DNA of 64,000 nt from an uncultured virus (IMG/VR IMGVR_UViG_3300033553_000824). Lineage: Duplodnaviria; Heunggongvirae; Uroviricota; Caudoviricetes. The stretch's first letter is position 1, and every line of letters begins with the position of its first letter. Below are positions 1 through 64,000 of this stretch, in pieces. The stretch lies in the IMG/VR virus record IMGVR_UViG_3300033553_000824; one strand, given 5' to 3'. A program made the position numbers and the translations under genes. The notes beneath the pieces were generated by a model. The model saw only the letters and a program-made list of their open reading frames with translations, did not search any database and was not told the origin of the DNA.

Positions 1-156
1 ATGAGCTCAAAATACATCAGTAAAGGTAAGCCTTACAAAGAGGCAGAAGAGGAGAATCGTTGTTTAGCTTGCGCAGGGTCCGGTTATTATGATGATACTG
101 GTTCTCCGAAATGCAGTGCTTGTGGCGGAACTGGTAAAGAACAAAAGTACCCTTAA
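1..156 (+). CDS. Small DnaJ-type zinc-finger protein (51 aa from the ATG at 1; may extend beyond the window)
   Basis: Manual translation MSSKYISK...CLACAGSG...CSACGGTGK with two CxxCxGxG motifs; TAA at 154-156. Confidence 0.6.
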   Translation: MSSKYISKGKPYKEAEEENRCLACAGSGYYDDTGSPKCSACGGTGKEQKYP

Positions 157-354
157 AAAAATCTAAAAAAATATATTTTTATTGGGAACAAAGTCCGGGG
201 TTGTTGTGTTTGAAATATTAAGATAATTTTAGGTACTACATGAACACCAAGAGTTATCTTAATAATATAATAAACATGTATGGATAAGAGAGTAATTTTA
301 TCAGAAAATCGAGTTATCATTTTTCGAACATGACAATATTTCTCTCATATCTCT

Positions 355-514
355 TAGGTCAACCAGGCCGACCAGTGTTCACTGATCCGCAACCTCCTTC
401 TCTTATAGCTTACGTCAATCGGGCCGATCAGCTTTCTCTGATCCGAAACCCCCTTCTCCTAGACCCTAGGTCAACCAGGCCGATCAGCGTTTATTGAAGC
501 GCAACCTTTTACCT
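355..514 (+). repeat. Three imperfect 56-nt tandem repeats with internal hairpin, upstream of the surface-protein gene
   Basis: Units start at 355, 411, 467; shared core TA(G/C)GTCAA..GGCCGA(T/C)CAG..TGA..CG.AACC. Confidence 0.85.
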
Positions 515-650
515 TTATTAAAAACCCAGCGTCCGTTTTGCAAGAGGACTCTGTCTGAAGGCAAAAAGGGTGTACCTATTGACTTTCAACAAACTAACAA
601 ACACGCGCTTGCGAGAAACGCCTGTGCGGTAAGCTTAAGGAGAAGCTAAA

Positions 651-2609
651 ATGTTAAAAACGCGAAATATTAAAGTCCTGGCGATTGTTGCTATGACCTT
701 CCTTATTGCAGGCTCAGGGGTAACCTCGGCGTCTGCATCAGTAATAACAGCCAGGGCAGTGGCTGTTGCCGATGAATGTGTTCCTTTCGCGGGTCAGGAT
801 GAGATACTCCCGACTTATGAGGAGCAGATTGTCGTTCCAGCAGGGTGGCAGCGTTACTCTTGGACAGGTGGACCTTGGGAGTCGGATTTGGCTCCTGCTT
901 TCCCTGGTGCCCCTAAAGACTGGACGGCAAACGTGGCGGGAGACCCTCACGAAATTGGTGTTGAAGGTGCCTACTACCAAAGTAACGGTAATTCAGGTAA
1001 CGGCGATTGGTTCTATTTGGAAGCAACTGACCCTGAGACGGAAATGATTATGACTAACCCCGGTCAGCCTTACATGGAGCCGGTAGTCTGCGAAGAGACT
1101 GACTCTGTTATGGTGAGCCTCGCCTCCATCTGCACCGCAGCGGAGGATGGCACAACTTCGGACACGATGTACAAAACCGAAGTTAACCTGCTAGTGCTCA
1201 CAGGTGACCGTGTGTTCCGCATCGACAACAAGTACGGCACGACTGGTGACGCTGATATCACGCTTGGTGGGGTTCTGAAGAAGACCGTCACGCTGACCGG
1301 CGCTGCTTACCAGCCAGTAATTCTACCCGCTAGCCTCGGCAATGTGGATGGAATCACAGTGAAGTACGAAGGTAACGAGTGGACTGGAACCTCTTCGGAG
1401 AACAAGGTCGATTGTACCATGATTGAGGAGGAGCCAGCGGTCAACTACTGTAACACAGCAGAGAGGCCTGATGGTATGTCCATAGCTCAGTGGCTAGAAG
1501 AAGGCAAGTTCAACGGGGCTGACTGCTTCACTATCACACCAACCCTTCAGTGTGGTTCGTTCGACGCTACAGTTGCTGGTCCTATGGCTGGTTACACATG
1601 GAGGTACTTGGAAGGCGCTGGTATGGCACCGAACCTTTCAACAGGTAAAGCCCTTCCCGCTACATTCAGTGAAGATTACAATGGCGGTTCAGTGAAGATA
1701 ACAACCTGGCTTGAAGGTCCCGAAAAGGACTACTTGGTTGGAACTGGGCTCCCTAACTACTGGGACGGAAACGGTCGCACAGTGACGATAAACACTGACT
1801 GTGCTCCTCCTGGGCTTATCGAAATAACTGGAGTGTTAGTGTCAGTTGTTGATCCACCTGTTTGTGGCCCTAACAATGACACAATTAACATCCCTAAAGT
1901 TGATAACGTTACCTTCGAAGATACTAAATGGGTTGACAACAAGCGAACCATCACGGCTGTTCCAGATAAAGGTTACGTCATTGACGGTCAGTCAGAATGG
2001 ATCTTCTATGATGACGCGACTCTTTGCCCAATTAAAATAACTGGGTTGTTAGCGTCAGTTGTTGACCCACCTGTTTGTGGTCCTAACAATAACGTACTTA
2101 ACATCCCTAAAGTTGATAACGTTACCTTCGAAGATACTAAATGGGTGGGCAACAAGCGAACCATCACAGCTGTCGCCGCTAAAGGTTACGTCATTGATGG
2201 CCAGTCAGAATGGACCTTCCTTGACGAGGCAACTCTTTGCCCTGTCACTACGGTCGCTCCAACAGTTGCTCTAATATGTGGTCCAACAAACAACATATTA
2301 ACTACCCCCGTGGTTAAAGGTGTAGTTTACACTAGCAACGGAGGAGTAGGTAGCACGATTACTATCACCGCTAAAGCAGCAGAAGGCTATGTACTCACTG
2401 AAGGATCAGCAACGACCTGGACCTTCACAGACATACCAACAGCAGGATGCCCTGAAGAGATAGCATTCTCATACACACCAACAGGCCAACTAGCCTACAC
2501 GGGTGTATCATCCACCGGAACTAACGGCCTCACCGCCCTGGCTATCTTCCTGATGGCCAGCGGTACAGCACTATTGGCCCTGAGAACACGAGTACAAAGT
2601 AAGGAGTAA
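651..2609 (+). CDS. Sortase-anchored cell-surface protein with internal repeats
   Basis: N-terminal signal peptide; C-terminal LAYTG (LAxTG) plus hydrophobic helix plus basic tail; AAGGAG RBS. Confidence 0.8.
   Translation: MLKTRNIKVLAIVAMTFLIAGSGVTSASASVITARAVAVADECVPFAGQDEILPTYEEQIVVPAGWQRYSWTGGPWESDLAPAFPGAPKDWTANVAGDPHEIGVEGAYYQSNGNSGNGDWFYLEATDPETEMIMTNPGQPYMEPVVCEETDSVMVSLASICTAAEDGTTSDTMYKTEVNLLVLTGDRVFRIDNKYGTTGDADITLGGVLKKTVTLTGAAYQPVILPASLGNVDGITVKYEGNEWTGTSSENKVDCTMIEEEPAVNYCNTAERPDGMSIAQWLEEGKFNGADCFTITPTLQCGSFDATVAGPMAGYTWRYLEGAGMAPNLSTGKALPATFSEDYNGGSVKITTWLEGPEKDYLVGTGLPNYWDGNGRTVTINTDCAPPGLIEITGVLVSVVDPPVCGPNNDTINIPKVDNVTFEDTKWVDNKRTITAVPDKGYVIDGQSEWIFYDDATLCPIKITGLLASVVDPPVCGPNNNVLNIPKVDNVTFEDTKWVGNKRTITAVAAKGYVIDGQSEWTFLDEATLCPVTTVAPTVALICGPTNNILTTPVVKGVVYTSNGGVGSTITITAKAAEGYVLTEGSATTWTFTDIPTAGCPEEIAFSYTPTGQLAYTGVSSTGTNGLTALAIFLMASGTALLALRTRVQSKE
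1821..2246 (+). repeat. Two 213-nt (71-aa) intragenic repeats, followed by a more diverged third copy
   Basis: ITG.L.SVVDPPVCGPNN...IPKVDNVTFEDTKWV.NKRTITAV..KGYVIDGQSEW occurs twice. Confidence 0.9.
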
Positions 2610-2623
2610 ACACACCAAAAGGA

Positions 2624-2670
2624 GAACCTCTTTCCTGTTAGTATATAGCGGGTAAGAGGTTTCTTCTTGT
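2624..2670 (+). terminator. Probable intrinsic terminator between convergent genes
   Basis: Inverted repeat AACCTCTT...AAGAGGTT followed by a T-rich tract just after the stop at 2609. Confidence 0.55.
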
Positions 2671-2747
2671 CTATCCGCCCGAACATTTCTCAGCTTTAGT
2701 TGCGCCTACCATATCAGAAGGAAAAATCCGAAACGCTTCAAGAGCGG

Positions 2748-3041
2748 TTATTTCTCATCAGGGTTCTGAAGTAAACAATCAAAATCAACGCCCATGTACA
2801 TGGACTCTAAATCATCTTTCATCTCATGAAGCTGATTGTTCAGCTCCCACAAATTAGGGGCTTCCATGAAGAAATCAACTGTTCCGGCAGCATTGCCTTC
2901 ATCAGTGAAAACAGGTTCCCCATGCTCCCTTAGTTTATATTCGAACTCTTCAGCCAACTCTTTCGTACCCACACCATAAAAATATAGTCCTTTATAGGCA
3001 ATAGGTAAAACATATTTGTATCTTAACATCAAGACCTCCAT
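2748..3041 (-). CDS. Hypothetical protein, paralog of 3096-3371
   Basis: LHEMKDDLESMYMGVDF vs LHRLRNELERMYLNVEF; start uncertain. Confidence 0.6.
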   Translation of the reverse strand: MEVLMLRYKYVLPIAYKGLYFYGVGTKELAEEFEYKLREHGEPVFTDEGNAAGTVDFFMEAPNLWELNNQLHEMKDDLESMYMGVDFDCLLQNPDEK

Positions 3042-3095
3042 AGGTTCTTTCGATAATCAGTGTAGCATAGTTCTATCGAACAGGCGAATTGGGTT

Positions 3096-3371
3096 CTACC
3101 GTTTAGTAGAGGGAAGGAACTCAAACTCAACGTTCAGATACATTCTTTCTAATTCATTTCTCAGACGATGTAAAGACTTACCTGCGTCAACAATACTAAG
3201 GCCTTCCTGTAAGCTGAACACAATTGTTTTCTTATTCAACTCATCCTCAGCGATAACAGGAGCGCCAAACTCGCCTAACTTATTCCAGAAATCCTCCGCC
3301 ACCTGTTGTTCAGTCAAACCAAGTAGTCCGGCCTGGTCGTACGGTGTTGTTATTCTATAATCATATGACAT
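3096..3371 (-). CDS. Hypothetical protein, paralog of 2748-3041
   Basis: ORF with GGAG RBS; similarity to neighbour. Confidence 0.65.
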   Translation of the reverse strand: MSYDYRITTPYDQAGLLGLTEQQVAEDFWNKLGEFGAPVIAEDELNKKTIVFSLQEGLSIVDAGKSLHRLRNELERMYLNVEFEFLPSTKR

Positions 3372-3407
3372 TTTGAAAACTCCAATGTTTGCTTGAAATG
3401 TTAAAAA

Positions 3408-3671
3408 TTAAAGCCTATCCAGCAGCTCCGTAAGCTCTTCTGTGTGTTGAACATTAACAGTCTCATAACTATCATCCTGATGCTCATAAATAATATCATC
3501 ATAAAGATCAGTTATTTGACTTATCTCATCTTCAGTAGCTTCTACTTCCATGTTTTCAAACACAGCGTGGAACACATCTGACGTGGAGCTAAAATTATCA
3601 CCACGGTAATATGTTCTGATGAAACTATCAAAGAACTCATCGAAATTAGCCTTCAAATACTCAAACAACAT
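3408..3671 (-). CDS. Acidic hypothetical protein
   Basis: AAGGAG RBS; CGTTAG motif upstream (3698-3703). Confidence 0.65.
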   Translation of the reverse strand: MLFEYLKANFDEFFDSFIRTYYRGDNFSSTSDVFHAVFENMEVEATEDEISQITDLYDDIIYEHQDDSYETVNVQHTEELTELLDRL

Positions 3672-3822
3672 GTTAGAACTCCTTTTCCAACATAGATCTA
3701 ACGTGCCACGTCTCAGCTCAACTGGTACATATAGGATATATAAAACAACCCCGTTAGGGAAACATTCGACATTAAACGGAAATTCTCCGTTAACACACCA
3801 CCTCCGAAGGAAAAACTATATA

Positions 3823-4044
3823 ATGCCAGACAGAACAATCGCATCAGGTCGCATAACAGAATCCAGTGAAACGTCCTTAACTATCAAAATTTCAGATAAC
3901 TACATAGAAGCCACCATCACACCTGAAACTGAACTAGAAACTAACTTAGACATAGGTAACCACATAACAGCATACCTGAACCTAGGTAAAGACATTTTAG
4001 TGACTAAAGTAGTCACCTATGACCCCAACAGAAAATTAGTATAA
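3823..4044 (+). CDS. Hypothetical protein, paralog of 60456-60680
   Basis: MPDRTI.SG.IT.SS...LTIK.SDNY in both; AAGGA RBS before ATG 3823. Confidence 0.7.
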   Translation: MPDRTIASGRITESSETSLTIKISDNYIEATITPETELETNLDIGNHITAYLNLGKDILVTKVVTYDPNRKLV

Positions 4045-4128
4045 ACAAACCGCCACTTAGCTCACTGATGCTAATTTATTTACGATAGGAACAGAACAAC
4101 AGCGATAGTTGCGCCCGTAGGAGAAAAA

Positions 4129-4446
4129 ATGACCACCAAATACGACGAAATAGCACAGCTTCTCACCACCGAATTACCAGAACTATCCAGTCCTGACACC
4201 ATAACAGTAGAAACTTTTACAAAGCGCCTTCAGGAAATATATGAAGGTAAATGCTGGCCACAAATGCTAAACAGCAACAAAGCTAACGTCAGTTTCAACT
4301 TCACACCAAGAGGTAGCGCCCCCTCACATGGAATTGTTTTCTACACATCAAACAGGTACGGCAGGGTCGAACCAATAACTCAAGACCGTTTAGATGTAAT
4401 TAACAGTAAATTAGAGAAGATAGGCGACCCCGAAGAAACGGTTTAA
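4129..4446 (+). CDS. Hypothetical protein
   Basis: AGGAG RBS; clean ORF. Confidence 0.65.
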   Translation: MTTKYDEIAQLLTTELPELSSPDTITVETFTKRLQEIYEGKCWPQMLNSNKANVSFNFTPRGSAPSHGIVFYTSNRYGRVEPITQDRLDVINSKLEKIGDPEETV

Positions 4447-4511
4447 CTAAAAGCATCTAACCGAAAAAATATAGCGTTAGAGCACATGAAAGCAACAAAC
4501 AGGAGAAAAAA

Positions 4512-4895
4512 ATGAGCACCCAAGTGTTATCAGAAAACGAAATGGTTAAAGCCGTAAATGAATTCAGTAAAAACGAAACCATAATTTTTATAGATGAGAT
4601 ATTACCGCTACTTTCAGATAAGAAAATAACTACAATAATTTACAGTTACGCTGTAGGTTACATCCTTATAGGCGAAGACGGCACTCTCTACATGTTCGGA
4701 ACTGAAATAAACAACAGGCGAGCCCGCGTTATGGCTGAACTTAAAACTGAAACTAAAATCCGAGAGTATAACGTATGGGGAACTTTCAACGATGATTTCA
4801 AAGTGGTAACGTCCACTCTAAATAAAGTAGATTCTTATGGTATTTTATCGGAGGCAACTAAAAGCTCTGGTGGAAAATGGGGAAAAACCCGATAG
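4512..4895 (+). CDS. Hypothetical protein, LS..EMV.A.NEF family (with 23120, 23518)
   Basis: Shared N-terminus and SGGKW C-terminus; AGGAG RBS. Confidence 0.75.
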   Translation: MSTQVLSENEMVKAVNEFSKNETIIFIDEILPLLSDKKITTIIYSYAVGYILIGEDGTLYMFGTEINNRRARVMAELKTETKIREYNVWGTFNDDFKVVTSTLNKVDSYGILSEATKSSGGKWGKTR

Positions 4896-5034
4896 CAACT
4901 ACAAGATTTAACTTTCAACCCAACCTGATGAGATGAAAGACTCCAACGTTGCGACAATGGGAACCTCAGCGTCCTCATCAAATTGTTTAGCAGTTAAATC
5001 AATAACCATTCACCATCTGAGAAACCATAAGCAC

Positions 5035-5300
5035 CTAATGATCAACGATGATAGCTATAGTGGCCGTCTCACGGGTGAGGTTCCCCAAAATTATTCTGTT
5101 GTTCTTATAGTGTAGAGCCCCAGCGGTCCACGTCCAGCGCCCATTCTTTGAGAGTAACGTGCTGTTGAAAACCGTGTTACCGAGGTTAACATCTTTAATG
5201 ACGATATGTGCGGTGAGTGAGGTTAGAAATTTTTCATAAGTCAACTCTAAACCATTATCAGTTATAACGGACTGACCTTTTTTATTACATAGGTTTCCAT
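5035..5300 (-). pseudogene. Frameshifted paralog of 5391-5711
   Basis: AAGGAG plus ATG at 5300 (METYVI) is out of frame with the rest (ALHYKN.RI.LG.LT); one extra base in the 6-nt homopolymer at 5278-5283 restores the frame. Confidence 0.6.
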
Positions 5301-5390
5301 GAAACAGTATATCTCCTTTTATTCACGTTCCCGTGGTAGTTCTCTAACGCGTTCTTCAGCTTCGTTGAAGACCTCTGGCCCAACCTTATT

Positions 5391-5711
5391 TTAAGGGTCA
5401 ACAATAACCATAACAGTAGCACCAACAGGGGTTAATTCCCCCAGGGTGATCCTAGTATTCTTGTAATGCAGGGCTTCGGACCATGCGTCTGAGCCAGTCC
5501 CCGAAATGAACATACTGTCAAAAACAACTTTACCGCCGATGTTATGATCTTCAATAACGATGCGCGCTGTAACAGTTCCCAGATGCTCTGCATATGTTAA
5601 CTTTAACCCATTACTAGTGGTAATAGATGCGCCTTTCGGAATTACATAAGTTTCCATAAAATAATCCAGCTCCTTTGTACTTTTAGTAATTATTAGCCAC
5701 TCGTTGTTCAT
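5391..5711 (-). CDS. Hypothetical protein
   Basis: Paralog of 5035-5300; CGTTAG motif at 5734-5739 supports a start at 5711. Confidence 0.65.
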   Translation of the reverse strand: MNNEWLIITKSTKELDYFMETYVIPKGASITTSNGLKLTYAEHLGTVTARIVIEDHNIGGKVVFDSMFISGTGSDAWSEALHYKNTRITLGELTPVGATVMVIVDP

Positions 5712-5832
5712 GGCCGATAATTGAATGCTTTTCCTAACGCACTTAAGCGGGTGGGCTATGATGGCCAACTTTTGCTGGCAGTAATCCCTCTGCCCTTACA
5801 AATGTCACCCATAATGAGAGTAGTAATTTCAG

Positions 5833-6330
5833 TTAATTCCACGTGTCCGTGTTGTTGTTATCCTTCTCATTGATAACTTCCCACATCTGATATTCAGCGT
5901 CACCATAAAAACCGGTGATGTAATGAACATAATGGTCTTTCCGGCGTCCGTTATCAACCAACCCGAATTTTTTCTCAACAGCTTTCAAACCTTCTTCGGG
6001 CGTTGAAGCGGAAACAAGAACTTCAACAATGTCATAATCTTTAGACATTTTCTCATACTCGCGTATGTTACGCTCCCGGTGCTGACGGGCTTCCTGAGCT
6101 GGTTTCTTAAAAACTTCAGGTAGAGCCTCAACTTCCTTATCGCTTAAAGCAAGCAGCTCTTTGTCTTTCTCGCTGACATAAATGCTATCCACATCAGTTT
6201 TATAGAAATAGCCCACATCCCACCAGCTTTTGATGAGTTTAGCTAAAGCCCGCTCATAGTCACGCCTGTCACCATCTTTGAAAGGTATTCGCAGAGTGTC
6301 ATGCTTACCTTTAGATTCGATATAGCTCAT
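5833..6330 (-). CDS. Hypothetical protein
   Basis: 165-aa ORF with purine-rich RBS region. Confidence 0.65.
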   Translation of the reverse strand: MSYIESKGKHDTLRIPFKDGDRRDYERALAKLIKSWWDVGYFYKTDVDSIYVSEKDKELLALSDKEVEALPEVFKKPAQEARQHRERNIREYEKMSKDYDIVEVLVSASTPEEGLKAVEKKFGLVDNGRRKDHYVHYITGFYGDAEYQMWEVINEKDNNNTDTWN

Positions 6331-6442
6331 ATTATTTCTCTTTCTTCAAACAGATGTATGTAATAAACTATAGCATAATTTCAGCGAAAAGACAATTTCC
6401 TGAACAGAAAAAGGCCCGTACATATAAGTGCTAATTTAGCTA

Positions 6443-7306
6443 CTACACAAAGTTTTTAAGAACATGGCGGTCACCAACAACGCTTTCAGATAACTGGAAA
6501 TATTGGTTTCCGATCTTAGGGGAATTTAATACACGCCCAAGGTTCTGATAAACAACCGCTTCGGAGAACAACTCATCATTAAATGGTATCTCCGCAAGTA
6601 AAGGCACTTCCGGGCCCCCTAAATTCAAATTAGATTTAATCTGATACGGGCCGCTAGTTTTGTTAAGCACTGTGCGTATAATTGAACTATCAACATTAAA
6701 ATCCCCATATGAGTTAGTTATATTCTGAATCCAACGAGAGAAACCACTTCTGGACATACTCATGCGTTCAGCATCCAGAACAGCAATGATAGTATCAGAC
6801 ATTGAGTAAGCTACTTTAGTGGGAACACTATCATCAAGGTATTCAATAGCTGTGTCTAAAATAATGACATCAAACATTGATTTCAGTTCACCTATGATGT
6901 CCCTATAAAACTCTGGTGGTAGAATATCGTTTAACCTTACTCCCGTAGGGGAAAGTAGCAGATGAATCCCTGTTTCCTCATCCACAGCTAAGTTCTTACG
7001 GATAAGATCGGTTGTCCAATTATGTTCGACGTAAATATCTAAAGCTGTAGGGGTGGGCGTCGGCGTTTCAGTGATGAAGCGCCCTAGCTGTGCGTCCTTC
7101 ACATCCAAATCAACAACAACGACACTAAGGGGCCGGTCGGAGGAACCTGAGGTGAAAGACTTCTCTGATGACCTGATGATAGCCCCAGCTAAACACAAAG
7201 CCACTGTGGATTTGCCAGCCTCACCAAGAGCTGAAGCTACTGTAACAACTAAACCTTTCTTAGTAAGCCTAGAAACAGCGGGCCTCGCTTCCTCAGTAAC
7301 TGTCAT
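6443..7306 (-). CDS. MinD/ParA/CpaE-like P-loop ATPase
   Basis: Deviant Walker A GEAGKST, VVVVDLD, FDVIILDT, VLNK, IPF motifs. Confidence 0.8.
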   Translation of the reverse strand: MTVTEEARPAVSRLTKKGLVVTVASALGEAGKSTVALCLAGAIIRSSEKSFTSGSSDRPLSVVVVDLDVKDAQLGRFITETPTPTPTALDIYVEHNWTTDLIRKNLAVDEETGIHLLLSPTGVRLNDILPPEFYRDIIGELKSMFDVIILDTAIEYLDDSVPTKVAYSMSDTIIAVLDAERMSMSRSGFSRWIQNITNSYGDFNVDSSIIRTVLNKTSGPYQIKSNLNLGGPEVPLLAEIPFNDELFSEAVVYQNLGRVLNSPKIGNQYFQLSESVVGDRHVLKNFV

Positions 7307-7461
7307 ATTCGTCCCTCTATTATATTTTGTTCATACTCGCACATATCGGTTTCCTACCACCAGCTAAAAACGTATTTACTGGGACTAGCTTTTACAATCG
7401 TGCTTACTGTATCTCTAACAGCCTATTCAACGTTTTAACTTAAACGTTGGCATGAAAACAT

Positions 7462-7758
7462 TCAGTTACTGTTCTTCTTCAAAAAAGCAACAGCTTCCTT
7501 AGCGATGTCATCAAAATGAGCGAAATGGTTAGGCCCGCCAGTGTAATCTAAGTTGTCTTTAGCGGTTCTATAAAGAGCCTCATGAACCGTGTGATGGTTA
7601 TGGTCCGTGTTGATGTAAACGATCTTACCGGTACGAGGGTCTGTGATGAACCCGGAGCAACCGAACAACGCGCCGTTAACTCTGACGTTCTTCAACTCAA
7701 CAATAAGGTCACCATCTATAGCTAATATTTGGTTCTTGGTTTTAGTTGCTGAATACAT
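7462..7758 (-). CDS. Phage-type hypothetical protein
   Basis: AAGGAG RBS; CCGATA motif upstream; GCSGFI...LYRTA...DYTGGPN. Confidence 0.7.
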   Translation of the reverse strand: MYSATKTKNQILAIDGDLIVELKNVRVNGALFGCSGFITDPRTGKIVYINTDHNHHTVHEALYRTAKDNLDYTGGPNHFAHFDDIAKEAVAFLKKNSN

Positions 7759-7878
7759 GGTAGCATCTCCTTAAAAAGTTATCTAAAATTTGTTAAGAAT
7801 GCTCTATCGGGCCCCCACTATGGATTGATAGCGGCCTTTTATGAAAAAAAAATAGCTAGGAAACGAGATATAGCTTTG

Positions 7879-9885
7879 TTATCTATGGTGGAGGGCAACA
7901 ACTCCGCCTAACATCTTCACATCATGTATAGAGTTAACGCCGCTGACTTCTACCATCACGCCATAGACCTTGAACTCATCGTTATTATTACCGTTAATGT
8001 CATCTATCCAAGCTTTCAGAGCTTTTGTCTTATCGGTGATTTTATCTGTGTTATCATCTTTCGTCATCTCAATAACATAAAGATGCGGTTTACCTTTTAG
8101 TGTATAATATATATACCAATCTGGGTGAAACAACCTTGCATGACCTTCGTTAGCTTCGAGATAAGGATAAGGCAACTCTAGTATGTCTGTATTGATACGA
8201 GAGGACTTAAAGTAGCCAACATTCTCTGCACCATTCTCTTCTAATTTTAGGATAATTGCTTTAAGGTGGTTTTGTTGAAAATCGTGGGCAGCTGGTATTC
8301 TGCCTATGGCGTTACCTATAGGAGCTAGCCCCTGTTCCCGGCTTCCATAGAGATAATATGGGTCAACCATTGCTACGGCATTATTGTCAGCGTCAGCGTC
8401 AGTTTCTAAGCGGCCAGGCAAATGCCAAGCTTTAGCTTTTTTAGCTACCATTCCACTTTGAGGGTCCATGGTCCAGTTAGGAACCTGTATTGATTGGTAG
8501 TTAGAGTATTTATCGCGTAGGGAGACCATAACGGTTTTAGAAGCAAGATTTTTGTCACTCCTATAAGTATCTTCACTCGCTACCGCTTTATACTCGGGTA
8601 CTTTGATCTTCCTTCCAATATTCTCGATGCTGTATATAACGGTGTCTCTTATCCCGCTTGCGAATGTACCCAGCTTAGCGTTTTTACGTACCTTAAGGTT
8701 CAATTTCGACTCAAGTGAAACAATGAATGTTTTAAGCTCCTGCGTATTATCTTCATCTATTAATTTAGACGGGAAGTCCCGCAAGTGCTGATTCAACTTT
8801 TCTTTACGCCCTAAGCCGCGTTCGTTTTTGTGCCTACTCTCAATGAATATGTCATATACCCCTTCTGGCTCTTCTAACTGGTTGAGTATCCATTTCACCC
8901 TAGACTCGTTTCTCTTCCTCCCGCTTATGTCCGCATCCACAGCGTAGGAAACAGTTATCCTTTCTGATGGGATATCAATTATCGCAAGCATGTCATTTAT
9001 CAACCCAGCTGATTTGTTAGATGAAAATATGGCTTTGAACTCTCCGTTATCTTCGAGTTCTTTAAGATGCTCTTTCAATTGCTTATGTTCGACCTTAACA
9101 TCTATGTTATATTCAGCTGAGACTTCAAGGGCAACTCTTTCTAACAGCTGCATTAAACGCGCGCCCGTTGGGTTAGCGCCTTTATCTGAAACTCTGAAAG
9201 TCCTATTCTGAATATCTTCTTTAACTTGTGTCCAGTCGGAACCCATCCTGTCGCTCTCATCTAAAGAAGTGCCGCTCCTCTCAGATTCTAAATAATGTAT
9301 AAGCTCATTAAGTATCCAAGCTTGCTCAGGGTCATCAACTTTCGCTGCTCTACTCATTCTCTTAGCGGTCAGAAGAATACGGGCCCAAGATATATGATAA
9401 AGCTTAACGTCAGGATATTTAGAGAGATCTACTAAAGCCGCATTGGGGTGTAATTTATTAACAGAGATGTAATTACTGATGGTGATGACCGTATTAAAGC
9501 CATGCTTCTGAGCTAACTCTAAGTTGTTTTCAATCTGTTCTCGTGGAAACCCATCTTGACCAGTTTTAACTTCAACCAAGCCAACCCACAAAGATGACCC
9601 TCGTTCTATCTTAATAGCTCCGTCTGGGATAACTGGGTTTTTTATATTTCCTGAGGAGTCCATCTCCCCATTGAAGGACACCTGGGAGAAAGTAGAGAAC
9701 GCGCCCTTTGGGTGGGATATCCCAGCAGCAGCTAAAATTTCTTCGGCAAAAGGTTTAACTGCTGTCATTACTGCTAATAATGCTGAGCTTACCCTATCTT
9801 CCTTTTCCTTACTTCCGCTCAGTCCAATAGTTGATAATAGGTGAGCCTCACCCCAGTTTTGAAAAATATCTTCTTTGTCTTTCAT
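7879..9885 (-). CDS. Putative two-domain PD-(D/E)xK nuclease
   Basis: N-terminal SALLAVM...PDG...LVEVKTG...VITISN, resembling actinobacterial TerD-associated domain proteins; C-terminal FHPDW...YVIEMTK resembling a restriction-endonuclease tail. Confidence 0.55.
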   Translation of the reverse strand: MKDKEDIFQNWGEAHLLSTIGLSGSKEKEDRVSSALLAVMTAVKPFAEEILAAAGISHPKGAFSTFSQVSFNGEMDSSGNIKNPVIPDGAIKIERGSSLWVGLVEVKTGQDGFPREQIENNLELAQKHGFNTVITISNYISVNKLHPNAALVDLSKYPDVKLYHISWARILLTAKRMSRAAKVDDPEQAWILNELIHYLESERSGTSLDESDRMGSDWTQVKEDIQNRTFRVSDKGANPTGARLMQLLERVALEVSAEYNIDVKVEHKQLKEHLKELEDNGEFKAIFSSNKSAGLINDMLAIIDIPSERITVSYAVDADISGRKRNESRVKWILNQLEEPEGVYDIFIESRHKNERGLGRKEKLNQHLRDFPSKLIDEDNTQELKTFIVSLESKLNLKVRKNAKLGTFASGIRDTVIYSIENIGRKIKVPEYKAVASEDTYRSDKNLASKTVMVSLRDKYSNYQSIQVPNWTMDPQSGMVAKKAKAWHLPGRLETDADADNNAVAMVDPYYLYGSREQGLAPIGNAIGRIPAAHDFQQNHLKAIILKLEENGAENVGYFKSSRINTDILELPYPYLEANEGHARLFHPDWYIYYTLKGKPHLYVIEMTKDDNTDKITDKTKALKAWIDDINGNNNDEFKVYGVMVEVSGVNSIHDVKMLGGVVALHHR

Positions 9886-10035
9886 CTTAGAGGATTCCTT
9901 GCCTTAATTTGATTATAAAAAACGCTAATATAGTATATTATCGGCAACATACTCAATTAGCACATTTTTTATAAAACCTCCCAAAACGGAAGTGAAACGT
10001 TTTTAGGAAAAGAAGAAAACGTAGTTAACCTAGCT

Positions 10036-11799
10036 TTAGCATTGTTTGGAGGCGGCGTCGCTGTTTATCACACCAGTTCCCCCGAGAAGAATAATGCGGT
10101 TCACGTTGAGGTTTTTAAGAGCCAGGTAGGTTGCTGCGGGCATACAGGTTTTCTGACTGAGCAGAATAGGGGCGTTAGCTGCTGCGGCGGATGCGGCTCC
10201 TGCCAGAGCATCAGGGAAGTTATCCCCAACAGTTATGTAAGCTACGTTTGTTGTGGCTGGGGTGAAATAGTTTGAAACAATCGCCGCGCTCGTATCATAC
10301 CTTGAGCTACCTGAATATCTTGATATGGTCACCGGACCAAGCGCACCTGTTATTTGTGTTTTAAGTGTAGAAGAAAGAACCCCTTCTCCACCTAAGAAAA
10401 CAACTTTTGTAATACCTAATGTTTTCATCGCAGCTAACGTCTCCGCAGGGACACTGGTCTTAGTTGACAGCAGCAGAGGATAGCCGTTGATACCGCCCAC
10501 AGGCCCGCCTGAGAGAGCATCAGGGTAGTTTGTACCGGTAGCTAAGAAAGCTGTGTCCGTGGTGTTAGAGGGGAAATATTGTGTAGCTACTTTCGCTGCT
10601 GTGGAATACCGGTTAGCCCCATATACTCTAGCTGCCCCTCCAGTTCCCGCTAACGTTTTGAGTTGATTAAACACAGTATCATTTATAACACTCGGGCCTC
10701 CAAGAACAACTATTTTACGTGGAGATAATCTCTTGATTTCAGTTACCACACTAGCTGGCACACTATTATGTTGAACCAGAATAACAGGGCTTCCTAAACT
10801 AGCTGCTGCGGGACCAACAGAAAGAGCATCAGGAAAATTCTCGCCAGTAGCTATGAACACTGTATCTATTGGTGCGGAGAAAGATGCTTTGCTTATAGCC
10901 ACACCCGTATCGTACCTGCTAGCTCCCGCTAAACGAGTCAGAGCCGCATGAACTCCAGAACACGTTGGCTGAGAAGACATCCCAGCTGAACTAGCGGTGA
11001 ACACTCCTCCGGTTGAAGAAGAGCCGAAACAAATCTCCGTCCCGTTTGAAGTTAAAAGCCTGATACTGTATGAACCTGGTGGAACATCCGAGAAAGTGAA
11101 TACGTTACCTGGGCGAGCGCCACACTGTTTGAAGAAATCATTACCGCTTGGTTCGCTAACCAAAACCACGCAATCAGCTGTCCCAGAATACGAAACGTTA
11201 TCCAAATCGATAACAACATCAACCGGGTCCGGAATTGCTGAAGGGGTACCGTAATCACCAAAAACTTGAACACCCCACGTGTAACCTAAACTATCCTGAT
11301 AAACACCAACACCAATATGGGTCCAACCTGGGTTCAGCATACTCTCATTATGGGGAGGGCTGTTACGCCACTGAATCATGAGTTGTTTATAAGGGGTGGG
11401 GTAACCGGCGTTTACAGCTATGTTCTCCCCCGCTCCTTGCCACCCTGACGGTATCTGATCAGACATGTCAGGGTTATGCCTGAACGCTGTGCTAGTGTCC
11501 CCAGAAGCCGCATAATCAGATGCCATACGCTCAGCCCAAGCTTGCGCTACCGCTGATATCCTAGGGTCATGTACTAAACGGTCAACACCATTAGCTTCAC
11601 GATAATCGTTTGTGTCCCTCAGTATAGTCTCGAAACCAGCTGCCGTTTCATCTTGAACTGCTCCAGCGGGGGTAACAAAAGTTATTGACAACAGCAAAGC
11701 AACTAGAGAAGCGCCAACAGCTCTAACTAGATTTTGGCTTCCGGCTTCTAATGACGAAAGAGCGGTGCCCTTATTTTGTAAAACTTTTGCTATTCTCAT
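10036..11799 (-). CDS. Secreted CAP (SCP) domain protein with three cell-wall-binding repeat 2 domains
   Basis: Signal peptide; NDYR..NG, GENIA, WRNSPPH..MLNP..THIGVG; three (R)xxGxxRYxT...G.N(F/Y)PDAL repeats. Confidence 0.9.
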   Translation of the reverse strand: MRIAKVLQNKGTALSSLEAGSQNLVRAVGASLVALLLSITFVTPAGAVQDETAAGFETILRDTNDYREANGVDRLVHDPRISAVAQAWAERMASDYAASGDTSTAFRHNPDMSDQIPSGWQGAGENIAVNAGYPTPYKQLMIQWRNSPPHNESMLNPGWTHIGVGVYQDSLGYTWGVQVFGDYGTPSAIPDPVDVVIDLDNVSYSGTADCVVLVSEPSGNDFFKQCGARPGNVFTFSDVPPGSYSIRLLTSNGTEICFGSSSTGGVFTASSAGMSSQPTCSGVHAALTRLAGASRYDTGVAISKASFSAPIDTVFIATGENFPDALSVGPAAASLGSPVILVQHNSVPASVVTEIKRLSPRKIVVLGGPSVINDTVFNQLKTLAGTGGAARVYGANRYSTAAKVATQYFPSNTTDTAFLATGTNYPDALSGGPVGGINGYPLLLSTKTSVPAETLAAMKTLGITKVVFLGGEGVLSSTLKTQITGALGPVTISRYSGSSRYDTSAAIVSNYFTPATTNVAYITVGDNFPDALAGAASAAAANAPILLSQKTCMPAATYLALKNLNVNRIILLGGTGVINSDAASKQC

Positions 11800-11945
11800 G
11801 TGGGGGTTTACTCCTGATTGGGCATATCAACACAAAACGCCAATACTAGTATATTATCGGCAGCATGCCTGCGAAACATTTTTTTAGCGCACAGATTTTA
11901 ACAATACTTGCCGATATCTAGTTCTGGAGTAGTTAGGAAGTATCA

Positions 11946-12509
11946 ATGATGACTGTCAAGGCAGGCTGGTACAGAAGAAAGAGCGACGCTATCCGTTACT
12001 GGGATGGGGAAGCGTGGACAGACCACGTATATAAAGGGCCAGTGGAAGAAACTGAAGCCCCTGAAGCGGAAACTAAAGGCGAAGAAGCTCCCCTAGAAAC
12101 GCCTGTAGCTGACACCCCCGCAGATTATACCCTTACCCCTGACCCTCCTACATCGTCTGAAACGAATGGCGAGCAGCAAGTACCTTGGCCGCCCGTATTC
12201 GCAAAAGGCTCTGACATAAAATCTGATCTTAGGTCCCCTAAAACTAAGACAGAAGAAGCAACTGCTACCGTTAAAGATGCGCCTAAAGGCAAAAAAGGCT
12301 CTAAAAAAGTTAACAAAGTACTGATGATACTAGCAATAATAATCTTAGGGCTAGCTTTAGTTGGCGGTGTCGTTGGCACTTTTATGTTCAACAGTCCGCA
12401 ACAGGCTGCCCCAACAGGCGCTGTATCAGTTAGCAACCTAGCTGTGGTCGGGGTTGACTCAGAATATAACAGTTTCTCTTCTCCGCTGAATGGCGCGTTA
12501 ACCCTCTAA
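11946..12509 (+). CDS. DUF2510-domain membrane protein
   Basis: AGWY...RYWDGEAWT N-terminus; one TM helix. Confidence 0.8.
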   Translation: MMTVKAGWYRRKSDAIRYWDGEAWTDHVYKGPVEETEAPEAETKGEEAPLETPVADTPADYTLTPDPPTSSETNGEQQVPWPPVFAKGSDIKSDLRSPKTKTEEATATVKDAPKGKKGSKKVNKVLMILAIIILGLALVGGVVGTFMFNSPQQAAPTGAVSVSNLAVVGVDSEYNSFSSPLNGALTL

Positions 12510-12679
12510 ACATCTTGAACTATTTTTTGCCAAGATCTCTTTTCGTGCTACCGCGACAACTTACTGCGACATTCTGTCGCGATACTCTTTGTCCGCAGAA
12601 GCAATTAAACTTCCCGTTAGAGTATTTGTTATAGGTTACATCACAACCTACTTAAACTTATACAGCAAAAGGAAATATA

Positions 12680-12850
12680 ATGAAAAAATTTATAATAGTG
12701 TCCTCAAATAATAATCTCCCTGATGGCTATATAATGGCTGCCCGGTTCGTTGTTGAACACAGCGGAGCTGTTACCTTTTATGACGATGAGGGTCATGTTA
12801 TAAGAGCCTTAGGCGCAGAAAGCTGGGCTGACGTTTACGTTGAGCGTTAA
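12680..12850 (+). CDS. Small hypothetical protein (56 aa)
   Basis: Manual translation MKKFIIVSS...SWADVYVER; AAGGA RBS; CGTTAG upstream. Confidence 0.6.
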   Translation: MKKFIIVSSNNNLPDGYIMAARFVVEHSGAVTFYDDEGHVIRALGAESWADVYVER

Positions 12851-12878
12851 AAACTAAAATAAAAAGGAGATCATAGAA

Positions 12879-13166
12879 ATGAAGAAACCAAAAGCACCCG
12901 CGTCTATTGAAGTGTATTTACCTAACAAAGAAGGTATGCACATGATACGTTTCGAAACGTTCAGTGACGCTAAAGATTTTTTTGAACATTTAATACCTGC
13001 TGATTATTCAACAGAGTTTGTTTCATTAGAGCTCCTCAACGAATTTGATGTAACTTACAGTACGAAGAAAGTTGCGTTAGCTGCGTTCAGGAAACTCTGG
13101 TTTGAGCAGGACCTCAGCTCTTCACCAAACGGTATTTTCGATACTAACATGCCAAAAAGCTTCTAA
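12879..13166 (+). CDS. Hypothetical protein, paralog of 59235-59501
   Basis: AKDFFEHLIPADYS vs AKKFFDTLNEADYS. Confidence 0.7.
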   Translation: MKKPKAPASIEVYLPNKEGMHMIRFETFSDAKDFFEHLIPADYSTEFVSLELLNEFDVTYSTKKVALAAFRKLWFEQDLSSSPNGIFDTNMPKSF

Positions 13167-13218
13167 CGAAACAAAAAATACTTACACAAAACACAGCACA
13201 TAAGCGGAGGGAAATAGA

Positions 13219-13506
13219 ATGCCAACACAACCGCATGTAGATGAGAAAGGTAAAACGGTTTATAGTCCCGTTAACCTTGATGGAGTACCCTTATATGATT
13301 ATAAATGGTGCGCACCTCATGATGACCATTGGATTTTATGTTACGCTTTCCTTACAGATGAAGAAGTCAACAACATGCTTAGCGACCCTGAAATAGTTAT
13401 GAAACCAGCCAGATCTCTCTTCAGAAGCCAGAACTCAGCTGAGAGTATGTCACTGCGAATCATGCGCTGGGAAAGAGGAGACAGCCAAGGCCGCCCTTAC
13501 AGTTAA
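13219..13506 (+). CDS. Hypothetical protein
   Basis: GGAGG RBS; clean ORF. Confidence 0.65.
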   Translation: MPTQPHVDEKGKTVYSPVNLDGVPLYDYKWCAPHDDHWILCYAFLTDEEVNNMLSDPEIVMKPARSLFRSQNSAESMSLRIMRWERGDSQGRPYS

Positions 13507-13672
13507 AAGTAGCTCCTAAACCCGCTAATCAGGTACTAAAGCGCATATAGATAAGGCCCAGCTGAGCGCCACGTTCATAGTGTTTATCGGCCCGTATTAC
13601 ATTTAAAAAGAATGCCGATAGTAATCTAATAAGGACAGTATCTTAAAGATGCTGAAACGCTAAGGAACGCAT

Positions 13673-13996
13673 ATGTCACAACAACCATACACCCCGCCCA
13701 GCAGGTTCGACAACAACGGCGGAGGGGGATACCCGCCACAGTACGGCAACAGCACTGAGAAAGATTGGATGGGTATAGTTTCCATCATTGGCGCTTTCTT
13801 CTTCCCTCTTCTCGGAGTTATCTTCGGCCACATGGGAATGAAAGCGAACAGAGAAGGTCAAGCCTCCAACGAAGGTCTCACTAAAGCAGGTCTCGTCTTA
13901 AGCTATGTGTTCTTAGCTATAGGTTTATTGTTCACCATATTCTACTTCGTTGTGCTAGCATCAGCTGTTTCCTCAGGAACAGTAACAGTCCAGTAA
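13673..13996 (+). CDS. DUF4190-like membrane protein
   Basis: Pro-rich N-terminus; two TM helices with GVIFGH.G...AGL..SY. Confidence 0.8.
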   Translation: MSQQPYTPPSRFDNNGGGGYPPQYGNSTEKDWMGIVSIIGAFFFPLLGVIFGHMGMKANREGQASNEGLTKAGLVLSYVFLAIGLLFTIFYFVVLASAVSSGTVTVQ

Positions 13997-14208
13997 GTTA
14001 AAGACCTATTTTTAAGTCTTTGCACTAGGCAACAGTCACCTAGCTTACTAAACGTGCGCCAGGTCAGACAAAAATATGAAACAGCTTCAGTAATCAGTTA
14101 ACTATGCTGGTAATCTGAAGTTGTTTTGTTTTCTGTGAGAAGAAAAATAAACCATATTCACTCCGTTAGATAACCTATAGCACAAGTTCACTAGAAGGAG
14201 TTTAACTT

Positions 14209-14400
14209 ATGTCATCAAAACAGTACACTGGTTTAGTTAAAATCAAATGTAGTGAACCTAAATGTATTTGGGATTTAACATCAACAGATAAAGGCGAAAC
14301 TGTGGAAACAGCAAGAGTTTACCTGAAAGAGAAAGGTTGGGCTTCGGACGGAAGCACAGACGCGGACTACTGCCCTAAACACAAAGATAATCTAAAATAA
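14209..14400 (+). CDS. Small Cys/His hypothetical protein
   Basis: AAGGAG RBS; CxxxxC and GW...YCPKH. Confidence 0.65.
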   Translation: MSSKQYTGLVKIKCSEPKCIWDLTSTDKGETVETARVYLKEKGWASDGSTDADYCPKHKDNLK

Positions 14401-14428
14401 ACCACAAACCCAAAAAGGCGGAAAACTA

Positions 14429-14692
14429 ATGGCGTTACGTAAAATACATGTTCGAGATAATTTAGCTGATATGGCACATCACGAGTTCGCTTATGATGAA
14501 GAAACCGGAATGGAATATTATCTTTACGAACTAGAGGATGGTAAATATATATTAGGGAAATGCCATGACGGTGTTGGCCTAATGACATACTATGTTAGTG
14601 AAACGAAACAAGAAATCATCGACACGGTGCCCACAAAATCTTGGTTCGAAACGGAAGAGCCTGTTGAGCCCATAAGATTAGATTACTACTAA
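14429..14692 (+). CDS. Hypothetical protein
   Basis: Operon-like spacing. Confidence 0.6.
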   Translation: MALRKIHVRDNLADMAHHEFAYDEETGMEYYLYELEDGKYILGKCHDGVGLMTYYVSETKQEIIDTVPTKSWFETEEPVEPIRLDYY

Positions 14693-14705
14693 AAAGGAAA
14701 CCATA

Positions 14706-14891
14706 ATGGCAAACAAGATGGATAACATAGTTAAAGCTTTAACAGCTGATGTACACAACGAAGATGGTTGGCTTTCAGACGCACAAGACGCTCGTCTTGA
14801 AATCGAACAAGACGGTAGGGTGTACTTCAACGGAGAAGGTTCAATAGATCTAAACCATATAGCTGAAATAGCTGCCCGCGCAGCAGAGTAA
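14706..14891 (+). CDS. Hypothetical protein
   Basis: AAGGA RBS. Confidence 0.6.
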   Translation: MANKMDNIVKALTADVHNEDGWLSDAQDARLEIEQDGRVYFNGEGSIDLNHIAEIAARAAE

Positions 14892-14917
14892 GTATTCTAC
14901 AACATAAGGAATAACTC

Positions 14918-15199
14918 GTGTCACAAGTACCTTACTCACCGAAACAACCCAGCTACCCGCCATACGTAAGAAACACAGAGAAAGACTGGATGGGCATAGT
15001 TTCACTCATCGGGGCTTTCGTGTTTCCCATAGTAGGTATTGTTTTCGGTCATCTCGGAATGAAAGCATACAGGGAAGGCGAAGCTTCCAATAATTCAATA
15101 GCTAAAATAGGTCTCATTCTAAGTTACGTTTTCACCGGATTGAGCGTACTGGGTTTCCTGTATGCCCTCATTCTCGCAGCAACAGTATCTTCAACCTGA
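14918..15199 (+). CDS. DUF4190-like membrane protein, paralog of 13673-13996
   Basis: Shared TEKDWMGIVS.IGAF.FP..G..FGH.GMKA.REG.ASN. Confidence 0.8.
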   Translation: MSQVPYSPKQPSYPPYVRNTEKDWMGIVSLIGAFVFPIVGIVFGHLGMKAYREGEASNNSIAKIGLILSYVFTGLSVLGFLYALILAATVSST

Positions 15200-15249
15200 T
15201 AAACATCTCAGCTTTAAGGAGCGCATTCGAAGTCCGTTAGGATAAAAAT

Positions 15250-15519
15250 ATGAATAGCAAAAGACTTAAAAAGATATGCGACAGCTTCTTCGCTTTAGAA
15301 GAAAACTCGCTTCCTGTGGATGATGTAGAGGAAGCTTATACGAAATTAATTGAGGAAGCTTTCAAAACTGTCGGTGAGAAAATAAACGAAAAAATGGCAC
15401 ATAACATAGCAGTCAATTTCCTACATGAACTCACTGACCTTCAAGATGCTAACACCCCTGAAACTGAAGAGAACTATAAGACAGCTCTGGCAGACGCCAT
15501 TGAAAGAGAAATCTGGTAA
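15250..15519 (+). CDS. Hypothetical protein
   Basis: ORF immediately downstream of a CGTTAG motif. Confidence 0.6.
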   Translation: MNSKRLKKICDSFFALEENSLPVDDVEEAYTKLIEEAFKTVGEKINEKMAHNIAVNFLHELTDLQDANTPETEENYKTALADAIEREIW

Positions 15520-15526
15520 CGATAAA

Positions 15527-16069
15527 ATGAGCAACGATTTAGGTCCATTCATCTCTCTGATACTCAGACATAAACCAGAAACAATTGGTGTTACCATGGA
15601 CCCTAAAGGATGGGTTGATGTTAACGAGCTTATAGAAGGTATCAACAAAGCAGGTAAAAACATCACCCGTGAGAAGTTAGATAACATTGTTGAAACAAAC
15701 AACAAACGTCGTTACGAATACAGCGAAGACGGTAAACAAATAAGAGCCGCCCAAGGCCACTCAATCAACATAGATGCCCAACCAGAAGAGAAAACACCCC
15801 CAGTTGTTCTATATCACGGAACAGCTAAACAGTATTTACCTAACATCCTCAAAGAAGGGCTCACCCCGCAAAAAAGAATACATGTTCACCTCTCAGATGA
15901 CATCCAAACAGCTTCCCAAGTAGGTAAACGCCACGGTGAGTTGGTTGTACTGGAAATTGATACTCAAGCTTTATATGTGAAAGGACATAAGTTCTATAAA
16001 TCAGCTAACAACGTATGGCTAACAAGCCACATACCAGTTGAATATGTGACAATAAAATCAGCCGAATAA
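15527..16069 (+). CDS. kptA: RNA 2'-phosphotransferase (KptA/Tpt1 family)
   Basis: SLILRHKP, GWV, KRRY, IRAAQGHS, LYHGT, RIHVHLS, GKRHG, NNVWLT motifs. Confidence 0.92.
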   Translation: MSNDLGPFISLILRHKPETIGVTMDPKGWVDVNELIEGINKAGKNITREKLDNIVETNNKRRYEYSEDGKQIRAAQGHSINIDAQPEEKTPPVVLYHGTAKQYLPNILKEGLTPQKRIHVHLSDDIQTASQVGKRHGELVVLEIDTQALYVKGHKFYKSANNVWLTSHIPVEYVTIKSAE

Positions 16070-16225
16070 CATAGTTATTAACTATTACTTAATATGGAAT
16101 ATCTCCGTGGTACTACGGCTGACATTTCACTATCACCAGTACCGTACATGCGCTCAGACGCTATTTTATTACATGCCGATATTTCCATACAGAAGTCAAC
16201 TAACGTAAAGGGTAAAGTAAAATTT

Positions 16226-17158
16226 ATGTCGAACCGTCAAACTAAACTACTCATCAACCAGTTCCTCATTGTAGGTGGTTCTCTCTTCACAATGTTTATT
16301 GTTTTCGTAACAACAACCGGTGGTGGACTACCAACATGGGTTACAGCAGTTGCCACGTTATCCATACCGTTCCTAGGTTTCTTCTTCATGAAAAGGTTAA
16401 TGGATGCTGAGAAGAAACATCGAGCATGGATTGAAAAAGCCGGGTGGAGCCCCTCGGATGACGCTAACCGAAGTTACATGCTGAAGAGACTAGTTTTCCC
16501 TCATAGTACTTTCAAAAACGCACAGGAAGCTGAAGCGGGCATGAAAGGTGCCCTGCTCGGCTCAATGAAGGGGAACAACTTTATGGAGCCCCCGCCATCC
16601 GTGAGTGCGGACAGCGTATATTTCAAAAAATATGAAGACACTGACGCTTTCGTACTGAACCACACGTACACTCATTATATAAGAAACATGCATAACAACG
16701 ATGACTCTGAGGAAAGATGGAATAAACAAACAGAGATAACGGGTGTCATGGGGCTAGAACTACCTTACGCGTTACCTTATTTCCATTTGAAAAAAGAAGA
16801 TGTGGTTGATAAGATCAAACAGAACGTGACGGCAGGTCCAGCAGGTGACCTTGAAGTAGAATCATATGAATTCAACAGAAAATGGAAAATCTTCAGAGAT
16901 GATGATAGATACGCGCATAGTATCCTCACCCCAACTGTTATTGACTTACTCAACAAACCAGAGTACGATTCTATTAGAGAGATTGTCATAATTAACGGTA
17001 TGATAATAGCGCTCCGGGATGGCGGTTACGACACTGACGAAGTAGCTACCGCCTTAAACGGTCTGTACCAACTTGGAGATACTATACCTGATTTCGTGTG
17101 GAAAGACTACGGCAAAGCTAACCCTGCGTTCGGACGTATGAACCCAGAGGCAGTCTGA
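16226..17158 (+). CDS. Two-TM membrane protein with DUF3137-like domain
   Basis: Two N-terminal TM helices; LEVESYEFNRKWKI...YAHSILTP; CCGATA at 16176 supports start 16226. Confidence 0.65.
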   Translation: MSNRQTKLLINQFLIVGGSLFTMFIVFVTTTGGGLPTWVTAVATLSIPFLGFFFMKRLMDAEKKHRAWIEKAGWSPSDDANRSYMLKRLVFPHSTFKNAQEAEAGMKGALLGSMKGNNFMEPPPSVSADSVYFKKYEDTDAFVLNHTYTHYIRNMHNNDDSEERWNKQTEITGVMGLELPYALPYFHLKKEDVVDKIKQNVTAGPAGDLEVESYEFNRKWKIFRDDDRYAHSILTPTVIDLLNKPEYDSIREIVIINGMIIALRDGGYDTDEVATALNGLYQLGDTIPDFVWKDYGKANPAFGRMNPEAV

Positions 17159-17202
17159 CGTTACCCGATAGAAAACTTTCATAAACGCAGTAGGGAGATA
17201 AC

Positions 17203-17589
17203 ATGTACGGTATTAACAAACCCAACCCTGAGATAACATCAACAAATTTCACTAAAGTAAGTAGCCTACCTATAATCCCGCCAGTGGTAATAGCTGATTA
17301 CGCATATCTCAGAAGAGGAGCAGCGGCGGTCGCCAACCCTGAGAGCTTCGTCGCTGACATAGAAAAAGGGAAATATGGTAAAGTAGTTGGCATCTGGACA
17401 GGAAGACCCAAATACCTTAAACAATGGGTGCTCCTCAACAGGGAAGGGCAACTGTTATCCAGCGCGAACGCCCTGGATGTAACTGATGATCTGAGAACGA
17501 AACTAGCTGAAGACCCACACAGTTTAGATAAATATGTTTTAGCTGCAGGCCCTAACATGTCTTTAGCTGATATTTTAAATAAGATATAA
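17203..17589 (+). CDS. Hypothetical protein, family A (six paralogs in window)
   Basis: PEIT..FTK..LP, G.YG.VVGIW, LNREG, Y.L..GP. Confidence 0.75.
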   Translation: MYGINKPNPEITSTNFTKVSSLPIIPPVVIADYAYLRRGAAAVANPESFVADIEKGKYGKVVGIWTGRPKYLKQWVLLNREGQLLSSANALDVTDDLRTKLAEDPHSLDKYVLAAGPNMSLADILNKI

Positions 17590-17742
17590 TAGAAAGAATC
17601 CGCAGCGAAACAACCGTAATCTAAAACCTCAGAAAAATCTTTTAATAATAAGAAGTAGTCGGAATATAAAAACAAACAGACAGACGTTAGAGCTAACGTA
17701 ATGTAAATATGCCAACAGTACTTACTAACAGGAGAAAACAAT

Positions 17743-18141
17743 ATGAGTAGCATTGATCACAATAAAATCCGAATGGAAGCCAGCAATAGAAGCACTATAG
17801 CTATGCTCACTGTCCGATCTGCAGAAATATTAGCTGAATATGCTTACGGTAAGAAAGGCACACCGGCCTTCGAATCGCCTGATAGCTTTATGAGACTTCT
17901 AGGCGAAGGGTCTTTTGGTAAAATTGTTGGCCTCTGGGTTAAGCCCCACGGTAAATCATATTCGGATTTCATTGCGCTCAATAGTGACGGGGAAATATAC
18001 GATAGTACGAACCTGTTGAAGTCGCGATTAGATGATTTCAAAGCCAACGTGAAATATAATGACGGGAAAGCACTTAAGGAATACAAGCTAGCTGTAGGGC
18101 CTGATCTTCCTCTTGCAAGACTTATCGAAAAATACCTCTAA
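17743..18141 (+). CDS. Hypothetical protein, family A
   Basis: GSFGKIVGLW, LNSDG, YKLAVGP. Confidence 0.75.
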   Translation: MSSIDHNKIRMEASNRSTIAMLTVRSAEILAEYAYGKKGTPAFESPDSFMRLLGEGSFGKIVGLWVKPHGKSYSDFIALNSDGEIYDSTNLLKSRLDDFKANVKYNDGKALKEYKLAVGPDLPLARLIEKYL

Positions 18142-18193
18142 AAACCAGGTTAACAAATACAAGGTAGCGGTATAGTATTAAACTAGGTGGTTA

Positions 18194-18505
18194 TCAGTCG
18201 CTTTCTTTCAGTCGGTGATGATCGCCGTTAGTGTCAATGTAATGTAACTCCCAATATTCTGGAGCAACATCCCATTCGCTAACAGTCACACAAGCCGGTA
18301 TTTGACGACGACCCTTGCCGAAACAGTCAAGATCATCACATTCCATGATACGTTCAAGATGATCCGTAACATACTCTTCAGCTCTCTTACGCGCTTCAGA
18401 CTGATTAACATCCTCAGCGACAGGCCAGCTGACTTCCGCTATAACACGATGTTTAGTGGTCATACGCTCCCCACCCCAAACATAACCAATAACTGTGTTC
18501 TTCAT
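18194..18505 (-). CDS. Hypothetical protein
   Basis: GGAGG RBS before ATG 18505. Confidence 0.6.
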   Translation of the reverse strand: MKNTVIGYVWGGERMTTKHRVIAEVSWPVAEDVNQSEARKRAEEYVTDHLERIMECDDLDCFGKGRRQIPACVTVSEWDVAPEYWELHYIDTNGDHHRLKESD

Positions 18506-18524
18506 TTCAATCCTCCGTAGCTTA

Positions 18525-18770
18525 TTAAGCTTTCTTATATATTGCGTCAACCTCAGAGCGAGAGAAAACCGCGACAGGCCCATCCGATAAAAGGGTTCTC
18601 ATGTCATCCGCATCGTTAATCCATAGTGGATATGCGTTACCTGGACGTTGAACAGATAAAAGACCTCCAGCGTTTTTAACATAACCAAGATCACCCGAAC
18701 GGGAAATAGTCATCCCACCGGCTTCTAAAATCTCAACAACTTCCTCAATAAGACTTACTTTTTTAGACAT
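18525..18770 (-). CDS. Hypothetical protein, family B
   Basis: LE.GG...GP..V.SR.EV shared by three tandem genes. Confidence 0.75.
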   Translation of the reverse strand: MSKKVSLIEEVVEILEAGGMTISRSGDLGYVKNAGGLLSVQRPGNAYPLWINDADDMRTLLSDGPVAVFSRSEVDAIYKKA

Positions 18771-18805
18771 AACCTTTTGCTCCTTGTTTGTTTAACAACT
18801 ATGCT

Positions 18806-19057
18806 CTAACGCGATTTGTTGAACAACTCAATAACTTCTGCGCGCGACAGAACTGCGAAAGGCCCAGCTGTCATCAAAGCGTCCATATTATCCTCAGCGT
18901 CAACCCATAACAAATTAGGGTTACCCGGACGCGTAACAGCTAAAGTACTCCCCCTGTTAGGGTCACCAAAAGCAATAGCTCCAGTGCTAGAAACAATTAA
19001 ACCGCCTGGCTCTAAAAACTCAACCAGCTCCTCAACAGTGTTAGCTCTCTTATACAT
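18806..19057 (-). CDS. Hypothetical protein, family B
   Basis: Tandem paralog. Confidence 0.75.
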   Translation of the reverse strand: MYKRANTVEELVEFLEPGGLIVSSTGAIAFGDPNRGSTLAVTRPGNPNLLWVDAEDNMDALMTAGPFAVLSRAEVIELFNKSR

Positions 19058-19142
19058 TATATATTCTCCTTTATTATTTATATACTAACTTAAATTACAT
19101 TAGTTTACAAGCCCAAAACTGTCAACTAGTTCAAAACATATT

Positions 19143-19379
19143 TTATTTCTTATTAGCTAATTCCTCAACCTCAGCTCGTGAAAAAACTTCCACCGGCCCA
19201 CTCTCATAAGCAAGGAACTCCGCAGGAGACAGCCCACGAGAATGATGAGTGGTGATGATCGGTAACTCCCCAGTCGCAGAAGGATCAACGAAACCAATGA
19301 AACCTTTACTGGTAACGACCATACCGCCAGGCTCTAAACTGTTAGTTAAATCCTCAACAGTGTTCACTTTCTTAGACAT
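19143..19379 (-). CDS. Hypothetical protein, family B
   Basis: Tandem paralog. Confidence 0.75.
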   Translation of the reverse strand: MSKKVNTVEDLTNSLEPGGMVVTSKGFIGFVDPSATGELPIITTHHSRGLSPAEFLAYESGPVEVFSRAEVEELANKK

Positions 19380-19488
19380 AGTATTCTGCTCCTTGTTTAT
19401 TCAACAAATATATCCTAACGCAATTCCGTTACGGTTCGTTACCCGGACAGCCAGGTGAACACGAAGCGTTGTCCTTAATATAGAAACT

Positions 19489-19653
19489 TTAGTTTACGCT
19501 ACCGTCTTCGTTGATGTCGCCATAACCTAAAGCTTGTAAACCAACAAAATAAGGGTCATCTGTTTGGTATGCTTCCATACAAGCTTCCTCCCCTGCGTCC
19601 TCTAACATTATTTTACCTAATTCAATGAGTTCCTGCTCCCGTAATGTTGCCAT
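19489..19653 (-). CDS. Small acidic hypothetical protein (54 aa)
   Basis: Manual translation MATLREQELIELGK...; AAGGAG RBS; CGTTAG upstream. Confidence 0.55.
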   Translation of the reverse strand: MATLREQELIELGKIMLEDAGEEACMEAYQTDDPYFVGLQALGYGDINEDGSVN

Positions 19654-19711
19654 TTTGTGACGCTCCTTTTACTATATTTTTGTTTAACAGTCATATCCTA
19701 ACGCAGCGTAA

Positions 19712-21565
19712 TTACGTTTCTTCGCCCATGACACCGGATATCCTACGATAGCCTTTGCTGATAATTGTGTTGAGCTCTTTCTCCGCATCAACCCTCGTCG
19801 CCGCGTCACTTTCGCTGACCAGCACTTTCATAAGCTCCAGTATTTTCTCATAATCTGCTACTGAAAACGTAGAAGATTTAAGTAGCGGCACTTGGGAGAT
19901 GCTACCTTTCACATGTTTCAGAGGTTGATTAAAAATAGTATAATACATGCGCTGATAAATATCAGAGTTAAGAACAGCTGCCACATATAAAAGGTTATCT
20001 GTTTCTGGGATAAGAAAATTACAGCTGTTAAGAGTTAATGTTCCTTTATCGTCCACACAGAACATAAGTTTCTTACCAATAAAATTATAAACAATTTTGG
20101 TTCTCTTATATAACCCAAGAGGAGCTTTCTGACGCATATCATCAAACTTCCCGTTCAGGAACCTGGTAGAAGACAACCGGTTAACTCTGTACGGTTCAGT
20201 GATGTTCTTTCCTGTAAGAACAGGTAACCTGTTCACCTTATCTGTGAGGAACTTTTTGTTATCACCAGTCACAATACCTAAACCCCAAGAGGTGTTCTCA
20301 GTGTTTAGATAAAACACGTGAGGTGACTTCTTTAGTGAACTTATGAGTTTCATTGTTTCGTCAGAAGCGAACAGATAGAAGTTGTTGTTAACAGCTTCCA
20401 AATATTCCCCCTGTAAAATAGTTCTGTCGGATGACAGCAGACCAGGGTGCACAAGACTAACCTTATCTGTACTCAACGAAACTTTGTTCCCAGGAAAACC
20501 ATTTCCTTTAATCCCAGTTAGCTGAACAGCCGGGGTCATTACTTTATCGAAAGCCCCACAATAATGCCGGATGCTTAATAACTGGTCGTTTATTAAAATG
20601 TGTTCACGGATATTCTGATGTCTTACAACATTCGTTACACTCTCAGGTAAAGTAACAGTGAACTGCCCACCGTCCTTCAACCAAGCTAAAATGTTATGAA
20701 CACCAACCGCGAACGTCTCATAATTATATGAAATGCCCAACTGTCCAGAAGGCCCCCATTCCCGTTTAGAGAGCTTAGCGCCCCAAGGAGGGTTAGTTAC
20801 CACAATGTCTAACTTGAAGTCGCCCACCGAGCTCACAGCAGCTAAAGAGTTCATCTCTACTGCGTTCAACACTATGTTCGGGTCGCCATAAAACTTAGAG
20901 AGTAAGAAAATATTATATTGAGCGATAAGTAAAGCAACCGGGTCTATATCACCAGCCCAGAACATACTTGGAGATACCTTAACACCAAGTTCTTTTAACT
21001 TCTGAACCATAAAAATAAGGTACCTACCTGAACCACTGAACGGATCACAAATCTTTGTAGTGTCAGTAACGTTGTCATAGTTAAGTTCAGAAACAGCTTT
21101 CATGATTATCTTCTCAGGGGTGTAATAAACCCCACCGATGTTCTTATCCTTCTCAAACAATATAGCCTCATAAAGAACACCCACCGCATCAACAACTCCA
21201 GGTATTATAAGGTCACGCGCAGAGGTAGCTACAAGTGTTATTGTTTCAGGGGTAACAGCTTCCCTCAACGCAGAAGGCAACTCCGCCAACAAAACACCAC
21301 GCTTCGTAGCATCCAAAACCACAGCCAACAACACAGCGTCTTTAGAAGACAAGTTATGTTTCTCAACGAAATCCACAAAACTAACTATAGTAACAAAATC
21401 TGTGTCCCCTAAAACCGTTTTAGGGATACTCTTACGTAAAGACATAGTTTTATTAGCCCCACGAGTCAACCGGGTGGCTTTAAGAGCATCCAAAGTCAGA
21501 GCACCATGAGTATCCGCGCCAGCTTTCAACCAGTTGCTCAACGTGCCCCCAGAAACGCTACTCAT
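19712..21565 (-). CDS. N6-adenine DNA methyltransferase (gamma class, TaqI-like C-terminal recognition domain)
   Basis: GVYYTP, DPFSGSG (motif I), GDID, NPPW (motif IV), AVLNS. Confidence 0.88.
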   Translation of the reverse strand: MSSVSGGTLSNWLKAGADTHGALTLDALKATRLTRGANKTMSLRKSIPKTVLGDTDFVTIVSFVDFVEKHNLSSKDAVLLAVVLDATKRGVLLAELPSALREAVTPETITLVATSARDLIIPGVVDAVGVLYEAILFEKDKNIGGVYYTPEKIIMKAVSELNYDNVTDTTKICDPFSGSGRYLIFMVQKLKELGVKVSPSMFWAGDIDPVALLIAQYNIFLLSKFYGDPNIVLNAVEMNSLAAVSSVGDFKLDIVVTNPPWGAKLSKREWGPSGQLGISYNYETFAVGVHNILAWLKDGGQFTVTLPESVTNVVRHQNIREHILINDQLLSIRHYCGAFDKVMTPAVQLTGIKGNGFPGNKVSLSTDKVSLVHPGLLSSDRTILQGEYLEAVNNNFYLFASDETMKLISSLKKSPHVFYLNTENTSWGLGIVTGDNKKFLTDKVNRLPVLTGKNITEPYRVNRLSSTRFLNGKFDDMRQKAPLGLYKRTKIVYNFIGKKLMFCVDDKGTLTLNSCNFLIPETDNLLYVAAVLNSDIYQRMYYTIFNQPLKHVKGSISQVPLLKSSTFSVADYEKILELMKVLVSESDAATRVDAEKELNTIISKGYRRISGVMGEET

Positions 21566-21739
21566 ATGCTGGCATCTCTTTTCGCTTGCAGGGTCAAATG
21601 GCCCTACTGTTTGCTATATCGGAAATACGACCATCAGTAGAATAACAACAACCGAACGCTTAGTATGGGTACATAGAACGTTAGTAAATAAGCAATCCAT
21701 TACCATAAACACAGAACAGGCTAAATAAAAGGAAAATAA

Positions 21740-22048
21740 ATGATCAGGAACAGACCTTTCTTCCCCAAAGAAAACATCAACCTTATCGGAACTGTAAGTG
21801 ACAACGGCGATATCAGCAGTTGGTCTCTGATAGGTGCTTTCGCTAACCCCGACACTAAACAGTTCTTTTACGCGACAGATGGCGGATGCTCCTGCTCCGA
21901 ATCTTGGGAGCTAACCAAATCAGGGGCTGACCTGACACCAGTCACACACCAGGAACTTGTTAACAAAATACGAAACTGGAGTAAAGACAGAGGTATCTCC
22001 GACATGACTGTGAATGAACTATTAGATGCGATACAGAAGATACGTTAG
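21740..22048 (+). CDS. Phage-type hypothetical protein (GCSC family)
   Basis: NPDTKQFFYA.D.GCSC shared with the next gene. Confidence 0.75.
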   Translation: MIRNRPFFPKENINLIGTVSDNGDISSWSLIGAFANPDTKQFFYATDGGCSCSESWELTKSGADLTPVTHQELVNKIRNWSKDRGISDMTVNELLDAIQKIR

Positions 22049-22079
22049 AAAAACCACTTAAACACAAAGAGGTAACCAA

Positions 22080-22412
22080 ATGATAATAAACCAACCATTC
22101 ATCAGAGAAGAAAACATAAACATTATAGGCACAGCAAACGAACCAGGAGCAGGATACGACTGGTCCACATTCGGGGTTTTTATAAACCCAGACACCAAAC
22201 AGTTCTTCTACGCGAAAGACAGCGGCTGTTCCTGCAACTCCCCATGGGATAATTACACATCAGGTGCTGACCTGACACCCGCCACACCAGGGCAAATCAT
22301 CACAGAACTCCGCAACTGGGCTCCACGAAACACATCAGCTGATGACGAAGCGAACGAACTCATAGATGAAATAAATAAAACAAAAACACAGAAAGGTAAC
22401 TACAGTATATAG
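22080..22412 (+). CDS. Phage-type hypothetical protein (GCSC family)
   Basis: Tandem paralog. Confidence 0.75.
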   Translation: MIINQPFIREENINIIGTANEPGAGYDWSTFGVFINPDTKQFFYAKDSGCSCNSPWDNYTSGADLTPATPGQIITELRNWAPRNTSADDEANELIDEINKTKTQKGNYSI

Positions 22413-22460
22413 TTAACTTACAACACGAGATTAACGTAAACTCACAAAGGAAATAATATT

Positions 22461-22742
22461 ATGGGAAACACAGAAATTGACGAAGCAGCAGCAGTTGAAA
22501 CTCTCAACAAATGGTTAAACGAGAACGGAAGCCAAGATGCCAAAACAACAGTAAACGACTGGGCATGCCATAAAATAGATGATGCGATTATGCTCTACCC
22601 CACCGCCGGTAAGCGAGCCAACCGCGTATACCTTGTAAGAGGTGACAACGTTATACCCTACTCACCATACACGGGAAAACCTTCCTGTGTTGTCTATCAG
22701 GAACCCTCTTTAAAGCATATAGCTAGTGTACAGCACGATTAA
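22461..22742 (+). CDS. Hypothetical protein, tandem duplicate of 22769-23023
   Basis: Near-identical N-terminus and upstream DNA; C-terminus diverges. Confidence 0.7.
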   Translation: MGNTEIDEAAAVETLNKWLNENGSQDAKTTVNDWACHKIDDAIMLYPTAGKRANRVYLVRGDNVIPYSPYTGKPSCVVYQEPSLKHIASVQHD

Positions 22743-22768
22743 CATAAACTAACAAAGGAAATAATATC

Positions 22769-23023
22769 ATGGGAAACATAGAACTCGAAGGAGCAGCAGC
22801 AGTTGAAACTCTCAACAAATGGCTGAACAACAACGGAGGCCAAGATGTCAAAACAACAGTGAACGACTGGGTGTGGCATAAAATAGATGATGCGATTTTG
22901 TTCTCCCCCATCGGCGGTAGGCGGTCCAACCGCTTATATCTTGTAAAAGGTGACAAAGTTGTAGCTTACTCACCATCAGTAACGACTTTCAACCAAGCAT
23001 ACGTTAAACTAATAGAACACTAA
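22769..23023 (+). CDS. Hypothetical protein
   Basis: AAAVETLNKWLN.NG.QD.KTTVNDW. Confidence 0.75.
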   Translation: MGNIELEGAAAVETLNKWLNNNGGQDVKTTVNDWVWHKIDDAILFSPIGGRRSNRLYLVKGDKVVAYSPSVTTFNQAYVKLIEH

Positions 23024-23119
23024 CCACACCAGCTGTATAGGCACTCCCCAGATAGTTTCTAAATCCATAAACTAAAAACAACGTTAGAGTAAAACTAATT
23101 AACAAAAACAGGAGAAACA

Positions 23120-23518
23120 ATGAGTAACAAAACGTTATCTGATAAAGAAATGGTCACAGCCATCAACGAATTCCATGAAGATGACACCCTGCGTTTTATC
23201 AACGGAATATTACCGCAAATTTCAGATAAAAAAATAACCACAATAGTTTATGACGACCAAGAGGGCTATTACCTATTCATAGACCCAGATGGCGTAATTT
23301 ACATCCGTGAAGACATAACCGGCAGACAAACACTCACCGCCCAAGGGGCGCTTGAATCTGAAACCAAACTCCGAGAATATGATCTGGTTGGGAATTTCAA
23401 CAAAAGGTTCAAAACAGTAACACCAAAAAACTACACCACTGAGCCCTACGATACTATTTTAGAAGCAGCACTAAAATCAGGTGGCAAATGGGTAAAACTA
23501 AAACAGGAGAGTAAATAA
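23120..23518 (+). CDS. Hypothetical protein, LSDKEMV family
   Basis: Paralog of 4512 and 23518. Confidence 0.75.
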   Translation: MSNKTLSDKEMVTAINEFHEDDTLRFINGILPQISDKKITTIVYDDQEGYYLFIDPDGVIYIREDITGRQTLTAQGALESETKLREYDLVGNFNKRFKTVTPKNYTTEPYDTILEAALKSGGKWVKLKQESK

Positions 23519-23907
23519 TGGGTAACAAAACATTATCTGATAAAGAAATGGTCACAGCCATCAACGAGTTCTGCAAAGGAGACACAGTTCCCTTCATAAA
23601 TAAAACATTACCGTTAACTGCAGGTAAAAACATAACCACAATAGCTTACAACAGTTCAGAAGACGCTTACTTACTCATAGACACAAACGGCAAAATCCAT
23701 ATCCGTGAAGAGCCAGTTGGTAAGCAAATAACCGACATCCTCCAAATGGCATTCAACACTGAAGCTAAGCTCCGAAAATATGACCTAACAGGGAATTTCA
23801 ACAAAAGGTTCGAAATAATAGCACCAAAAGACAACACCACCGAGACTTACAGTATTTTCTTAGAAGCAACACAAAAATCAGGTAACAAATGGGTGAAACT
23901 AAAATAA
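23518..23907 (+). CDS. Hypothetical protein, LSDKEMV family
   Basis: TAATG overlap with the previous paralog. Confidence 0.75.
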   Translation: MGNKTLSDKEMVTAINEFCKGDTVPFINKTLPLTAGKNITTIAYNSSEDAYLLIDTNGKIHIREEPVGKQITDILQMAFNTEAKLRKYDLTGNFNKRFEIIAPKDNTTETYSIFLEATQKSGNKWVKLK

Positions 23908-23964
23908 ACAAAAACACTAGTTACCAAAAATCCACCCAACTAAAAACAAAACGGAGTTAACAAA

Positions 23965-24231
23965 ATGAGAGCAAAACTCGAAAATGATGAAATAATTGTA
24001 TTAGGGCAAGAGAAATGCTGCTCAATGGGAGTGTGGAACATCTCCGCCAGGAAAGCCACTATCCACGGTAACATACTTCTTGGCGACCCCGGCGCTAAAA
24101 CCAAATGGGTGACACGCTACTGCTACCGACATGTAGACGAAGGCGTAGAACTACTCAGAGGGCAATTCAAAGGCGAATATCTCTTCGCCGTTACCAGAGA
24201 AACCTCAGATGCCTACTCTAACGACAGGTAA
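23965..24231 (+). CDS. Hypothetical protein
   Basis: GGAG RBS. Confidence 0.6.
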   Translation: MRAKLENDEIIVLGQEKCCSMGVWNISARKATIHGNILLGDPGAKTKWVTRYCYRHVDEGVELLRGQFKGEYLFAVTRETSDAYSNDR

Positions 24232-24327
24232 AATAGAGAAGGCTAATTCCCTATATAGATAATCATACTCAATCAGATAGGCTCAAACCAGACCGCATCA
24301 ACTACGACACAGAAATAAGGAACTAAC

Positions 24328-24465
24328 ATGAATGAATTCGGGGAAACACCAAGCATCTACGTTTGGCCCAAGAACCACGAGGAAGGCGAACCATTCCCAG
24401 AGGACTTCCGAGACCGACTAGACAAAGCGCTCGAAGCTGCAGGAATAGACTGGGAATACGTCTAA
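24328..24465 (+). CDS. Small hypothetical protein (45 aa)
   Basis: Manual translation MNEFGETPSIYVWP...AGIDWEYV; AAGGA RBS. Confidence 0.55.
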   Translation: MNEFGETPSIYVWPKNHEEGEPFPEDFRDRLDKALEAAGIDWEYV

Positions 24466-24641
24466 GAACCTCGCCTCACACAAAGCTGTTCCCCGCTCAT
24501 ACAGAGCCGGATGGCGAAAAGAGACATGCTTTGCTGCGCTTAGACATTTATATTTTTATGCGCACTTAACCTGCTGTAATAGTACCGATATTTGTTTTAA
24601 CAGGTATCCCCGTTTAATGGGTAAATAGTTTAAGGCTTTTT

Positions 24642-27600
24642 ATGACAGAGAATATTGAAGCAGCAACTAGTGTTTTAGATCCTCTTGTGGCGCAGCCTCT
24701 GAACCCTTATACTTATAAGCTCATTTATTGTTACACAGTTCCGGGCTCTTCGAGTCATGAGGGTTTATGTAAGATAGGTAAAACGAATTTCTCTACGAAC
24801 CGCCCTTTCGGTTCTTTAAGCCAAGATGAGATTGATGATTTGGTGAGTGTCGCAGCTGATAATCGCATTAAGCAGCAGCGGGGAACTATTAGTGTTAAAA
24901 CTCAAACCCATTGGGTTGAGAGTGTCGCTGGGTTGGCTGTAAGTAAATCATCTAGTGAACCGGATAATGTTTTCCGTCGTTGGTTGGAGCTTAAAGGCTA
25001 TAAGCAGGGTAGACCTAATGGGAGTGAAGGTACAGAATGGATGTATATCAGTCCTGAGGAAGCTCATGAGAAGTTTCAGGAGTTCAGTGCTGAAATGTCA
25101 TCGAAAGATGATGCCCTTAAACTTTCTTCAGAGTATCCAGCGGTTGTCCTCAGGAAAGAGCAGCAGCACTTTGTTGATAATACAACGGAAGCTTGGGAGA
25201 AAGGTCGGGAGGAGCGCCTGTGGTTCGCTAAGATGCGTTTCGGTAAAACAATCACAGCTTACTCTTTCTTGAAGAACATCCTACAGAAAGAGAACGCCCC
25301 TAAACGTATGTTAGTTCTCACTCACAGACCAGTTGTTAATGACGGTTGGCATAAGGATTTCCAGAAAGTTATGCAAGGTACCAACTGGGAGTACAGCAGT
25401 AAAGAACTGTCGGATGCTAAAAAATATGGGAACTCCAGAACCAAAACATTAAAGGAACTCGAAAAGAACAACACCCCGTACACCTATTTTGTGAGCATGC
25501 AGGATCTTCGCGGTAAAGACAAAATGTATAACAGTTTCAAACAAACCAACAAAGATATTTTTGACACCCCTTGGGATATTGTCATCATTGATGAAGCTCA
25601 CGAAGGTAACAGTACCGAACTGGCAGAACAGGTTCATGAGGGGCTTAACCGTAAATTCACTTTGTATCTCTCAGGAACCCCTTACAAACTTGTTGGTGGA
25701 GAAAGGTTCCCTCAAGAAGACATTGACACTTGGGATTACACTGATGAGCAAGAAGCTAAAGAACTGTGGGATACAAATCACCCGCATCTCGATAACCCCT
25801 ATGCTGTGCTACCTCAAATGTGGATCAACACTTTAGATATCCGTAAGAAACTCAAAGAAGAAATCCAAGAGGAATTCATTACAGAGAACGAAGACTCGGC
25901 GTTCGACTTTAATAAGTTCTTCGAAACTAAAGACGGTAAAACTTTCACCAATGAGAAGCACATACTCGGGTTCCTCAAACAAATCAAAGGCCCCGAAAGC
26001 AACAAAGGGTTCATGCCTTTCTCACCGCAACGACAACATCTCCTCAACCACACTTTATGGGCCCTCCCCAGCGTTAAAGCTTGTAAAGCAATGGAAGCAC
26101 TACTCAACCAACATGAGTTCTACTCAAAATACACAATACTGAACGTCTCAGGTGACGACGAAGCTGAAAGTAAAGCCCACCTCAACAAAGTTGAGAAAGC
26201 CATAAGCGACAAACCCAACGAAACTAAAACCATCACCCTCACTGTGGGTAGGTTAACAACAGGTGTTTCTATTCCAGCTTGGGTTGGTGTTCTTATGTTA
26301 AGGAACACTAACAGCCCGGAATTGTATATGCAAACTATTTTCCGCGTACAAACCCCGCACGAGTTAGATGGTGCCCGTAAAGAACACTGTTATGTTTGGG
26401 ATTTCGCTCCTGACCGTGTGCTAAAAGTGTTCACGGAAGCTAACGACATTTCAACTAAAGCAGGCGGGGCGACCTCTAATGACGGGCGTTTCAGCGAAGC
26501 GAACAAACGGAGCCTCAACAAACTCCTTAAGTACCTTCCAATTATTTCACGTACAACTTCAGAGGATTTACGTTTCGATGATGCTGGCAAAATTCTACGT
26601 CAACTCAAAAGAATATATGCTGAACGTGTCACCCGTTCAGGGTTCGACACTAACTTACTGTTCATAAAAGACCTGGGTGTTTTAACCCCAGAAATCCGTG
26701 AAGCTATAGAAGAAATCAGACAAACCAGCGGCAGCTCAACAAGTACCTCAAATAAACTTGATAAGAACATCACCATCGCTGCGAACGGTATGTTAGGTGG
26801 TAAAGATAAAACCACCCCACCAACAGATGAGGAGCTTGAAGCTCAAAGGAAAGAGCTCATACAGAGTTTGAAAGAGCCAGCGCTCACTGAAGAAGACAAA
26901 ACGGTTCTAAAAGAACAGAAAGAAGCTGTCAACAAAGAACAACAAGAGCGTTCACAGATCCGTAATGTTCTAAAAACCATTAGCGTAAGAATACCTTACA
27001 TGGTTATGGCGTTAATGTCAGACCAGCATTTCAAGAGAAACAAACTGGAAGATAACTTCACAATGAAAGAATTCGCTGATGCCATAGATGACGAATCTTG
27101 GAAAGAGTTCTTCGGTACTATAACTAAAGAAACTTTCAAAATGCTTGAACCTGCTTTTGACGCTGAAGTTCTACAAGTGTCAGTGAAAGACTGGATAGAC
27201 CAAACCGAGAAAGCTGTTAACCTACGTAACACAGATGTAGATGAATATATTAAAAGTATTCGTGAGCTGATGCTGAAAGTTAAAAACCCGAACAAAGAAA
27301 CAGTGCTCACACCCTTCGGCGTTGTAGAAATGGTTTACCATGCTGCCGGGTTCACCAATGATAAAACCGGGCAAAAGAAATGGGCTGAAACTCTCAAAAT
27401 GAAAGAACGCCAACACGTGGATGGTAACCATGAGAAACGACACCGCAGTTTTTATGATATTAACGTAAAAACAGGGTTCTTCCCACTCTACGCAGCATGG
27501 CAGCTTAGTAAAGCAGCGCAAAACAAATACGGCGACAAAGCATACAGTTGGGATAAAATATGTGACGAGCTAATATACGCTAACAGTCGCACCCTCGCAG

Positions 27601-29126
27601 CCAAATGGGTTACCTGCACACTCCTAGGTAAACCACGCGAATGGGACCACATCACCGTCATCGATGTCATAAAAGAGTTAGAGCAAGACGATATAAAAGA
27701 AAACTACAAATATTTCCAAGTGGGATACAAACTCACAAAACAATGGCAATCGAAAGGCAAACAACTCACAGATGAGCAGCTTCTTGAACGGATAGAACAA
27801 ACAGAAGTAAAAGTTAAAGAATACAGCAAAACATTAAATGAGAAAGTTAAGGCAGGCGACATGACAAGACAAGAGAAAGAGGAAGCTGTGAACACCAAAC
27901 GCAGCGAACTCACACAAGAGCTTGCTGACAACATAACAGACTTCAAATTCGATTACACTATCAGCAACCCGCCATATCAGATAGTCATGAATACAGCTAC
28001 GGGAAAGGCGTTTCCTATATGGCAAGAATTTATTTGGGTCGCCAATAGTAACTCTCGAAACATGGCTTTTATAAACCCAGCAAGATGGCTTAAGGGAGGC
28101 CAGGGAACAGGTTTGCTGCCAGTTAAAAACTGGCTACTAAGTAACCCTCATCTGAAAGAATTTATTACTATGCCTGGGGGAGAAGTATTTCCAAGTGCTG
28201 GAATAGCAGGCGGAGTGTCTATCGAAATTATTAACAACGGAGAAGAGTATGATAACCCATTACGAGGAGAATGGTCACCAGCTTCACAAAAGTGGATACA
28301 AAAACTAGCACCATATATACGAACAGAAGGCATAGATATTTCCCTTAACCCTGCAGATGAGGTTCTAATATCTAAAATTTTAGTTGCTAATATAGGTCCT
28401 AGTGTAGAGAGGAAGCTGTGGGTTGGAGGTCAGGATAACTCGGTAAAGGCTAAATCAAAGCATTCTGAATATGATAGTAACCGAGACTATACGCTGATGG
28501 GGCCCCGCCTGATTAGAGACACTCACTATTTTATTCTTGAGGAGGAAAAGCAAGCTGGACTTGACTATGTTAAAATCTGGTATAATGATAGGAGTCCTAA
28601 AGCAAGATTCTTACCGCGAGATGAATTCGTAGATAATGATATAAATAATAGTAGAATCCCTACTTGGAAAGCGCTAGTCCCCAAGACTAATGCTCATTTT
28701 ATTTACCGTAATCTTGGGCCTATCGGTGAACCCAGCTCCCTATCAACTAACACTTGGAACTGTATTAGCTTTGATAGCGAAGAAGAAGTTAAGAGTTATT
28801 ATTCTTACCTTAAAACGTACTTCTATCGTTACCTTATTAGCACCCGCACGGTATCCCATAACGCTTTAGCTAATGCTCACCGTTTCATTCCGGACCTGGT
28901 TGACATAGTTAACCCCCGCACCGGGAAGAAAGGCTACGAGTCTGATTGGACTGATGATGATTTACGTATCATTTTCAAAGATGTGCTAACGGATGACGAT
29001 TGGCGTTACATTAAGAAGAAAGCTGTTGAAGCTGATGGTGGCAAAGGTGATTATGAAGCCGGTTGGAAGTTTCCTGACGGTAGCAAACATAGTTCTTTAG
29101 TGCTCAAAGAAGATGTTGATGAGTGA
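24642..29126 (+). CDS. Fused nuclease (T5orf172/GIY-YIG-like), SF2 helicase and Eco57I-like adenine methylase/recognition domain; restriction-modification-like enzyme
   Basis: LIYCY...CKIGKT...RIKQQ...GTEW; AKMRFGKT, LTHRP, IIDEAH, LSGTP, QTIFRVQ; ETVLTP, DINVKTG, ISNPPYQ. Confidence 0.85.
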   Translation: MTENIEAATSVLDPLVAQPLNPYTYKLIYCYTVPGSSSHEGLCKIGKTNFSTNRPFGSLSQDEIDDLVSVAADNRIKQQRGTISVKTQTHWVESVAGLAVSKSSSEPDNVFRRWLELKGYKQGRPNGSEGTEWMYISPEEAHEKFQEFSAEMSSKDDALKLSSEYPAVVLRKEQQHFVDNTTEAWEKGREERLWFAKMRFGKTITAYSFLKNILQKENAPKRMLVLTHRPVVNDGWHKDFQKVMQGTNWEYSSKELSDAKKYGNSRTKTLKELEKNNTPYTYFVSMQDLRGKDKMYNSFKQTNKDIFDTPWDIVIIDEAHEGNSTELAEQVHEGLNRKFTLYLSGTPYKLVGGERFPQEDIDTWDYTDEQEAKELWDTNHPHLDNPYAVLPQMWINTLDIRKKLKEEIQEEFITENEDSAFDFNKFFETKDGKTFTNEKHILGFLKQIKGPESNKGFMPFSPQRQHLLNHTLWALPSVKACKAMEALLNQHEFYSKYTILNVSGDDEAESKAHLNKVEKAISDKPNETKTITLTVGRLTTGVSIPAWVGVLMLRNTNSPELYMQTIFRVQTPHELDGARKEHCYVWDFAPDRVLKVFTEANDISTKAGGATSNDGRFSEANKRSLNKLLKYLPIISRTTSEDLRFDDAGKILRQLKRIYAERVTRSGFDTNLLFIKDLGVLTPEIREAIEEIRQTSGSSTSTSNKLDKNITIAANGMLGGKDKTTPPTDEELEAQRKELIQSLKEPALTEEDKTVLKEQKEAVNKEQQERSQIRNVLKTISVRIPYMVMALMSDQHFKRNKLEDNFTMKEFADAIDDESWKEFFGTITKETFKMLEPAFDAEVLQVSVKDWIDQTEKAVNLRNTDVDEYIKSIRELMLKVKNPNKETVLTPFGVVEMVYHAAGFTNDKTGQKKWAETLKMKERQHVDGNHEKRHRSFYDINVKTGFFPLYAAWQLSKAAQNKYGDKAYSWDKICDELIYANSRTLAAKWVTCTLLGKPREWDHITVIDVIKELEQDDIKENYKYFQVGYKLTKQWQSKGKQLTDEQLLERIEQTEVKVKEYSKTLNEKVKAGDMTRQEKEEAVNTKRSELTQELADNITDFKFDYTISNPPYQIVMNTATGKAFPIWQEFIWVANSNSRNMAFINPARWLKGGQGTGLLPVKNWLLSNPHLKEFITMPGGEVFPSAGIAGGVSIEIINNGEEYDNPLRGEWSPASQKWIQKLAPYIRTEGIDISLNPADEVLISKILVANIGPSVERKLWVGGQDNSVKAKSKHSEYDSNRDYTLMGPRLIRDTHYFILEEEKQAGLDYVKIWYNDRSPKARFLPRDEFVDNDINNSRIPTWKALVPKTNAHFIYRNLGPIGEPSSLSTNTWNCISFDSEEEVKSYYSYLKTYFYRYLISTRTVSHNALANAHRFIPDLVDIVNPRTGKKGYESDWTDDDLRIIFKDVLTDDDWRYIKKKAVEADGGKGDYEAGWKFPDGSKHSSLVLKEDVDE

Positions 29127-29763
29127 AGTACCTAGTGGCGACCGACTGTCAGGAGCCCAGTGGAGACGAATAAAGGGAAGTGTCAAATTTGTTAAGCTTT
29201 ATGTAAAAACGTATTTAAGATTCCTAGATAACTACAAACTCGAAAACATTAACTCTCGCAGTAGCGTGGAGAAAAATTTCGAAGATAAGCAATCGTTAGC
29301 TAATGACATGGTTTACCTGAAAGACAACAAAGCAGCTTTCTTTCGTTGTTTGAACGGCATTTTGAAGCAAGACCCTCCGGGCGGAATAATTGCTAGAAGA
29401 GATAAATCAGGACTTATTCCAATTAGAATAAGCTTGGAACAGGCTATAGGGTACCCGCTAAAGCCTGACGCCGCCGTGGACTTCCTGTTATTACGCGCGC
29501 CGGATGGTGGTATAAGTGTTCAGGCACTGAAAGAGAGCCTAGGTTCTATATTGGAAGTCAGTGAGGATTATATAATCGCGGCCCAAAAAAGGAAAAAAAG
29601 TATTGGATACTTTTTCGCTAATACGTTATCTATCTCGAAGGAAAGTGGCTCAAGTAATACAGCCGGAATAGGTTCTTGGATAAAACCGGTCATTATAGGT
29701 GTCGTCGTAGTGATCGTTTCGGCACTTATTCTCCCATGCTTAACAACATATTTTCCGGGTTAA
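29113..29763 (+). CDS. Hypothetical protein with C-terminal TM helix, inside the RM-like locus
   Basis: Overlaps the stop of the 1494-aa gene; hydrophobic C-terminus. Confidence 0.6.
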   Translation: MLMSEVPSGDRLSGAQWRRIKGSVKFVKLYVKTYLRFLDNYKLENINSRSSVEKNFEDKQSLANDMVYLKDNKAAFFRCLNGILKQDPPGGIIARRDKSGLIPIRISLEQAIGYPLKPDAAVDFLLLRAPDGGISVQALKESLGSILEVSEDYIIAAQKRKKSIGYFFANTLSISKESGSSNTAGIGSWIKPVIIGVVVVIVSALILPCLTTYFPG

Positions 29764-29808
29764 TAAGAGTGGTATAATTGACGAGAAGACAGGAGGTGTA
29801 TTAATATA

Positions 29809-31254
29809 ATGAGCAAGCCCAGGGTTAGACTCAACACCCCGCTACAGAAGCACAGTCAGGGTTTATGTGGTTGTAGTTTTACTGTCAACCCTAACTTTTG
29901 TGTTTATCAACCGTTTTTGGATGGTTGGGATTTCACTTCTGATGTTGGTAATGGCGGTAAGCGTGGTGAGATTTTCACTCCTCGTTTCATTGTTGATAAA
30001 ATGATTGTAGATTCGGGGATGCTCCCTGAAGCCGCTGTGTATGATTATGATTACACTACGTTGTCTAAAGCTGATGCTCTGAAAGTTGTTCGCGCTAAAA
30101 TCAATGAACCTGCTATTGGTACCGGTAATTTCTCTTCAACTATTTTGTGGCATAAGGTCCATTATGTTGATTTTGTGTCACGTAACAAAACTGGGCGTTT
30201 AGATTTGAAGAAATATAACCTTCATCTGTTGGAAGCTATAGCTAGCATGTATTCGAATGATATTGATGTTGGTAACCTGGAAGCCTCTAAATGGCGTTTC
30301 CTGCGTTTAGGTGGTATTTACACTGAGAAGAACGTTGAGTTCTGGGTTGACCATATTTTGAACACTTTGGATGTTGAACTTAACTTTGAGAACTTACTAC
30401 TGGAGAATGAAACTTACAGCATGAAAGTTCTGGGTGAGTTTTTCACTTCAATGGCTGTCGTAGCTGACGCTAAAACAAACGAAGCAAGCACAGTTGTAGA
30501 GGAAACCGACACCGAACCTGTGTCTGAAAGTTCCGCTCCTGAGGCCTTAAAAACACATCTTGAACAACTATCCGAGGAGGAGACGAAAGTCGCTCAGACG
30601 ACCGTACAGGCCCTGCTGAAAGCAGATATTGAGACCCAAGTGCGCGCTAGTCTCACAGCAGCTGATGAGAACTGGGCTGCTGCCGATGAGGACAGAGGTA
30701 TCATAGATGTTCTATACAAAAAACACACCGGTCAGAACCCAACTTTAGCTACCAGGGAACTATGGAAACACATACTTGATGAGAACATGAAACTCTTCAA
30801 CGGTATAATAGAAGACGACACTATAGACGTTGAGAACAACTTTATTGTCCCCGGTTGGTTTAACATCAACTGGACCTGGTGGGGTTTCAGCAACTGGGCT
30901 GCTCCTAAAACAGGGCAAGAAGGTGAAATCTCAGTTGACATCCAAGAAACACGTGTACCCCTAGCGAAACAAATCCTAGAAGGCAAACTAGCTAACCTCA
31001 AACAAGAGATACTGACCTTAGAAGAAAAACGTGTACCAGAAGCTGAAGGCACCACAACTAAAGCCTTAGATATTAAAACAGAACCTAAACTAGTTTTCGC
31101 AGATGATAAAGACAAGAAAACTTACACAGAGAAGCAACGCCAAGTACGTGTCACCGAGAAGAAAATAAAACAAATCGAAACCGGTAAACTAGAAATAGAG
31201 TACGCCCCCATGGAAGCTCTCACCATGGAAGCAGACCAGGGTAGTTTATTCTAA
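29809..31254 (+). CDS. Methyltransferase-like SAM-binding subunit lacking an NPPY motif
   Basis: GEIFTP...VDKM, EPAIGTGNF (motif I), YSNDID; no NPPY/DPPY seen. Confidence 0.7.
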   Translation: MSKPRVRLNTPLQKHSQGLCGCSFTVNPNFCVYQPFLDGWDFTSDVGNGGKRGEIFTPRFIVDKMIVDSGMLPEAAVYDYDYTTLSKADALKVVRAKINEPAIGTGNFSSTILWHKVHYVDFVSRNKTGRLDLKKYNLHLLEAIASMYSNDIDVGNLEASKWRFLRLGGIYTEKNVEFWVDHILNTLDVELNFENLLLENETYSMKVLGEFFTSMAVVADAKTNEASTVVEETDTEPVSESSAPEALKTHLEQLSEEETKVAQTTVQALLKADIETQVRASLTAADENWAAADEDRGIIDVLYKKHTGQNPTLATRELWKHILDENMKLFNGIIEDDTIDVENNFIVPGWFNINWTWWGFSNWAAPKTGQEGEISVDIQETRVPLAKQILEGKLANLKQEILTLEEKRVPEAEGTTTKALDIKTEPKLVFADDKDKKTYTEKQRQVRVTEKKIKQIETGKLEIEYAPMEALTMEADQGSLF

Positions 31255-31284
31255 GGCCTTCAATTCAATATGATTATAATAATG

Positions 31285-31290
31285 CCGATA
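31285..31290 (+). promoter_or_regulatory. CCGATA promoter-like motif in the AT-rich leader of the CRISPR-like array
   Basis: TCAA-N15-GCCGATAT resembles the sigma28 consensus TAAA-N15-GCCGATAA; same motif precedes more than 20 genes. Confidence 0.6.
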
Positions 31291-31480
31291 TTTATAACTG
31301 TACTTAAATTTTAGGTTCAGCTAGGCTTAAGGGCCTGGTATTTGAGTACTTTCCCCGCTCAGGCGGGGCTGAAACCATTAGCGCAATCAGAGAGCATATA
31401 TGATCTGAATGTTCCCCCGCTTAGGCGGGGCTGAAACTCCGTTCCGGCAAAAGTCCGAGGCGAAGAGATTGGGATTTATA

Positions 31481-31705
31481 ATGAGTGTAATATCCAAGGA
31501 AGACTGTCCCCCAAAGGGTAATACGATATTTCTTATGGCGCTGTTAGGTGCCGTCTTGCTGTTCGGAAAGAATGAGCAGCCGCAGCCTAGGGAGCAGTGG
31601 TATGACAAAGGGTCTAAGGCTGAGGCCGTTGTCGTTCGCGCGCTACTCAGCGCGCTCATCATCTTATTCCTCACTGATGCGCTACTGTACCTGTTCTTAT
31701 TGTAG
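31481..31705 (+). CDS. Possible 74-aa two-TM membrane protein within long spacer 1
   Basis: Two hydrophobic segments; stop ends 1 nt before repeat 3; no clear RBS and a competing minus-strand ORF. Confidence 0.4.
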   Translation: MSVISKEDCPPKGNTIFLMALLGAVLLFGKNEQPQPREQWYDKGSKAEAVVVRALLSALIILFLTDALLYLFLL

Positions 31706-31752
31706 AATGTTCCCCGCTCAGGCGGGGTTGAAACCACAAACTTTAGTATTTG

Positions 31753-31941
31753 TTAACCCCTCACTTCGAACTCGCAAAGCGCCCAGGCCTTAGCAGCGTC
31801 ATAGCGTGTACTTGGTGATGACAAAGGGAGCACGTTCATCTGCCGCATGAGGTAGTTATAAGCGTTCATCTGCTCCCTGCTTGGGGGAGCGCCAAAGTGC
31901 CACTTGTAGGCGTCGAAGACTACTTGCTCAATCGGGGTCAT
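31753..31941 (-). CDS. 62-aa hypothetical protein within long spacer 2
   Basis: AAGGAG RBS at 31948-31953 and a sigmaA-type promoter upstream. Confidence 0.75.
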   Translation of the reverse strand: MTPIEQVVFDAYKWHFGAPPSREQMNAYNYLMRQMNVLPLSSPSTRYDAAKAWALCEFEVRG

Positions 31942-31968
31942 AATGTTCTCCTTGTTAGGTACCTCTAA

Positions 31969-31997
31969 AGTATGCCATACCTTCAGGAGCATGTCAA
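31969..31997 (-). promoter_or_regulatory. Sigma70/SigA-type promoter inside long spacer 2
   Basis: TTGACA (31997-31992), 17 nt, then CATACT (31974-31969) with extended -10 TG. Confidence 0.75.
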
Positions 31998-32144
31998 GTG
32001 TTGCGTGGTAGGAGTCCTGGAATAACATGTTCCCCGCTCAGGCGGGGCTGAAACCAGCTTAGTTAACATAAAAAGAGGATTAAGGCGGCTCTATAATACT
32101 GAGCCGTTAGATAAGTGAGAACCAATCAAAGGAAGATGATACTA

Positions 32145-32435
32145 ATGGGAAAATACGATCACACTAATAAGAAGGAACTCTCTTCAGTCATGTACGGGGT
32201 TAAAGCTAACTCGAACCGGTACCCGGCTGACATAGCTGATTACGCTGATGGTGTCCTTAAATCTGATTTCCTCCCTGAGTACGCTTCTCATGTTCTTGAG
32301 GTTGCTGCTAGGGAAGTGAACACCATGGAGTTAGATGGTCTGTTCGGTGGTAAACTATCTGGGGTTGAAGTTGTTGCTCTTAGGAATGTTATTAGCAAAT
32401 GGTTGCTGTCTGAAGCTAATGAGGCGCTCCAATAA
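32145..32435 (+). CDS. Hypothetical protein
   Basis: CGTTAG motif at 32105; AGGA RBS. Confidence 0.65.
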   Translation: MGKYDHTNKKELSSVMYGVKANSNRYPADIADYADGVLKSDFLPEYASHVLEVAAREVNTMELDGLFGGKLSGVEVVALRNVISKWLLSEANEALQ

Positions 32436-32564
32436 TAGTTGGTGCTGTCCCACGATAGTTTGGGTTGTCCCACGATAGTTTGGGTTGTCCCACGATAGTT
32501 TGGGTTGTCCCACGATAGTTGGCGCTGCCCCACAATAGTTGGTACTGTCCCACAATAGTTGGGT
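32435..32564. repeat. 20-bp tandem repeat, about 6.5 copies
   Basis: ATAGTTTGGGTTGTCCCACG three exact copies flanked by variants; intergenic. Confidence 0.95.
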
Positions 32565-32640
32565 AGCGTAGGGGCATAAAAAAGTGTGAACCCCTGCCCG
32601 TTAGATAAGTTGAAGGTTACATTATTAGAGGAGATTTGTT

Positions 32641-33063
32641 ATGTTCGGTAGAGATAATGGCGGTTTGAACAGTAAGTTCGTTCCTGTTTTAACAACAGGA
32701 AGGATTGAAGCCTCAAATTTTAAGGGAGTTAAGTCTTTACCTTCAGTTCCTTTGGATACGTTATCTCTTTATCTTCACGGTAAAGTGAAAGGTGTTACCC
32801 GTATTGGCAATCCGGAGCAGATTATGTCGCTCATAGAGCAAGGGGGTTTCGGTGATGTTGTGGGTTTATGGGTAAAAGATGACGGTCGTGTCTCCAAAAT
32901 GGCTGTGTTTAACAGGGAAGGTAAGATTCTGGATAACTGGTGGGAGGACATCACTAAGGAGCTAAAAGAGGACGCTGTGTTCGGGTATCGTTATGATGTA
33001 GGCCGGTATGTTATGTTAGCTGGTCCTGATATAGATTTAGTTGATCTTATAAAGAGTCTCTAA
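32641..33063 (+). CDS. Hypothetical protein, family A
   Basis: MFG start, GGFGDVVGLW, FNREG, YVMLAGP. Confidence 0.75.
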   Translation: MFGRDNGGLNSKFVPVLTTGRIEASNFKGVKSLPSVPLDTLSLYLHGKVKGVTRIGNPEQIMSLIEQGGFGDVVGLWVKDDGRVSKMAVFNREGKILDNWWEDITKELKEDAVFGYRYDVGRYVMLAGPDIDLVDLIKSL

Positions 33064-33095
33064 CTAACATATTTTACTGACAAGGAGATACATTT

Positions 33096-33290
33096 ATGAG
33101 TACGAGCATAGAGGATTATGTAAAGTTTTTAGCTAAACCTATGAAAGATAAAGATATGTCTGAAGCACGTAACGTAGCTGCTGCGGATTTGAAGGTAAGT
33201 AACCCTGGTATATACGATATGGTTGTTGAGAAAATAGCGGAATATAAGAAAGAGTTCCCTGAAAGTGAATATTTTTATTTGAAAGTTTAG
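33096..33290 (+). CDS. Hypothetical protein
   Basis: AAGGAG RBS. Confidence 0.65.
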   Translation: MSTSIEDYVKFLAKPMKDKDMSEARNVAAADLKVSNPGIYDMVVEKIAEYKKEFPESEYFYLKV

Positions 33291-33472
33291 CGAAAATGGT
33301 TTCCATTTATTACTGATATTCTAGTATAGAAGCTACTCCAGGAGTTGAAGTCGATTATGGACAAAGAAGATACAGGAAAAGAAGTTCTTATCACTAGTTC
33401 TGTTGGGGACATACAGTTAGAGGGTTTCGGTTTAGCCAGGAATATAGAGGTTTTCGAAATGAAGGAGCAGGT

Positions 33473-33667
33473 ATGACTATCAAACAAGGTGATCGTGTAG
33501 CGGATATGGATGAGGGGCTTGCTATGCTCCGACAGATTATGGGCACTGGTGAACCTAACCATCATGGAACAGTTAGTGAAGTTATTGGGGATACAGCTTA
33601 TATTTTGTATGATGATGACCAGTGCGCTCCGTGCCCTGTTTCTCAACTCGTTAAGTTGGATGAATAA
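33473..33667 (+). CDS. Small hypothetical protein, possibly SH3-like
   Basis: AAGGAG RBS; GDRV...GTV.EV.G..AYI. Confidence 0.65.
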   Translation: MTIKQGDRVADMDEGLAMLRQIMGTGEPNHHGTVSEVIGDTAYILYDDDQCAPCPVSQLVKLDE

Positions 33668-33790
33668 CAGTTTTCGGTTGAGTGCTTTAATGTAGCTGTA
33701 ACCAGCAAGGTTAACATGTCAACTCCCGTCCGTTAGGATTAAGTAAAGAGCTATTAGGTAAGCTGAATTTCCAGAAGGAGTCGTAACAAT

Positions 33791-34006
33791 ATGAGTAGAA
33801 CAGTAAAGTTAGAGAATAAAGATAGTGTGTTTCTTATAATGAGCCCGGATGAGCACACTGCTCTTCATTTTTTCCTGTTAGAGCTTAATAAAATGAGCCC
33901 GGTAGAAGCTCGTGCTAGTTTAGCTAAAATCAATGTGTCTTTAGCTTCAAATGAGGTTGAGAACTTAATGGGTTTAGACACCTCAGTTCAAAAATCCCGC
34001 CACTGA
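33791..34006 (+). CDS. Hypothetical protein
   Basis: AAGGAG RBS; CGTTAG upstream. Confidence 0.65.
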   Translation: MSRTVKLENKDSVFLIMSPDEHTALHFFLLELNKMSPVEARASLAKINVSLASNEVENLMGLDTSVQKSRH

Positions 34007-34022
34007 CCTTAAGGAGCAAAAC

Positions 34023-34178
34023 ATGACTGTTCAACGCAAAATAGTAATCAATGTTGTAGCTGATTTTCAGGAAGATGTTGATGCGCTTTTTGATGCTATC
34101 GCCACTGTTGTTAACAACACAGGGGTGTACCCAACTCTGATGGTTGATATGTTCACTGGACTGGTGTCTGATGACTGA
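34023..34178 (+). CDS. Small hypothetical protein (51 aa)
   Basis: AAGGAG RBS; manual translation MTVQRKIVINVVADF... Confidence 0.6.
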   Translation: MTVQRKIVINVVADFQEDVDALFDAIATVVNNTGVYPTLMVDMFTGLVSDD

Positions 34179-34560
34179 TAACTCGCCAACATATTATGTG
34201 GATTATAAACCTGTCACCGTAACGCGTTATGATGGTGACCCTGAACCTGTCAACAACCTGCTTAACGATCTGTTCCTTCAGTCCGGAGTTGAAGTTTGCC
34301 CTGGTCAGTGGATTGTACAGCATGAAGACGGTAGGGTTGAAGTTCGTAACACCGAACCACCAAGAGTTGAGAAGTGGGAATGGGCTGTCTCAGTTTACGG
34401 AGCTGAACCTATGATAAAAAACAATGAAGCTGATGCTCGTCTTCTCGAAGGTGAAGATTTCCCACAAGGCTGGGCTGTTGTGAAACGCCCTGTTATTCGC
34501 ACTGGAACTGGCTCTAGGGACACTTGGACTGGACCTTGGCAGGAAGCAAACAGCAAATAG
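34171..34560 (+). CDS. Phage-type hypothetical protein
   Basis: Overlaps the previous stop (ATGACTGA). Confidence 0.65.
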   Translation: MTDNSPTYYVDYKPVTVTRYDGDPEPVNNLLNDLFLQSGVEVCPGQWIVQHEDGRVEVRNTEPPRVEKWEWAVSVYGAEPMIKNNEADARLLEGEDFPQGWAVVKRPVIRTGTGSRDTWTGPWQEANSK

Positions 34561-34762
34561 TTGAACCCGAAAAATTAGGGAACGACTAAGAGAATGAACG
34601 AGAGCGGATTTGAGAAAGTCAAACTAACCCGTCAGCAGATGATTGATCTGTTAGCTGAAGACACCAGGGAGAACACAAACTGGGATGAGGTAATCCACCT
34701 TGATGGTAACGGTAACACCCCCGTTATCTGAGGAAGCTATGTGGGGGATGTCCGACTAAGCG

Positions 34763-35002
34763 TTAAGGCATCAAGTTAGGATATAATCTTCCCTGGTTGT
34801 TCTCACTGATGATAACACCGTTCTCAACAATAGCGTAAGCCCCGTTCTGTACGTTCACAACCCTGTCAGTGTTTTTAGTTCCAACAGCAAGGTCAAAAGT
34901 GAGTGCCCATCCGATTAGAATATTATCACAATATGCGGCGTAACCGTGACGTGTAACCTGCCCTAGTTCTTTTTGCATTTCAGCGTGAGTTTCTTTATCC
35001 AT
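34763..35002 (-). CDS. Hypothetical protein
   Basis: 79-aa ORF. Confidence 0.5.
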   Translation of the reverse strand: MDKETHAEMQKELGQVTRHGYAAYCDNILIGWALTFDLAVGTKNTDRVVNVQNGAYAIVENGVIISENNQGRLYPNLMP

Positions 35003-35687
35003 GTGGTCCAGTGTAGCATAACCAATGGGCGATAGTCAAGGTCAATTCAACTCATGGTAAGTAATAGTCTAATAGTTGCAGTTTTCGCTTAGGGTTTTTG
35101 GCTTGCGGGGGTTTATCAGTTCGGTGAGTACCGAGGTTTGCCCATTAACAATAAGTTCCAACGGAGGATTGGTAGTGTCATTATCTGCCATGATTAACTC
35201 CTTTTTAGAACATATATTTACCTTTTACCAGGTGTTGTGTCGATATCCGTGAAATCTTCGAATTCAAAATCTTTTATAAGGCCAACTCCGGGGAAATACA
35301 CATCTGCTTTAACTGTGTATTCGGAAGTTCCCTGGGTATCAGACATTGTAATGTTCCTTAGCTTACTTGTTATATATCGGTATCCGGCAAAATCAATAAA
35401 CTCAAACCCGATATTCATTATATGTACTAAGCGGGAGTTGCTGATGTCTCAACCTAATGAAGTTCCAATCAAAACCGTTGATATGAGTTTTGAGGGTATC
35501 GGAGTTTTTACTGGAATTGAAGTGCGAGATCTTTCAGTTTTAGACACTAAATGAACCGGTGCGTTCCCTCATATTCATCATACGCTGTGAGTTGTTTACA
35601 TGATGAAAGTTTCAGCTTGTTCCCATTGTTTTCTCCGTTAGAGTAAACTTTAGTTATGAACAACAAAAATAGGTAGGTATATAACGA

Positions 35688-35921
35688 ATGGCTAATCCCG
35701 CTCCCACTGTAGATCAGGTGCGACAAGCTTTTGAACTTGCACATGAACTAACTGGCGCCTCACTCGACCCGTCAGATTTTGACCGTTTCTTAGCTGAATA
35801 CGCTGGAACAGTTATAGATGAAGCTATTCAAGCTTACTGGGCTGATCTTACATTAACGCGTTTCCCCGAAACAGCTGAGTGGATGAAAAAACATGCGACT
35901 TACATTAGGAGACAAAAATGA
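35688..35921 (+). CDS. Hypothetical protein
   Basis: CGTTAG upstream; overlaps the next gene. Confidence 0.65.
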   Translation: MANPAPTVDQVRQAFELAHELTGASLDPSDFDRFLAEYAGTVIDEAIQAYWADLTLTRFPETAEWMKKHATYIRRQK

Positions 35922-36217
35922 TGAGCGGAATTTACGCCCGTAACCATAAGTGGTTATCTTATTGCGACTGTGATGGTAAGAACAGGTGGGAAAGTGCTCC
36001 TGGTACTGTAGAGGAAGCATTTGTGGCCCTCACTAAACATCACGCATCTGAGCATAAACATGGCGGGGTTGTTGAACGTGAGGACATGTGGATAGCGTAT
36101 TGTGACGAAGGTGACGGTTGGACTAGTGAACCAGGTTCAGGGGCTGAAGCATGGGCGGATTTAGCTGAACATCATGAAACTGAACATGTTCATGAGGTTA
36201 TTGAAGAGAACAGATAA
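35918..36217 (+). CDS. His/Cys-rich protein with internal duplication
   Basis: W..YCD...W.S.PG...EA...L..HH..EH twice. Confidence 0.7.
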   Translation: MMSGIYARNHKWLSYCDCDGKNRWESAPGTVEEAFVALTKHHASEHKHGGVVEREDMWIAYCDEGDGWTSEPGSGAEAWADLAEHHETEHVHEVIEENR

Positions 36218-36265
36218 GATAAGATAAGGCCAATAGTTATTTGCATAATACGTTAGGATACTAGT

Positions 36266-36604
36266 ATGTCATACATGAGAACAAGCGAAAAGAACTGTGA
36301 CGTTTACGTTTACAGTAACGGTCACCAATATTTCACCCAAGTTAAATACCGGGAGGAAGACCCGGACTACACTGGCCCTGCGGTTGATTTAACTAAACTA
36401 GCGGGAACTTCTATTGAGTTCATCCAACAGGAAATGGCTAAAGGTTGGAGGATTTTCGATAACCCTCACGCCGGAGAGTCTTATACCCATGACACAGCTC
36501 AGGAATGTTTAGATAACCTCCTTGAGCTTCAGAAAGACGGTGTAAAATTATCTTCAAGCGGAATTGGAATGCTTAGGATAGCCGTTAAGGAAGGAAAGCA
36601 GTAA
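36266..36604 (+). CDS. Phage-type hypothetical protein
   Basis: MSY.R.S...DVYVY N-terminus; CGTTAG at 36251. Confidence 0.7.
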   Translation: MSYMRTSEKNCDVYVYSNGHQYFTQVKYREEDPDYTGPAVDLTKLAGTSIEFIQQEMAKGWRIFDNPHAGESYTHDTAQECLDNLLELQKDGVKLSSSGIGMLRIAVKEGKQ

Positions 36605-36758
36605 TATAGGTGGTACTAGGCTCTAAACCAAATATATCTCAAGCGTGTTAATTATATGCAAAGATTTGATTATATGTAGCGAGCTCTAGACGTTAGCACA
36701 TATTATGTGCTATACTATACCGATATTTTATTATATACAGGAAGGGAAGGCGACTATT

Positions 36759-37178
36759 GTGACTAACAGTAATCTATTAGGTAGGAACCTTGATACAACC
36801 ATGCCTGATCAGAAATTCAAGTTCGAGCAGCATAAAAATATTCTATCTTCAATAAGTGAGGAGAAGTTTAACAAGACTAAAGGGATATTACTGAAGGAAC
36901 TTGAACGCCAAAGGGAAATAAACGGTTCATGGTTCAAAACTACTATTGATAGGTGGGTTGAAGTAGTTAACGAGGGGTTGCAGGAGACCATAGAATTCTC
37001 TATGCTTACTTTCGATCCTGTGGAGCACGATAACGGTAGCACAATCAGGACCATCTCCCCTATTTATTTACTATCAACACCGGAGATAAGGCAAAATTTC
37101 ATAGATAAATTGGACATTCCGAAGGGGCTACCTGTCAATAAAAACTGGAGGCAAAAAATTGAAACGCTCACAATTTAA
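36759..37178 (+). CDS. Putative partner (antitoxin-like) of the DUF6036 protein
   Basis: Overlaps the downstream gene; IRTISP..L....R C-terminal motif; GTG start after a purine-rich RBS. Confidence 0.55.
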   Translation: MTNSNLLGRNLDTTMPDQKFKFEQHKNILSSISEEKFNKTKGILLKELERQREINGSWFKTTIDRWVEVVNEGLQETIEFSMLTFDPVEHDNGSTIRTISPIYLLSTPEIRQNFIDKLDIPKGLPVNKNWRQKIETLTI

Positions 37179-37779
37179 TGTAGCAGTTTTAAGCTTATGC
37201 GAATATCTAAAAGTCGAAGAGATTTTCGTTATAGGCTCTCAGTCTATCTTGGGAACCTATCCTGATGATAAATTGCCTAAAATAAATACTTACTCAGCTG
37301 AGTTAGATGCCACAATGTGGGAGGATGACCTTCTCCGTGTCGGGGTAACGTCCGAACAGGTATCCCATGCTATAAGTTCTGGGTTCGGCCAGGACACAGA
37401 TTTTCATAGGGAATACGGAATATATATAGATGGAGTATCTCTAACAACTCCTACCTTAGCTAGAGGTTGGAAAGACAGACTCGTTAAATATAGGATAGCT
37501 GGCAAAACGGCCTTATGCATAGATCCATATGATTTATGCGTTGCTAAGATAGCAATAACGGACACCCGCGAGCGAGATACCCCATTCGTCATAGCTTTAA
37601 TTAGAGACGGCAGAATTAACCCTACTCTACTTTTAGAGCTATTTCAGCTACCACTTGAGAATAGTCAGATGAACGATACTATGTATAATAACAGGGTGGA
37701 TCTCCTAAAGAGTTTCATAGAAAAGTATACAACTAGTTTGCCTAAACATAAACTTGTTAGTGGCAGGATAAGGAGATAA
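37159..37779 (+). CDS. DUF6036-family nucleotidyltransferase-like protein
   Basis: VIGSQSILG, S.ELD, FH..YG.Y.DGV, GW.DRL, CIDP.DL..AK, RERD. Confidence 0.75.
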   Translation: MKRSQFNVAVLSLCEYLKVEEIFVIGSQSILGTYPDDKLPKINTYSAELDATMWEDDLLRVGVTSEQVSHAISSGFGQDTDFHREYGIYIDGVSLTTPTLARGWKDRLVKYRIAGKTALCIDPYDLCVAKIAITDTRERDTPFVIALIRDGRINPTLLLELFQLPLENSQMNDTMYNNRVDLLKSFIEKYTTSLPKHKLVSGRIRR

Positions 37780-37884
37780 ACGTTCTGCTTTGATCCTGCT
37801 AAGGAAGGAAAGCAGTAATATAGGTGTTACCGTATTATTAGTTTATATTTATGGTAAGGCAACTGTGAACCAACAGCGGAAGGG

Positions 37885-38310
37885 GTGAACAAAATGTCAA
37901 ACATAGTGATGAATGTAAGTGTCACGTTGTTCTACACTGAAGGAAGTACTTTAGAGGCTGACCGGTTTGTTTTCTCTAAAGACCTTTCAAAAGAAATCCT
38001 TAGAGTTATAAGCGAAGATGATGTGCTTAAATTCGCTGTTGAGAGTTTCGAAGTTAACATCGAAGATGCCGGTAAAATTATCACATATTTGTTCTTAAAA
38101 TTTGATGAATCAGAATTCGAACAACTTCATCTTAGAGATGCAGTTATCATAGCTGTGTATGAAGCACTATATTCCCTTGATGTTCGTATCGACAAAGGGT
38201 CTGTATCTATTGACCCAGAGGACGAGTTGAAAAACGCTCTTCTGTTAAAGAAAGAAGCTAAATACGTTATCGATCATAGTCACTCTATTGACAGAGGGGA
38301 ATTACAATAA
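37885..38310 (+). CDS. Hypothetical protein
   Basis: 141-aa ORF. Confidence 0.6.
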   Translation: MNKMSNIVMNVSVTLFYTEGSTLEADRFVFSKDLSKEILRVISEDDVLKFAVESFEVNIEDAGKIITYLFLKFDESEFEQLHLRDAVIIAVYEALYSLDVRIDKGSVSIDPEDELKNALLLKKEAKYVIDHSHSIDRGELQ

Positions 38311-38441
38311 GGTTATTACCTACTACATATTGCTGAACCAAAAAATGGAACCAGTATGCCATTCCCATAGTTATAGTTTAGGTTATTGAAACTCGTTGCC
38401 GTTAGATTAAAAAGGAAAGCTACCGAAGGGGTAATATAAAA

Positions 38442-38870
38442 ATGACTGTACAAAAAAATGAAGCACTTAACGCTCTTGTGGATTTCGGAATTACATTAGA
38501 CCCACATTATCAATTGAAAATAACTTATTCTTTCGATAAAGCTAAAAAGATTAACGAAGTTGTAGATGTTATGCGTGTAGCTGGGATGATACGCGAAGCG
38601 TCCGATAATGTTTTAAAACTCACTCCCCGTAAAGAACCTGTGATGCCTGAGGTTAAAAAAGCTGGAGATAAAACCACAGCAGAAGAACTTAGCGACTTGT
38701 ATAGTAAAGGTGTTTTCTTAGCTATAGAAGACATGAATGTTGTTTCTTCAAACATCTATAAAGCAGTTGAAAGTAACTTTGATAATTTCACTTCAGCTCA
38801 GGTTGACAAAAGTATAAAACTTGTTGAAGATGCTAACGCTGCGTTAAAGAAAATTGGTAAACTTAAGTAA
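38442..38870 (+). CDS. Hypothetical protein
   Basis: CGTTAG upstream. Confidence 0.65.
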   Translation: MTVQKNEALNALVDFGITLDPHYQLKITYSFDKAKKINEVVDVMRVAGMIREASDNVLKLTPRKEPVMPEVKKAGDKTTAEELSDLYSKGVFLAIEDMNVVSSNIYKAVESNFDNFTSAQVDKSIKLVEDANAALKKIGKLK

Positions 38871-38886
38871 ATTTTAAGGATAAAAG

Positions 38887-39123
38887 ATGACAAAAAGTGC
38901 TTACATGGTGAAAGAGACTCACAGAATTACGGACGTTAAAGAGCTGGCTCAACTCCCTGTTGGCACAGTTGTGCTTTGTTACGAGACGGAAGGAGCTTCT
39001 CACGCTTACCAGCTATCTGATTCGGGTACATGGCTTGCCGTAGGTGTTTCCGGACCTGGGAGAAAACACACGGAGATGACCCTACCAGCTACTTTGCTTA
39101 CTGTTGCTATGCGGCCAATATAA
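38887..39123 (+). CDS. Phage-type hypothetical protein
   Basis: EL..LPVGTVV motif; AAGGA RBS. Confidence 0.65.
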   Translation: MTKSAYMVKETHRITDVKELAQLPVGTVVLCYETEGASHAYQLSDSGTWLAVGVSGPGRKHTEMTLPATLLTVAMRPI

Positions 39124-39172
39124 AACAATGACGAAGCTTTACGTTAGAGCAAAACACAACTAAGGACATGAA

Positions 39173-39439
39173 ATGGCAGAACATATTTTAGAAAAAGAAG
39201 ACATTATAGACCGGTATGTTGCTTCACGCACTAGTGGAGACCCAGGGGATTTACCTTCCGGGCGTTCAGGTGAAGACCAAGCCGAAGCTGAGGTCCGTAG
39301 TTTCTTCAGAAAGTATGAAGCGACTCTGCTTGATGAGGTAGCTAATAGTTTAGAGAAAGGCACATGGTCTTCTGAAGATCAATCTGGGGTTGCTAGCGCT
39401 GTGCGGGAGCTCCGTTTATTAGCGAACTCACTCAAATAG
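39173..39439 (+). CDS. Hypothetical protein
   Basis: AAGGA RBS; CGTTAG upstream. Confidence 0.65.
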   Translation: MAEHILEKEDIIDRYVASRTSGDPGDLPSGRSGEDQAEAEVRSFFRKYEATLLDEVANSLEKGTWSSEDQSGVASAVRELRLLANSLK

Positions 39440-39493
39440 TTAGACCCCTGTTCGGTTTTGGAACAGAGGTCTAACTGAGAGAAATTAAGTTAT

Positions 39494-39688
39494 TTACTTA
39501 TATGGTAAGGTAACACACTTATGCCAAACTTGTACTCCATATTTAGCATCTGCCTCTTGCATAGTTGAGCCTTTGATTGTCCCGGTTTCAACCCCTCCGT
39601 TGCCTAATTCTCTTTCCATATCTGCACAGCCTTTACTGTGTACCACTTCGGACCCATCTGGACTTTTTATCTTGATTGCTTCAGCCAT
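39494..39688 (-). CDS. Small hypothetical protein
   Basis: AAGGAG RBS; VHSKGCAD. Confidence 0.65.
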   Translation of the reverse strand: MAEAIKIKSPDGSEVVHSKGCADMERELGNGGVETGTIKGSTMQEADAKYGVQVWHKCVTLPYK

Positions 39689-39829
39689 TATTATATCTCC
39701 TTGTATTGTTATTATGCGCCTTATGTTGCTATCTAACGGGATATATATAATAACAGTTATTTATAACGTAGATAGCTAGTATATGGGCTCGTTAGAGATG
39801 GTAAGTCACATGCTATAAGGAGCTCCAAT

Positions 39830-40255
39830 ATGTTTGGCAAGAAGAACGAAACACCTAAACTTAATTTCACACCAGAGATAACAACAAGGTCTTTTACGAA
39901 AGTAAGTAAACTCCCGGTCATCCCTTCGAGCAAGATAGCTAACTATGTTTACAGCAAGCAAGGGCCAGGGGTTTTATTGAAAGCTGATAATTTCATGGCT
40001 GAGTTAGACAAAGGTAAATGGGGTGAGGTTGTAGGGGTTTGGACTGACATTCGAGACTCTCGTCTTACTCTGTCTTTGTTGAACCGGGAAGGTGATTTTA
40101 TTGCAGGTAAGCACATGAGTATAGCAAAAGAGCCTGATGTGATAACTCCTGATCTGAAAGCTAACTTGAAGTACGGCGGTGGTACGGAATTAGAGAACTA
40201 TGCTCTAGTGGTCGGCCCTGATGTGCCTTTATCAGATATCATAGCTTCACTCTGA
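39830..40255 (+). CDS. Hypothetical protein, family A
   Basis: MFG..PEITT..FTK.S.LP, GKWGEVVGVW, LNREG, YALVVGP. Confidence 0.8.
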   Translation: MFGKKNETPKLNFTPEITTRSFTKVSKLPVIPSSKIANYVYSKQGPGVLLKADNFMAELDKGKWGEVVGVWTDIRDSRLTLSLLNREGDFIAGKHMSIAKEPDVITPDLKANLKYGGGTELENYALVVGPDVPLSDIIASL

Positions 40256-40272
40256 GAATAGTTCACCTGCAG

Positions 40273-40734
40273 TTACTTATTATTGCGAAACAGGTTCAGA
40301 ATATAAAGTTTCGTAGCTTCTTTCCTTCGAAGATCATTTGAGAACCTGATACGTTCTTCCAGAGTGCCAAAATGTTTTACCTCTACTTCGTCAGCTGAGA
40401 TGGTAGGTCTGTATCTACGCAATATTTCAAAAGAAACTCTCTCAGCTTCAGCAATAGTTTTCAAAGGAGCTAAAGGTGAGAAAACGCTTGTGATATCCCC
40501 TTCTGTTACAGTACCCGGTTCAGGATGATCTTCACCGTACTGTTCAACCAGTTCAGCTTCAGTTAACGCCCTCTTATCGAAACCCACAATGATTGAACAT
40601 ATGTTATTCTTATCAAGGAAATAAACCACACCTTCATAGCCGTACTCATCAGCATTATCTAGGCCCCACAGCTTTACTCTGGAGATAGCGACAATAGCTT
40701 TTTTCTTAGGTGCACTCTTAAAGAAATTTAACAT
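40273..40734 (-). CDS. Hypothetical protein
   Basis: AAGGAG RBS; CGTTAG upstream. Confidence 0.65.
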   Translation of the reverse strand: MLNFFKSAPKKKAIVAISRVKLWGLDNADEYGYEGVVYFLDKNNICSIIVGFDKRALTEAELVEQYGEDHPEPGTVTEGDITSVFSPLAPLKTIAEAERVSFEILRRYRPTISADEVEVKHFGTLEERIRFSNDLRRKEATKLYILNLFRNNK

Positions 40735-40867
40735 GAAACTATTACTCCTTTTGGTTAGGTTCAGAATATAATAATGAAACTATTTGTTATATGGTTATAT
40801 GTCTAACGGAAGGGCGACACCATATCCGTTAGTGAATGACTCGATAGCAAAAAGGGGCGTGGTTAAG

Positions 40868-41263
40868 ATGTCAGAGGAAGATTTTTTTAACCTAACTAAC
40901 TATAAGGCAAAAAGTAACAACATACGGCTTTTCGGATCTCCTTTGTACTTATCTAAAGATGGTGAATATGTTGGCGGGGATGGCTCTTGGCTTTCCCCTG
41001 AAGGCAACCATTTCGAAGTTCATTACGTAGCTCGTTTCGACGGTAAGTTCGCTGCGTACACTTTAGAGGAAATGTTAGATCTTGATAACAGCACCTCCAT
41101 TTGGGATAGTTTCACAAACGACAGTGGCGATAGTGCTATAACAGCTATGGTAGGATCAGAAGGATATGAGAGATGCTCCCTGGGATATGGTGGTCTCAAC
41201 CCGCAGTTTATACAGAATTTTACTTTAGGCGACAAATGGGAGCCATCCGAAGCCCATAACTAA
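40868..41263 (+). CDS. Hypothetical protein, paralog of 41766-42173
   Basis: DFF.L.NY...LFG.P.YLS.DG.YVGG...ARFDG.FAAYTL...W.PSEAH. Confidence 0.75.
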   Translation: MSEEDFFNLTNYKAKSNNIRLFGSPLYLSKDGEYVGGDGSWLSPEGNHFEVHYVARFDGKFAAYTLEEMLDLDNSTSIWDSFTNDSGDSAITAMVGSEGYERCSLGYGGLNPQFIQNFTLGDKWEPSEAHN

Positions 41264-41341
41264 CGCAGGGGAGTAACTAAGAGCACCCTAGCAGCAGCTC
41301 CCGTTAGAGACATACAAGCCAAATAACCACAGGGAGTAAAC

Positions 41342-41740
41342 ATGTTCGGGAAGAACAAAACTAATTTCACACCAGAGATCACAACAAACATTTTTACAAA
41401 AACTAGTGAACTTCCTGTGGTGCCTTTATCAACAATAGCGGAATTTGCGTACGGCAAAAGAGGGCTAAAAATGTTCTCTGTTCCTGGAGCTGATGAGTTC
41501 ATGATGAACATAAGTAAAGGCTACTACGGTGAGATTGTAGGGATATGGTTATCGCCCCAAGATCCAAGTAACTTATTTATGTTAAACCGAAAAGGTCAAC
41601 TTGTAGATAGTTTCACCTTCACTAATTACCCTGCTGATAAGTTGAAAACTAACGCAAAGAATGGTGGGGGAGAAGCCGAAAAATGTGCTTTGATAGTAGG
41701 GCCAAGCACCCCTCTAGCTAAAATCCTCATTACGCTGTAA
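41342..41740 (+). CDS. Hypothetical protein, family A
   Basis: MFG..FTPEITT..FTK..LP, GYYGEIVGIW, LNRKG. Confidence 0.8.
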   Translation: MFGKNKTNFTPEITTNIFTKTSELPVVPLSTIAEFAYGKRGLKMFSVPGADEFMMNISKGYYGEIVGIWLSPQDPSNLFMLNRKGQLVDSFTFTNYPADKLKTNAKNGGGEAEKCALIVGPSTPLAKILITL

Positions 41741-41765
41741 AATACAAACTAACAAAGGAGCAAAA

Positions 41766-42173
41766 ATGGAAGAGAAAGACTTCTTCGATCTGAAGAACTA
41801 CAGGATGAAAAAACAAGGTGTACAACTTTTCGGAGACCCCTCATATTTGTCACATGATGGTCAATATGTTGGAGGGCGAGCCACAGCGCATACTGCTGAT
41901 AACAAAGGAGGAGTGTGCGTTCATTACTTAGCGCGCTACGACGGTATGTTCGCTGCTTACACCCTAGCTGAAATGGTAGAAGTCGAATATGATGATGAAA
42001 CACGCACATGGGAGAGTTTCGCTCACTCCACCGGGAATAGTGCCATCACAGCAATGGTAGGGCCAGGTGAGTACGAATGGTGTCTCAAAGGATATGATGA
42101 CTACCCGAAGCTTCTAAAAGGCTTCAGACTAGGTGACACGTGGAGACCCTCTGAAGCTCATCGCTCGGAATAA
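41766..42173 (+). CDS. Hypothetical protein, paralog of 40868-41263
   Basis: High similarity across the full length. Confidence 0.75.
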   Translation: MEEKDFFDLKNYRMKKQGVQLFGDPSYLSHDGQYVGGRATAHTADNKGGVCVHYLARYDGMFAAYTLAEMVEVEYDDETRTWESFAHSTGNSAITAMVGPGEYEWCLKGYDDYPKLLKGFRLGDTWRPSEAHRSE

Positions 42174-42178
42174 AAAAT

Positions 42179-42586
42179 CTAATAATCTAGATTTACAGAA
42201 CCCTCAGTAGTAGTAGAAGGAGCTCCTTGCCTACGTAAATCAGTCCTAACTGATTCCTGTCCACGAATAATAATTTTAGGTTCACGTTCCATCATTGGTT
42301 TACGGGTTTTATCTCCAACAGTTTCGAAACCGTGGTTCCGATAAAAACTAACAAGCTGATTATCATCCAACCCTGTACCATATGAGCTGACTTCTAAGAT
42401 CAAAGTAAGATGATGTTTGTCAGCGTAACTAGTAATAATTCCCATAAGCTGTGAAGCGTGACCTTTTCGCTGTTCCTCTGATTTTAGAGAAGAAATAGTA
42501 GCACGTTTCACCCCTCCCCATAGAACCAAATCAACGGAAGATGAGTTGTGTTTAAAAGTTATTACTTCAGGTGAGGTGGTACTCAT
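42179..42586 (-). CDS. GNAT-family acetyltransferase
   Basis: QRKGHASQLM (motif A) and FYRNHGF. Confidence 0.7.
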   Translation of the reverse strand: MSTTSPEVITFKHNSSSVDLVLWGGVKRATISSLKSEEQRKGHASQLMGIITSYADKHHLTLILEVSSYGTGLDDNQLVSFYRNHGFETVGDKTRKPMMEREPKIIIRGQESVRTDLRRQGAPSTTTEGSVNLDY

Positions 42587-42721
42587 ATGTATTCTCCCGT
42601 CTGTTATTCCAGATTATTATACACAAACACGATAGTTAAACTTTTTCACTTAGTCAACTATGACATGTGTTTATCTAGCGTGTATCAAATTCAGACTTCA
42701 GCACAGGTTAAAATATTTTTG

Positions 42722-43549
42722 TTAGAACAATAAATCAGAGTAAACACCGTAATGATCTGAGAAACCACGGGTGTCTAACCTGTGGCAATTCAGTGGGGAG
42801 CCTAACCGGCCATAAGCCCAGCCTTTAACCATAATATAATCCACTCGCCTTGCAGGTAATTCCTCAGGTTTGAATATACCAATCCTCAAAGCAGTTTCAA
42901 CAGCAAAAGGAAGATCCGGACCTGTGGTAGCATATTCCTCTGCTTCACCTCTATGTATGAAAGCATCAACCCAGTATGTGAATTCATCCTCATGACTTCC
43001 ATGGGTTTCACCACGAAGGTACCTTATGCTATCAGTGTTCTCAGTTGTGTTAAAATCCCCTACCATGACATAAACATCTGCTAGAACAGTATCCTCAACA
43101 AAATGAACTGCAACTTCTAACTGTTGTTTACGATAAAGTTCATTCTGATAAGACCAAGCTAAATGGTTGTTAACAACACATAAACGTTTACCTTCAACCT
43201 CTATGACAGTAACAACTGAAGGGAGAACACCACTACGGTAAGCTAATGACATATGCTCGTATTCTCGGTAATCCACAGAATGGCTTTCAACTATAGGGAA
43301 CTTAGAGAAAGTAGCGTTACCGCACACATATTTGACATCATCAACCGTTACGAACTCCTCAAGGACACTAAATGAATATTCATAACCACAGTCTAACATG
43401 ATCACTTCAAGCTCTTCAAGACCTATTTCAAGCACTTCCTGTAAAGCAACCACATCAGCGTTAAGGGCAGGTAGCTCATCAGCGAACAACTGATAACGGT
43501 CACACCAGTTTCTGGGGTTGTTCAGTAAATTCAAAGTTAGTATACGCAT
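42722..43549 (-). CDS. Endonuclease/exonuclease/phosphatase (EEP) family protein
   Basis: ILTLN, DVVALQEV, NNHL, GDFN, RVDYI, SDH. Confidence 0.9.
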   Translation of the reverse strand: MRILTLNLLNNPRNWCDRYQLFADELPALNADVVALQEVLEIGLEELEVIMLDCGYEYSFSVLEEFVTVDDVKYVCGNATFSKFPIVESHSVDYREYEHMSLAYRSGVLPSVVTVIEVEGKRLCVVNNHLAWSYQNELYRKQQLEVAVHFVEDTVLADVYVMVGDFNTTENTDSIRYLRGETHGSHEDEFTYWVDAFIHRGEAEEYATTGPDLPFAVETALRIGIFKPEELPARRVDYIMVKGWAYGRLGSPLNCHRLDTRGFSDHYGVYSDLLF

Positions 43550-43600
43550 GATACTAACCCTATCGGAAGATGCCTAGCTGTGCTGAGGGAACCCACGAAA

Positions 43601-43900
43601 CTAAAAATCAGTTCGGCTGTAAGGAACCTCAGATATCACAGAAGTCACTTTCACGGAATACACTTTAATGTCGCCCTCAGGGATATCCTCCAAGAGAACC
43701 TCAGAATATTGGTCAGCTTCAGCTTCGCTTTCCGCTACCACCTCAAAGTTCTTAGGGTGGACACAACCATCACAATTATGACCACACGCCGCGTGGTCCC
43801 CATGGTTAGAGCAGCCACAACCCACATACCATAATGTTTGATGTTTGAAATGCGCTTTCTTAATTGCCTTATGATGCGCTGAAGGGTAAACTATTATCAT
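43601..43900 (-). CDS. Cys/His-rich hypothetical protein
   Basis: GCGCSNHGDHAACGHNCDGC. Confidence 0.6.
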   Translation of the reverse strand: MIIVYPSAHHKAIKKAHFKHQTLWYVGCGCSNHGDHAACGHNCDGCVHPKNFEVVAESEAEADQYSEVLLEDIPEGDIKVYSVKVTSVISEVPYSRTDF

Positions 43901-44005
43901 AAACAAATATCTAACGGAAGGTTAACCCAATAAACAGTTACACCCCAGAAACATGAACTATTTATAGGCTCCGGGGTGCAACTAACTTACCTTACAAATC
44001 AAAAA

Positions 44006-44278
44006 TTAATCTTGAACAGCATCTAATTCTTTACTCACCTTATCGAACTTACTGTCAGACCAATCACAATCACCACCAGTGTACTGTAAATGAATGTAAA
44101 ACTTATCGTTACCACCAACGTAAGTGTCTAATTGTAAACCTTTAACACCACTAGACCACGTATCAGGTTTGTAGTCATTATCCTGAACTCTCTTAATTAA
44201 ACCATCAGTAGGGTAACCGTTAGCTGACAGAATACGTTCAACGACCTGTAAGTTTTTATCTGCTCTGTTCTTATCCAT
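44006..44278 (-). CDS. Hypothetical protein
   Basis: AAGGAG RBS; CGTTAG upstream. Confidence 0.65.
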   Translation of the reverse strand: MDKNRADKNLQVVERILSANGYPTDGLIKRVQDNDYKPDTWSSGVKGLQLDTYVGGNDKFYIHLQYTGGDCDWSDSKFDKVSKELDAVQD

Positions 44279-44459
44279 AATTATGTGCTCCTTGAAATTT
44301 TTTGTAACAACCTAAAACAGCTGCTATGTTAAGTATTGCTCTAACGTCAAAACACTATAAACACATATTTTAGTAATCAAACAGTAACTTAAAAAGTAAA
44401 GCCCTTCCCGTTAGGGATGTAACTATCCGATATTATAATATAACATTAAGGAAACTAAA

Positions 44460-44816
44460 ATGACACAACCAGGTAAATACATGTGGTTACACATTAACAA
44501 CAGAACCCTCAAAGAAGTCCAAGCTATCGTAACTGATGGTGAAGTCATGACGGACGGTGATTGCGGTAATATCTGGGGGGAGCATCATAACTGCCCTTGG
44601 CCTCACATACTCGTTAAATTCCCTTCAGCAGAAGACATACAAGCTTTGAAAGAATCTAACGTAGGTTATGCAGCTAACGAAGCAGATGTTTGGGCAGATG
44701 TATCAGAATCATGGCTTTGGACGGAAGATTCCCACTGCTATGGGAGAACAGACTGGAGTGTGGATTACCGCAGACCATTCGGTACCGAAAGCCCAGACCC
44801 AGAAACAACCGTCTAA
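44460..44816 (+). CDS. Hypothetical protein, GDCGN-CPWPH family
   Basis: GDCGN.WGE.H.CPWPH shared with 44934 and 53876. Confidence 0.8.
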   Translation: MTQPGKYMWLHINNRTLKEVQAIVTDGEVMTDGDCGNIWGEHHNCPWPHILVKFPSAEDIQALKESNVGYAANEADVWADVSESWLWTEDSHCYGRTDWSVDYRRPFGTESPDPETTV

Positions 44817-44933
44817 AAAGTAGTAGAAAAACTACTTAGCTTCACATGTTAAAGCAGCCCTATCTGTAAAAGGACTCTGTTTCCGTTAGAAAGAACATGT
44901 TGAAACCTACGAACAGTTAGGAGCATACAAACA

Positions 44934-45365
44934 ATGGCAGAAGCAACTAAACACTTTTGGGCTCATATTAACGACAGAACCCTCAAAGAAGTCCAATCTA
45001 TCATAACTGATGGTGAGGTCATGACAGACGGTGACTGCGGTAACGTATGGGGCGAAAAACATTACTGCCCGTGGCCTCATATACTAATCAAACACCCCTC
45101 AGATGAAGACCTTGCGGCCCTAAGAGCTAACGGTACGGGTTACATTATCAACGACACAGATGTATGGGCTGATGTAACAGACTCATGGAACTGGAAAGAA
45201 GACCCTAACTGCCGCCTAAGAGAATACTACAGTTTCGATTACCGTAAACCACACGGAGAGGAAATACCTGTAATACTCGGGCCTAGAACCGAAAGGGAAT
45301 GCGTCGAAGAGCTTGAATCTTTTAGAAAGAACCTTCCCCGTAGACCCAAAAACCTACCCATTTAA
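44934..45365 (+). CDS. Hypothetical protein, GDCGN-CPWPH family
   Basis: Tandem paralog. Confidence 0.8.
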   Translation: MAEATKHFWAHINDRTLKEVQSIITDGEVMTDGDCGNVWGEKHYCPWPHILIKHPSDEDLAALRANGTGYIINDTDVWADVTDSWNWKEDPNCRLREYYSFDYRKPHGEEIPVILGPRTERECVEELESFRKNLPRRPKNLPI

Positions 45366-45386
45366 AGCAAAGGAGAATAACGAGTC

Positions 45387-45635
45387 ATGGATAAAAATAA
45401 ATTAGCTGCTGCAGTAGCACAAGAATTACTAAGCGCTGTGCAGAATGCCATTAACATAGCTGGGCAAGCCCCCGCAGAGTTAAACTACGATAACAGGGAA
45501 TATTACTTTATTGTTGAAGAAGCTAAAGAAAATGATACTCTCAACGTAGGAGTATACCTCCACTCACCTAACGAAGATGAGGACCCGGATGCTCCAACCG
45601 TAACGGTTCAAATAGGTATCAAAAAGATATTTTAG
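45387..45635 (+). CDS. Hypothetical protein
   Basis: AAGGAG RBS. Confidence 0.6.
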   Translation: MDKNKLAAAVAQELLSAVQNAINIAGQAPAELNYDNREYYFIVEEAKENDTLNVGVYLHSPNEDEDPDAPTVTVQIGIKKIF

Positions 45636-45665
45636 GTAACCGACCAAAGGTAAAGAAGGATACTA

Positions 45666-46223
45666 ATGTCTGAAAGGGAAATGCCGCACGCCTCTGCTTC
45701 TAAAGGTAACTCAAGAATAACCACGTTCATTGCGGATAAAACACAATGGGAAAAAGGTGTGAACATTATTCTCAAATCACAACAAACAACATCCCTTCCG
45801 GACCCAGCAACATGGCCCCCAGAGCGTTTAGCTGAGCATACTAGAGGACGGCAAGAGAACGCTATAAACGTCTGGTTAGCGGAAATAGAAGGGGAGACTG
45901 TTGGGCATGCGTTACTTGGTATAATCCCCGCAGACCATAAAGACTGGTCCCGGATGAAAGACCCTGTAATATCAGATGCGCTCAAAAAAGGTAACCTAAT
46001 TGAAATGGGCGGCCTGGCTGTGTTACCAGAATGGTATAAACATGGTATTGCAGATACTCTCATACGAGCCAGGTTAGAGTGGATGAAGGGGTTCCCTGAA
46101 AAAGTAGTTTGCGCATCAATATGGCAGCACTCTCAAGGTTCACAAGCTCTCGCTAACAAGTATGCTAAACTCGTGACGAAAAGTAACTTCGGTCCATACG
46201 ACCTGGTTATTTACAACACCTAA
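45666..46223 (+). CDS. GNAT-family acetyltransferase
   Basis: WLAEIEGETVGH, LAVLPEWYKHGIADTL. Confidence 0.75.
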   Translation: MSEREMPHASASKGNSRITTFIADKTQWEKGVNIILKSQQTTSLPDPATWPPERLAEHTRGRQENAINVWLAEIEGETVGHALLGIIPADHKDWSRMKDPVISDALKKGNLIEMGGLAVLPEWYKHGIADTLIRARLEWMKGFPEKVVCASIWQHSQGSQALANKYAKLVTKSNFGPYDLVIYNT

Positions 46224-46330
46224 CTGTCTCTGACACAACCCCGTTGTTACAACTTGAACGGATATAAAATATTTTAATAACAACCCTATAGAGAAGACAT
46301 CAGGCAACATCCAGAAAGAAGAGGACTAAC

Positions 46331-46750
46331 ATGATATTAGAAGACAACAACGGTGTTATACAAGCCAACAAAGACGCTAAACTCTGGGAAGACTGGGGTA
46401 TTATGAGTGTTCGCGTAGAAACACCCTTCGCTAACTTTCGTGAAATTATCATCCCAGCAGGAACCCGCCTTTGCCCACAGTTCACACATGTAGAAGTACG
46501 CAACCCACAGTACACTGATAAGCAAACCATAACCACAAGCTATAGCCTCACCCACATGACAGCTAAACAACACAGCATAGATTACCCTCTGGCTGTAGGG
46601 TTACCTGAAAGGATCAAAGACATAAGATGGGTGTACGTAAGCACAGAAATGTTAGAAGCCAACGGGTTAAAACTAGAGGAACTGGAAGTTCAAATCCAAA
46701 TAATATCTTCACTTGAAACCAAAAAACATTTAGCTAAAGACATAAACTAA
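46331..46750 (+). CDS. Hypothetical protein
   Basis: GAGGA RBS. Confidence 0.6.
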   Translation: MILEDNNGVIQANKDAKLWEDWGIMSVRVETPFANFREIIIPAGTRLCPQFTHVEVRNPQYTDKQTITTSYSLTHMTAKQHSIDYPLAVGLPERIKDIRWVYVSTEMLEANGLKLEELEVQIQIISSLETKKHLAKDIN

Positions 46751-46793
46751 CCAACCCCAACCCAATAAACAACACCCGAAGGATACAAAAAAT

Positions 46794-47078
46794 ATGTTAA
46801 ACACACAAGAACTGAGACAAGCAACGGATGAAGTACACTACCCCGCTAAGGCCCCTAAAGAAACACGAACAGCAGAAATCAAAGCATATAGAGAAGAGAT
46901 CAGTAGATTAGAGCAACAATGGAAAGACTGGCTCGCAGCAGAGTACCTACCACAACTATCAGCATCAAAAACAGATGAAGTGTACAGAAAAGCTTGGGAA
47001 GATGGTCACAGCTCAGGTTACCAAGAAGTAGAGTATCATTATGAGGAACTAGCGGTCCTTATAAACAGAATTCTTTAA
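46794..47078 (+). CDS. Phage-type hypothetical protein
   Basis: AWEDGHSSGYQEV motif. Confidence 0.7.
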   Translation: MLNTQELRQATDEVHYPAKAPKETRTAEIKAYREEISRLEQQWKDWLAAEYLPQLSASKTDEVYRKAWEDGHSSGYQEVEYHYEELAVLINRIL

Positions 47079-47133
47079 CAGAAATCAGCAGGGGATAAGT
47101 TCCTTATTGTCGGTACAGGACTTAACTAAAATT

Positions 47134-47514
47134 TTACAGAACTTTGGGAGCTCTTGTGAACGGCTTAGTTGACCCACTGCGGTAACTGTCATAAGCTATA
47201 TCCAGTGCTTTTTCTTTATCCCATCTGTTGAAAAGAGCAAATCGGACAGTTTTGCTACTCTGAATAGCAATCATCTCCCCTATATTCATGTCCAGAATAT
47301 AATGAGAAGGCACCCATCCTAAATAAACGTTATCAGGTTTGGTAGCATCAAGAGTTATATGAACTAAATAATATCGAACACCACCGTTAACAACCCAAGC
47401 AACATAGTAAGGAGCCTCCGCGTTATCCTCACCTGGAACCTCATCATATTCATTACAACCATAACCAGCTTTAGGGGAATGCACTTTCTTAACTAACTTC
47501 TCAACATCAGACAT
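47134..47514 (-). CDS. Hypothetical protein, MSDVEK family
   Basis: Paralog of 48194-48568. Confidence 0.75.
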   Translation of the reverse strand: MSDVEKLVKKVHSPKAGYGCNEYDEVPGEDNAEAPYYVAWVVNGGVRYYLVHITLDATKPDNVYLGWVPSHYILDMNIGEMIAIQSSKTVRFALFNRWDKEKALDIAYDSYRSGSTKPFTRAPKVL

Positions 47515-47556
47515 TCTTTACCCTCCAGGGTAGCATACTAAAAACAAGCCCTGCTG

Positions 47557-47754
47557 TTAAGAACAATAATCATAAGGGAACTTAACTAAAGGATCATCCT
47601 CGTCGTCAACATCAGAAGAGACATCAGTTGGATAATATTTAGCGCCCTTAACGATCATCCACTCAGCATCCTGGTTACCCTGCCCCCATACCTCATCGGG
47701 TTCGTCGCGATCATAAGCAGGTTCTAATTTGATGAAATTCTCAGAAACAGACAT
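47557..47754 (-). CDS. Short or truncated member of the MSDVEK family
   Basis: EV.G..N..A.WMIV.G.KYY...S.DVD; GGAGG RBS. Confidence 0.55.
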   Translation of the reverse strand: MSVSENFIKLEPAYDRDEPDEVWGQGNQDAEWMIVKGAKYYPTDVSSDVDDEDDPLVKFPYDYCS

Positions 47755-47883
47755 TTTATCCTCCAGGTGGATACACACATATGGTTTGATACATTATACC
47801 CTAACGTAACTAGCGTACTATCACAAATAAAAGAAGCTTATTCCACTATCCGATATTATTTACAACCAAGGACAGGTACATAA

Positions 47884-48216
47884 ATGGATGATTTCACTAA
47901 CTATATGCTATCTGGTGCACTCGGGTTGGCGGTATGGGCAATCGGAGCTGCCTACATTCATTACACCAGCCCCTCAACTGATAATTATTTAGGTTGGGCT
48001 AAAATATGTGTGATAGTAGTGCCAGCTGCTGCTGTGGCTTTCTCCTTAGCTCTTGCTGTTATAGCCCCACCACCAGAGTTAGAGAAATTAGGTAACCTAG
48101 ATGAACTCACTCAAAACATCACAGACCAGCTAAACGGTTCAGACCCTAACGCCACTGAAGAACCAACCACAACAGAACAACTACTCCAACAACTCACCGG
48201 AAAACAAGTTTCCTAG
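47884..48216 (+). CDS. Two-TM membrane protein
   Basis: Two hydrophobic helices; CCGATA upstream. Confidence 0.7.
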   Translation: MDDFTNYMLSGALGLAVWAIGAAYIHYTSPSTDNYLGWAKICVIVVPAAAVAFSLALAVIAPPPELEKLGNLDELTQNITDQLNGSDPNATEEPTTTEQLLQQLTGKQVS

Positions 48217-48568
48217 TTTCAGCAACTTTTTGATACCCGTTGATGACATCATTATAAGCTATAACAAGACCCTCTTCTCTACCCCACTTATCGAAAAAAG
48301 AAAACTCAACAGCCCTGTCAGAGCTAATAATAAGCCTATCCCCGACATCAGGAACAAAAACTGCAGGCAACCAACCCGGATGGTCATTACCGGGGTCCAC
48401 ATCAACAGAAATCTCAACAAAATAATACTTAACACCCTCAACGATCATCCACATAACATAATAAGGGGCGTACCGGTTATCTAACCCCGAGACCTCACTA
48501 TATTCGTTACAACCATAATCATCCTCAATTATGTGAACCTTCTTAACTATTTTCTCAACATCAGACAT
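48194..48568 (-). CDS. Hypothetical protein, MSDVEK family
   Basis: Paralog of 47134-47514, including upstream DNA. Confidence 0.75.
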   Translation of the reverse strand: MSDVEKIVKKVHIIEDDYGCNEYSEVSGLDNRYAPYYVMWMIVEGVKYYFVEISVDVDPGNDHPGWLPAVFVPDVGDRLIISSDRAVEFSFFDKWGREEGLVIAYNDVINGYQKVAETRKLVFR

Positions 48569-48863
48569 TTTTTACCCTCCAAGGTAATATACTAAAACTT
48601 TATACCCTCATCCTAACAACATCATCACAAAAAATATATGCCATACCAAATAAACACGCTCAGAGCAGCTGTCAAACACAATGATGAGAAAGAATTAAGA
48701 CATATCAAATTCGCAGCAGGCTCCAGCGTACCACTACCCGAAATCCTCATGGGACTATACCCCCTAAAAATAAGGTAAAACAAAATAGCAACAACACAGG
48801 CCGCATCTTTAAAAAACGTTCCTATATATGTTGTATAATGCAAGTAACAGAAAAGGTATCGTA

Positions 48864-49127
48864 ATGAATAGCACATTCACTAAAATAATGCAAGGCGTAG
48901 GCGACGTAATCGTAGGAGCACCACGTTCCAAACAAATAGAACCAGAAAAGACTTTCGAAGTCACCCTAAAAGACGAAGCTGGCACTATAGACTGCGTAAT
49001 TGGCGTCGAAACAATCTTATCAAAAGAGGGTTATCTGACTGTGTTCAACGGAGATAACTCAGCAGTAAAAACTTTCGCCCCAGGGACGTGGGTTAGCGTT
49101 GGAGCTAAAAAAGACCCCACAGGTTAA
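48864..49127 (+). CDS. Hypothetical protein
   Basis: AAAGG RBS; FAPGTWVSV C-terminus. Confidence 0.6.
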   Translation: MNSTFTKIMQGVGDVIVGAPRSKQIEPEKTFEVTLKDEAGTIDCVIGVETILSKEGYLTVFNGDNSAVKTFAPGTWVSVGAKKDPTG

Positions 49128-49309
49128 TCTTTATAAAGATGCCCAACTTCATGCTGTACCCATGCATTGATCTTATCTAACAGATACTGTTCCAACCTGT
49201 CCGTAGCATCATAACCATAACTGAAAACAGCTAAGGAAATCATATGACACAACCAGCTTGATACCGTTAGAACAAAAGAAACAACCCGAACCATGTCCGG
49301 TTAAAAAAG

Positions 49310-49597
49310 GTGAAACAAATGGCGAACCAATCCCCTATAGACAGAATAGAGAACACCAAAACAGGTGAAGAGCTCATGGTTATACTCACAGAACTATTAG
49401 GTGAACCACATAGCATCACCCCAGACGTGTATGCCACATGGACATACGGGGTTAACAACAAAAATATATTAATATTGCCACTCTTCAAAAAAGACTACGA
49501 GGCTAGACTAAAATTAGCTAAAGAAGCAGCCTGTCAAGCATGGGCTATGAAAAACCCAGACCTTATCAGAGAAGCCTTAAGGGAATACAACAAATAA
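49310..49597 (+). CDS. Hypothetical protein
   Basis: CGTTAG upstream; start may be 49319. Confidence 0.6.
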   Translation: MKQMANQSPIDRIENTKTGEELMVILTELLGEPHSITPDVYATWTYGVNNKNILILPLFKKDYEARLKLAKEAACQAWAMKNPDLIREALREYNK

Positions 49598-49638
49598 CAA
49601 GAAACGACAGCTAAGCTGTCAATAAGGAGCGTACCAAC

Positions 49639-50022
49639 ATGTTCGGTAACAAAATTAAACCAGAAATCACAACTAACAGTTTCACCACATTAGAGGCCCT
49701 TCCGGTTATTTCAGAAGACACCATAGCTGATTTTATTTATGGACGAAGGGGCCCTAAAATCGTCAACCCTGACAGCATAATGAACAACATTAGATCAGGA
49801 AGCTGTGGGGAAATAGTTGGCATATGGTATGAGATGATAGGTCAAACAACCGTAGTACTCATGCTCAACAAAAAAGGAGAGCTACTCAACCCGAGAGTAA
49901 AAACTAACCACATGAACCAATTCAAAATAGCTGAGAAAGCATTCAAAGAAAAAGCATATGAGTACCTCAAATTCGCTGCAGGTCCCAACGTCCCATTATC
50001 CGAAATAGTAACTAAACTATAA
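49639..50022 (+). CDS. Hypothetical protein, family A
   Basis: MFG..PEITT.SFT...LP, GEIVGIW, LNKKG, AAGP. Confidence 0.8.
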   Translation: MFGNKIKPEITTNSFTTLEALPVISEDTIADFIYGRRGPKIVNPDSIMNNIRSGSCGEIVGIWYEMIGQTTVVLMLNKKGELLNPRVKTNHMNQFKIAEKAFKEKAYEYLKFAAGPNVPLSEIVTKL

Positions 50023-50066
50023 ATCCCAAAAAATAAACAAAACCAACCATAGGAGCACAACACATC

Positions 50067-50444
50067 ATGGCAGAAGAACTCAACAGTTTCAACAAAATCA
50101 AACACGGCGACATTATAGAGATATGGGAAAAACAATACGACCAAGTTTTCCGTGGTGTAGCATTATTCTTAGAAGACAACTTCTGGAGCACTGACGCTAA
50201 CTACAGGGTCAAAAAACTCTCAGATGGTAACTACAGTATGAGCCTCGGGCAAGGTAAACTCAGCGACGAGAACTACTTCAACGACAAAGGTGAAATCACA
50301 GACCTCACAAAACTACCAACCAAAGGCATTAGCTCAATGGGTATGGTCGGCCAAGGAGACTTCACCGAAGGCAACAGAGTGTTCAAACTAAACAGCTTGT
50401 ACGAAACAACACCAATAGTCACCAACCTGAAATTAATACCATAA
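50067..50444 (+). CDS. Hypothetical protein
   Basis: AGGAG RBS. Confidence 0.65.
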   Translation: MAEELNSFNKIKHGDIIEIWEKQYDQVFRGVALFLEDNFWSTDANYRVKKLSDGNYSMSLGQGKLSDENYFNDKGEITDLTKLPTKGISSMGMVGQGDFTEGNRVFKLNSLYETTPIVTNLKLIP

Positions 50445-50519
50445 AGTTTAAGTACCTTTAGCGTATGGTAGCAAAATTAGTTGATAACTAGTGACTTGTT
50501 ATTTAGCAGTACTTTTCTG

Positions 50520-50903
50520 TTAGGACTTCTTAAGTAAATCAGCATAAGACACGTATGGAACTCCAGCTAAGTCAGTGACCGATAAATTCCCGTTTTTAGC
50601 TCCGCTAGCTATTTCATTCCACGAGGTTTTACTTCGCCCATTGGACCACTGTACCCATGTCGTTCCGCCCGCTTCGCGATGTAAAGTCATAAGGGTTCCA
50701 TTGCGGAACCCTTTAACGCCAGTCATATCAACCATAACAAAAGAATAAACAGCTCCCCTAGCTAAAGTAGACTCTAGACCAAACTCCGACCCTCCCCAAA
50801 TTAACGTTTTAGTTACTTTCTTAATCTCATCCGGAGTTAAAGGGTCATTATCCTCAAACAAATCATGAAAAGAATCGTATTTTTTAATATTACTGTCAGC
50901 CAT
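50520..50903 (-). CDS. Hypothetical protein
   Basis: AGGAG RBS. Confidence 0.65.
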   Translation of the reverse strand: MADSNIKKYDSFHDLFEDNDPLTPDEIKKVTKTLIWGGSEFGLESTLARGAVYSFVMVDMTGVKGFRNGTLMTLHREAGGTTWVQWSNGRSKTSWNEIASGAKNGNLSVTDLAGVPYVSYADLLKKS

Positions 50904-51092
50904 AAGTATCTCCTAACTATAAAAGTAAACTTTTTACATAAAGCTGTCCTAGCGGGTAAGAAAACAGACCAAACAGTTAATAACAAGGTTCCTTCTTGCT
51001 TTTCGCTCTTTCATATAAAAATTACTTATATAAGAGGGCATATTATGTTTAACTAATACCGATATTATAAACAACACCAAGGAGCTTTTTTA

Positions 51093-51650
51093 ATGATCGA
51101 AACAATTATACTACTACTGGTTATTATAGGAATTGGTGGCGCATTAGCAGCCATCTATAACAGCCTAATTAAACTACGCAACTTAACTAATGGAGGTTGG
51201 GCTCAAATAGATGTTCAATTACAAAGAAGAAACGACCTTATCCCCAACCTAGTTAACACCGTTAAAGGCTACGCAGCTCATGAGAAAACAACTTTTGAAG
51301 AAGTAACCAGAGCAAGGAACATGTCAGCTTCCGCTTCTACTGTAGGTGAAGCCGCTGAATCCAGTAACATGCTCACACAAGCGTTAGGTAAACTATTCGC
51401 TGTTGCTGAAGCATACCCGGACCTTAAAGCATCAAATAACTTCTTACAACTACAAGAGGAACTAGCGACAACCGAGAACAAAATTGCTTTCGCCCGACAA
51501 TACTACAACAACAATGTGAGAACCCTGAACACCAAAATAGAAGTTTTCCCCTCTAACCTCATAGCTAACATGTTCAAATTCGAACAAAAAGAATACTTCG
51601 AAGTTGAAAACGCGGATGTCAAAAAAACACCTAACGTTGATTTCTCCTAA
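51093..51650 (+). CDS. lemA: LemA family protein
   Basis: N-terminal TM, WAQIDVQLQRR.DLIPNLV.TVKGYA.HE, AEAYPDLKAS.NF..LQ.EL..TENKIA.ARQ.YN. Confidence 0.95.
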   Translation: MIETIILLLVIIGIGGALAAIYNSLIKLRNLTNGGWAQIDVQLQRRNDLIPNLVNTVKGYAAHEKTTFEEVTRARNMSASASTVGEAAESSNMLTQALGKLFAVAEAYPDLKASNNFLQLQEELATTENKIAFARQYYNNNVRTLNTKIEVFPSNLIANMFKFEQKEYFEVENADVKKTPNVDFS

Positions 51651-51668
51651 AGAAAGATACAACAAACA

Positions 51669-52604
51669 ATGAACTTCCATGAATACGCTAAAACAAACAG
51701 AAGAAAAACTGTTCTCTTTGTTTTCCTAACCTTCATGATTTTCAGTGCCGCCACAACAGCACTAATTTTCGGGCTAGGGTTAGGTGCAATCAGCAACAAC
51801 ACGAACACAAACTTGTTGACTTCCGTTACCATCGGAGGGGCTATATCCGTAATCGTCATAACCATCCTATATTTCAACTTCGCCATAATAGCATTAAAAA
51901 TGTCAGGAGCCCACGAAGCAGACATCAACAACTACAGCACCTTACATAACGTCGTAGAGGAAATGGCTATCGCCGCTGGTATACCAAAACCAAAAGTAAA
52001 CATCATCCAAGGAGACTACCTGAACGCGTTCGCCATAGGAACCCGCGACAAAGGAGCAGTAGCCTGCACAGAAGGTATGATAAAAGCCTTAAACCGTGAA
52101 CAACTCCAAGGGGTAATGGCACACGAAATAGGTCACCTAAAAAACGGAGACAGTAAACTCATGACCATAGTAGCAGGCGTAGGAGCTGCCTTAGGCATAA
52201 TGGCTGACATAGCCTACTACAGTCTATTCATCAGCAGAAACAGCAAAAACGCCAACCAAGCAACAATAGTAATCCAACTCATAGGCTTAATGCTCGTCAT
52301 AGTCGTAGCACCACTACTCTCCGCCATTGTAAGAGCCTCAATATCACGAGAACGCGAATGGTTAGCGGACGCCACAGCTGTTGACCTAACCCGTAGCCCA
52401 GAGGGCCTCAAAGGTGCTTTAGAAGTCCTACGCGACAACCAAATTGTTCAACCCAAACCCAAACGCTCCCTAGCGCACCTCTGGATCAACGAACCAATAA
52501 ACAGCGCCAAAGAAAAAAACAAACACAAACAAAGCATGTTCTCAACCCACCCTGTACTAGAAGAAAGAATAGAACGCTTAGACCGAATGAACTACACTCG
52601 CTAA
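51669..52604 (+). CDS. htpX: HtpX-like M48 membrane zinc metalloprotease
   Basis: NAFA, GVMAHEIGH...D, SREREWLAD, FSTHP....RI. Confidence 0.92.
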   Translation: MNFHEYAKTNRRKTVLFVFLTFMIFSAATTALIFGLGLGAISNNTNTNLLTSVTIGGAISVIVITILYFNFAIIALKMSGAHEADINNYSTLHNVVEEMAIAAGIPKPKVNIIQGDYLNAFAIGTRDKGAVACTEGMIKALNREQLQGVMAHEIGHLKNGDSKLMTIVAGVGAALGIMADIAYYSLFISRNSKNANQATIVIQLIGLMLVIVVAPLLSAIVRASISREREWLADATAVDLTRSPEGLKGALEVLRDNQIVQPKPKRSLAHLWINEPINSAKEKNKHKQSMFSTHPVLEERIERLDRMNYTR

Positions 52605-52669
52605 ATTTTATAGAACTCCTTCTATGATACAATATTAACATAACTTACAATCTAAACAGAGGTACAAAA

Positions 52670-53701
52670 ATGACAGAACTAATGGGCGTGAAAGACACCG
52701 CACGATGGATATCAACAGTAGGTCTAGAAAAAATTATTCCCGAACTCGTACAATACATAGAAGATGATTTTAAAAGATGGAACGAGTTTGACAAATCCCC
52801 ACGTGTAGCTAACCACACCCCATTAGGTGTCATAGAGCTCATGCCCACCTGCGATTCGGAACTCTACGGCTTCAAATACGTCAACGGACACCCCTCCAAC
52901 CCCTCACATGGATACCAAACAGTTGTAGCTTTCGGTGTTCTCGCTAATGTACACAACGGCTACCCCACATTCCTTTCCGAAATGACACTACTCACAGCTG
53001 CAAGAACAGCAGCAACATCAGCAATGGTAGCACGCCTCCTCGCCCGCCCAAACTCCCAAAACCACACCATCATCGGAGCGGGAAGCCAATCAGAATTCCA
53101 AGCAATAGCCATGCGTTCAATCCTAGGTTTAAAAGAAATCACCATCTACGACACCGACCCGGACGCTATAACAAAATTCGTTAACAACCTCACCCCATTA
53201 GGGTTCAACATAAAAGTAGCTAACAACGCCGCAGAAGCATGCTTAAACGCTGATATCGTCACCACCTGCACAGCCGACAAAACCAACGCCCAAATCATAA
53301 AAGCAGGTGACCTGCAACCAGGAACACACCTCAACGCCATCGGCGGAGACTGCCCAGGGAAAACCGAACTAGACCCCAAAATACTCGATGAAGGACCAGT
53401 GTTCGTAGAATATTTACCTCAAACCCGCATAGAAGGAGAACTACAATCAAAAGACCCAAACTACCCAGCAACCGAACTATGGGAAGTCCTCAATAAAAAA
53501 GCCCCCGGACGCACAAACGACAAACAAATCACCATCTACGATTCGGTAGGTTTCGCCATCGAAGACTTCTCTGTCCTACGATATGCTCGTGACCAAGTAC
53601 AAGGAACCAACTATGTTACACCCATCGACCTTATCGCAGAGCCAGAAGACCCAAAAAACCTATTCAGTATGATAACAGTACTCTCCCCCACCCGGTCCTA
53701 A
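52670..53701 (+). CDS. ocd: Ornithine cyclodeaminase
   Basis: GVIELMP, FKYVNGHP.NP, RTAATS, IG.GSQSEFQ, AIGGDCPGKTEL, YDSVGFAIED. Confidence 0.93.
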   Translation: MTELMGVKDTARWISTVGLEKIIPELVQYIEDDFKRWNEFDKSPRVANHTPLGVIELMPTCDSELYGFKYVNGHPSNPSHGYQTVVAFGVLANVHNGYPTFLSEMTLLTAARTAATSAMVARLLARPNSQNHTIIGAGSQSEFQAIAMRSILGLKEITIYDTDPDAITKFVNNLTPLGFNIKVANNAAEACLNADIVTTCTADKTNAQIIKAGDLQPGTHLNAIGGDCPGKTELDPKILDEGPVFVEYLPQTRIEGELQSKDPNYPATELWEVLNKKAPGRTNDKQITIYDSVGFAIEDFSVLRYARDQVQGTNYVTPIDLIAEPEDPKNLFSMITVLSPTRS

Positions 53702-53875
53702 ACAACAGAATAAAACATTTAGAACAAATGAACTACGCGTACTAATTTTTCTGCACCCCTCACGCACTCTTTGATTTCTAGTCAACTAGTTATGATTCAA
53801 TGAACCCGCCCATGCTCTTAATATCCTAAACCAATGCCGTTAGGAAACCATAATAAAACAAGGAAGTGAACAGCA

Positions 53876-54292
53876 ATGACTACCGAAGAAACACAAACTT
53901 TATGTGCTCACGTAAATGAGTTAACCCCTGAACAAGCTAAACGAATCATAGTTCACGGTAAAGTCACCTCAGAAGGGGATTGCGGCAATATTTGGGGCGA
54001 AAAACACGGCTGCCCTTGGCCTCACACAATCATAGAATCCCCATCAGAAGAAGACTTAAAGCATCTTAGGTCATCTGACATAGGTTACATGATAACTCCC
54101 GTTGATGCATGGGATGATATGATAACCGAATGGAAATGGGTGGAAGACCCCTACTGTAACCAAAGATCAATACGCGGTCTTGACTACCGTATGCCCTATG
54201 GGAAAGCACTTTCGATCAATGTCGAGGCGGTACCGGTACTCAAAAATAAGTTACCTTCTCTTCCTGCAGGATTAGTCCTCAACAACATATAA
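53876..54292 (+). CDS. Hypothetical protein, GDCGN-CPWPH family
   Basis: GDCGNIWGEKHGCPWPH. Confidence 0.8.
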   Translation: MTTEETQTLCAHVNELTPEQAKRIIVHGKVTSEGDCGNIWGEKHGCPWPHTIIESPSEEDLKHLRSSDIGYMITPVDAWDDMITEWKWVEDPYCNQRSIRGLDYRMPYGKALSINVEAVPVLKNKLPSLPAGLVLNNI

Positions 54293-54534
54293 AAAGACAA
54301 GCGGCTGGGGCAATAACGAAACTCACTTGTTATTCTTTCGGTTTGTGTTGAATCTATATTGTTAACCCTGACAACAGAAACCAGTTCCCGTGGGAGTTAC
54401 TTAACTACGGCGCGTAAGCTTGTTTTCTTCACTTAGCCTATTCAGTACGATACCGATACTATCCCCCACCCGGCATTAGAAAGCAGAATAAATTAACTAC
54501 ACTCACTAAATTCCTGTTATTAAAACTGAGTACC

Positions 54535-54585
54535 AGACACATTAAAACATGCCTAAAGGCCCCTTAGACATAATATAACATGTCT
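54535..54585. promoter_or_regulatory. Paired 20-bp imperfect palindromes, 31-bp period (site 1 of 3)
   Basis: AGACACATTAAAACATGCCT and AGACATAATATAACATGTCT. Confidence 0.65.
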
Positions 54586-54599
54586 GGAAGAAGAGAAAC

Positions 54600-55007
54600 C
54601 TATAGTTTAACTACTTCTTTCCCGTCTGAGCTAAGAACCGTTACCTTAGTGAACCCAGCATCAAAAATATAATTATACTCCTCACCTAAAGATTCAAGAT
54701 CCTCTAAAGAAGCAAACTTCTGCATATCAGCAACATCATCCATGTCCGTATAATAATTACCAATAAGAGGCTCATGCTGAATATGATCACCAGCCATTGC
54801 ACTCACCTTAGAAGGGTCCTTACAAATAGAAGACCACCCGGCGTGCTCAAAAATCTTATCCAACAGTTTCTTATATGAACCATTGAAATTCGATTCAGCT
54901 AAACCAGTCAAATCCTCCAACACCGAATCCCCATCCCAATGAACATAAACCCCATAAAATGTTCCATTAGTAGCATCTTCCTTCAAAATAGTGGCATTAG
55001 TTGACAT
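54600..55007 (-). CDS. Phage-type hypothetical protein
   Basis: MST.A.I...VYVHWDG N-terminus; AAGGAG RBS. Confidence 0.75.
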   Translation of the reverse strand: MSTNATILKEDATNGTFYGVYVHWDGDSVLEDLTGLAESNFNGSYKKLLDKIFEHAGWSSICKDPSKVSAMAGDHIQHEPLIGNYYTDMDDVADMQKFASLEDLESLGEEYNYIFDAGFTKVTVLSSDGKEVVKL

Positions 55008-55274
55008 ACTGCTCTCCTTTTATAGCTCTGATATATTACAGTTATTATCCTAACGGACGTATCCTAAATAGCCTAGATATATATTCAATATTGTGGGCAC
55101 CTTAACACGCACAAAGATACAGTACGGGGTTTCGAACTTTATCGTGAACATCTAACATAATATAGTTCTGTAAAAACCCTGGCGGCGAAAACAGCGTTAC
55201 TCTTAAATTAGCTAATAAACCTTGAAGCTGCGGATAGAGAAGCTACCAACTGATGTAACACAATATAACAAAAG

Positions 55275-55688
55275 GTGAAAATGATGTCAAACATAAACAA
55301 CGAATCTGAAAAAGACAGAATTTATAGGGCATACCGTTTAGCCCTGAAGGGCTCAAAAGAACACCGTGCCGGTGAGAGAAAACAGAGAGCCCGTGAAATA
55401 ATAACAACAAGATACAATATTTCACACCATGAGTTAAAAGACATCATATGCACTTTAGATAAAGAAAACAACATAACACATGAGCACACATTAGATTATG
55501 AACGAGAATTAACATTGAAAAAGCTTAACGAAGATCTACGGGACGAAGACAGAATTTGTACTTCATGTGGTAGTGAAGAAGAAACTGTTCGGTACAGATA
55601 CAACCCGTATGAGATTAACGTGAACCGTGAATACGTAATCTACAAAAGCTGCCTTGAATGTGATGTTAGATTAGAATATGACATCTAA
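55275..55688 (+). CDS. Hypothetical protein with C-terminal zinc ribbon
   Basis: CTSC...CLEC. Confidence 0.65.
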   Translation: MKMMSNINNESEKDRIYRAYRLALKGSKEHRAGERKQRAREIITTRYNISHHELKDIICTLDKENNITHEHTLDYERELTLKKLNEDLRDEDRICTSCGSEEETVRYRYNPYEINVNREYVIYKSCLECDVRLEYDI

Positions 55689-55926
55689 CATCGGCTTCCA
55701 CCTACTGTAAGGGGGCGTTGCCTGGCCGATAATGAAGACATCATTAGAGTTCCGGGATTTTGCTAAATACAAAAACCCCTGTGCGGAAGGAACGCCAGAA
55801 AACAATTCACCCACAACAACAGAAGAGCCCCTAATTAGACCCTCAACCTCTTCGTAACTATGTATAAGACATATTGCAGCGTAACCGCGCCGATAGGATT
55901 AACATAACAAGAAAGGCATTAAACCA

Positions 55927-56709
55927 TTGAACAATCTGACATCTCCAGCAGAGCGGTATGACAACCCTACACTTCCCGCACCACAGTTCGAGTATGATGA
56001 GAGCAGGAGAGATGAAGGTTCCAATCAGCAGCCACAATCTCGCAGGCAACGCCGCAACAGCCCTTATCGCCACAGTTGGGTGGTGGCCACGTTACTGTCA
56101 ACACTACTCCTGGCCGCATGCTCCCCGTCCGCAAGCAACCTCAAAACCCCAAACATCATCTGGCCTGACGGTGCGCCCAGCGGCCCACTCGAAGACTCCG
56201 ACTGGGGTCAAGCATACCGCCACATCGAGATTGAACTCTCAACCGCGCAGGCTTTTGGCGACTTCTCAGACCCGGACCTCATTGCAGCCGTTGGGTATGA
56301 CCTGGCGGAGCGCTACGCCAACAACTGGAGCGCGTTCGGCTTTGACCCAGAGACAACCGACAGGAACCAGATCGAGGCCATCACGACATACGCCTCGAAG
56401 AGCATCATCGCTGATATAGAGGAACAGACGGACGGACGGTCAGCCGAGGTCTCCGTTTGTGGCGGATGGTTCACCACAATCGACGGCGCGGATCACCTCA
56501 TCTATGAATGGGAGTTTGCGCGCTCAGATGACGGTCACATCACCGTCACCGACGTGTGGCTCAACACCGACCGGGAGACATGTAGTGTCTTAGTGCCGCA
56601 GCCAGGGTTGTGGGCCGAACCCTTCGATTCCGCAGACATTGACCCGCCCAGCGTGAAGAAGCCGCTTCCCCGCGACTACTACATTGACCTGGGTGTGATC
56701 AGCGAGTAG
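55927..56709 (+). CDS. Lipoprotein-like protein: GC-rich body fused to a shared leader
   Basis: LLLAAC lipobox; about 60% GC after 56078; leader shared with 56816. Confidence 0.7.
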   Translation: MNNLTSPAERYDNPTLPAPQFEYDESRRDEGSNQQPQSRRQRRNSPYRHSWVVATLLSTLLLAACSPSASNLKTPNIIWPDGAPSGPLEDSDWGQAYRHIEIELSTAQAFGDFSDPDLIAAVGYDLAERYANNWSAFGFDPETTDRNQIEAITTYASKSIIADIEEQTDGRSAEVSVCGGWFTTIDGADHLIYEWEFARSDDGHITVTDVWLNTDRETCSVLVPQPGLWAEPFDSADIDPPSVKKPLPRDYYIDLGVISE

Positions 56710-56815
56710 CTACCAGTCACACAACATCCATAGAAGATCATCCGAACCAGATATGAGACATATTGTAACATAACCGCGCCGATAGGATCAACATAACAAG
56801 AAAGGTGTTAAACCA

Positions 56816-57310
56816 ATGGACAACCCATCAGACCGGAACGACAACCCTACCCTGCCCGCGCCACAGTTCAAGTATGATGAGAGCAGGAGAGGTAAGAATT
56901 TGAATCAGCCACAATCTCGCAGGCAACGCCGCAACTCACCTTATCGCCGCAGTGCTACTTCCACTGAATCAAACAACGGCTCCCGGCGAATGGGCTATGC
57001 AGAGTCTAAAAAATGGAATGACCGAAGCGCCTCGAACGTCTTCTGGATCACCACATGGTTCGGTGCTTTCATCTCAGTACTTACCGGTATTATCACCGCG
57101 ATGGTGATGGCAGGCTCACACCGCCCAAGAATCCCTTTCGTCGGTCACACAACATTCATGGAAGATCACCCAAACTTCCCTCTAATTACAGTTTCACTGG
57201 CTGTGGCGATCATAATATGGCTGATGTTCATAATAGGAGCTGCCATACAGGCTATAAAAGCCAAACGTCGCGAACGCTTGAAACGGCAAATCCCAGGGCT
57301 GATTAAGTAA
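56816..57310 (+). CDS. Two-TM membrane protein with the same leader
   Basis: DNPTLPAPQF.YDESRR...QPQSRRQRRNSPYR shared with 55927. Confidence 0.75.
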   Translation: MDNPSDRNDNPTLPAPQFKYDESRRGKNLNQPQSRRQRRNSPYRRSATSTESNNGSRRMGYAESKKWNDRSASNVFWITTWFGAFISVLTGIITAMVMAGSHRPRIPFVGHTTFMEDHPNFPLITVSLAVAIIIWLMFIIGAAIQAIKAKRRERLKRQIPGLIK

Positions 57311-57524
57311 CAAACCCTTAACCAGACCCTCAAACCTTTTCATAACTTTAACCTATTCAAATCTAATTCTTACAAACTTGCGCTCTTCGGACTAATGAGG
57401 TATTTTTTTTCAAGGGATATTCTAACAAAATTATAGTATACAAAAGAGCTAACATGTGGTAAGGTTAAACGTTAAGGTCCGCCTGAAGAATAGCTCTAAA
57501 ACTAGAATTTGAAGGAAAAATATT

Positions 57525-58307
57525 ATGAAACTCACTATCATTGGTTCATCCGGTTCAGTTGCTGGTCCTGACAACCCTGCCTCTTGTTACCTCATCGAAC
57601 ATACCAACGGTAACATTTCCACTAAAGTCCTATTGGATCTTGGTACAGGAGCCCTTGGTCAACTACAGAAGATTATCGACCCATCAGAACTAGACGCTAT
57701 TCTCATCACTCACGCCCATCCAGATCATTGCTCAGATCTTGAAAGCCTAGCAGTCTGGCAAAAATACGGTCCACCTCTTTACGCTGATAAGCCTACTCTC
57801 CGAATTCCATTATACGCACCTCAGGACGTTTTCAGGAGACTCACAGCCCTCGAATCTCACAGCGGCGGAAATTTCATTTCCGTATTCGACTATCATTCAA
57901 CTCGCTCTAACATTTTTAAGATTGGAGCTTTCACTATTGAAGATTGGCGCGCATGGCACCCAATCCCTTCTTCCATGTTCAGTATTACAGGCCCATCTTC
58001 AGTGCGCGAAGGAAACTCCACTTTGTTCTTCACCGGAGATACCGACCTTAACGATAACGTAATTAAAGCAGCGCGCGGAGCTGATGTACTCCTTGCTGAA
58101 GCAGGCTGGGCTCACCGAGAAGTAAACCCAGCTGGAATTCACATGAACGGAACTCAAGCTGGAGAACTCGCGAAAGCTGCTGATGTAAATAAAATGCTTC
58201 TCACCCACATCGTTCCTTGGGTTGACCCTAAACTAACTCTCGATAAAGCCCAAATCGTCTTTCCAAATACTGAACTAGCTTCCCCAGGAGCTACTCATTT
58301 AATCTAG
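57525..58307 (+). CDS. Metallo-beta-lactamase-fold hydrolase (RNase Z/BN-like)
   Basis: GSSGS...PASCYL, DLG, THAHPDH, TGDT, H.NG..AG, LTH. Confidence 0.9.
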   Translation: MKLTIIGSSGSVAGPDNPASCYLIEHTNGNISTKVLLDLGTGALGQLQKIIDPSELDAILITHAHPDHCSDLESLAVWQKYGPPLYADKPTLRIPLYAPQDVFRRLTALESHSGGNFISVFDYHSTRSNIFKIGAFTIEDWRAWHPIPSSMFSITGPSSVREGNSTLFFTGDTDLNDNVIKAARGADVLLAEAGWAHREVNPAGIHMNGTQAGELAKAADVNKMLLTHIVPWVDPKLTLDKAQIVFPNTELASPGATHLI

Positions 58308-58490
58308 AGTCAACATCGACTTATCCTATAAGGAACAAATATGAAACTCGAACCTGAAAACTCCCAAAGGGTTGCGCTATATTATTATTTAACGAAGCTC
58401 TGCTAACAACATACACTGGTGTAACACAGGTCATCAAAAAACTAGCATAAACACGCCGATAGGACCAACATAACAAGAAAGGTCAAACCA

Positions 58491-58940
58491 ATGGAAAACC
58501 AAACACCCCCAGCAGACTGGTATGACGACCCTACCGCACCGAACCTCCTAAGATACTGGGATGGGGAACAATGGACAGAACACACAGCTCCCCGCCCAAC
58601 ACAACAACCAAACCAACAGACAGCCGCCCGAACCGCCACCGAACCAGCAGCACCCAAATATGTTATATTCGGCTACGCATCACTAGCAGCCGCCATCCTA
58701 TCAATAGCCCTAATCATGACCTCATTCATCGACATGATTAACGGGAGCAACATCTACCTCCTAGGGTTAACCAGCGTGTTCACAGCAATCATCATCGGAC
58801 GCCTCGGATTCAACAAACTCAGCCTAACATTAGAAAAAACCCCCAAAACCCTCAGCGTCATAGCACAAGTCACCGGATATGTCATGCTCCTAATGTACGC
58901 CGGAATTGGCCTAGTCTGGATCATCGAAAAACTAGCATAA
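58491..58940 (+). CDS. DUF2510-domain multi-pass membrane protein
   Basis: PADWYDDP....LRYWDGEQWTEH; three TM helices. Confidence 0.85.
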   Translation: MENQTPPADWYDDPTAPNLLRYWDGEQWTEHTAPRPTQQPNQQTAARTATEPAAPKYVIFGYASLAAAILSIALIMTSFIDMINGSNIYLLGLTSVFTAIIIGRLGFNKLSLTLEKTPKTLSVIAQVTGYVMLLMYAGIGLVWIIEKLA

Positions 58941-59016
58941 AACAAACCATGGGGCTGATTGAGTAGCAACGAAAGAGCCCCTAATCAGACCCTCAACTCT
59001 TAATAAACTACATCTG

Positions 59017-59067
59017 AGACACATTATAATGTGTCTTATGTACTGTTAGACATATTATAACATGTTT
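59017..59067. promoter_or_regulatory. Paired 20-bp palindromes (site 2 of 3)
   Basis: Perfect palindrome AGACACATTATAATGTGTCT plus AGACATATTATAACATGTTT 31 bp later. Confidence 0.7.
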
Positions 59068-59234
59068 AGCTTTAAACTCTTATAACAATATTTTCAGTAT
59101 TACAAACCCAAAAAACTATTCAATATGATACCAATACCCCGTCAACTAACAAAAACAATAATCCGACTCACATAAAAAGAATAAAAACCACCCCGATAGA
59201 GATACAATTAAACGACCAAAGGATATATAAAACC

Positions 59235-59501
59235 ATGGATAAAAAAGTTGTTTTAAAAGTCATTTTACCAAGCGGCAAAGAAGAATACAAAATCACTGCA
59301 ATAAACTTAAAATACGCAAAAAAATTTTTCGACACCCTAAACGAAGCGGACTATTCCGAACCAGTTGTTTCTATAATTATTTACGAAGGAAACGACATGA
59401 TACAAAGCAAACACATTTCCCTGTCTGACTTCCGTAAAGTATGGCTCAGGGATCTAAAAACAGGATTCGCTAAAAGTCACAACATCCCCCGAGCTTTCTA
59501 A
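59235..59501 (+). CDS. Hypothetical protein, paralog of 12879-13166
   Basis: Shared ADYS..VS...FRK.W motif. Confidence 0.7.
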   Translation: MDKKVVLKVILPSGKEEYKITAINLKYAKKFFDTLNEADYSEPVVSIIIYEGNDMIQSKHISLSDFRKVWLRDLKTGFAKSHNIPRAF

Positions 59502-59769
59502 ACAACCTAAAACGTGATTGTTAACTAATCCAAGATTAGACCCCCAACTAGCAGTGCGAGATAAGGCACACCATAACAAATTTCGCTTTTCAAACCTTAC
59601 AACAAATGTTTTTGATATTATGAACTCAAATAATAGATAAAGCAAAAATACAAAAATATACCCGTTAGGTAACTAACACCCTTAAAAGGAAAGTTTTGTG
59701 CATCCAGTCCGCTGGAAATCATCACTCCTAGATTGGTAAAAACACTAAACCAAAAAAGGAGACATCACA

Positions 59770-60078
59770 ATGTCAAAAGAAATAGATATAATGACCTTTC
59801 TGAAATCAGGACAATTCAGCAAAGGCACAACCGTTGAAATAACAGAACCCGCAGACTACCGAGGCTGCAAAGGTGAGTACGACGGAACTAAATGGGTTCC
59901 CACAAAAGACTCCAGGCCTTGGATCAGCAGACACAACAAAGAGGCCGTATCCCATATATCAAATAACGATCCTGAATACCACAGCAAAGACCACTGGTTA
60001 AGCTACGCAGCATCCACAAACCATATCGTATCTGACAGCCAAGCACATAAAGGCAAACTAATAGTCATAAAAGAATAA
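59770..60078 (+). CDS. Hypothetical protein
   Basis: AAGGAG RBS. Confidence 0.65.
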   Translation: MSKEIDIMTFLKSGQFSKGTTVEITEPADYRGCKGEYDGTKWVPTKDSRPWISRHNKEAVSHISNNDPEYHSKDHWLSYAASTNHIVSDSQAHKGKLIVIKE

Positions 60079-60282
60079 CCTCAAAACAACCACAACTGGC
60101 TTACAGTCGCTAACTTTAAGTCATTAGTTTGGTAAAGATCCTGTCCAACCTAACATTCCAAGATACTGGGATGATAAGCAATGGACGGAGAATATAGCAC
60201 CAACTTACGCTTTGCATCTCACCGTAACTAAGCTATCATCAACACTGCGGAATAGTTAACAACCCATCGGAAAATACACCTC

Positions 60283-60333
60283 AGACACATTAAAACATGC
60301 CTAACAGCCTTTTAGACACATCATAATAGGTCT
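60283..60333. promoter_or_regulatory. Paired 20-bp palindromes (site 3 of 3)
   Basis: AGACACATTAAAACATGCCT and AGACACATCATAATAGGTCT. Confidence 0.65.
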
Positions 60334-60455
60334 AACAGTTGTAACTCGCTAACCCTACAGAGCTGGGATACCCCATCCCAGCAAACATAAACCCGGTTCG
60401 TTAGGAAGCACAAAGAACAAGCGGAAAATTTTCCGCCTTAAATAAGGAGCTTACA

Positions 60456-60680
60456 ATGCCAGACAGAACAATCGTATCAGGTCACATCACACACTCCAGC
60501 GACACCGCATTAACTATAAAAGTTTCAGATAACTATACGCTAATGGCAATCACCTCTGCCACTAAAATTGAAACTAGCCTTGACGTAGGCAACCACATAA
60601 CAGCATATATTGACTTAGGTAAAGTTCTTGTCGCAACTAAAATCCAAGCATATGACCCTGAAAGAAACTTACAACACTGA
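60456..60680 (+). CDS. Hypothetical protein, paralog of 3823-4044
   Basis: Near full-length similarity. Confidence 0.75.
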   Translation: MPDRTIVSGHITHSSDTALTIKVSDNYTLMAITSATKIETSLDVGNHITAYIDLGKVLVATKIQAYDPERNLQH

Positions 60681-60986
60681 AATTCAGGTAGGAGTCAATA
60701 GCATGCCATCCAATAAAGACCTATCTACACAAGAAATCAACGAACACCAATTACAAGAGATGCTCACACTGAAAAACAAAGGACAACTACCTGAAGGCAG
60801 AAGCTGGGGGTCCAGACGATTTCAGCATACCCTCAAAACGACCACAATGGGTTAACGAATGGTTGAACAAAGAAAACGACGACATCTAACTCAGGGGCCA
60901 GGAGCATACTCAACAGCTTCATAGCTTAGAATTTAAGTAAAGCCACTATGCAGTATGTAGAATAACAACCGATATTTACTTCAAAC

Positions 60987-61310
60987 ATGGCGGAGGTGTA
61001 TCCCCAAATGAACAACAACACAAAAACCCCATCAAAACGCCACACCCTCGTCCTAAACACAATACATGACTTAGGGTTAAACAACCCAAGACTCGTAGGC
61101 TCCGTAGCAAGAAACGAAGACACAGAAAACTCTGACATTGACATACTAGTCGAAGGTGAATACAAAAGTATTATGGCTCTCGTTAGAAGCGAACGTGAAC
61201 TCGGAGAAACACTAGGAAATAAAGTAGAAATCATAGTCGAAAACGAAATACACAAACACATACTAGATCACATGTTAAAAGACGCTGAGAAAATAGGAGA
61301 ACAACAATGA
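60987..61310 (+). CDS. Minimal nucleotidyltransferase (MNT family)
   Basis: VGSVARNEDTENSDIDILV, LG.KVEI; start may be the Met at 61008. Confidence 0.85.
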   Translation: MAEVYPQMNNNTKTPSKRHTLVLNTIHDLGLNNPRLVGSVARNEDTENSDIDILVEGEYKSIMALVRSERELGETLGNKVEIIVENEIHKHILDHMLKDAEKIGEQQ

Positions 61311-61513
61311 AACTACCAGAAACCGAACCCGAAATTACCGTAACAGTCGGAACCAAAGAATACAACATCCCACTTTCAGCAATGGTATCCCAAGAAGAAT
61401 TCGACGCTGCGGTCTTGAATGCTCAAATTCGTCACAACCTTAAAACCCCTTCAGTAAGCGAAGACACCATCCTAAGCCTACCAGGTCTTGAAGGAATGAC
61501 ATTCGCCTCCTAA
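61307..61513 (+). CDS. Hypothetical protein coupled to the MNT gene
   Basis: ATGA overlap; AGGAG RBS. Confidence 0.6.
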   Translation: MKLPETEPEITVTVGTKEYNIPLSAMVSQEEFDAAVLNAQIRHNLKTPSVSEDTILSLPGLEGMTFAS

Positions 61514-61615
61514 AGCAAACTCAACAGTATTATAAAGATCAAAACACTACCCCGCTCCTCAGCTTCTGAGTTGGTTGCCGATATTATTTTAGGGTATAGT
61601 AAAATATGAGGCAAT

Positions 61616-62509
61616 ATGGAGATATTATCCAACAGAGAGTTGGCTGGTATAATTATTGCTGCACCTGCCGTGATACTTATACTATTTCTTTTAGTTAAAG
61701 AAAAAAGTCTTGCTAATCTTGTTAAAATTTTCTTTTCAAGCAAGTACTTGTGGGGGTTTTCAATAACCTATGTTTTCATCTGCGGTATTTCTGCTTTTTA
61801 TCTGTATCAACTAAATATACTTACTCTGTATAGCGCTTATGAAATGATTGTTATATTCTTAGCCGGATTTGTTTTTATATTTAATTTAAAAGAAAAACGA
61901 TCTATATTAAAATTAGATAACAAATATTACATAAAATCTACCTTGTCTGTTGTGTCCTTTACCGCTATTTTTGTAGTATTTATGAATCTTTATTCTTTTC
62001 CCCTATGGTTTGAAATTGTATTGGGAATCCTGTTATTCTTAATTATTCTTATAAAATCAGTAGTACCTGAGCCTAGGATTGTGCAGAAAAGCGCAAATGT
62101 TATAATTATTATTTCCGTGACAGGAGCCTTATTCTACTCTGCCAGCTCTGCTTATATTTCTTACCAGACTGGTGAACTAGGTAAGGATATCACTGAGCTA
62201 ACTAATGAACTAATTTTATCTTTTTACTTTTCAATAATTATATCGATGTTAGGTTATCTAATTGCTATTTTTACTCATTATAATAGAATGATAAGAACAC
62301 ATATAGATGGTCAGATTTTCAATATTAGAAGAGGGGAAGTTGCTAGCAAACTGAAACGAAAAATAATTCTCTATTGTGGCTTTAACCTTAATAGGTGGAT
62401 TAAGATTTCGCCGTATGTAGTGAGTGAATTTGTTAGGGCTAAAACTCGGCAAGATGTGGATGTAATTTGGGGTAAGTTGAAACAGCGGGATTTCTCACCA
62501 GCACGATAA
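61616..62509 (+). CDS. Polytopic membrane protein (AT-rich)
   Basis: Many hydrophobic helices; CCGATA upstream. Confidence 0.75.
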   Translation: MEILSNRELAGIIIAAPAVILILFLLVKEKSLANLVKIFFSSKYLWGFSITYVFICGISAFYLYQLNILTLYSAYEMIVIFLAGFVFIFNLKEKRSILKLDNKYYIKSTLSVVSFTAIFVVFMNLYSFPLWFEIVLGILLFLIILIKSVVPEPRIVQKSANVIIIISVTGALFYSASSAYISYQTGELGKDITELTNELILSFYFSIIISMLGYLIAIFTHYNRMIRTHIDGQIFNIRRGEVASKLKRKIILYCGFNLNRWIKISPYVVSEFVRAKTRQDVDVIWGKLKQRDFSPAR

Positions 62510-62603
62510 ACTAAAAATACCTAAATATTTAACATTGTCTACCATTTCTTACCAACATATCCGATAGATATAGTGGACAGGAAAGGTTAGGTGGTTTTCA
62601 GTT

Positions 62604-64000
62604 ATGGCAACTTCAAGCCCTCCTCTTTCGGAAACCAACCCTGAACTATTAGCGTTTTGGGATTATGAAAGAAACCACACTGAAGGTTGGTCTCCCAATA
62701 AACTACAAGCGGGTTCCGGTAAGCACACCCATTGGAAACACTGGCATGAAACTGTTTTACCTACTGGTGAGGAATGGGCTGGTTGGCATGAGTGGACACG
62801 TTCAGTGCAGAACCAGAAGAAATACAAAAGCTGCCCCGTATGTGAAGGCCAAACTATCCTTAAAGGTTTCAACGACATTTTTACACGCTTCCCGCATCTT
62901 GAAGAAGAATGGGATGTTGAACTCAACAACGAAGCTGGAATAGACCCTTACGTTATCAAACCTGGAAACAAAGCCCATCATGCTCATTGGAAACACTGGC
63001 ATGAAACAACTTTACTCAACGGTAAAAAATGGGCAGGCTGGCATAAATGGGAGATGAGCCCCAACAGCCGCACCCATGCAACTACACCACAATCATGCCC
63101 TATATGTGGTAAAACAAAACTCCTCAAAGGATACAACGACTTAGCGACAACCCACCCTCACCTACTCAAAGAATGGGACTACAAGAACAACCCGGATGTT
63201 AAACCTGAAGAGATTTTCGCAGGCACACATTCTTACGTTAACTGGCAATGCACTGAAGGGCACACCTGGAAAGCCAAAACATACGCCAGAGCATACATAG
63301 GAAGTGGATGCCCTAAATGTAAAGGCCGGATATCTATTCCCGGTAAAACAGACTTAGCAACTTTGTACCCTGAAATCGCTAAACAATGGCACCCCACAAA
63401 AAACGGTAAACTCATCCCATCAGAGTTCCTAGTTTCGTCCGGCATGATAGTATGGTGGGCTCATGAGCTACCTGACGGTTCTTTACATGAATGGGAATCC
63501 CCTGTTTCTTACAGAACATCAAATAAAAAGAAAACGAAGGTAGATGGAACTGTTTATGATGGTGACGGCTGCCCTGTGTGTTTGAACAGGCGTTTAATTC
63601 CTGGGGTGAATGATTTAGCTACACTCTACCCTGAGATAGCTAAAATGTGGCATCCAACTATGAATGGTGATTTGAAACCATCAGAGGTCACTGCTGGCGG
63701 GGTAACCCAATACTGGTGGCAACATGAAGCTGATGAGAAAACGCCTCATGAATGGAAAGCAAGCCCTGAAAATATTGTTAACAACGGTGGGTGTATAAGA
63801 TGCCTCAGAGGTTCCATAGCAGAAAGAGAACTAGCGGATTTCATCAGCTCAGAACTGAACGTATTAGTGAAAACCAGCGTAAGGAACATAATACAACATG
63901 AACTAGATATTTATATACCCTCAAAGAACCTTGCTATAGAGTTCAACGGGTTATACTGGCATAGTGACGCTATGGGTAAAGACAGAAACTACCATTACAA
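62604..64000 (+). CDS. Repeated zinc-ribbon (DUF4379-like) protein with C-terminal endonuclease-like domain; runs off the window
   Basis: Manual translation: repeated G.NDLAT..P.....W...N...W.....H.W...CP.C, then ELDIYIPSKNLAIEFNGLYWHSD in the same frame. Confidence 0.85.
   Translation, partial: MATSSPPLSETNPELLAFWDYERNHTEGWSPNKLQAGSGKHTHWKHWHETVLPTGEEWAGWHEWTRSVQNQKKYKSCPVCEGQTILKGFNDIFTRFPHLEEEWDVELNNEAGIDPYVIKPGNKAHHAHWKHWHETTLLNGKKWAGWHKWEMSPNSRTHATTPQSCPICGKTKLLKGYNDLATTHPHLLKEWDYKNNPDVKPEEIFAGTHSYVNWQCTEGHTWKAKTYARAYIGSGCPKCKGRISIPGKTDLATLYPEIAKQWHPTKNGKLIPSEFLVSSGMIVWWAHELPDGSLHEWESPVSYRTSNKKKTKVDGTVYDGDGCPVCLNRRLIPGVNDLATLYPEIAKMWHPTMNGDLKPSEVTAGGVTQYWWQHEADEKTPHEWKASPENIVNNGGCIRCLRGSIAERELADFISSELNVLVKTSVRNIIQHELDIYIPSKNLAIEFNGLYWHSDAMGKDRNYHY

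What the first reader, a model, noticed from the sequence alone, without database searches (positions are those of the whole stretch)
31348..32055. Type I-E-like CRISPR array whose spacers are gene-sized cassettes
Seen: four 29-30-nt repeats with the type I-E layout (CCCCGC-N4-GCGGGG hairpin, 8-nt tail) separated by 32, 268 and 291 nt. The long inserts are about 50% GC by manual count against about 40% nearby, are not whole multiples of a 61-nt repeat-spacer unit, and each holds an ORF that stops inside it. No cas gene lies in the window. Known: I-E Cas1-Cas2 normally inserts about 32-33 nt, and Cas6e cuts at the base of each hairpin. Inference: this may be an integron-like gene-capture platform using CRISPR repeats as insertion sites, or a Cas6-processed source of long mRNA, antisense or decoy RNAs.
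Basis: partly seen in the sequence, partly recalled or inferred. Interest (0 to 1): 0.92.

Follow-up and report, generated by a model that had tools for sequence, protein, structure and literature searches.

The report
CRISPR repeats bracketing two small genes
A large, mostly unknown mobile-element-like DNA from a cold spring carries four copies of a type I-E CRISPR repeat without any cas gene: one normal repeat-spacer-repeat unit followed by two repeat-flanked small genes, most likely a device that exploits or jams its host's CRISPR system rather than a gene-capture platform.

Summary
Four copies of ATGTTCCCCGCTCAGGCGGGGCTGAAACC(A) lie at 31348, 31409, 31707 and 32027. They are the only such hairpins in 64 kb (4 found, 0.02 expected).

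- **Family:** they are 19-23/29 identical to repeats of genuine type I-E arrays. One of these arrays lies beside a full I-E cas operon.
- **Layout:** R1-R2 form one canonical 29+32 nt unit. The next two intervals (268 and 291 nt, GC 0.50 against 0.43) hold no decayed repeats. Each holds one small gene.
- **Genes:** one is a 74-aa hydrophobic ORF on the + strand that ends 1 nt before R3. The other is a 62-aa gene on the - strand with its own promoter-like site and a Shine-Dalgarno-like AAGGAGA. It has one full-length relative elsewhere.
- **Assembly:** independent contigs from two samples bridge the locus without a difference.
- **Missing:** no cas gene, integrase, protospacer, RNA evidence or syntenic relative was found.

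Best reading (0.45): an orphan I-E mini-array plus extra Racr-like repeat units, interleaved with small cargo genes, which acts through the host's Cas6e/Cascade. The integron-like capture idea has no support. None of 76 viral I-E repeat loci showed this architecture, so I rate it a new variant of a known kind.

The parts
31255..31347 (+). AT-rich leader-like spacer between the stop of the 481-aa gene and R1 (GC 0.33)
   Evidence: The consensus scan reported no + strand promoter here. A TATAAT at 31275-31280 is my own reading of the sequence.
31348..31376 (+). Repeat R1 (ACTTTCCCCGCTCAGGCGGGGCTGAAACC); two changes in its first three bases
31377..31408 (+). Spacer S1, 32 nt, GC 0.375. R1-R2 start-to-start distance is 61 nt, the period of real I-E arrays.
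   Evidence: No protospacer in the window, in phages or in plasmids.
31409..31438 (+). Repeat R2, 30 nt: one extra C before the stem, loop TTAG, tail ends CT
31481..31705 (+). ORF1, 74 aa from ATG 31481. The gene call on record starts at the ATG inside R2 (31409) and gives 98 aa (P0002). It has two hydrophobic stretches (GRAVY 0.53). Its stop codon ends 1 nt before R3. I saw no promoter of its own.
   Evidence: It has no relative in two searches. Its frame scores best of the six frames, but the codon score is about 0.
31707..31735 (+). Repeat R3 (one change: first tail base C to T). It lies between the two convergent small genes.
31753..31941 (-). Gene for P0001, 62 aa, predicted three-helix protein. 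AAGGAGA lies before its ATG, and its stop is 16 nt from R3.
   Evidence: One full-length relative, P0049 (69 aa): E 2.7e-5 in the library search; 33/69 identical, pairwise E 5e-17. AF2 mean pLDDT 68.
31969..31997 (-). Promoter-like site TTGACA-17-CATACT with TG, reading towards P0001. It lies 29 nt from R4.
32027..32055 (+). Repeat R4, identical to the consensus of the four

Best explanation
The locus is a cas-less offshoot of a type I-E CRISPR array, carried by a large mobile-element-like replicon. It consists of a one-spacer mini-array (R1-S1-R2) followed by two further repeat units (R3, R4). Two small cargo genes are interleaved between these repeats.

**Proposed working (inferred, not shown).**
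1. Rightward transcription from the AT-rich leader gives one RNA that runs R1-S1-R2-ORF1-R3-(antisense of P0001)-R4.
2. In a host with a matching I-E system, Cas6e cuts after each GCGGGG stem.
3. This yields one canonical 61-nt crRNA, which arms host Cascade with a guide chosen by the element. The guide could target a competitor or act as a regulator.
4. It also yields two long RNAs capped by repeats. With the surplus repeats, these bind Cas6e/Cas5e/Cas7e unproductively, as published RNA anti-CRISPRs (Racrs) do.
5. The two small proteins are co-located cargo. They are candidates for anti-defence or anti-CRISPR function, as in published acr-racr operons.

**Shown:** the repeat family, the geometry, the integrity of the hairpins, the reality of the assembly and the reality of gene P0001.

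**Inferred:** transcription, Cas6e processing, the host, and any anti-CRISPR or targeting activity.
For: **Repeat family and geometry.**
- The repeats belong to the I-E family. Identity to the consensus repeats of 21 genuine 61-nt-period arrays is 19-23/29.
- L053 (23/29) lies directly after an I-E cas operon on the same strand.
- R1-S1-R2 has exactly the 29+32 geometry of those arrays.

**Hairpin integrity.** All four hairpins are intact. There are 0 substitutions in 48 stem positions against 6 in 72 other positions (one-sided Fisher p = 0.043).

**Mobile-element context.**
- No cas gene was found in the window.
- It holds no tRNA.
- It holds a type ISP/IIG restriction-modification gene whose relatives sit mostly on plasmids.
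- It holds a weak ParA-type match and a 7 x 20-bp iteron-like array 370 nt downstream.
- Most ORFs have no family.

**Published precedent.**
- Solitary I-E repeat units and mini-arrays on viruses and plasmids are known: 2,103 viral and 90 plasmid SRUs.
- acr genes are enriched within 1 kb of SRUs. An acrIC5 homologue sits 11 nt before racrIC1 in one operon. RacrIE1/2 are active. All of this is from PMC10651486 (passages and section 9 read).
- Two- and three-spacer I-E Cracr arrays are described in bioRxiv 10.1101/2024.10.29.618823 (sections 7-8 read).
- Here ORF1 ends 1 nt before R3.

**Cargo genes.**
- P0001 is a real gene, with a full-length relative.
- Both inserts have atypical GC and codon usage for this replicon. 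This fits acquired cargo.
Against: - **No host or matching array.** The exact repeat is absent from 185,579 species genomes, from the JGI metagenome contigs and from IMG/VR.
- **No target.** S1 has no protospacer in the window, in phages or in plasmids.
- **No + strand promoter.** The consensus scan found none.
- **No known anti-CRISPR match.** Neither small protein matches a family in Pfam, PHROGs or PADLOC. P0001's model matches no PDB structure at E <= 0.001. These libraries are not dedicated Acr collections.
- **ORF1 is hydrophobic.** To my knowledge (recalled, from no call) described Acr proteins are mostly soluble.
- **The repeats are not solitary.** They therefore fail the SRUFinder definition.
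- **The layout has no parallel.** None of 76 viral loci with canonical I-E repeats has repeats bracketing a gene-sized, ORF-bearing interval. The published classes do not cover this layout.
- **Only 64 kb of a 151,304-nt contig was visible**. cas genes could lie outside the window.
Confidence: 0.45

Rival explanations
1. Rearranged relic. An orphan I-E array was picked up from a former host and later broken by recombination or insertion of unrelated DNA. The repeats have no present function, and the small genes merely landed between them.
For: - No cas gene, target or RNA evidence was found.
- The leader-proximal repeat R1 is altered and R2 carries an indel.
- Genuine arrays do contain long irregular gaps. 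L013 has a 404-nt gap two repeats from its end, and L041 and L007 have repeat-to-repeat spacings of about 1.3 kb.
- The locus is identical in both samples, so no turnover is seen.
Against: - All four stems are perfect, while the flanking positions vary (p = 0.043).
- The last repeat is the consensus rather than the usual degenerate terminal copy.
- Both long intervals are of similar size. Each holds exactly one compact gene that abuts a repeat (1 nt and 16 nt from R3). Random breakage would not be expected to give this.
Confidence: 0.25
2. Cas6e-dependent RNA punctuation. The repeats serve as processing and stabilising signals for the embedded genes. ORF1 mRNA is released with a 5' handle and a Cas6e-bound 3' hairpin. 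Read-through RNA antisense to P0001 then controls that gene. Expression of the cargo would depend on whether the host has an active I-E system.
For: - ORF1 is in the sense orientation and lacks a recognisable promoter of its own. It starts 41 nt after R2 and stops 1 nt before R3.
- P0001 lies antisense to the array, with its own promoter-like site.
Against: - No RNA data exist.
- I found no natural precedent in the literature searches.
- ORF1 has no relative and only a neutral codon score, so it may not be translated.
Confidence: 0.12
3. Not CRISPR-related. The four hairpins are intergenic terminator/insulator or REP-like elements that resemble I-E repeats by chance.
For: - R3 sits between two convergent genes, and R2 and R4 sit at gene boundaries.
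- Single CCCCGC-N4-GCGGGG-NTGAAAC hairpins occur once per locus in 30 of the 56 fetched genome loci.
Against: - Identity to real I-E repeats extends beyond the stem: 19-23 of 29 positions, including GTTCCCCGC and the TGAA.CC tail.
- R1-R2 reproduce the 61-nt I-E period exactly.
- No further copy exists in 64 kb.
- No T-run follows the stems, and the terminator scan did not report them.
Confidence: 0.08
4. Integron-like platform. CRISPR repeats act as insertion or recombination sites at which gene cassettes are captured and exchanged.
For: - Two gene-sized, GC-richer, codon-atypical segments each carry one gene and are bounded by direct repeats.
- A relative of one cargo gene exists elsewhere, on a 1,619-nt contig of unknown context.
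Against: - Neither an integrase, a Cas1 nor a transposase family appears in the ORFs scanned.
- The two samples show no variation.
- Loci related through the upstream gene have no repeats.
- 0 of 76 viral I-E repeat loci has such cassettes.
- From established knowledge (recalled): I-E Cas1-Cas2 measures about 33-bp prespacers.
Confidence: 0.05

Closest known systems
Virus- and plasmid-borne CRISPR mini-arrays (one or two spacers, no cas). Review PMC11656645, passages read.
   Same: R1-S1-R2 is a cas-less unit with one spacer of full length (32 nt) on a mobile-element-like replicon. In my own census, 22 of 76 viral I-E repeat loci had exactly two repeats.
   Different: - Published mini-arrays have repeats identical to the host's, and their spacers target related elements. 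Here neither host nor target is known.
- Two more repeats follow at 298 and 320 nt (start to start), with genes between them.
RNA anti-CRISPRs (Racr) / solitary repeat units, including acr-racr operons. PMC10651486; abstract, passages and section 9 read.
   Same: - Repeat mimics on a mobile element without cas genes.
- A small gene directly followed by a repeat unit: ORF1 stop, 1 nt, then R3. Compare acrIC5, 11 nt, then racrIC1.
- I-E Racrs have been shown to work.
   Different: - The units here are not solitary.
- No promoter is evident directly upstream of R3 or R4.
- The neighbouring genes match no known acr.
- Activity is untested.
Viral Cracr arrays (crRNA-like regulators). bioRxiv 10.1101/2024.10.29.618823; abstract and sections 7-8 read.
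   Same: Multiplexed I-E repeat units on phages and plasmids. They are processed by host Cas6e, and some units are aberrantly processed because of single-base indels in a repeat. R2 here has a one-base insertion.
   Different: - Cracr pseudo-spacers are short (21 and 24 nt in the tested I-E array) and match cas or toxin promoters.
- S1 is 32 nt and its target is unknown.
- Cracr arrays have no gene-sized intervals.
CreTA / CrePA (CRISPR-repressed toxin-antitoxin). bioRxiv 10.1101/2024.01.05.574328, passages read.
   Same: A repeat-spacer-repeat unit followed by a small ORF. ORF1 is small and hydrophobic, which is toxin-like by eye.
   Different: - CreA's pseudo-spacer matches the toxin promoter next to it, beside a PAM.
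- S1 has no seed match near ORF1. The best matches anywhere in the window are 10-nt seeds, at chance level.
- CreTA modules sit inside cas loci.
Chromosomal type I-E CRISPR arrays (for example L053, with Cse2-Cas7e-Cas5e-Cas6e-Cas1e-Cas2e).
   Same: Repeat sequence family, stem-loop, 29-nt repeat with 32-nt spacer, and orientation.
   Different: - Only one canonical unit, and no cas genes in 64 kb.
- The tail CTGAAACC(A) has one more A than the ATGAACCG of the arrays.
- Two intervals of 268 and 291 nt carry genes.
Integrons
   Same: Direct repeats bound single-gene segments of foreign-looking composition.
   Different: I found no intI-type recombinase. The repeats are 29-nt CRISPR repeats. Integron attC sites are longer imperfect palindromes (recalled). 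One cargo gene has its own promoter-like site. No cassette variation was observed.

Membership tests
Type I-E CRISPR repeat family | Repeat of about 29 nt with a GC stem CCCCGC/GCGGGG, a 4-nt loop, a 5' GTTCCCCGC and an 8-nt tail that ends AACC | tested here: met
   19-23/29 identical to the consensus repeats of 21 periodic arrays. Fold shown. L053, with the 23/29 repeat, lies beside I-E cas genes. The tail has one extra A.
Type I-E CRISPR array | Regular 61-nt repeat-spacer period over several units | tested here: not met
   Only R1-R2 are 61 nt apart. The other start-to-start spacings are 298 and 320 nt, with no hidden repeats.
Type I-E CRISPR-Cas locus | Adjacent cas genes (cas3, cse1, cse2, cas7e, cas5e, cas6e, cas1e, cas2e) | tested here: not met
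   No Cas family in Pfam (103 ORFs) or PADLOC (64 ORFs). The remaining ~87 kb of the contig were not available.
MGE-borne CRISPR mini-array | One or two spacers flanked by repeats, on a virus or plasmid, with no cas genes | tested here: met
   R1-S1-R2. The mobile-element nature is inferred from gene content, not proven.
MGE-borne CRISPR mini-array | Repeats match the host's array, and the spacer targets a related element | tested here: inconclusive
   The exact repeat was not found in genome, metagenome or viral collections. No protospacer was found. The host is unknown.
Racr / solitary repeat unit | Repeat-like unit in an intergenic region of an MGE, not associated with other repeats | tested here: not met
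   Four units lie within 708 nt. R3 and R4 are each separated from the next unit by 268-291 nt, but they are not solitary.
Racr / solitary repeat unit | Binds Cas6/Cas7 and inhibits interference | not testable with these tools
   This needs expression and phage or plasmid challenge assays.
CreTA-like module | Pseudo-spacer partly complementary (PAM-proximal) to the promoter of the adjacent toxin gene | tested here: not met
   No seed match near ORF1. The best seeds in the window are 10 nt, at unrelated places.
Integron | Tyrosine-recombinase integrase with attI, and cassettes bounded by attC | tested here: not met
   No integrase or recombinase family among the scanned ORFs. The repeats are CRISPR repeats.

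The most novel reading that the evidence does not exclude
The repeats are working punctuation and exchange points for cargo genes. The element borrows host Cas6e to cut one transcript into three products:
- a guide crRNA;
- a stabilised ORF1 mRNA;
- a long antisense/decoy RNA that also soaks up Cas7e.

The repeat-bounded genes can move between this element and CRISPR arrays by recombination at the repeats. That would be a natural, CRISPR-repeat-based cassette system.
Probability: 0.07. Interest if true: 0.85.

Novelty: new variant of a known kind. Interest (0 to 1): 0.5.

Why it matters
Mobile elements are known to carry single CRISPR repeats (Racrs), mini-arrays and regulatory crRNA mimics. 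A locus that combines a true one-spacer unit with further intact repeats wrapped around protein-coding genes is not among the layouts I found described (literature searches). It was also not among the 76 viral I-E repeat loci I examined.

If the repeats are processed, the locus would link RNA-based and protein-based counter-defence in a single transcript. It would also point to two new small proteins (P0001 and ORF1) as candidates for anti-CRISPR or other anti-defence activity against type I-E systems. If it is a relic, it documents how arrays decay on mobile elements.

Tried and rejected
**Decayed repeat-spacer units.** Sliding the 30-nt consensus over both inserts gave at most 17/30 and 16/30 matches. 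That is background level: 60 + strand and 36 - strand positions in the window reach 16 or more.

**Misassembly.** Rejected on the bridging contigs.

**Rfam.** No family at gathering score over the window. Only 5 chance-level matches at E <= 10 in 31200-32700, and none is a CRISPR family.

**DNA similarity.**
- No match for 31200-32200 in phages.
- No match for 24000-36000 or 31255-32640 in plasmids.
- Spacer S1 gave only chance-level hits, E 0.7 to 9.

**Self-targeting or self-complementarity.**
- S1 matches nothing else in the window with up to 9 substitutions.
- Seeds are at most 10 nt.
- Neither insert has a match longer than 13 nt elsewhere in the window.

**Relatives for synteny.**
- The upstream 481-aa protein has 43 relatives.
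- Only 4 loci could be fetched, L057-L060. None has the hairpin. Only the type ISP gene and the 481-aa gene are shared.
- Viral-contig scans with P0005, A1, P0001 and P0049 returned no locus.
- Scans with the looser repeat patterns found 0 and 2 viral loci. Neither of the two is related to this locus.

**Function of the small proteins.**
- No Pfam, PHROGs or PADLOC family.
- The Atlas gave only weak small-helical look-alikes for P0001 and nothing for ORF1.
- The AF2 model of P0001 is of low confidence (pLDDT 68). Foldseek against the PDB gave nothing at E <= 0.001.

**Expression.** No RNA holder is listed, and the one metatranscriptome run of the study (X3) laid nothing on the stretch. This is not evidence either way.

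Full report
**What is there**

The stretch 31348-32055 contains four direct copies of a 29-30-nt sequence:
- R1: ACTTTCCCCGCTCAGGCGGGGCTGAAACC
- R2: ATGTTCCCCCGCTTAGGCGGGGCTGAAACT
- R3: ATGTTCCCCGCTCAGGCGGGGTTGAAACC
- R4: ATGTTCCCCGCTCAGGCGGGGCTGAAACC

The hairpin motif CCCCGC-N4-GCGGGG, with up to one mismatch, occurs four times in the 64 kb on both strands. All four are here. The expectation from shuffles is 0.02, and 0 of 100 shuffles reached four. Each copy folds as a 6-bp stem with a 4-nt loop at -12.5 to -13.0 kcal/mol.

The long intervals have GC 0.498 and 0.497. The flanks have 0.428 and 0.434, and the window has 0.422. That puts them in the top 5.5% of 280-nt windows, which is unusual but not extreme.

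**Is it an assembly artefact or a decayed array?**

It is not an assembly artefact. Independently built contigs of two runs from a cold spring metagenome study bridge the locus without a difference:
- X1: 8,568 nt, covering 30900-32475.
- X2, another sample: 1,108 nt, covering 31368-32475.

X1 may be the source sample. The two samples also show no variation, so nothing speaks for turnover.

It is not a decayed array either. Sliding the consensus over the inserts gives at most 17/30 and 16/30 identities. At least 96 other positions in the window reach that level. The start-to-start distances of 298 and 320 nt are not multiples of 61.

**Which repeat family?**

The exact repeat is absent from three collections:
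- IMG/VR;
- one genome for each of 185,579 species;
- the JGI metagenome contigs.

A looser pattern found 56 genome loci. Of these, 21 are regular arrays with a 61-nt period and a consensus of the form GTGTTCCCCGC-N4-GCGGGGATGAACCG. The window's repeat matches those consensus repeats at 19-23 of 29 positions without gaps.

The best-matching locus is L053 (23/29). It lies directly downstream of, and on the same strand as, genes that NCBIfam names Cse2, Cas7e, Cas5e, Cas6e, Cas1e and Cas2e of type I-E. So the repeats are type I-E repeats in + orientation. R1-S1-R2 (29 + 32 nt) reproduces the I-E unit exactly. The tail CTGAAACC(A) has one A more than the arrays' ATGAACCG.

**What lies in the long intervals?**

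Interval 1 holds a + strand ORF.
- The gene call on record starts at the ATG inside R2 (98 aa, P0002).
- I think ATG 31481 is more likely, giving 74 aa with two hydrophobic stretches (GRAVY 0.53).
- Its stop codon ends 1 nt before R3.
- I see no promoter of its own.
- It has no relative in the 5.8-billion-protein search and no usable hit in the Atlas.

Interval 2 holds a - strand gene for a 62-aa protein (P0001).
- A promoter-like TTGACA-17-CATACT with TG lies at 31997-31969.
- AAGGAGA precedes the ATG (read).
- The exhaustive profile search found one relative besides itself: P0049, 69 aa, E 2.7e-5.
- P0049 aligns from first to last residue with 33/69 identities. P0001 is therefore a real gene.

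In both intervals the proposed frame has the best codon score of the six. The scores are -0.01 and 0.05, against 0.14-0.24 for five other small genes of the window. This agrees with the higher GC in suggesting acquired DNA.

No function emerged for either protein.

**Context**

The window has no tRNA and no Rfam family. The proteins on record place it on a contig of 151,304 nt. Most ORFs have no family.

Recognisable genes:
- a 1,494-aa helicase-methylase at 24642-29126. PADLOC calls it type IIG, and its 30%-identical relatives sit mostly on plasmids of Bacillota;
- a second methylase at 19712-21565;
- a weak ParA-type match at 6443-7306;
- Tpt1, LemA, an M48 peptidase, ornithine cyclodeaminase and an HNH/zinc-finger nuclease.

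Seven 20-bp tandem units, iteron-like, begin 370 nt after R4. I read this as a large plasmid or phage. That is an inference.

No Cas, integrase or transposase family was found among the 103 ORFs scanned in Pfam or the 64 scanned in PADLOC.

**Comparison with relatives and with other viral I-E repeat loci**

The upstream 481-aa gene has 43 relatives. The four fetchable loci share only that gene and the type ISP gene. They have no such hairpin.

To see whether the layout recurs, I fetched 76 IMG/VR loci with canonical I-E repeats. I then counted repeat copies within 1.5 kb, allowing up to 4 substitutions:
- 20 loci have one copy;
- 22 have two;
- 15 have three;
- 19 have four or more.

Only two loci have a spacing above 150 nt:
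- L061: a 503-nt AT-rich gap with no ORF of 32 aa or more.
- L090: a 124-nt gap.

None has repeats bracketing a gene.

**Interpretation**

Published work describes four related things:
- solitary repeat units that act as RNA anti-CRISPRs, often beside acr genes and sometimes in one operon with them (PMC10651486);
- mini-arrays used in conflicts between elements (PMC11656645);
- multiplexed I-E Cracr arrays (bioRxiv 10.1101/2024.10.29.618823);
- CreTA/CrePA modules (bioRxiv 10.1101/2024.01.05.574328).

The locus fits best as a combination of the first three: a cas-less I-E mini-array with surplus intact repeats and co-located small cargo genes, acting through the host's Cas6e/Cascade.

Weak support for maintained hairpins comes from the substitution pattern: 0 in 48 stem positions against 6 in 72 others (p = 0.043).

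The CreTA test failed, because S1 has no seed match near ORF1. The integron test failed, because there is no recombinase. Transcription, processing, host and activity remain untested. I therefore give the best reading 0.45 and a non-functional relic 0.25.

**Verdict**

The I-E call and the claim that the intervals are not decayed units both hold. The integron-like reading is unsupported. The decoy/processing reading stays open.

The thing is a new variant of known mobile-element CRISPR offshoots. It is of moderate interest (0.5). Its main value lies in two candidate anti-defence genes and an unusual repeat-gene-repeat layout.

Noticed in passing
window 32428-32567: Seven tandem 20-bp units (TCCCACGATAGTTTGGGTTG and variants). 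They overlap the last codons of ORF 32115-32435 and precede ORF 32641-33063. They look like iterons or a centromere-like site. Contig depth rises here only because the words repeat.
   Followed up: partly
window 24642-31254: A type ISP/IIG-like helicase-methylase (1,494 aa) is followed by a 216-aa ORF and a 481-aa protein with methyltransferase-like motifs (GEIFTPRF, EPAIGTGNF; motif names are my reading). In L060 the end of a 67%-identical type ISP gene is followed directly by a homologue of the 481-aa gene. The pair may be one restriction-modification unit.
   Followed up: partly
L057, L058 (contigs of 727,571 and 681,631 nt, GC 0.36 and 0.34): Homologues of the 481-aa protein sit on very long, low-GC metagenome contigs. 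Other relatives lie on contigs of 552-715 kb. I did not determine what these replicons are.
   Followed up: no
window 54534-60333, and 55849-56823 and 58443-58483: Repeated 40-90-nt upstream segments before several small genes (families D12, D13, D16, D19), plus many tandem paralogues (D1, D2, D4, D7, D8). This suggests repeated promoter/leader modules and gene duplication in this replicon.
   Followed up: no
window 343-518: Three tandem 56-nt units at 75-78% identity, of unknown role.
   Followed up: no
L013 (Rhodocyclus purpureus scaffold), reverse strand, between repeats 80 and 81 of 81: A genuine I-E array has a 404-nt gap two repeats from its end. The gap is of ordinary composition (GC 0.63). 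This shows that long non-spacer intervals do occur in real arrays. Its content was not analysed.
   Followed up: no
L090 and L138 (IMG/VR contigs): L090 has an I-E repeat, then 124 nt, then a one-spacer mini-array, all with the same ATGTTCCCCGC start as here. L138 has two I-E-like repeat units 55 nt apart in a 62% GC viral contig, and so resembles a short-spacer Cracr-type unit.
   Followed up: no
window 31409-31480: The extra C in R2 puts the repeat's own ATG in frame with ORF1. The gene call on record (98 aa, P0002) therefore begins inside the repeat. The ATGs of R3 and R4 open only 13- and 11-codon frames (my reading).
   Followed up: partly

Follow-up and report, generated by a model that had tools for sequence, protein, structure and literature searches.

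A GC-rich island of about 0.7 kb (31348-32056), in which four CRISPR-type repeats alternate with two complete small ORFs, lies in the window, the whole 64,000-nt stretch of DNA that was analysed. The window, a mosaic of small ORFan genes, is the 64 kb seen of a phage-like DNA element from a cold-spring metagenome. This element is large, at least 151 kb, and of an unfamiliar kind. Its gene content, with a few PHROG-only families and no hallmark genes, makes it no more than likely a virus. The island and its borders carry the following features:

31285..31290, plus strand: CCGATA motif in the context aatGCCGATAtttataa, 58 nt upstream of repeat 1; putative promoter-like -10 motif of the element's own
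31348..31377, plus strand: repeat 1 (R1), ACTTTCCCCGCTCAGGCGGGGCTGAAACCA, with a degenerate 5' end
31378..31408, plus strand: spacer 1, 31 nt, the sole spacer of canonical length, unique in sequence
31409..31439, plus strand: repeat 2 (R2), 31 nt, the most degenerate copy, with one extra C, the loop TTAG and the tail ACTC
31481..31705, plus strand: 74-aa ORF, read in the sense of the repeats and encoding two hydrophobic segments; a single nt separates the end of its stop from repeat 3
31707..31736, plus strand: repeat 3 (R3), between the convergent stops of the 74-aa (31705) and 62-aa (31753) ORFs
31753..31941 including the stop, minus strand: 62-aa ORF (P0001, MTPIEQVVFDAYKWHFGAPP...), between repeats 3 and 4, with its ATG at 31941
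31948..31953, minus strand: Shine-Dalgarno site AAGGAG, 6 nt before the ATG, read directly in the sequence
31969..31997, minus strand: putative sigma-70-like promoter TTGACA-17-CATACT, with a TG just upstream (extended -10)
32027..32056, plus strand: repeat 4 (R4), ATGTTCCCCGCTCAGGCGGGGCTGAAACCA, the best-preserved copy
32104..32435, plus strand: CCGTTAGATAAGT motif with the native gene that comes next, of 98 aa at 32139-32435; right edge of the GC-rich island

The first-pass annotation had described repeats 3 and 4, the promoter, AAGGAG, the 62-aa ORF and its stop in this layout, and every element was found where it had been placed. A Logan contig of run X1, which may be the window's own source, covers 30800-32475, and a contig of run X2, from a second sample of the same study, covers 31368-32475. 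Both match the window with 0 differences, and therefore the arrangement of repeats and genes is not an assembly artefact of one sample. The 98-aa gene beyond the island has a GC3 of 0.418 and a codon score of 0.274, typical of the element. A DNA similarity search of 30500-33500 against phages gave no match, the neighbouring 481-aa and 140-aa proteins had no relatives in viral contigs, and searches of phage DNA, viral contigs and metagenome contigs revealed no related element in which the layout could be compared. Rfam and tRNA scans of the window returned nothing. No RNA run was listed among the sequencing runs that contain the stretch, and the one metatranscriptome of the study (10 million letters) had no match on it and is uninformative about expression.

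Relation of the repeats to type I-E arrays

The four copies of the 30-nt repeat, with the core CCCCGCTCAGGCGGGG and read for this element as GTTCCCCGCTCAGGCGGGGCTGAAAC, occur nowhere else in the window. They start 62, 297 and 320 nt apart, leaving intervals of 31 nt between R1 and R2 (a 62-nt period) and of 267 and 290 nt in the other two cases. Allowing up to 2 mismatches, the 16-nt core is found four times in the window against 0.03 expected, a count reached in none of 100 shuffles. The RNA of repeat 1 is predicted to fold into a hairpin with a 6-bp stem and a tetraloop (-12.5 kcal/mol), and the conserved 30-nt unit extends past the hairpin into the flanks ATGTT... and ...CTGAAACCA. Repeats 3 and 4 are identical at 29 of 30 nt.

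Comparison of repeat 4 with the dominant repeats of 14 type I-E arrays (L001, L002, L007, L009, L012, L014, L016, L017, L019, L020, L021, L022, L024 and L025) yields matches at 22-24 of 29 positions (76-83%). A search with the wildcard TTCCCCGC-N4-GCGGGG-N-TGAAAC matched 26 loci. Of these, 14 belong to arrays that have 4 or more repeats and a 61-nt period. Read in this orientation, the ...TGAAAC variant is among the last five repeats in 13 of the 14 I-E arrays and the last one in 8, and in L020 it is the 130th of 174. Its place near array ends indicates that the plus strand of the window is the crRNA-sense strand. The earlier reading of the 62-aa ORF as antisense to the repeats is thus supported by the orientation of this variant, together with the CCGATA motif upstream of R1.

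Canonical type I-E arrays and the block have in common the hairpin TGTTCCCCGC-N4-GCGGGG, the orientation logic and, in the first unit of the block, a period close to 61 nt (here 62). However, the tail is ATGAACCG instead of CTGAAACC, the repeats number just four, and complete genes fill two intervals, each nine times longer than it should be. A Pfam scan of 102 ORFs revealed no cas gene within the 64 kb, which is the visible part of an element of at least 151 kb. The spacing of a CRISPR array (repeats of about 29 nt, spacers of about 32 nt) is seen in R1-R2 only and not across the whole block. As for the traits of the I-E family, the block retains the 6-bp stem and tetraloop and has a different 3' handle; non-CRISPR hairpins can contain the core as well. 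Neither genome contigs (185,579 species' genomes) nor viral contigs nor metagenome contigs contain the exact or near-exact repeat, and ...NTGAAAC is not dominant in any array of the collection, which leaves the repeat with no known cognate host system. The wildcard form had 0 matches in viral contigs.

A protospacer of spacer 1 was sought in 50,697 phage records, 72,556 plasmid records and IMG/VR, which gave chance-level partial matches only, and within the window no self-target was found beyond chance. In CreTA modules, a spacer-like segment is partly complementary through its PAM-proximal seed to the promoter of the adjacent small gene; here the best seed matches of spacer 1 (10-11 of 12) fall at unrelated sites and none at the 62-aa promoter (31962-32026). 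Integron attC sites are at least about 57 nt long, begin with RYYYAAC at the 5' end, finish with GTTRRRY at the 3' end and lie next to intI. The repeat is 30 nt long with the opposite polarity (GTT 5', AAC 3'), and Pfam revealed no integrase family among the 102 ORFs.

The position of R3 and R4 resembles that of viral SRUs, which lie more than 100 bp from other repeats (PMC10651486, in the part consulted): both copies stand between ORFs in a cas-free window, 297 and 320 nt from their neighbouring copies. SRUFinder, as described in the same part of that source, requires at least 90% identity to a known CRISPR repeat from a database of 17,823 repeats, and an SRU should also match the subtype of its host. 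The best identity here was below this threshold, at 24/29 (83%) among the 14 array repeats compared.

The two ORFs between the repeats

The 290-nt interval between R3 and R4 holds a complete unit, with promoter-like site, Shine-Dalgarno site, ORF and stop all between the two repeats and margins of 29 and 16 nt, which agrees with its earlier description as self-contained. On the minus strand, the putative promoter consists of TTGACA at 31997-31992 and CATACT at 31974-31969, matches 10 of 12 positions as the top-ranked site in 29000-35000 and predicts a transcription start near 31962. No inverted repeat that might serve as an operator was reported in the promoter region. By itself, the match does not exceed chance: 13 sites of at least 10/12 are present in the whole window, where 50 shuffles gave 21.8 on average (range 13-42), and the 6-kb region has 9 promoter-like sites against 10.0 expected. 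It gains weight because it lies directly upstream of the Shine-Dalgarno site and a conserved ORF. The first-pass annotation had taken the sigma-70 promoter as a sign of foreign origin, on the ground that most genes are preceded by CCGATA or CGTTAG. This was overstated, as CCGATA or CCGTTAG in sense orientation within 100 nt upstream precedes 33 of 99 ORFs, against 6 of 99 in an antisense control. With promoter matches at or below chance and native motifs at only one third of the ORFs, the argument from the promoter fails.

An exhaustive phmmer search of about 1.8 billion representatives revealed one homologue of the 62-aa protein, P0002, of 69 aa (E 2.7e-5), encoded on a 1,619-nt contig, and a BLASTP alignment of the two has 33/69 identities (48%). 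Their termini coincide, with MTPIE at the start and ...AWALCE.(D/E)VRG at the end. AF2 single-sequence models of both family members contain three helices each (pLDDT 83.0 and 84.8). In a codon model trained on 31 window ORFs, the 62-aa frame outscores the other five, with a value of 0.098 in a training range of 0.086-0.354. Since its sole homologue shares the start and end residues, the 62-aa ORF is very probably a real gene, and it is probably expressed on its own. The segment does not behave like a CRISPR spacer; "spacer", as it had been called, is probably the wrong word for a whole gene beside solitary repeat copies, an arrangement that is not adaptation-like.

A profile search with the two-member alignment found its two members only, no paralogue is present within the window, and of 95 candidate loci in metagenome contigs none encodes the family. 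In viral contigs the only candidate locus was L027, where 11 residues matched out of frame within a high-GC gene; it was set aside as chance. Pfam, PHROGs, PADLOC, NCBIfam, PDB and BFVD were all blank for the 62-aa protein, and an Atlas feature search gave no match. Foldseek returned E values of at least 0.5, and the top VIA hit (Z 6.1) is below the stated background for helical bundles. Among the Atlas structural neighbours, DUF4214-like small helical clusters were flagged under the bar, and no family is named since Pfam at E up to 10 contained no DUF4214 match; sigma-2 domains of ECF sigma factors (VIA-align, Z 4.4-5.7) were likewise under the stated helical background. The homology and structure search that the first-pass annotation had called for thus delivered a homologue and three-helix models, with no fold match above background, and its proposal of a captured phage early gene for host takeover or anti-defence found no homology or fold support. 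For the two small proteins, no Acr, Aca or HTH family was matched in Pfam, PHROGs, PADLOC or NCBIfam, and folds remained at background level. Most Acrs have no detectable relatives, and therefore this blank search decides nothing.

The 74-aa ORF is an ORFan that matches only itself. The codon model ranks its frame first among the six, though with a low score (0.039), and whether it is coding is uncertain. Both ORFs stand out in composition: the 62-aa ORF has a GC content of 0.54 and a GC3 of 0.667 (rank 2 of 101 ORFs), and the 74-aa ORF a GC3 of 0.627 (rank 3), against a mean of 0.403 (sd 0.063) for the 99 other ORFs. These ranks support a foreign origin of both inter-repeat ORFs, so that the earlier claim of foreign origin for the 62-aa gene stands on composition and falls on its promoter argument.

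A candidate counter-defence island and its alternatives

Repeat mimics on mobile elements offer the closest parallels. According to the part of PMC10651486 consulted, SRUs carried by viruses function as Racrs, an enrichment of predicted acr genes is seen up to 1 kb from racr candidates, and RacrIC1 lies 11 nt downstream of an AcrIC5 homologue. As far as that part describes Racrs, the block has in common with them that CRISPR-repeat mimics occupy the intergenic DNA of a mobile element in which no cas gene is seen, that a promoter is predicted upstream, and that small unknown genes stand within tens of nt of the repeats, the 74-aa stop being 1 nt before R3, comparable to the 11 nt between AcrIC5 and RacrIC1. 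Unlike the Racrs of the same source, four copies within 0.7 kb alternate here with two whole genes, one on the opposite strand, and these candidate repeats have only 76-83% identity to known repeats, with no matching-system host known. Phages also carry crRNA-like "Cracr" arrays with degenerate repeats, type I-E included (bioRxiv 10.1101/2024.10.29.618823, in part). Within what was covered of the preprint, these arrays resemble the block in being short, in having several degenerate repeats on a phage-like element and in their I-E-type hairpin, and both may act with co-encoded Acr proteins. Cracr spacers are 21-24 nt long and match host cas or toxin promoters in the covered part of that preprint, whereas spacer 1 is 31 nt with no known target and the other two intervals, of 270-290 nt, bear genes. 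A block with complete genes in place of spacers between well-kept repeats, one of them convergent, was not found in the literature searched, as far as the sources were covered.

We tentatively propose, at somewhat less than an even chance, that the locus is a horizontally acquired counter-defence island that combines a mini-array with solitary repeat units and with small genes that are anti-CRISPR candidates, which by analogy would be a new form of the known Racr/acr clusters. The target would most likely be a type I-E-like CRISPR-Cas system of the host. The island has one canonical repeat-spacer-repeat unit (R1-spacer-R2), and R3 and R4 are solitary by the 100-bp rule. A CCGATA-type promoter native to the element would drive transcription of the plus strand, and the resulting repeat-containing RNAs might occupy or sequester Cas6e/Cascade subunits of the host, whether they work as RNA anti-CRISPRs (Racr) or spacer 1 supplies a crRNA or crRNA-like guide. 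The small proteins encoded between the repeats would be candidate protein anti-CRISPRs or other anti-defence or accessory factors, comparable to racr-acr clusters. Plus-strand read-through into the convergent 62-aa gene would be antisense to it and could couple both expression programmes. What the analysis establishes is the anatomy of the block, the conservation and foreign composition of the 62-aa ORF and the likeness of the repeats to I-E repeats; transcription, Cas processing and any anti-CRISPR activity are here what we infer. A protein with two putative transmembrane segments, as encoded by the 74-aa ORF, is odd as an Acr candidate.

An alternative that we consider unlikely, though it deserves attention, is a mini-array for virus conflicts, in which the R1-spacer-R2 guide borrows host I-E machinery against a competitor and the genes are CRISPR-unlinked morons inserted beside decaying repeats. 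Virus-borne mini-arrays with one or two spacers are documented (PMC6858448; PMC11656645), and in the parts of these reports consulted they share with the block a repeat-spacer-repeat unit on a virus-like genome without cas. The canonical geometry of R1-R2 and the mosaic of small ORFans in the window also fit. However, the published mini-arrays, in the same parts, have repeats identical to those of the host and spacers that match related viruses, neither of which was found here, and their model has no genes between repeats. The lack of a protospacer for spacer 1 in the phage, plasmid and IMG/VR records searched weighs against this explanation, as do R3 and R4, the best-preserved copies with 1 of 30 positions differing and hence no decaying relics. 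In addition, both genes share an unusual GC3 and lie exactly inside the repeat-bounded block, and therefore a single co-acquired unit is favoured. The repeats might otherwise not be CRISPR-derived, being instead a GC-rich intercistronic RNA hairpin (a stabiliser, processing site or factor-dependent terminator, two-way in the case of R3) that separates small units. A CCCCGC-TCAG-GCGGGG hairpin is indeed present in the recA-recX intergenic region of one genome (L005), and the same one lies downstream of ssb in an IncFII Klebsiella plasmid (one record inspected of 2,383 with a partial match); R3 between convergent stops, the gene-sized spacings of 297 and 320 nt and the absence of cas genes from view agree with such a role. 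Yet a U-tract after the hairpin is missing from both strands, no copy of the repeat was called terminator-like, conservation continues into I-E-matching flanks (TGTT before the stem, TGAA.CC after it), R1-R2 encloses a gene-free 31-nt segment at the I-E period, and the hairpin is present at this site only in 64 kb despite about 100 other gene junctions, which makes this role distinctly unlikely.

Two other explanations concern the genes more than the repeats. The 62-aa ORF might be silent here, a remnant or chance ORF with a coincidental promoter match, in view of the lack of enrichment for sigma-70-like matches in the window, the use of other motifs by most of the element's genes and a codon score near the bottom of the training range. 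The homologue with identical termini, a strong AAGGAG at ideal spacing, the best of six frames and the confident folds of both family members argue against silence, and a match of at least 10/12 would fall in a given 100 nt of one strand about 2% of the time, as estimated from the shuffle rate; a silent ORF is accordingly improbable. That the long intervals are long foreign DNA fragments stored by an unusual integration, with the ORFs as passengers, would suit their foreign composition. We give this hardly any credence, with one complete unit from promoter to stop fitted so closely into 290 nt and no Cas1/Cas2 family match among the 102 ORFs scanned.

A bolder reading, which we regard as a long shot, makes the CRISPR repeats boundaries of gene-sized cassettes, so that Cas6e-type cuts of a plus-strand precursor would yield three products: a normal crRNA, a monocistronic mRNA for the 74-aa membrane protein with a 3' hairpin cap, and a 320-nt repeat-flanked RNA antisense to the 62-aa gene. 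Foreign 62-aa expression would then be wired to active CRISPR processing in the infected cell, and the 270-290-nt "spacers" could soak up Cascade backbone subunits far beyond the use of a 32-nt guide. Under this scheme, shared repeats might let co-infecting phages swap cassettes by recombination.

Implications

That repeat mimics (Racr, Cracr) cluster with protein anti-CRISPRs is known already. If the block does not work as read, it is a singleton curiosity in an uncultured element. If it does, two new small proteins would be nominated as anti-CRISPR or anti-defence candidates against I-E-type systems, and the island would be a natural case of coupled repeat RNA and antisense control. It would also suggest that shared repeats aid the exchange of counter-defence genes among phages.

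Repeats of the block and their relatives

The block carries four copies (R1 to R4) of a 30-nt repeat, all on the plus strand, with an ORF in each of the two longer intervals:

31348-31377, plus strand: R1, copy of the 30-nt repeat
31409-31439, plus strand: R2, repeat copy
31481-31705, plus strand: 74-aa ORF with two hydrophobic stretches, between R2 and R3
31707-31736, plus strand: R3, copy of the 30-nt repeat
31941 (ATG) to 31753 (end), minus strand: 62-codon ORF, between R3 and R4
31953-31948, minus strand: AAGGAG Shine-Dalgarno site, six bases before the ATG
31997-31992 and 31974-31969, minus strand: TTGACA, 17 nt, CATACT preceded by TG, between R3 and R4
32027-32056, plus strand: R4, copy of the 30-nt repeat

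With up to 2 mismatches, the 16-nt core CCCCGCTCAGGCGGGG occurs in the 64 kb only at these four sites (0.03 expected by chance; four matches in 0 of 100 shuffles). Every copy is predicted to fold into a hairpin of six G+C base pairs and a tetraloop (-12.5 to -13.7 kcal/mol), and the start-to-start distances are 62, 297 and 320 nt. The stop codon of the 74-aa ORF ends one base before R3 and that of the 62-aa ORF lies beyond, thus R3 is flanked by the stop codons of two convergent ORFs; neither strand has a U-tract after the hairpin. One Logan contig of the cold spring run X1, possibly the window's own source, bridges all four repeats with 0 differences to the window, and one contig of a second sample of the same study covers R1 to beyond R4, again with 0 differences. 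The repeat-gene layout is known from this one element, which two samples of a single study contain.

The pattern TTCCCCGC-N4-GCGGGG-N-TGAAAC matched 26 loci in the genomes of 185,579 species, 14 of which belong to arrays with a period of 61 nt, 5 to 174 repeats long, whose dominant repeat is (T/C)GTTCCCCGC-N4-GCGGGGATGAACCG. We take these arrays to be type I-E, by likeness to the E. coli repeat. R4 is identical to their dominant repeats at 22-24 of 29 positions, and R1, the 31-nt spacer 1 and R2 give the I-E period. The ...TGAAAC variant is among the last five repeats in 13 of the 14 arrays (last in 8), the exception being locus L020, where it is the 130th of 174; this position towards the array end makes the window plus strand the crRNA-sense strand in that orientation. 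The exact repeat is absent from all three collections (genome, viral and metagenome contigs), no array with it as the main repeat was found, and no cas gene was found within the window. We consider the repeats probably CRISPR-derived. In addition, contigs of three candidate-phyla-radiation genomes (L004, L006 and L015; Nomurabacteria, Saccharibacteria) each contain a solitary block, the same or nearly the same in all three, GCTTCCCCGC(T/G)AAAGCGGGGTTGAAACTCTTTG, which is probably a piece of a conserved structured RNA.

Genes between the repeats

The first-pass annotation had described the R3-R4 segment as a self-contained foreign expression unit, and the promoter-like site, AAGGAG and the 62-aa ORF with its stop are all present on the minus strand. 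A word-index search with the 62-aa protein returned only itself, and exhaustive phmmer against 1.84 billion representatives revealed one relative, the 69-aa P0002 (E 2.7e-5; 33/69 identities by BLASTP). The two proteins have a common MTPIE start and (K/R)AWALCE.(D/E)VRG end, indicating that their starts and stops coincide, which favours the 62-aa start over a 91-aa form beginning inside R4. A profile built from the pair found no further members. Single-sequence AlphaFold models of both are confident and three-helix (pLDDT 83.0 and 84.8, respectively). In a codon model trained on 31 window ORFs, the 62-aa frame is the best of six, with a low score of 0.098 (training ORFs: mean 0.221, minimum 0.086). 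The 62-aa ORF is very probably a gene. It had been put forward as a phage early or anti-defence candidate, and the homology and structure searches yielded no function: no match in Pfam (to E 10), PHROGs, PADLOC, NCBIfam or PDB sequences, nothing better than E 0.5 by Foldseek against PDB and BFVD, a top VIA-align Z of 6.1, inside the stated helical-bundle background, and Atlas structural neighbours all "under the bar". Whether the 74-aa ORF is a gene is uncertain; its codon score is weak (0.039) and the protein search found no relatives.

The window contains 13 sigma-70-like matches of at least 10/12; 50 shuffled versions gave 13-42 (mean 21.8), so that such sites are if anything depleted; a 6-kb region has 9 promoter-like sites against 10.0 expected. 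From the shuffle rate, a given 100 nt of one strand would carry such a site with a probability of about 2% by our estimate. The CATACT site lies 15 nt upstream of the strong Shine-Dalgarno site. By motif alone it is not beyond chance, and it is a plausible predicted promoter of the 62-aa ORF. The earlier statement that most genes are preceded by native motifs was overstated, but the contrast is real: CCGATA or CCGTTAG is found in sense at most 100 nt upstream of 33/99 ORFs against 6/99 in the antisense control, typically 33-61 nt from the start codon. These recurrent promoter-like motifs, (G)CCGATA and CCGTTAG(A), occur for example at 9944, 11860, 24585, 31285, 32104, 32598 and 51059. GCCGATA presumably resembles the -10 element of sigma-28-type promoters, and the element may carry an alternative sigma factor or make use of one.

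Composition supports the foreign origin proposed for the 62-aa unit. The 62-aa ORF (GC 0.54, GC3 0.667) and the 74-aa ORF (GC 0.50, GC3 0.627) rank 2nd and 3rd in GC3 among 101 ORFs, the other 99 having a mean of 0.403 (sd 0.063). The native genes flanking the island show ordinary GC3 (0.42 and 0.39), and native-type promoter motifs lie at both edges (31285 and 32104). Therefore, the whole repeat-bounded block looks, in composition, like one acquired island.

The surrounding element

We treat the window as a large mobile element of phage-like type; its GC content is 42%, and about 100 small ORFs, mostly of unassigned function, fill it densely. No close DNA relative was found among 50,697 phage records; the protein collection assigns the 62-aa protein to a contig of 151,304 nt, and the public runs containing the stretch are labelled cold spring metagenome. 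Family matches identify a ParA-like ATPase, a CWB2/CAP wall-binding protein, Tpt1, an N6-methyltransferase, a 1,494-aa SNF2-helicase/Eco57I-type methylase, LemA, an M48 peptidase, ornithine cyclodeaminase and a treble-clef/HNH endonuclease, and a few ORFs have hits to PHROG families without an assigned function. Virion and replication hallmarks and Cas families were absent among the 102 window ORFs scanned.

The N6-adenine methyltransferase with a TaqI-like specificity domain (19712-21565) and the SNF2/Eco57I fusion (24642-29126), which is a hit to the PADLOC model for type IIG restriction-methyltransferases and is 30% identical to Firmicutes plasmid proteins, form a predicted defence or anti-restriction pair of the element. 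A CAP-domain protein with three wall-binding CWB2 repeats, and DUF2510 and DUF4190 proteins, are encoded at 10036-11799, 11946-12509, 13673-13996, 14918-15199 and 58491-58940; we take these domain types to be commonest in Gram-positive bacteria, a hint on the host. Three modules at 55890-58940 have in common a near-identical upstream block, aaccgcgCCGATAggaYYaacataacaagaaaggt, followed by ORFs at 55927 (the top GC3 in the window, 0.682), 56816 and 58491 (with DUF2510). At 32428-32567, between a 98-aa gene and the next CCGTTAG motif, a 20-nt unit (consensus about TCCCACGATAGTTTGGGTTG) is repeated head to tail six to seven times and looks like an iteron or protein-binding-site array; Logan contigs break there and word depth is doubled.

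Readings of the island

Our preferred, tentative reading of the repeat-gene block is a counter-defence island. The CCGATA motif would drive plus-strand transcription giving repeat RNAs, which would occupy the I-E-type Cas6e/Cascade of the host, with the 62-aa and 74-aa proteins as candidate partners. Plus-strand transcripts that read through would run antisense to the 62-aa gene, which the first-pass annotation had already suggested. A CreTA-like local circuit is unsupported, because spacer 1 has no seed match at the 62-aa gene promoter.

A mini-array for inter-virus conflict, accompanied by unrelated morons, is unlikely; virus mini-arrays target rival viruses according to the portions consulted of PMC11656645 and PMC6858448, and no target of spacer 1 turned up in the phage, plasmid and viral collections. 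The hairpin CCCCGC-TCAG-GCGGGG turns up again in intergenic spacers that are otherwise unrelated, its core lying in two plainly non-CRISPR sites, the recA-recX spacer of one genome (L005 8001-8025) and the spacer downstream of ssb on a Klebsiella IncFII plasmid (L028 1501-1522); a partial match occurs in 2,383 plasmid records (2,251 Klebsiella; one record inspected). The L005 copy has I-E-like flanks, GGTT... and ...ATGAAACG. We regard a non-CRISPR intercistronic hairpin as quite unlikely. A silent 62-aa ORF, to be weighed between its low codon score and the termini it shares with P0002, is improbable. Storage of long fragments between repeats is most improbable, as a single complete unit fills the segment, leaving 29 and 16 nt at its margins, and cas1-cas2 are absent from view in the window.

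Three published systems, SRU/Racr, Cracr arrays and virus mini-arrays, each fit parts of the anatomy of the proposed counter-defence island. As far as the consulted part of PMC10651486 goes, viral solitary repeat units function as RNA anti-CRISPRs, the 1 kb around them is enriched in predicted acr genes, and RacrIC1 is placed 11 nt behind an AcrIC5 homologue. By the 100-bp rule R3 and R4 qualify as solitary units and R1-R2 as a mini-array; the window repeats fall short of the 90%-identity criterion. Phage Cracr arrays, type I-E among them, have degenerate repeats, reprogramme Cas proteins and work with Acr proteins, according to the excerpt consulted (bioRxiv 10.1101/2024.10.29.618823). An alternation of well-kept repeats with whole, compositionally foreign genes, one of which is convergent, was not found in the literature searched, as far as its consulted parts go.
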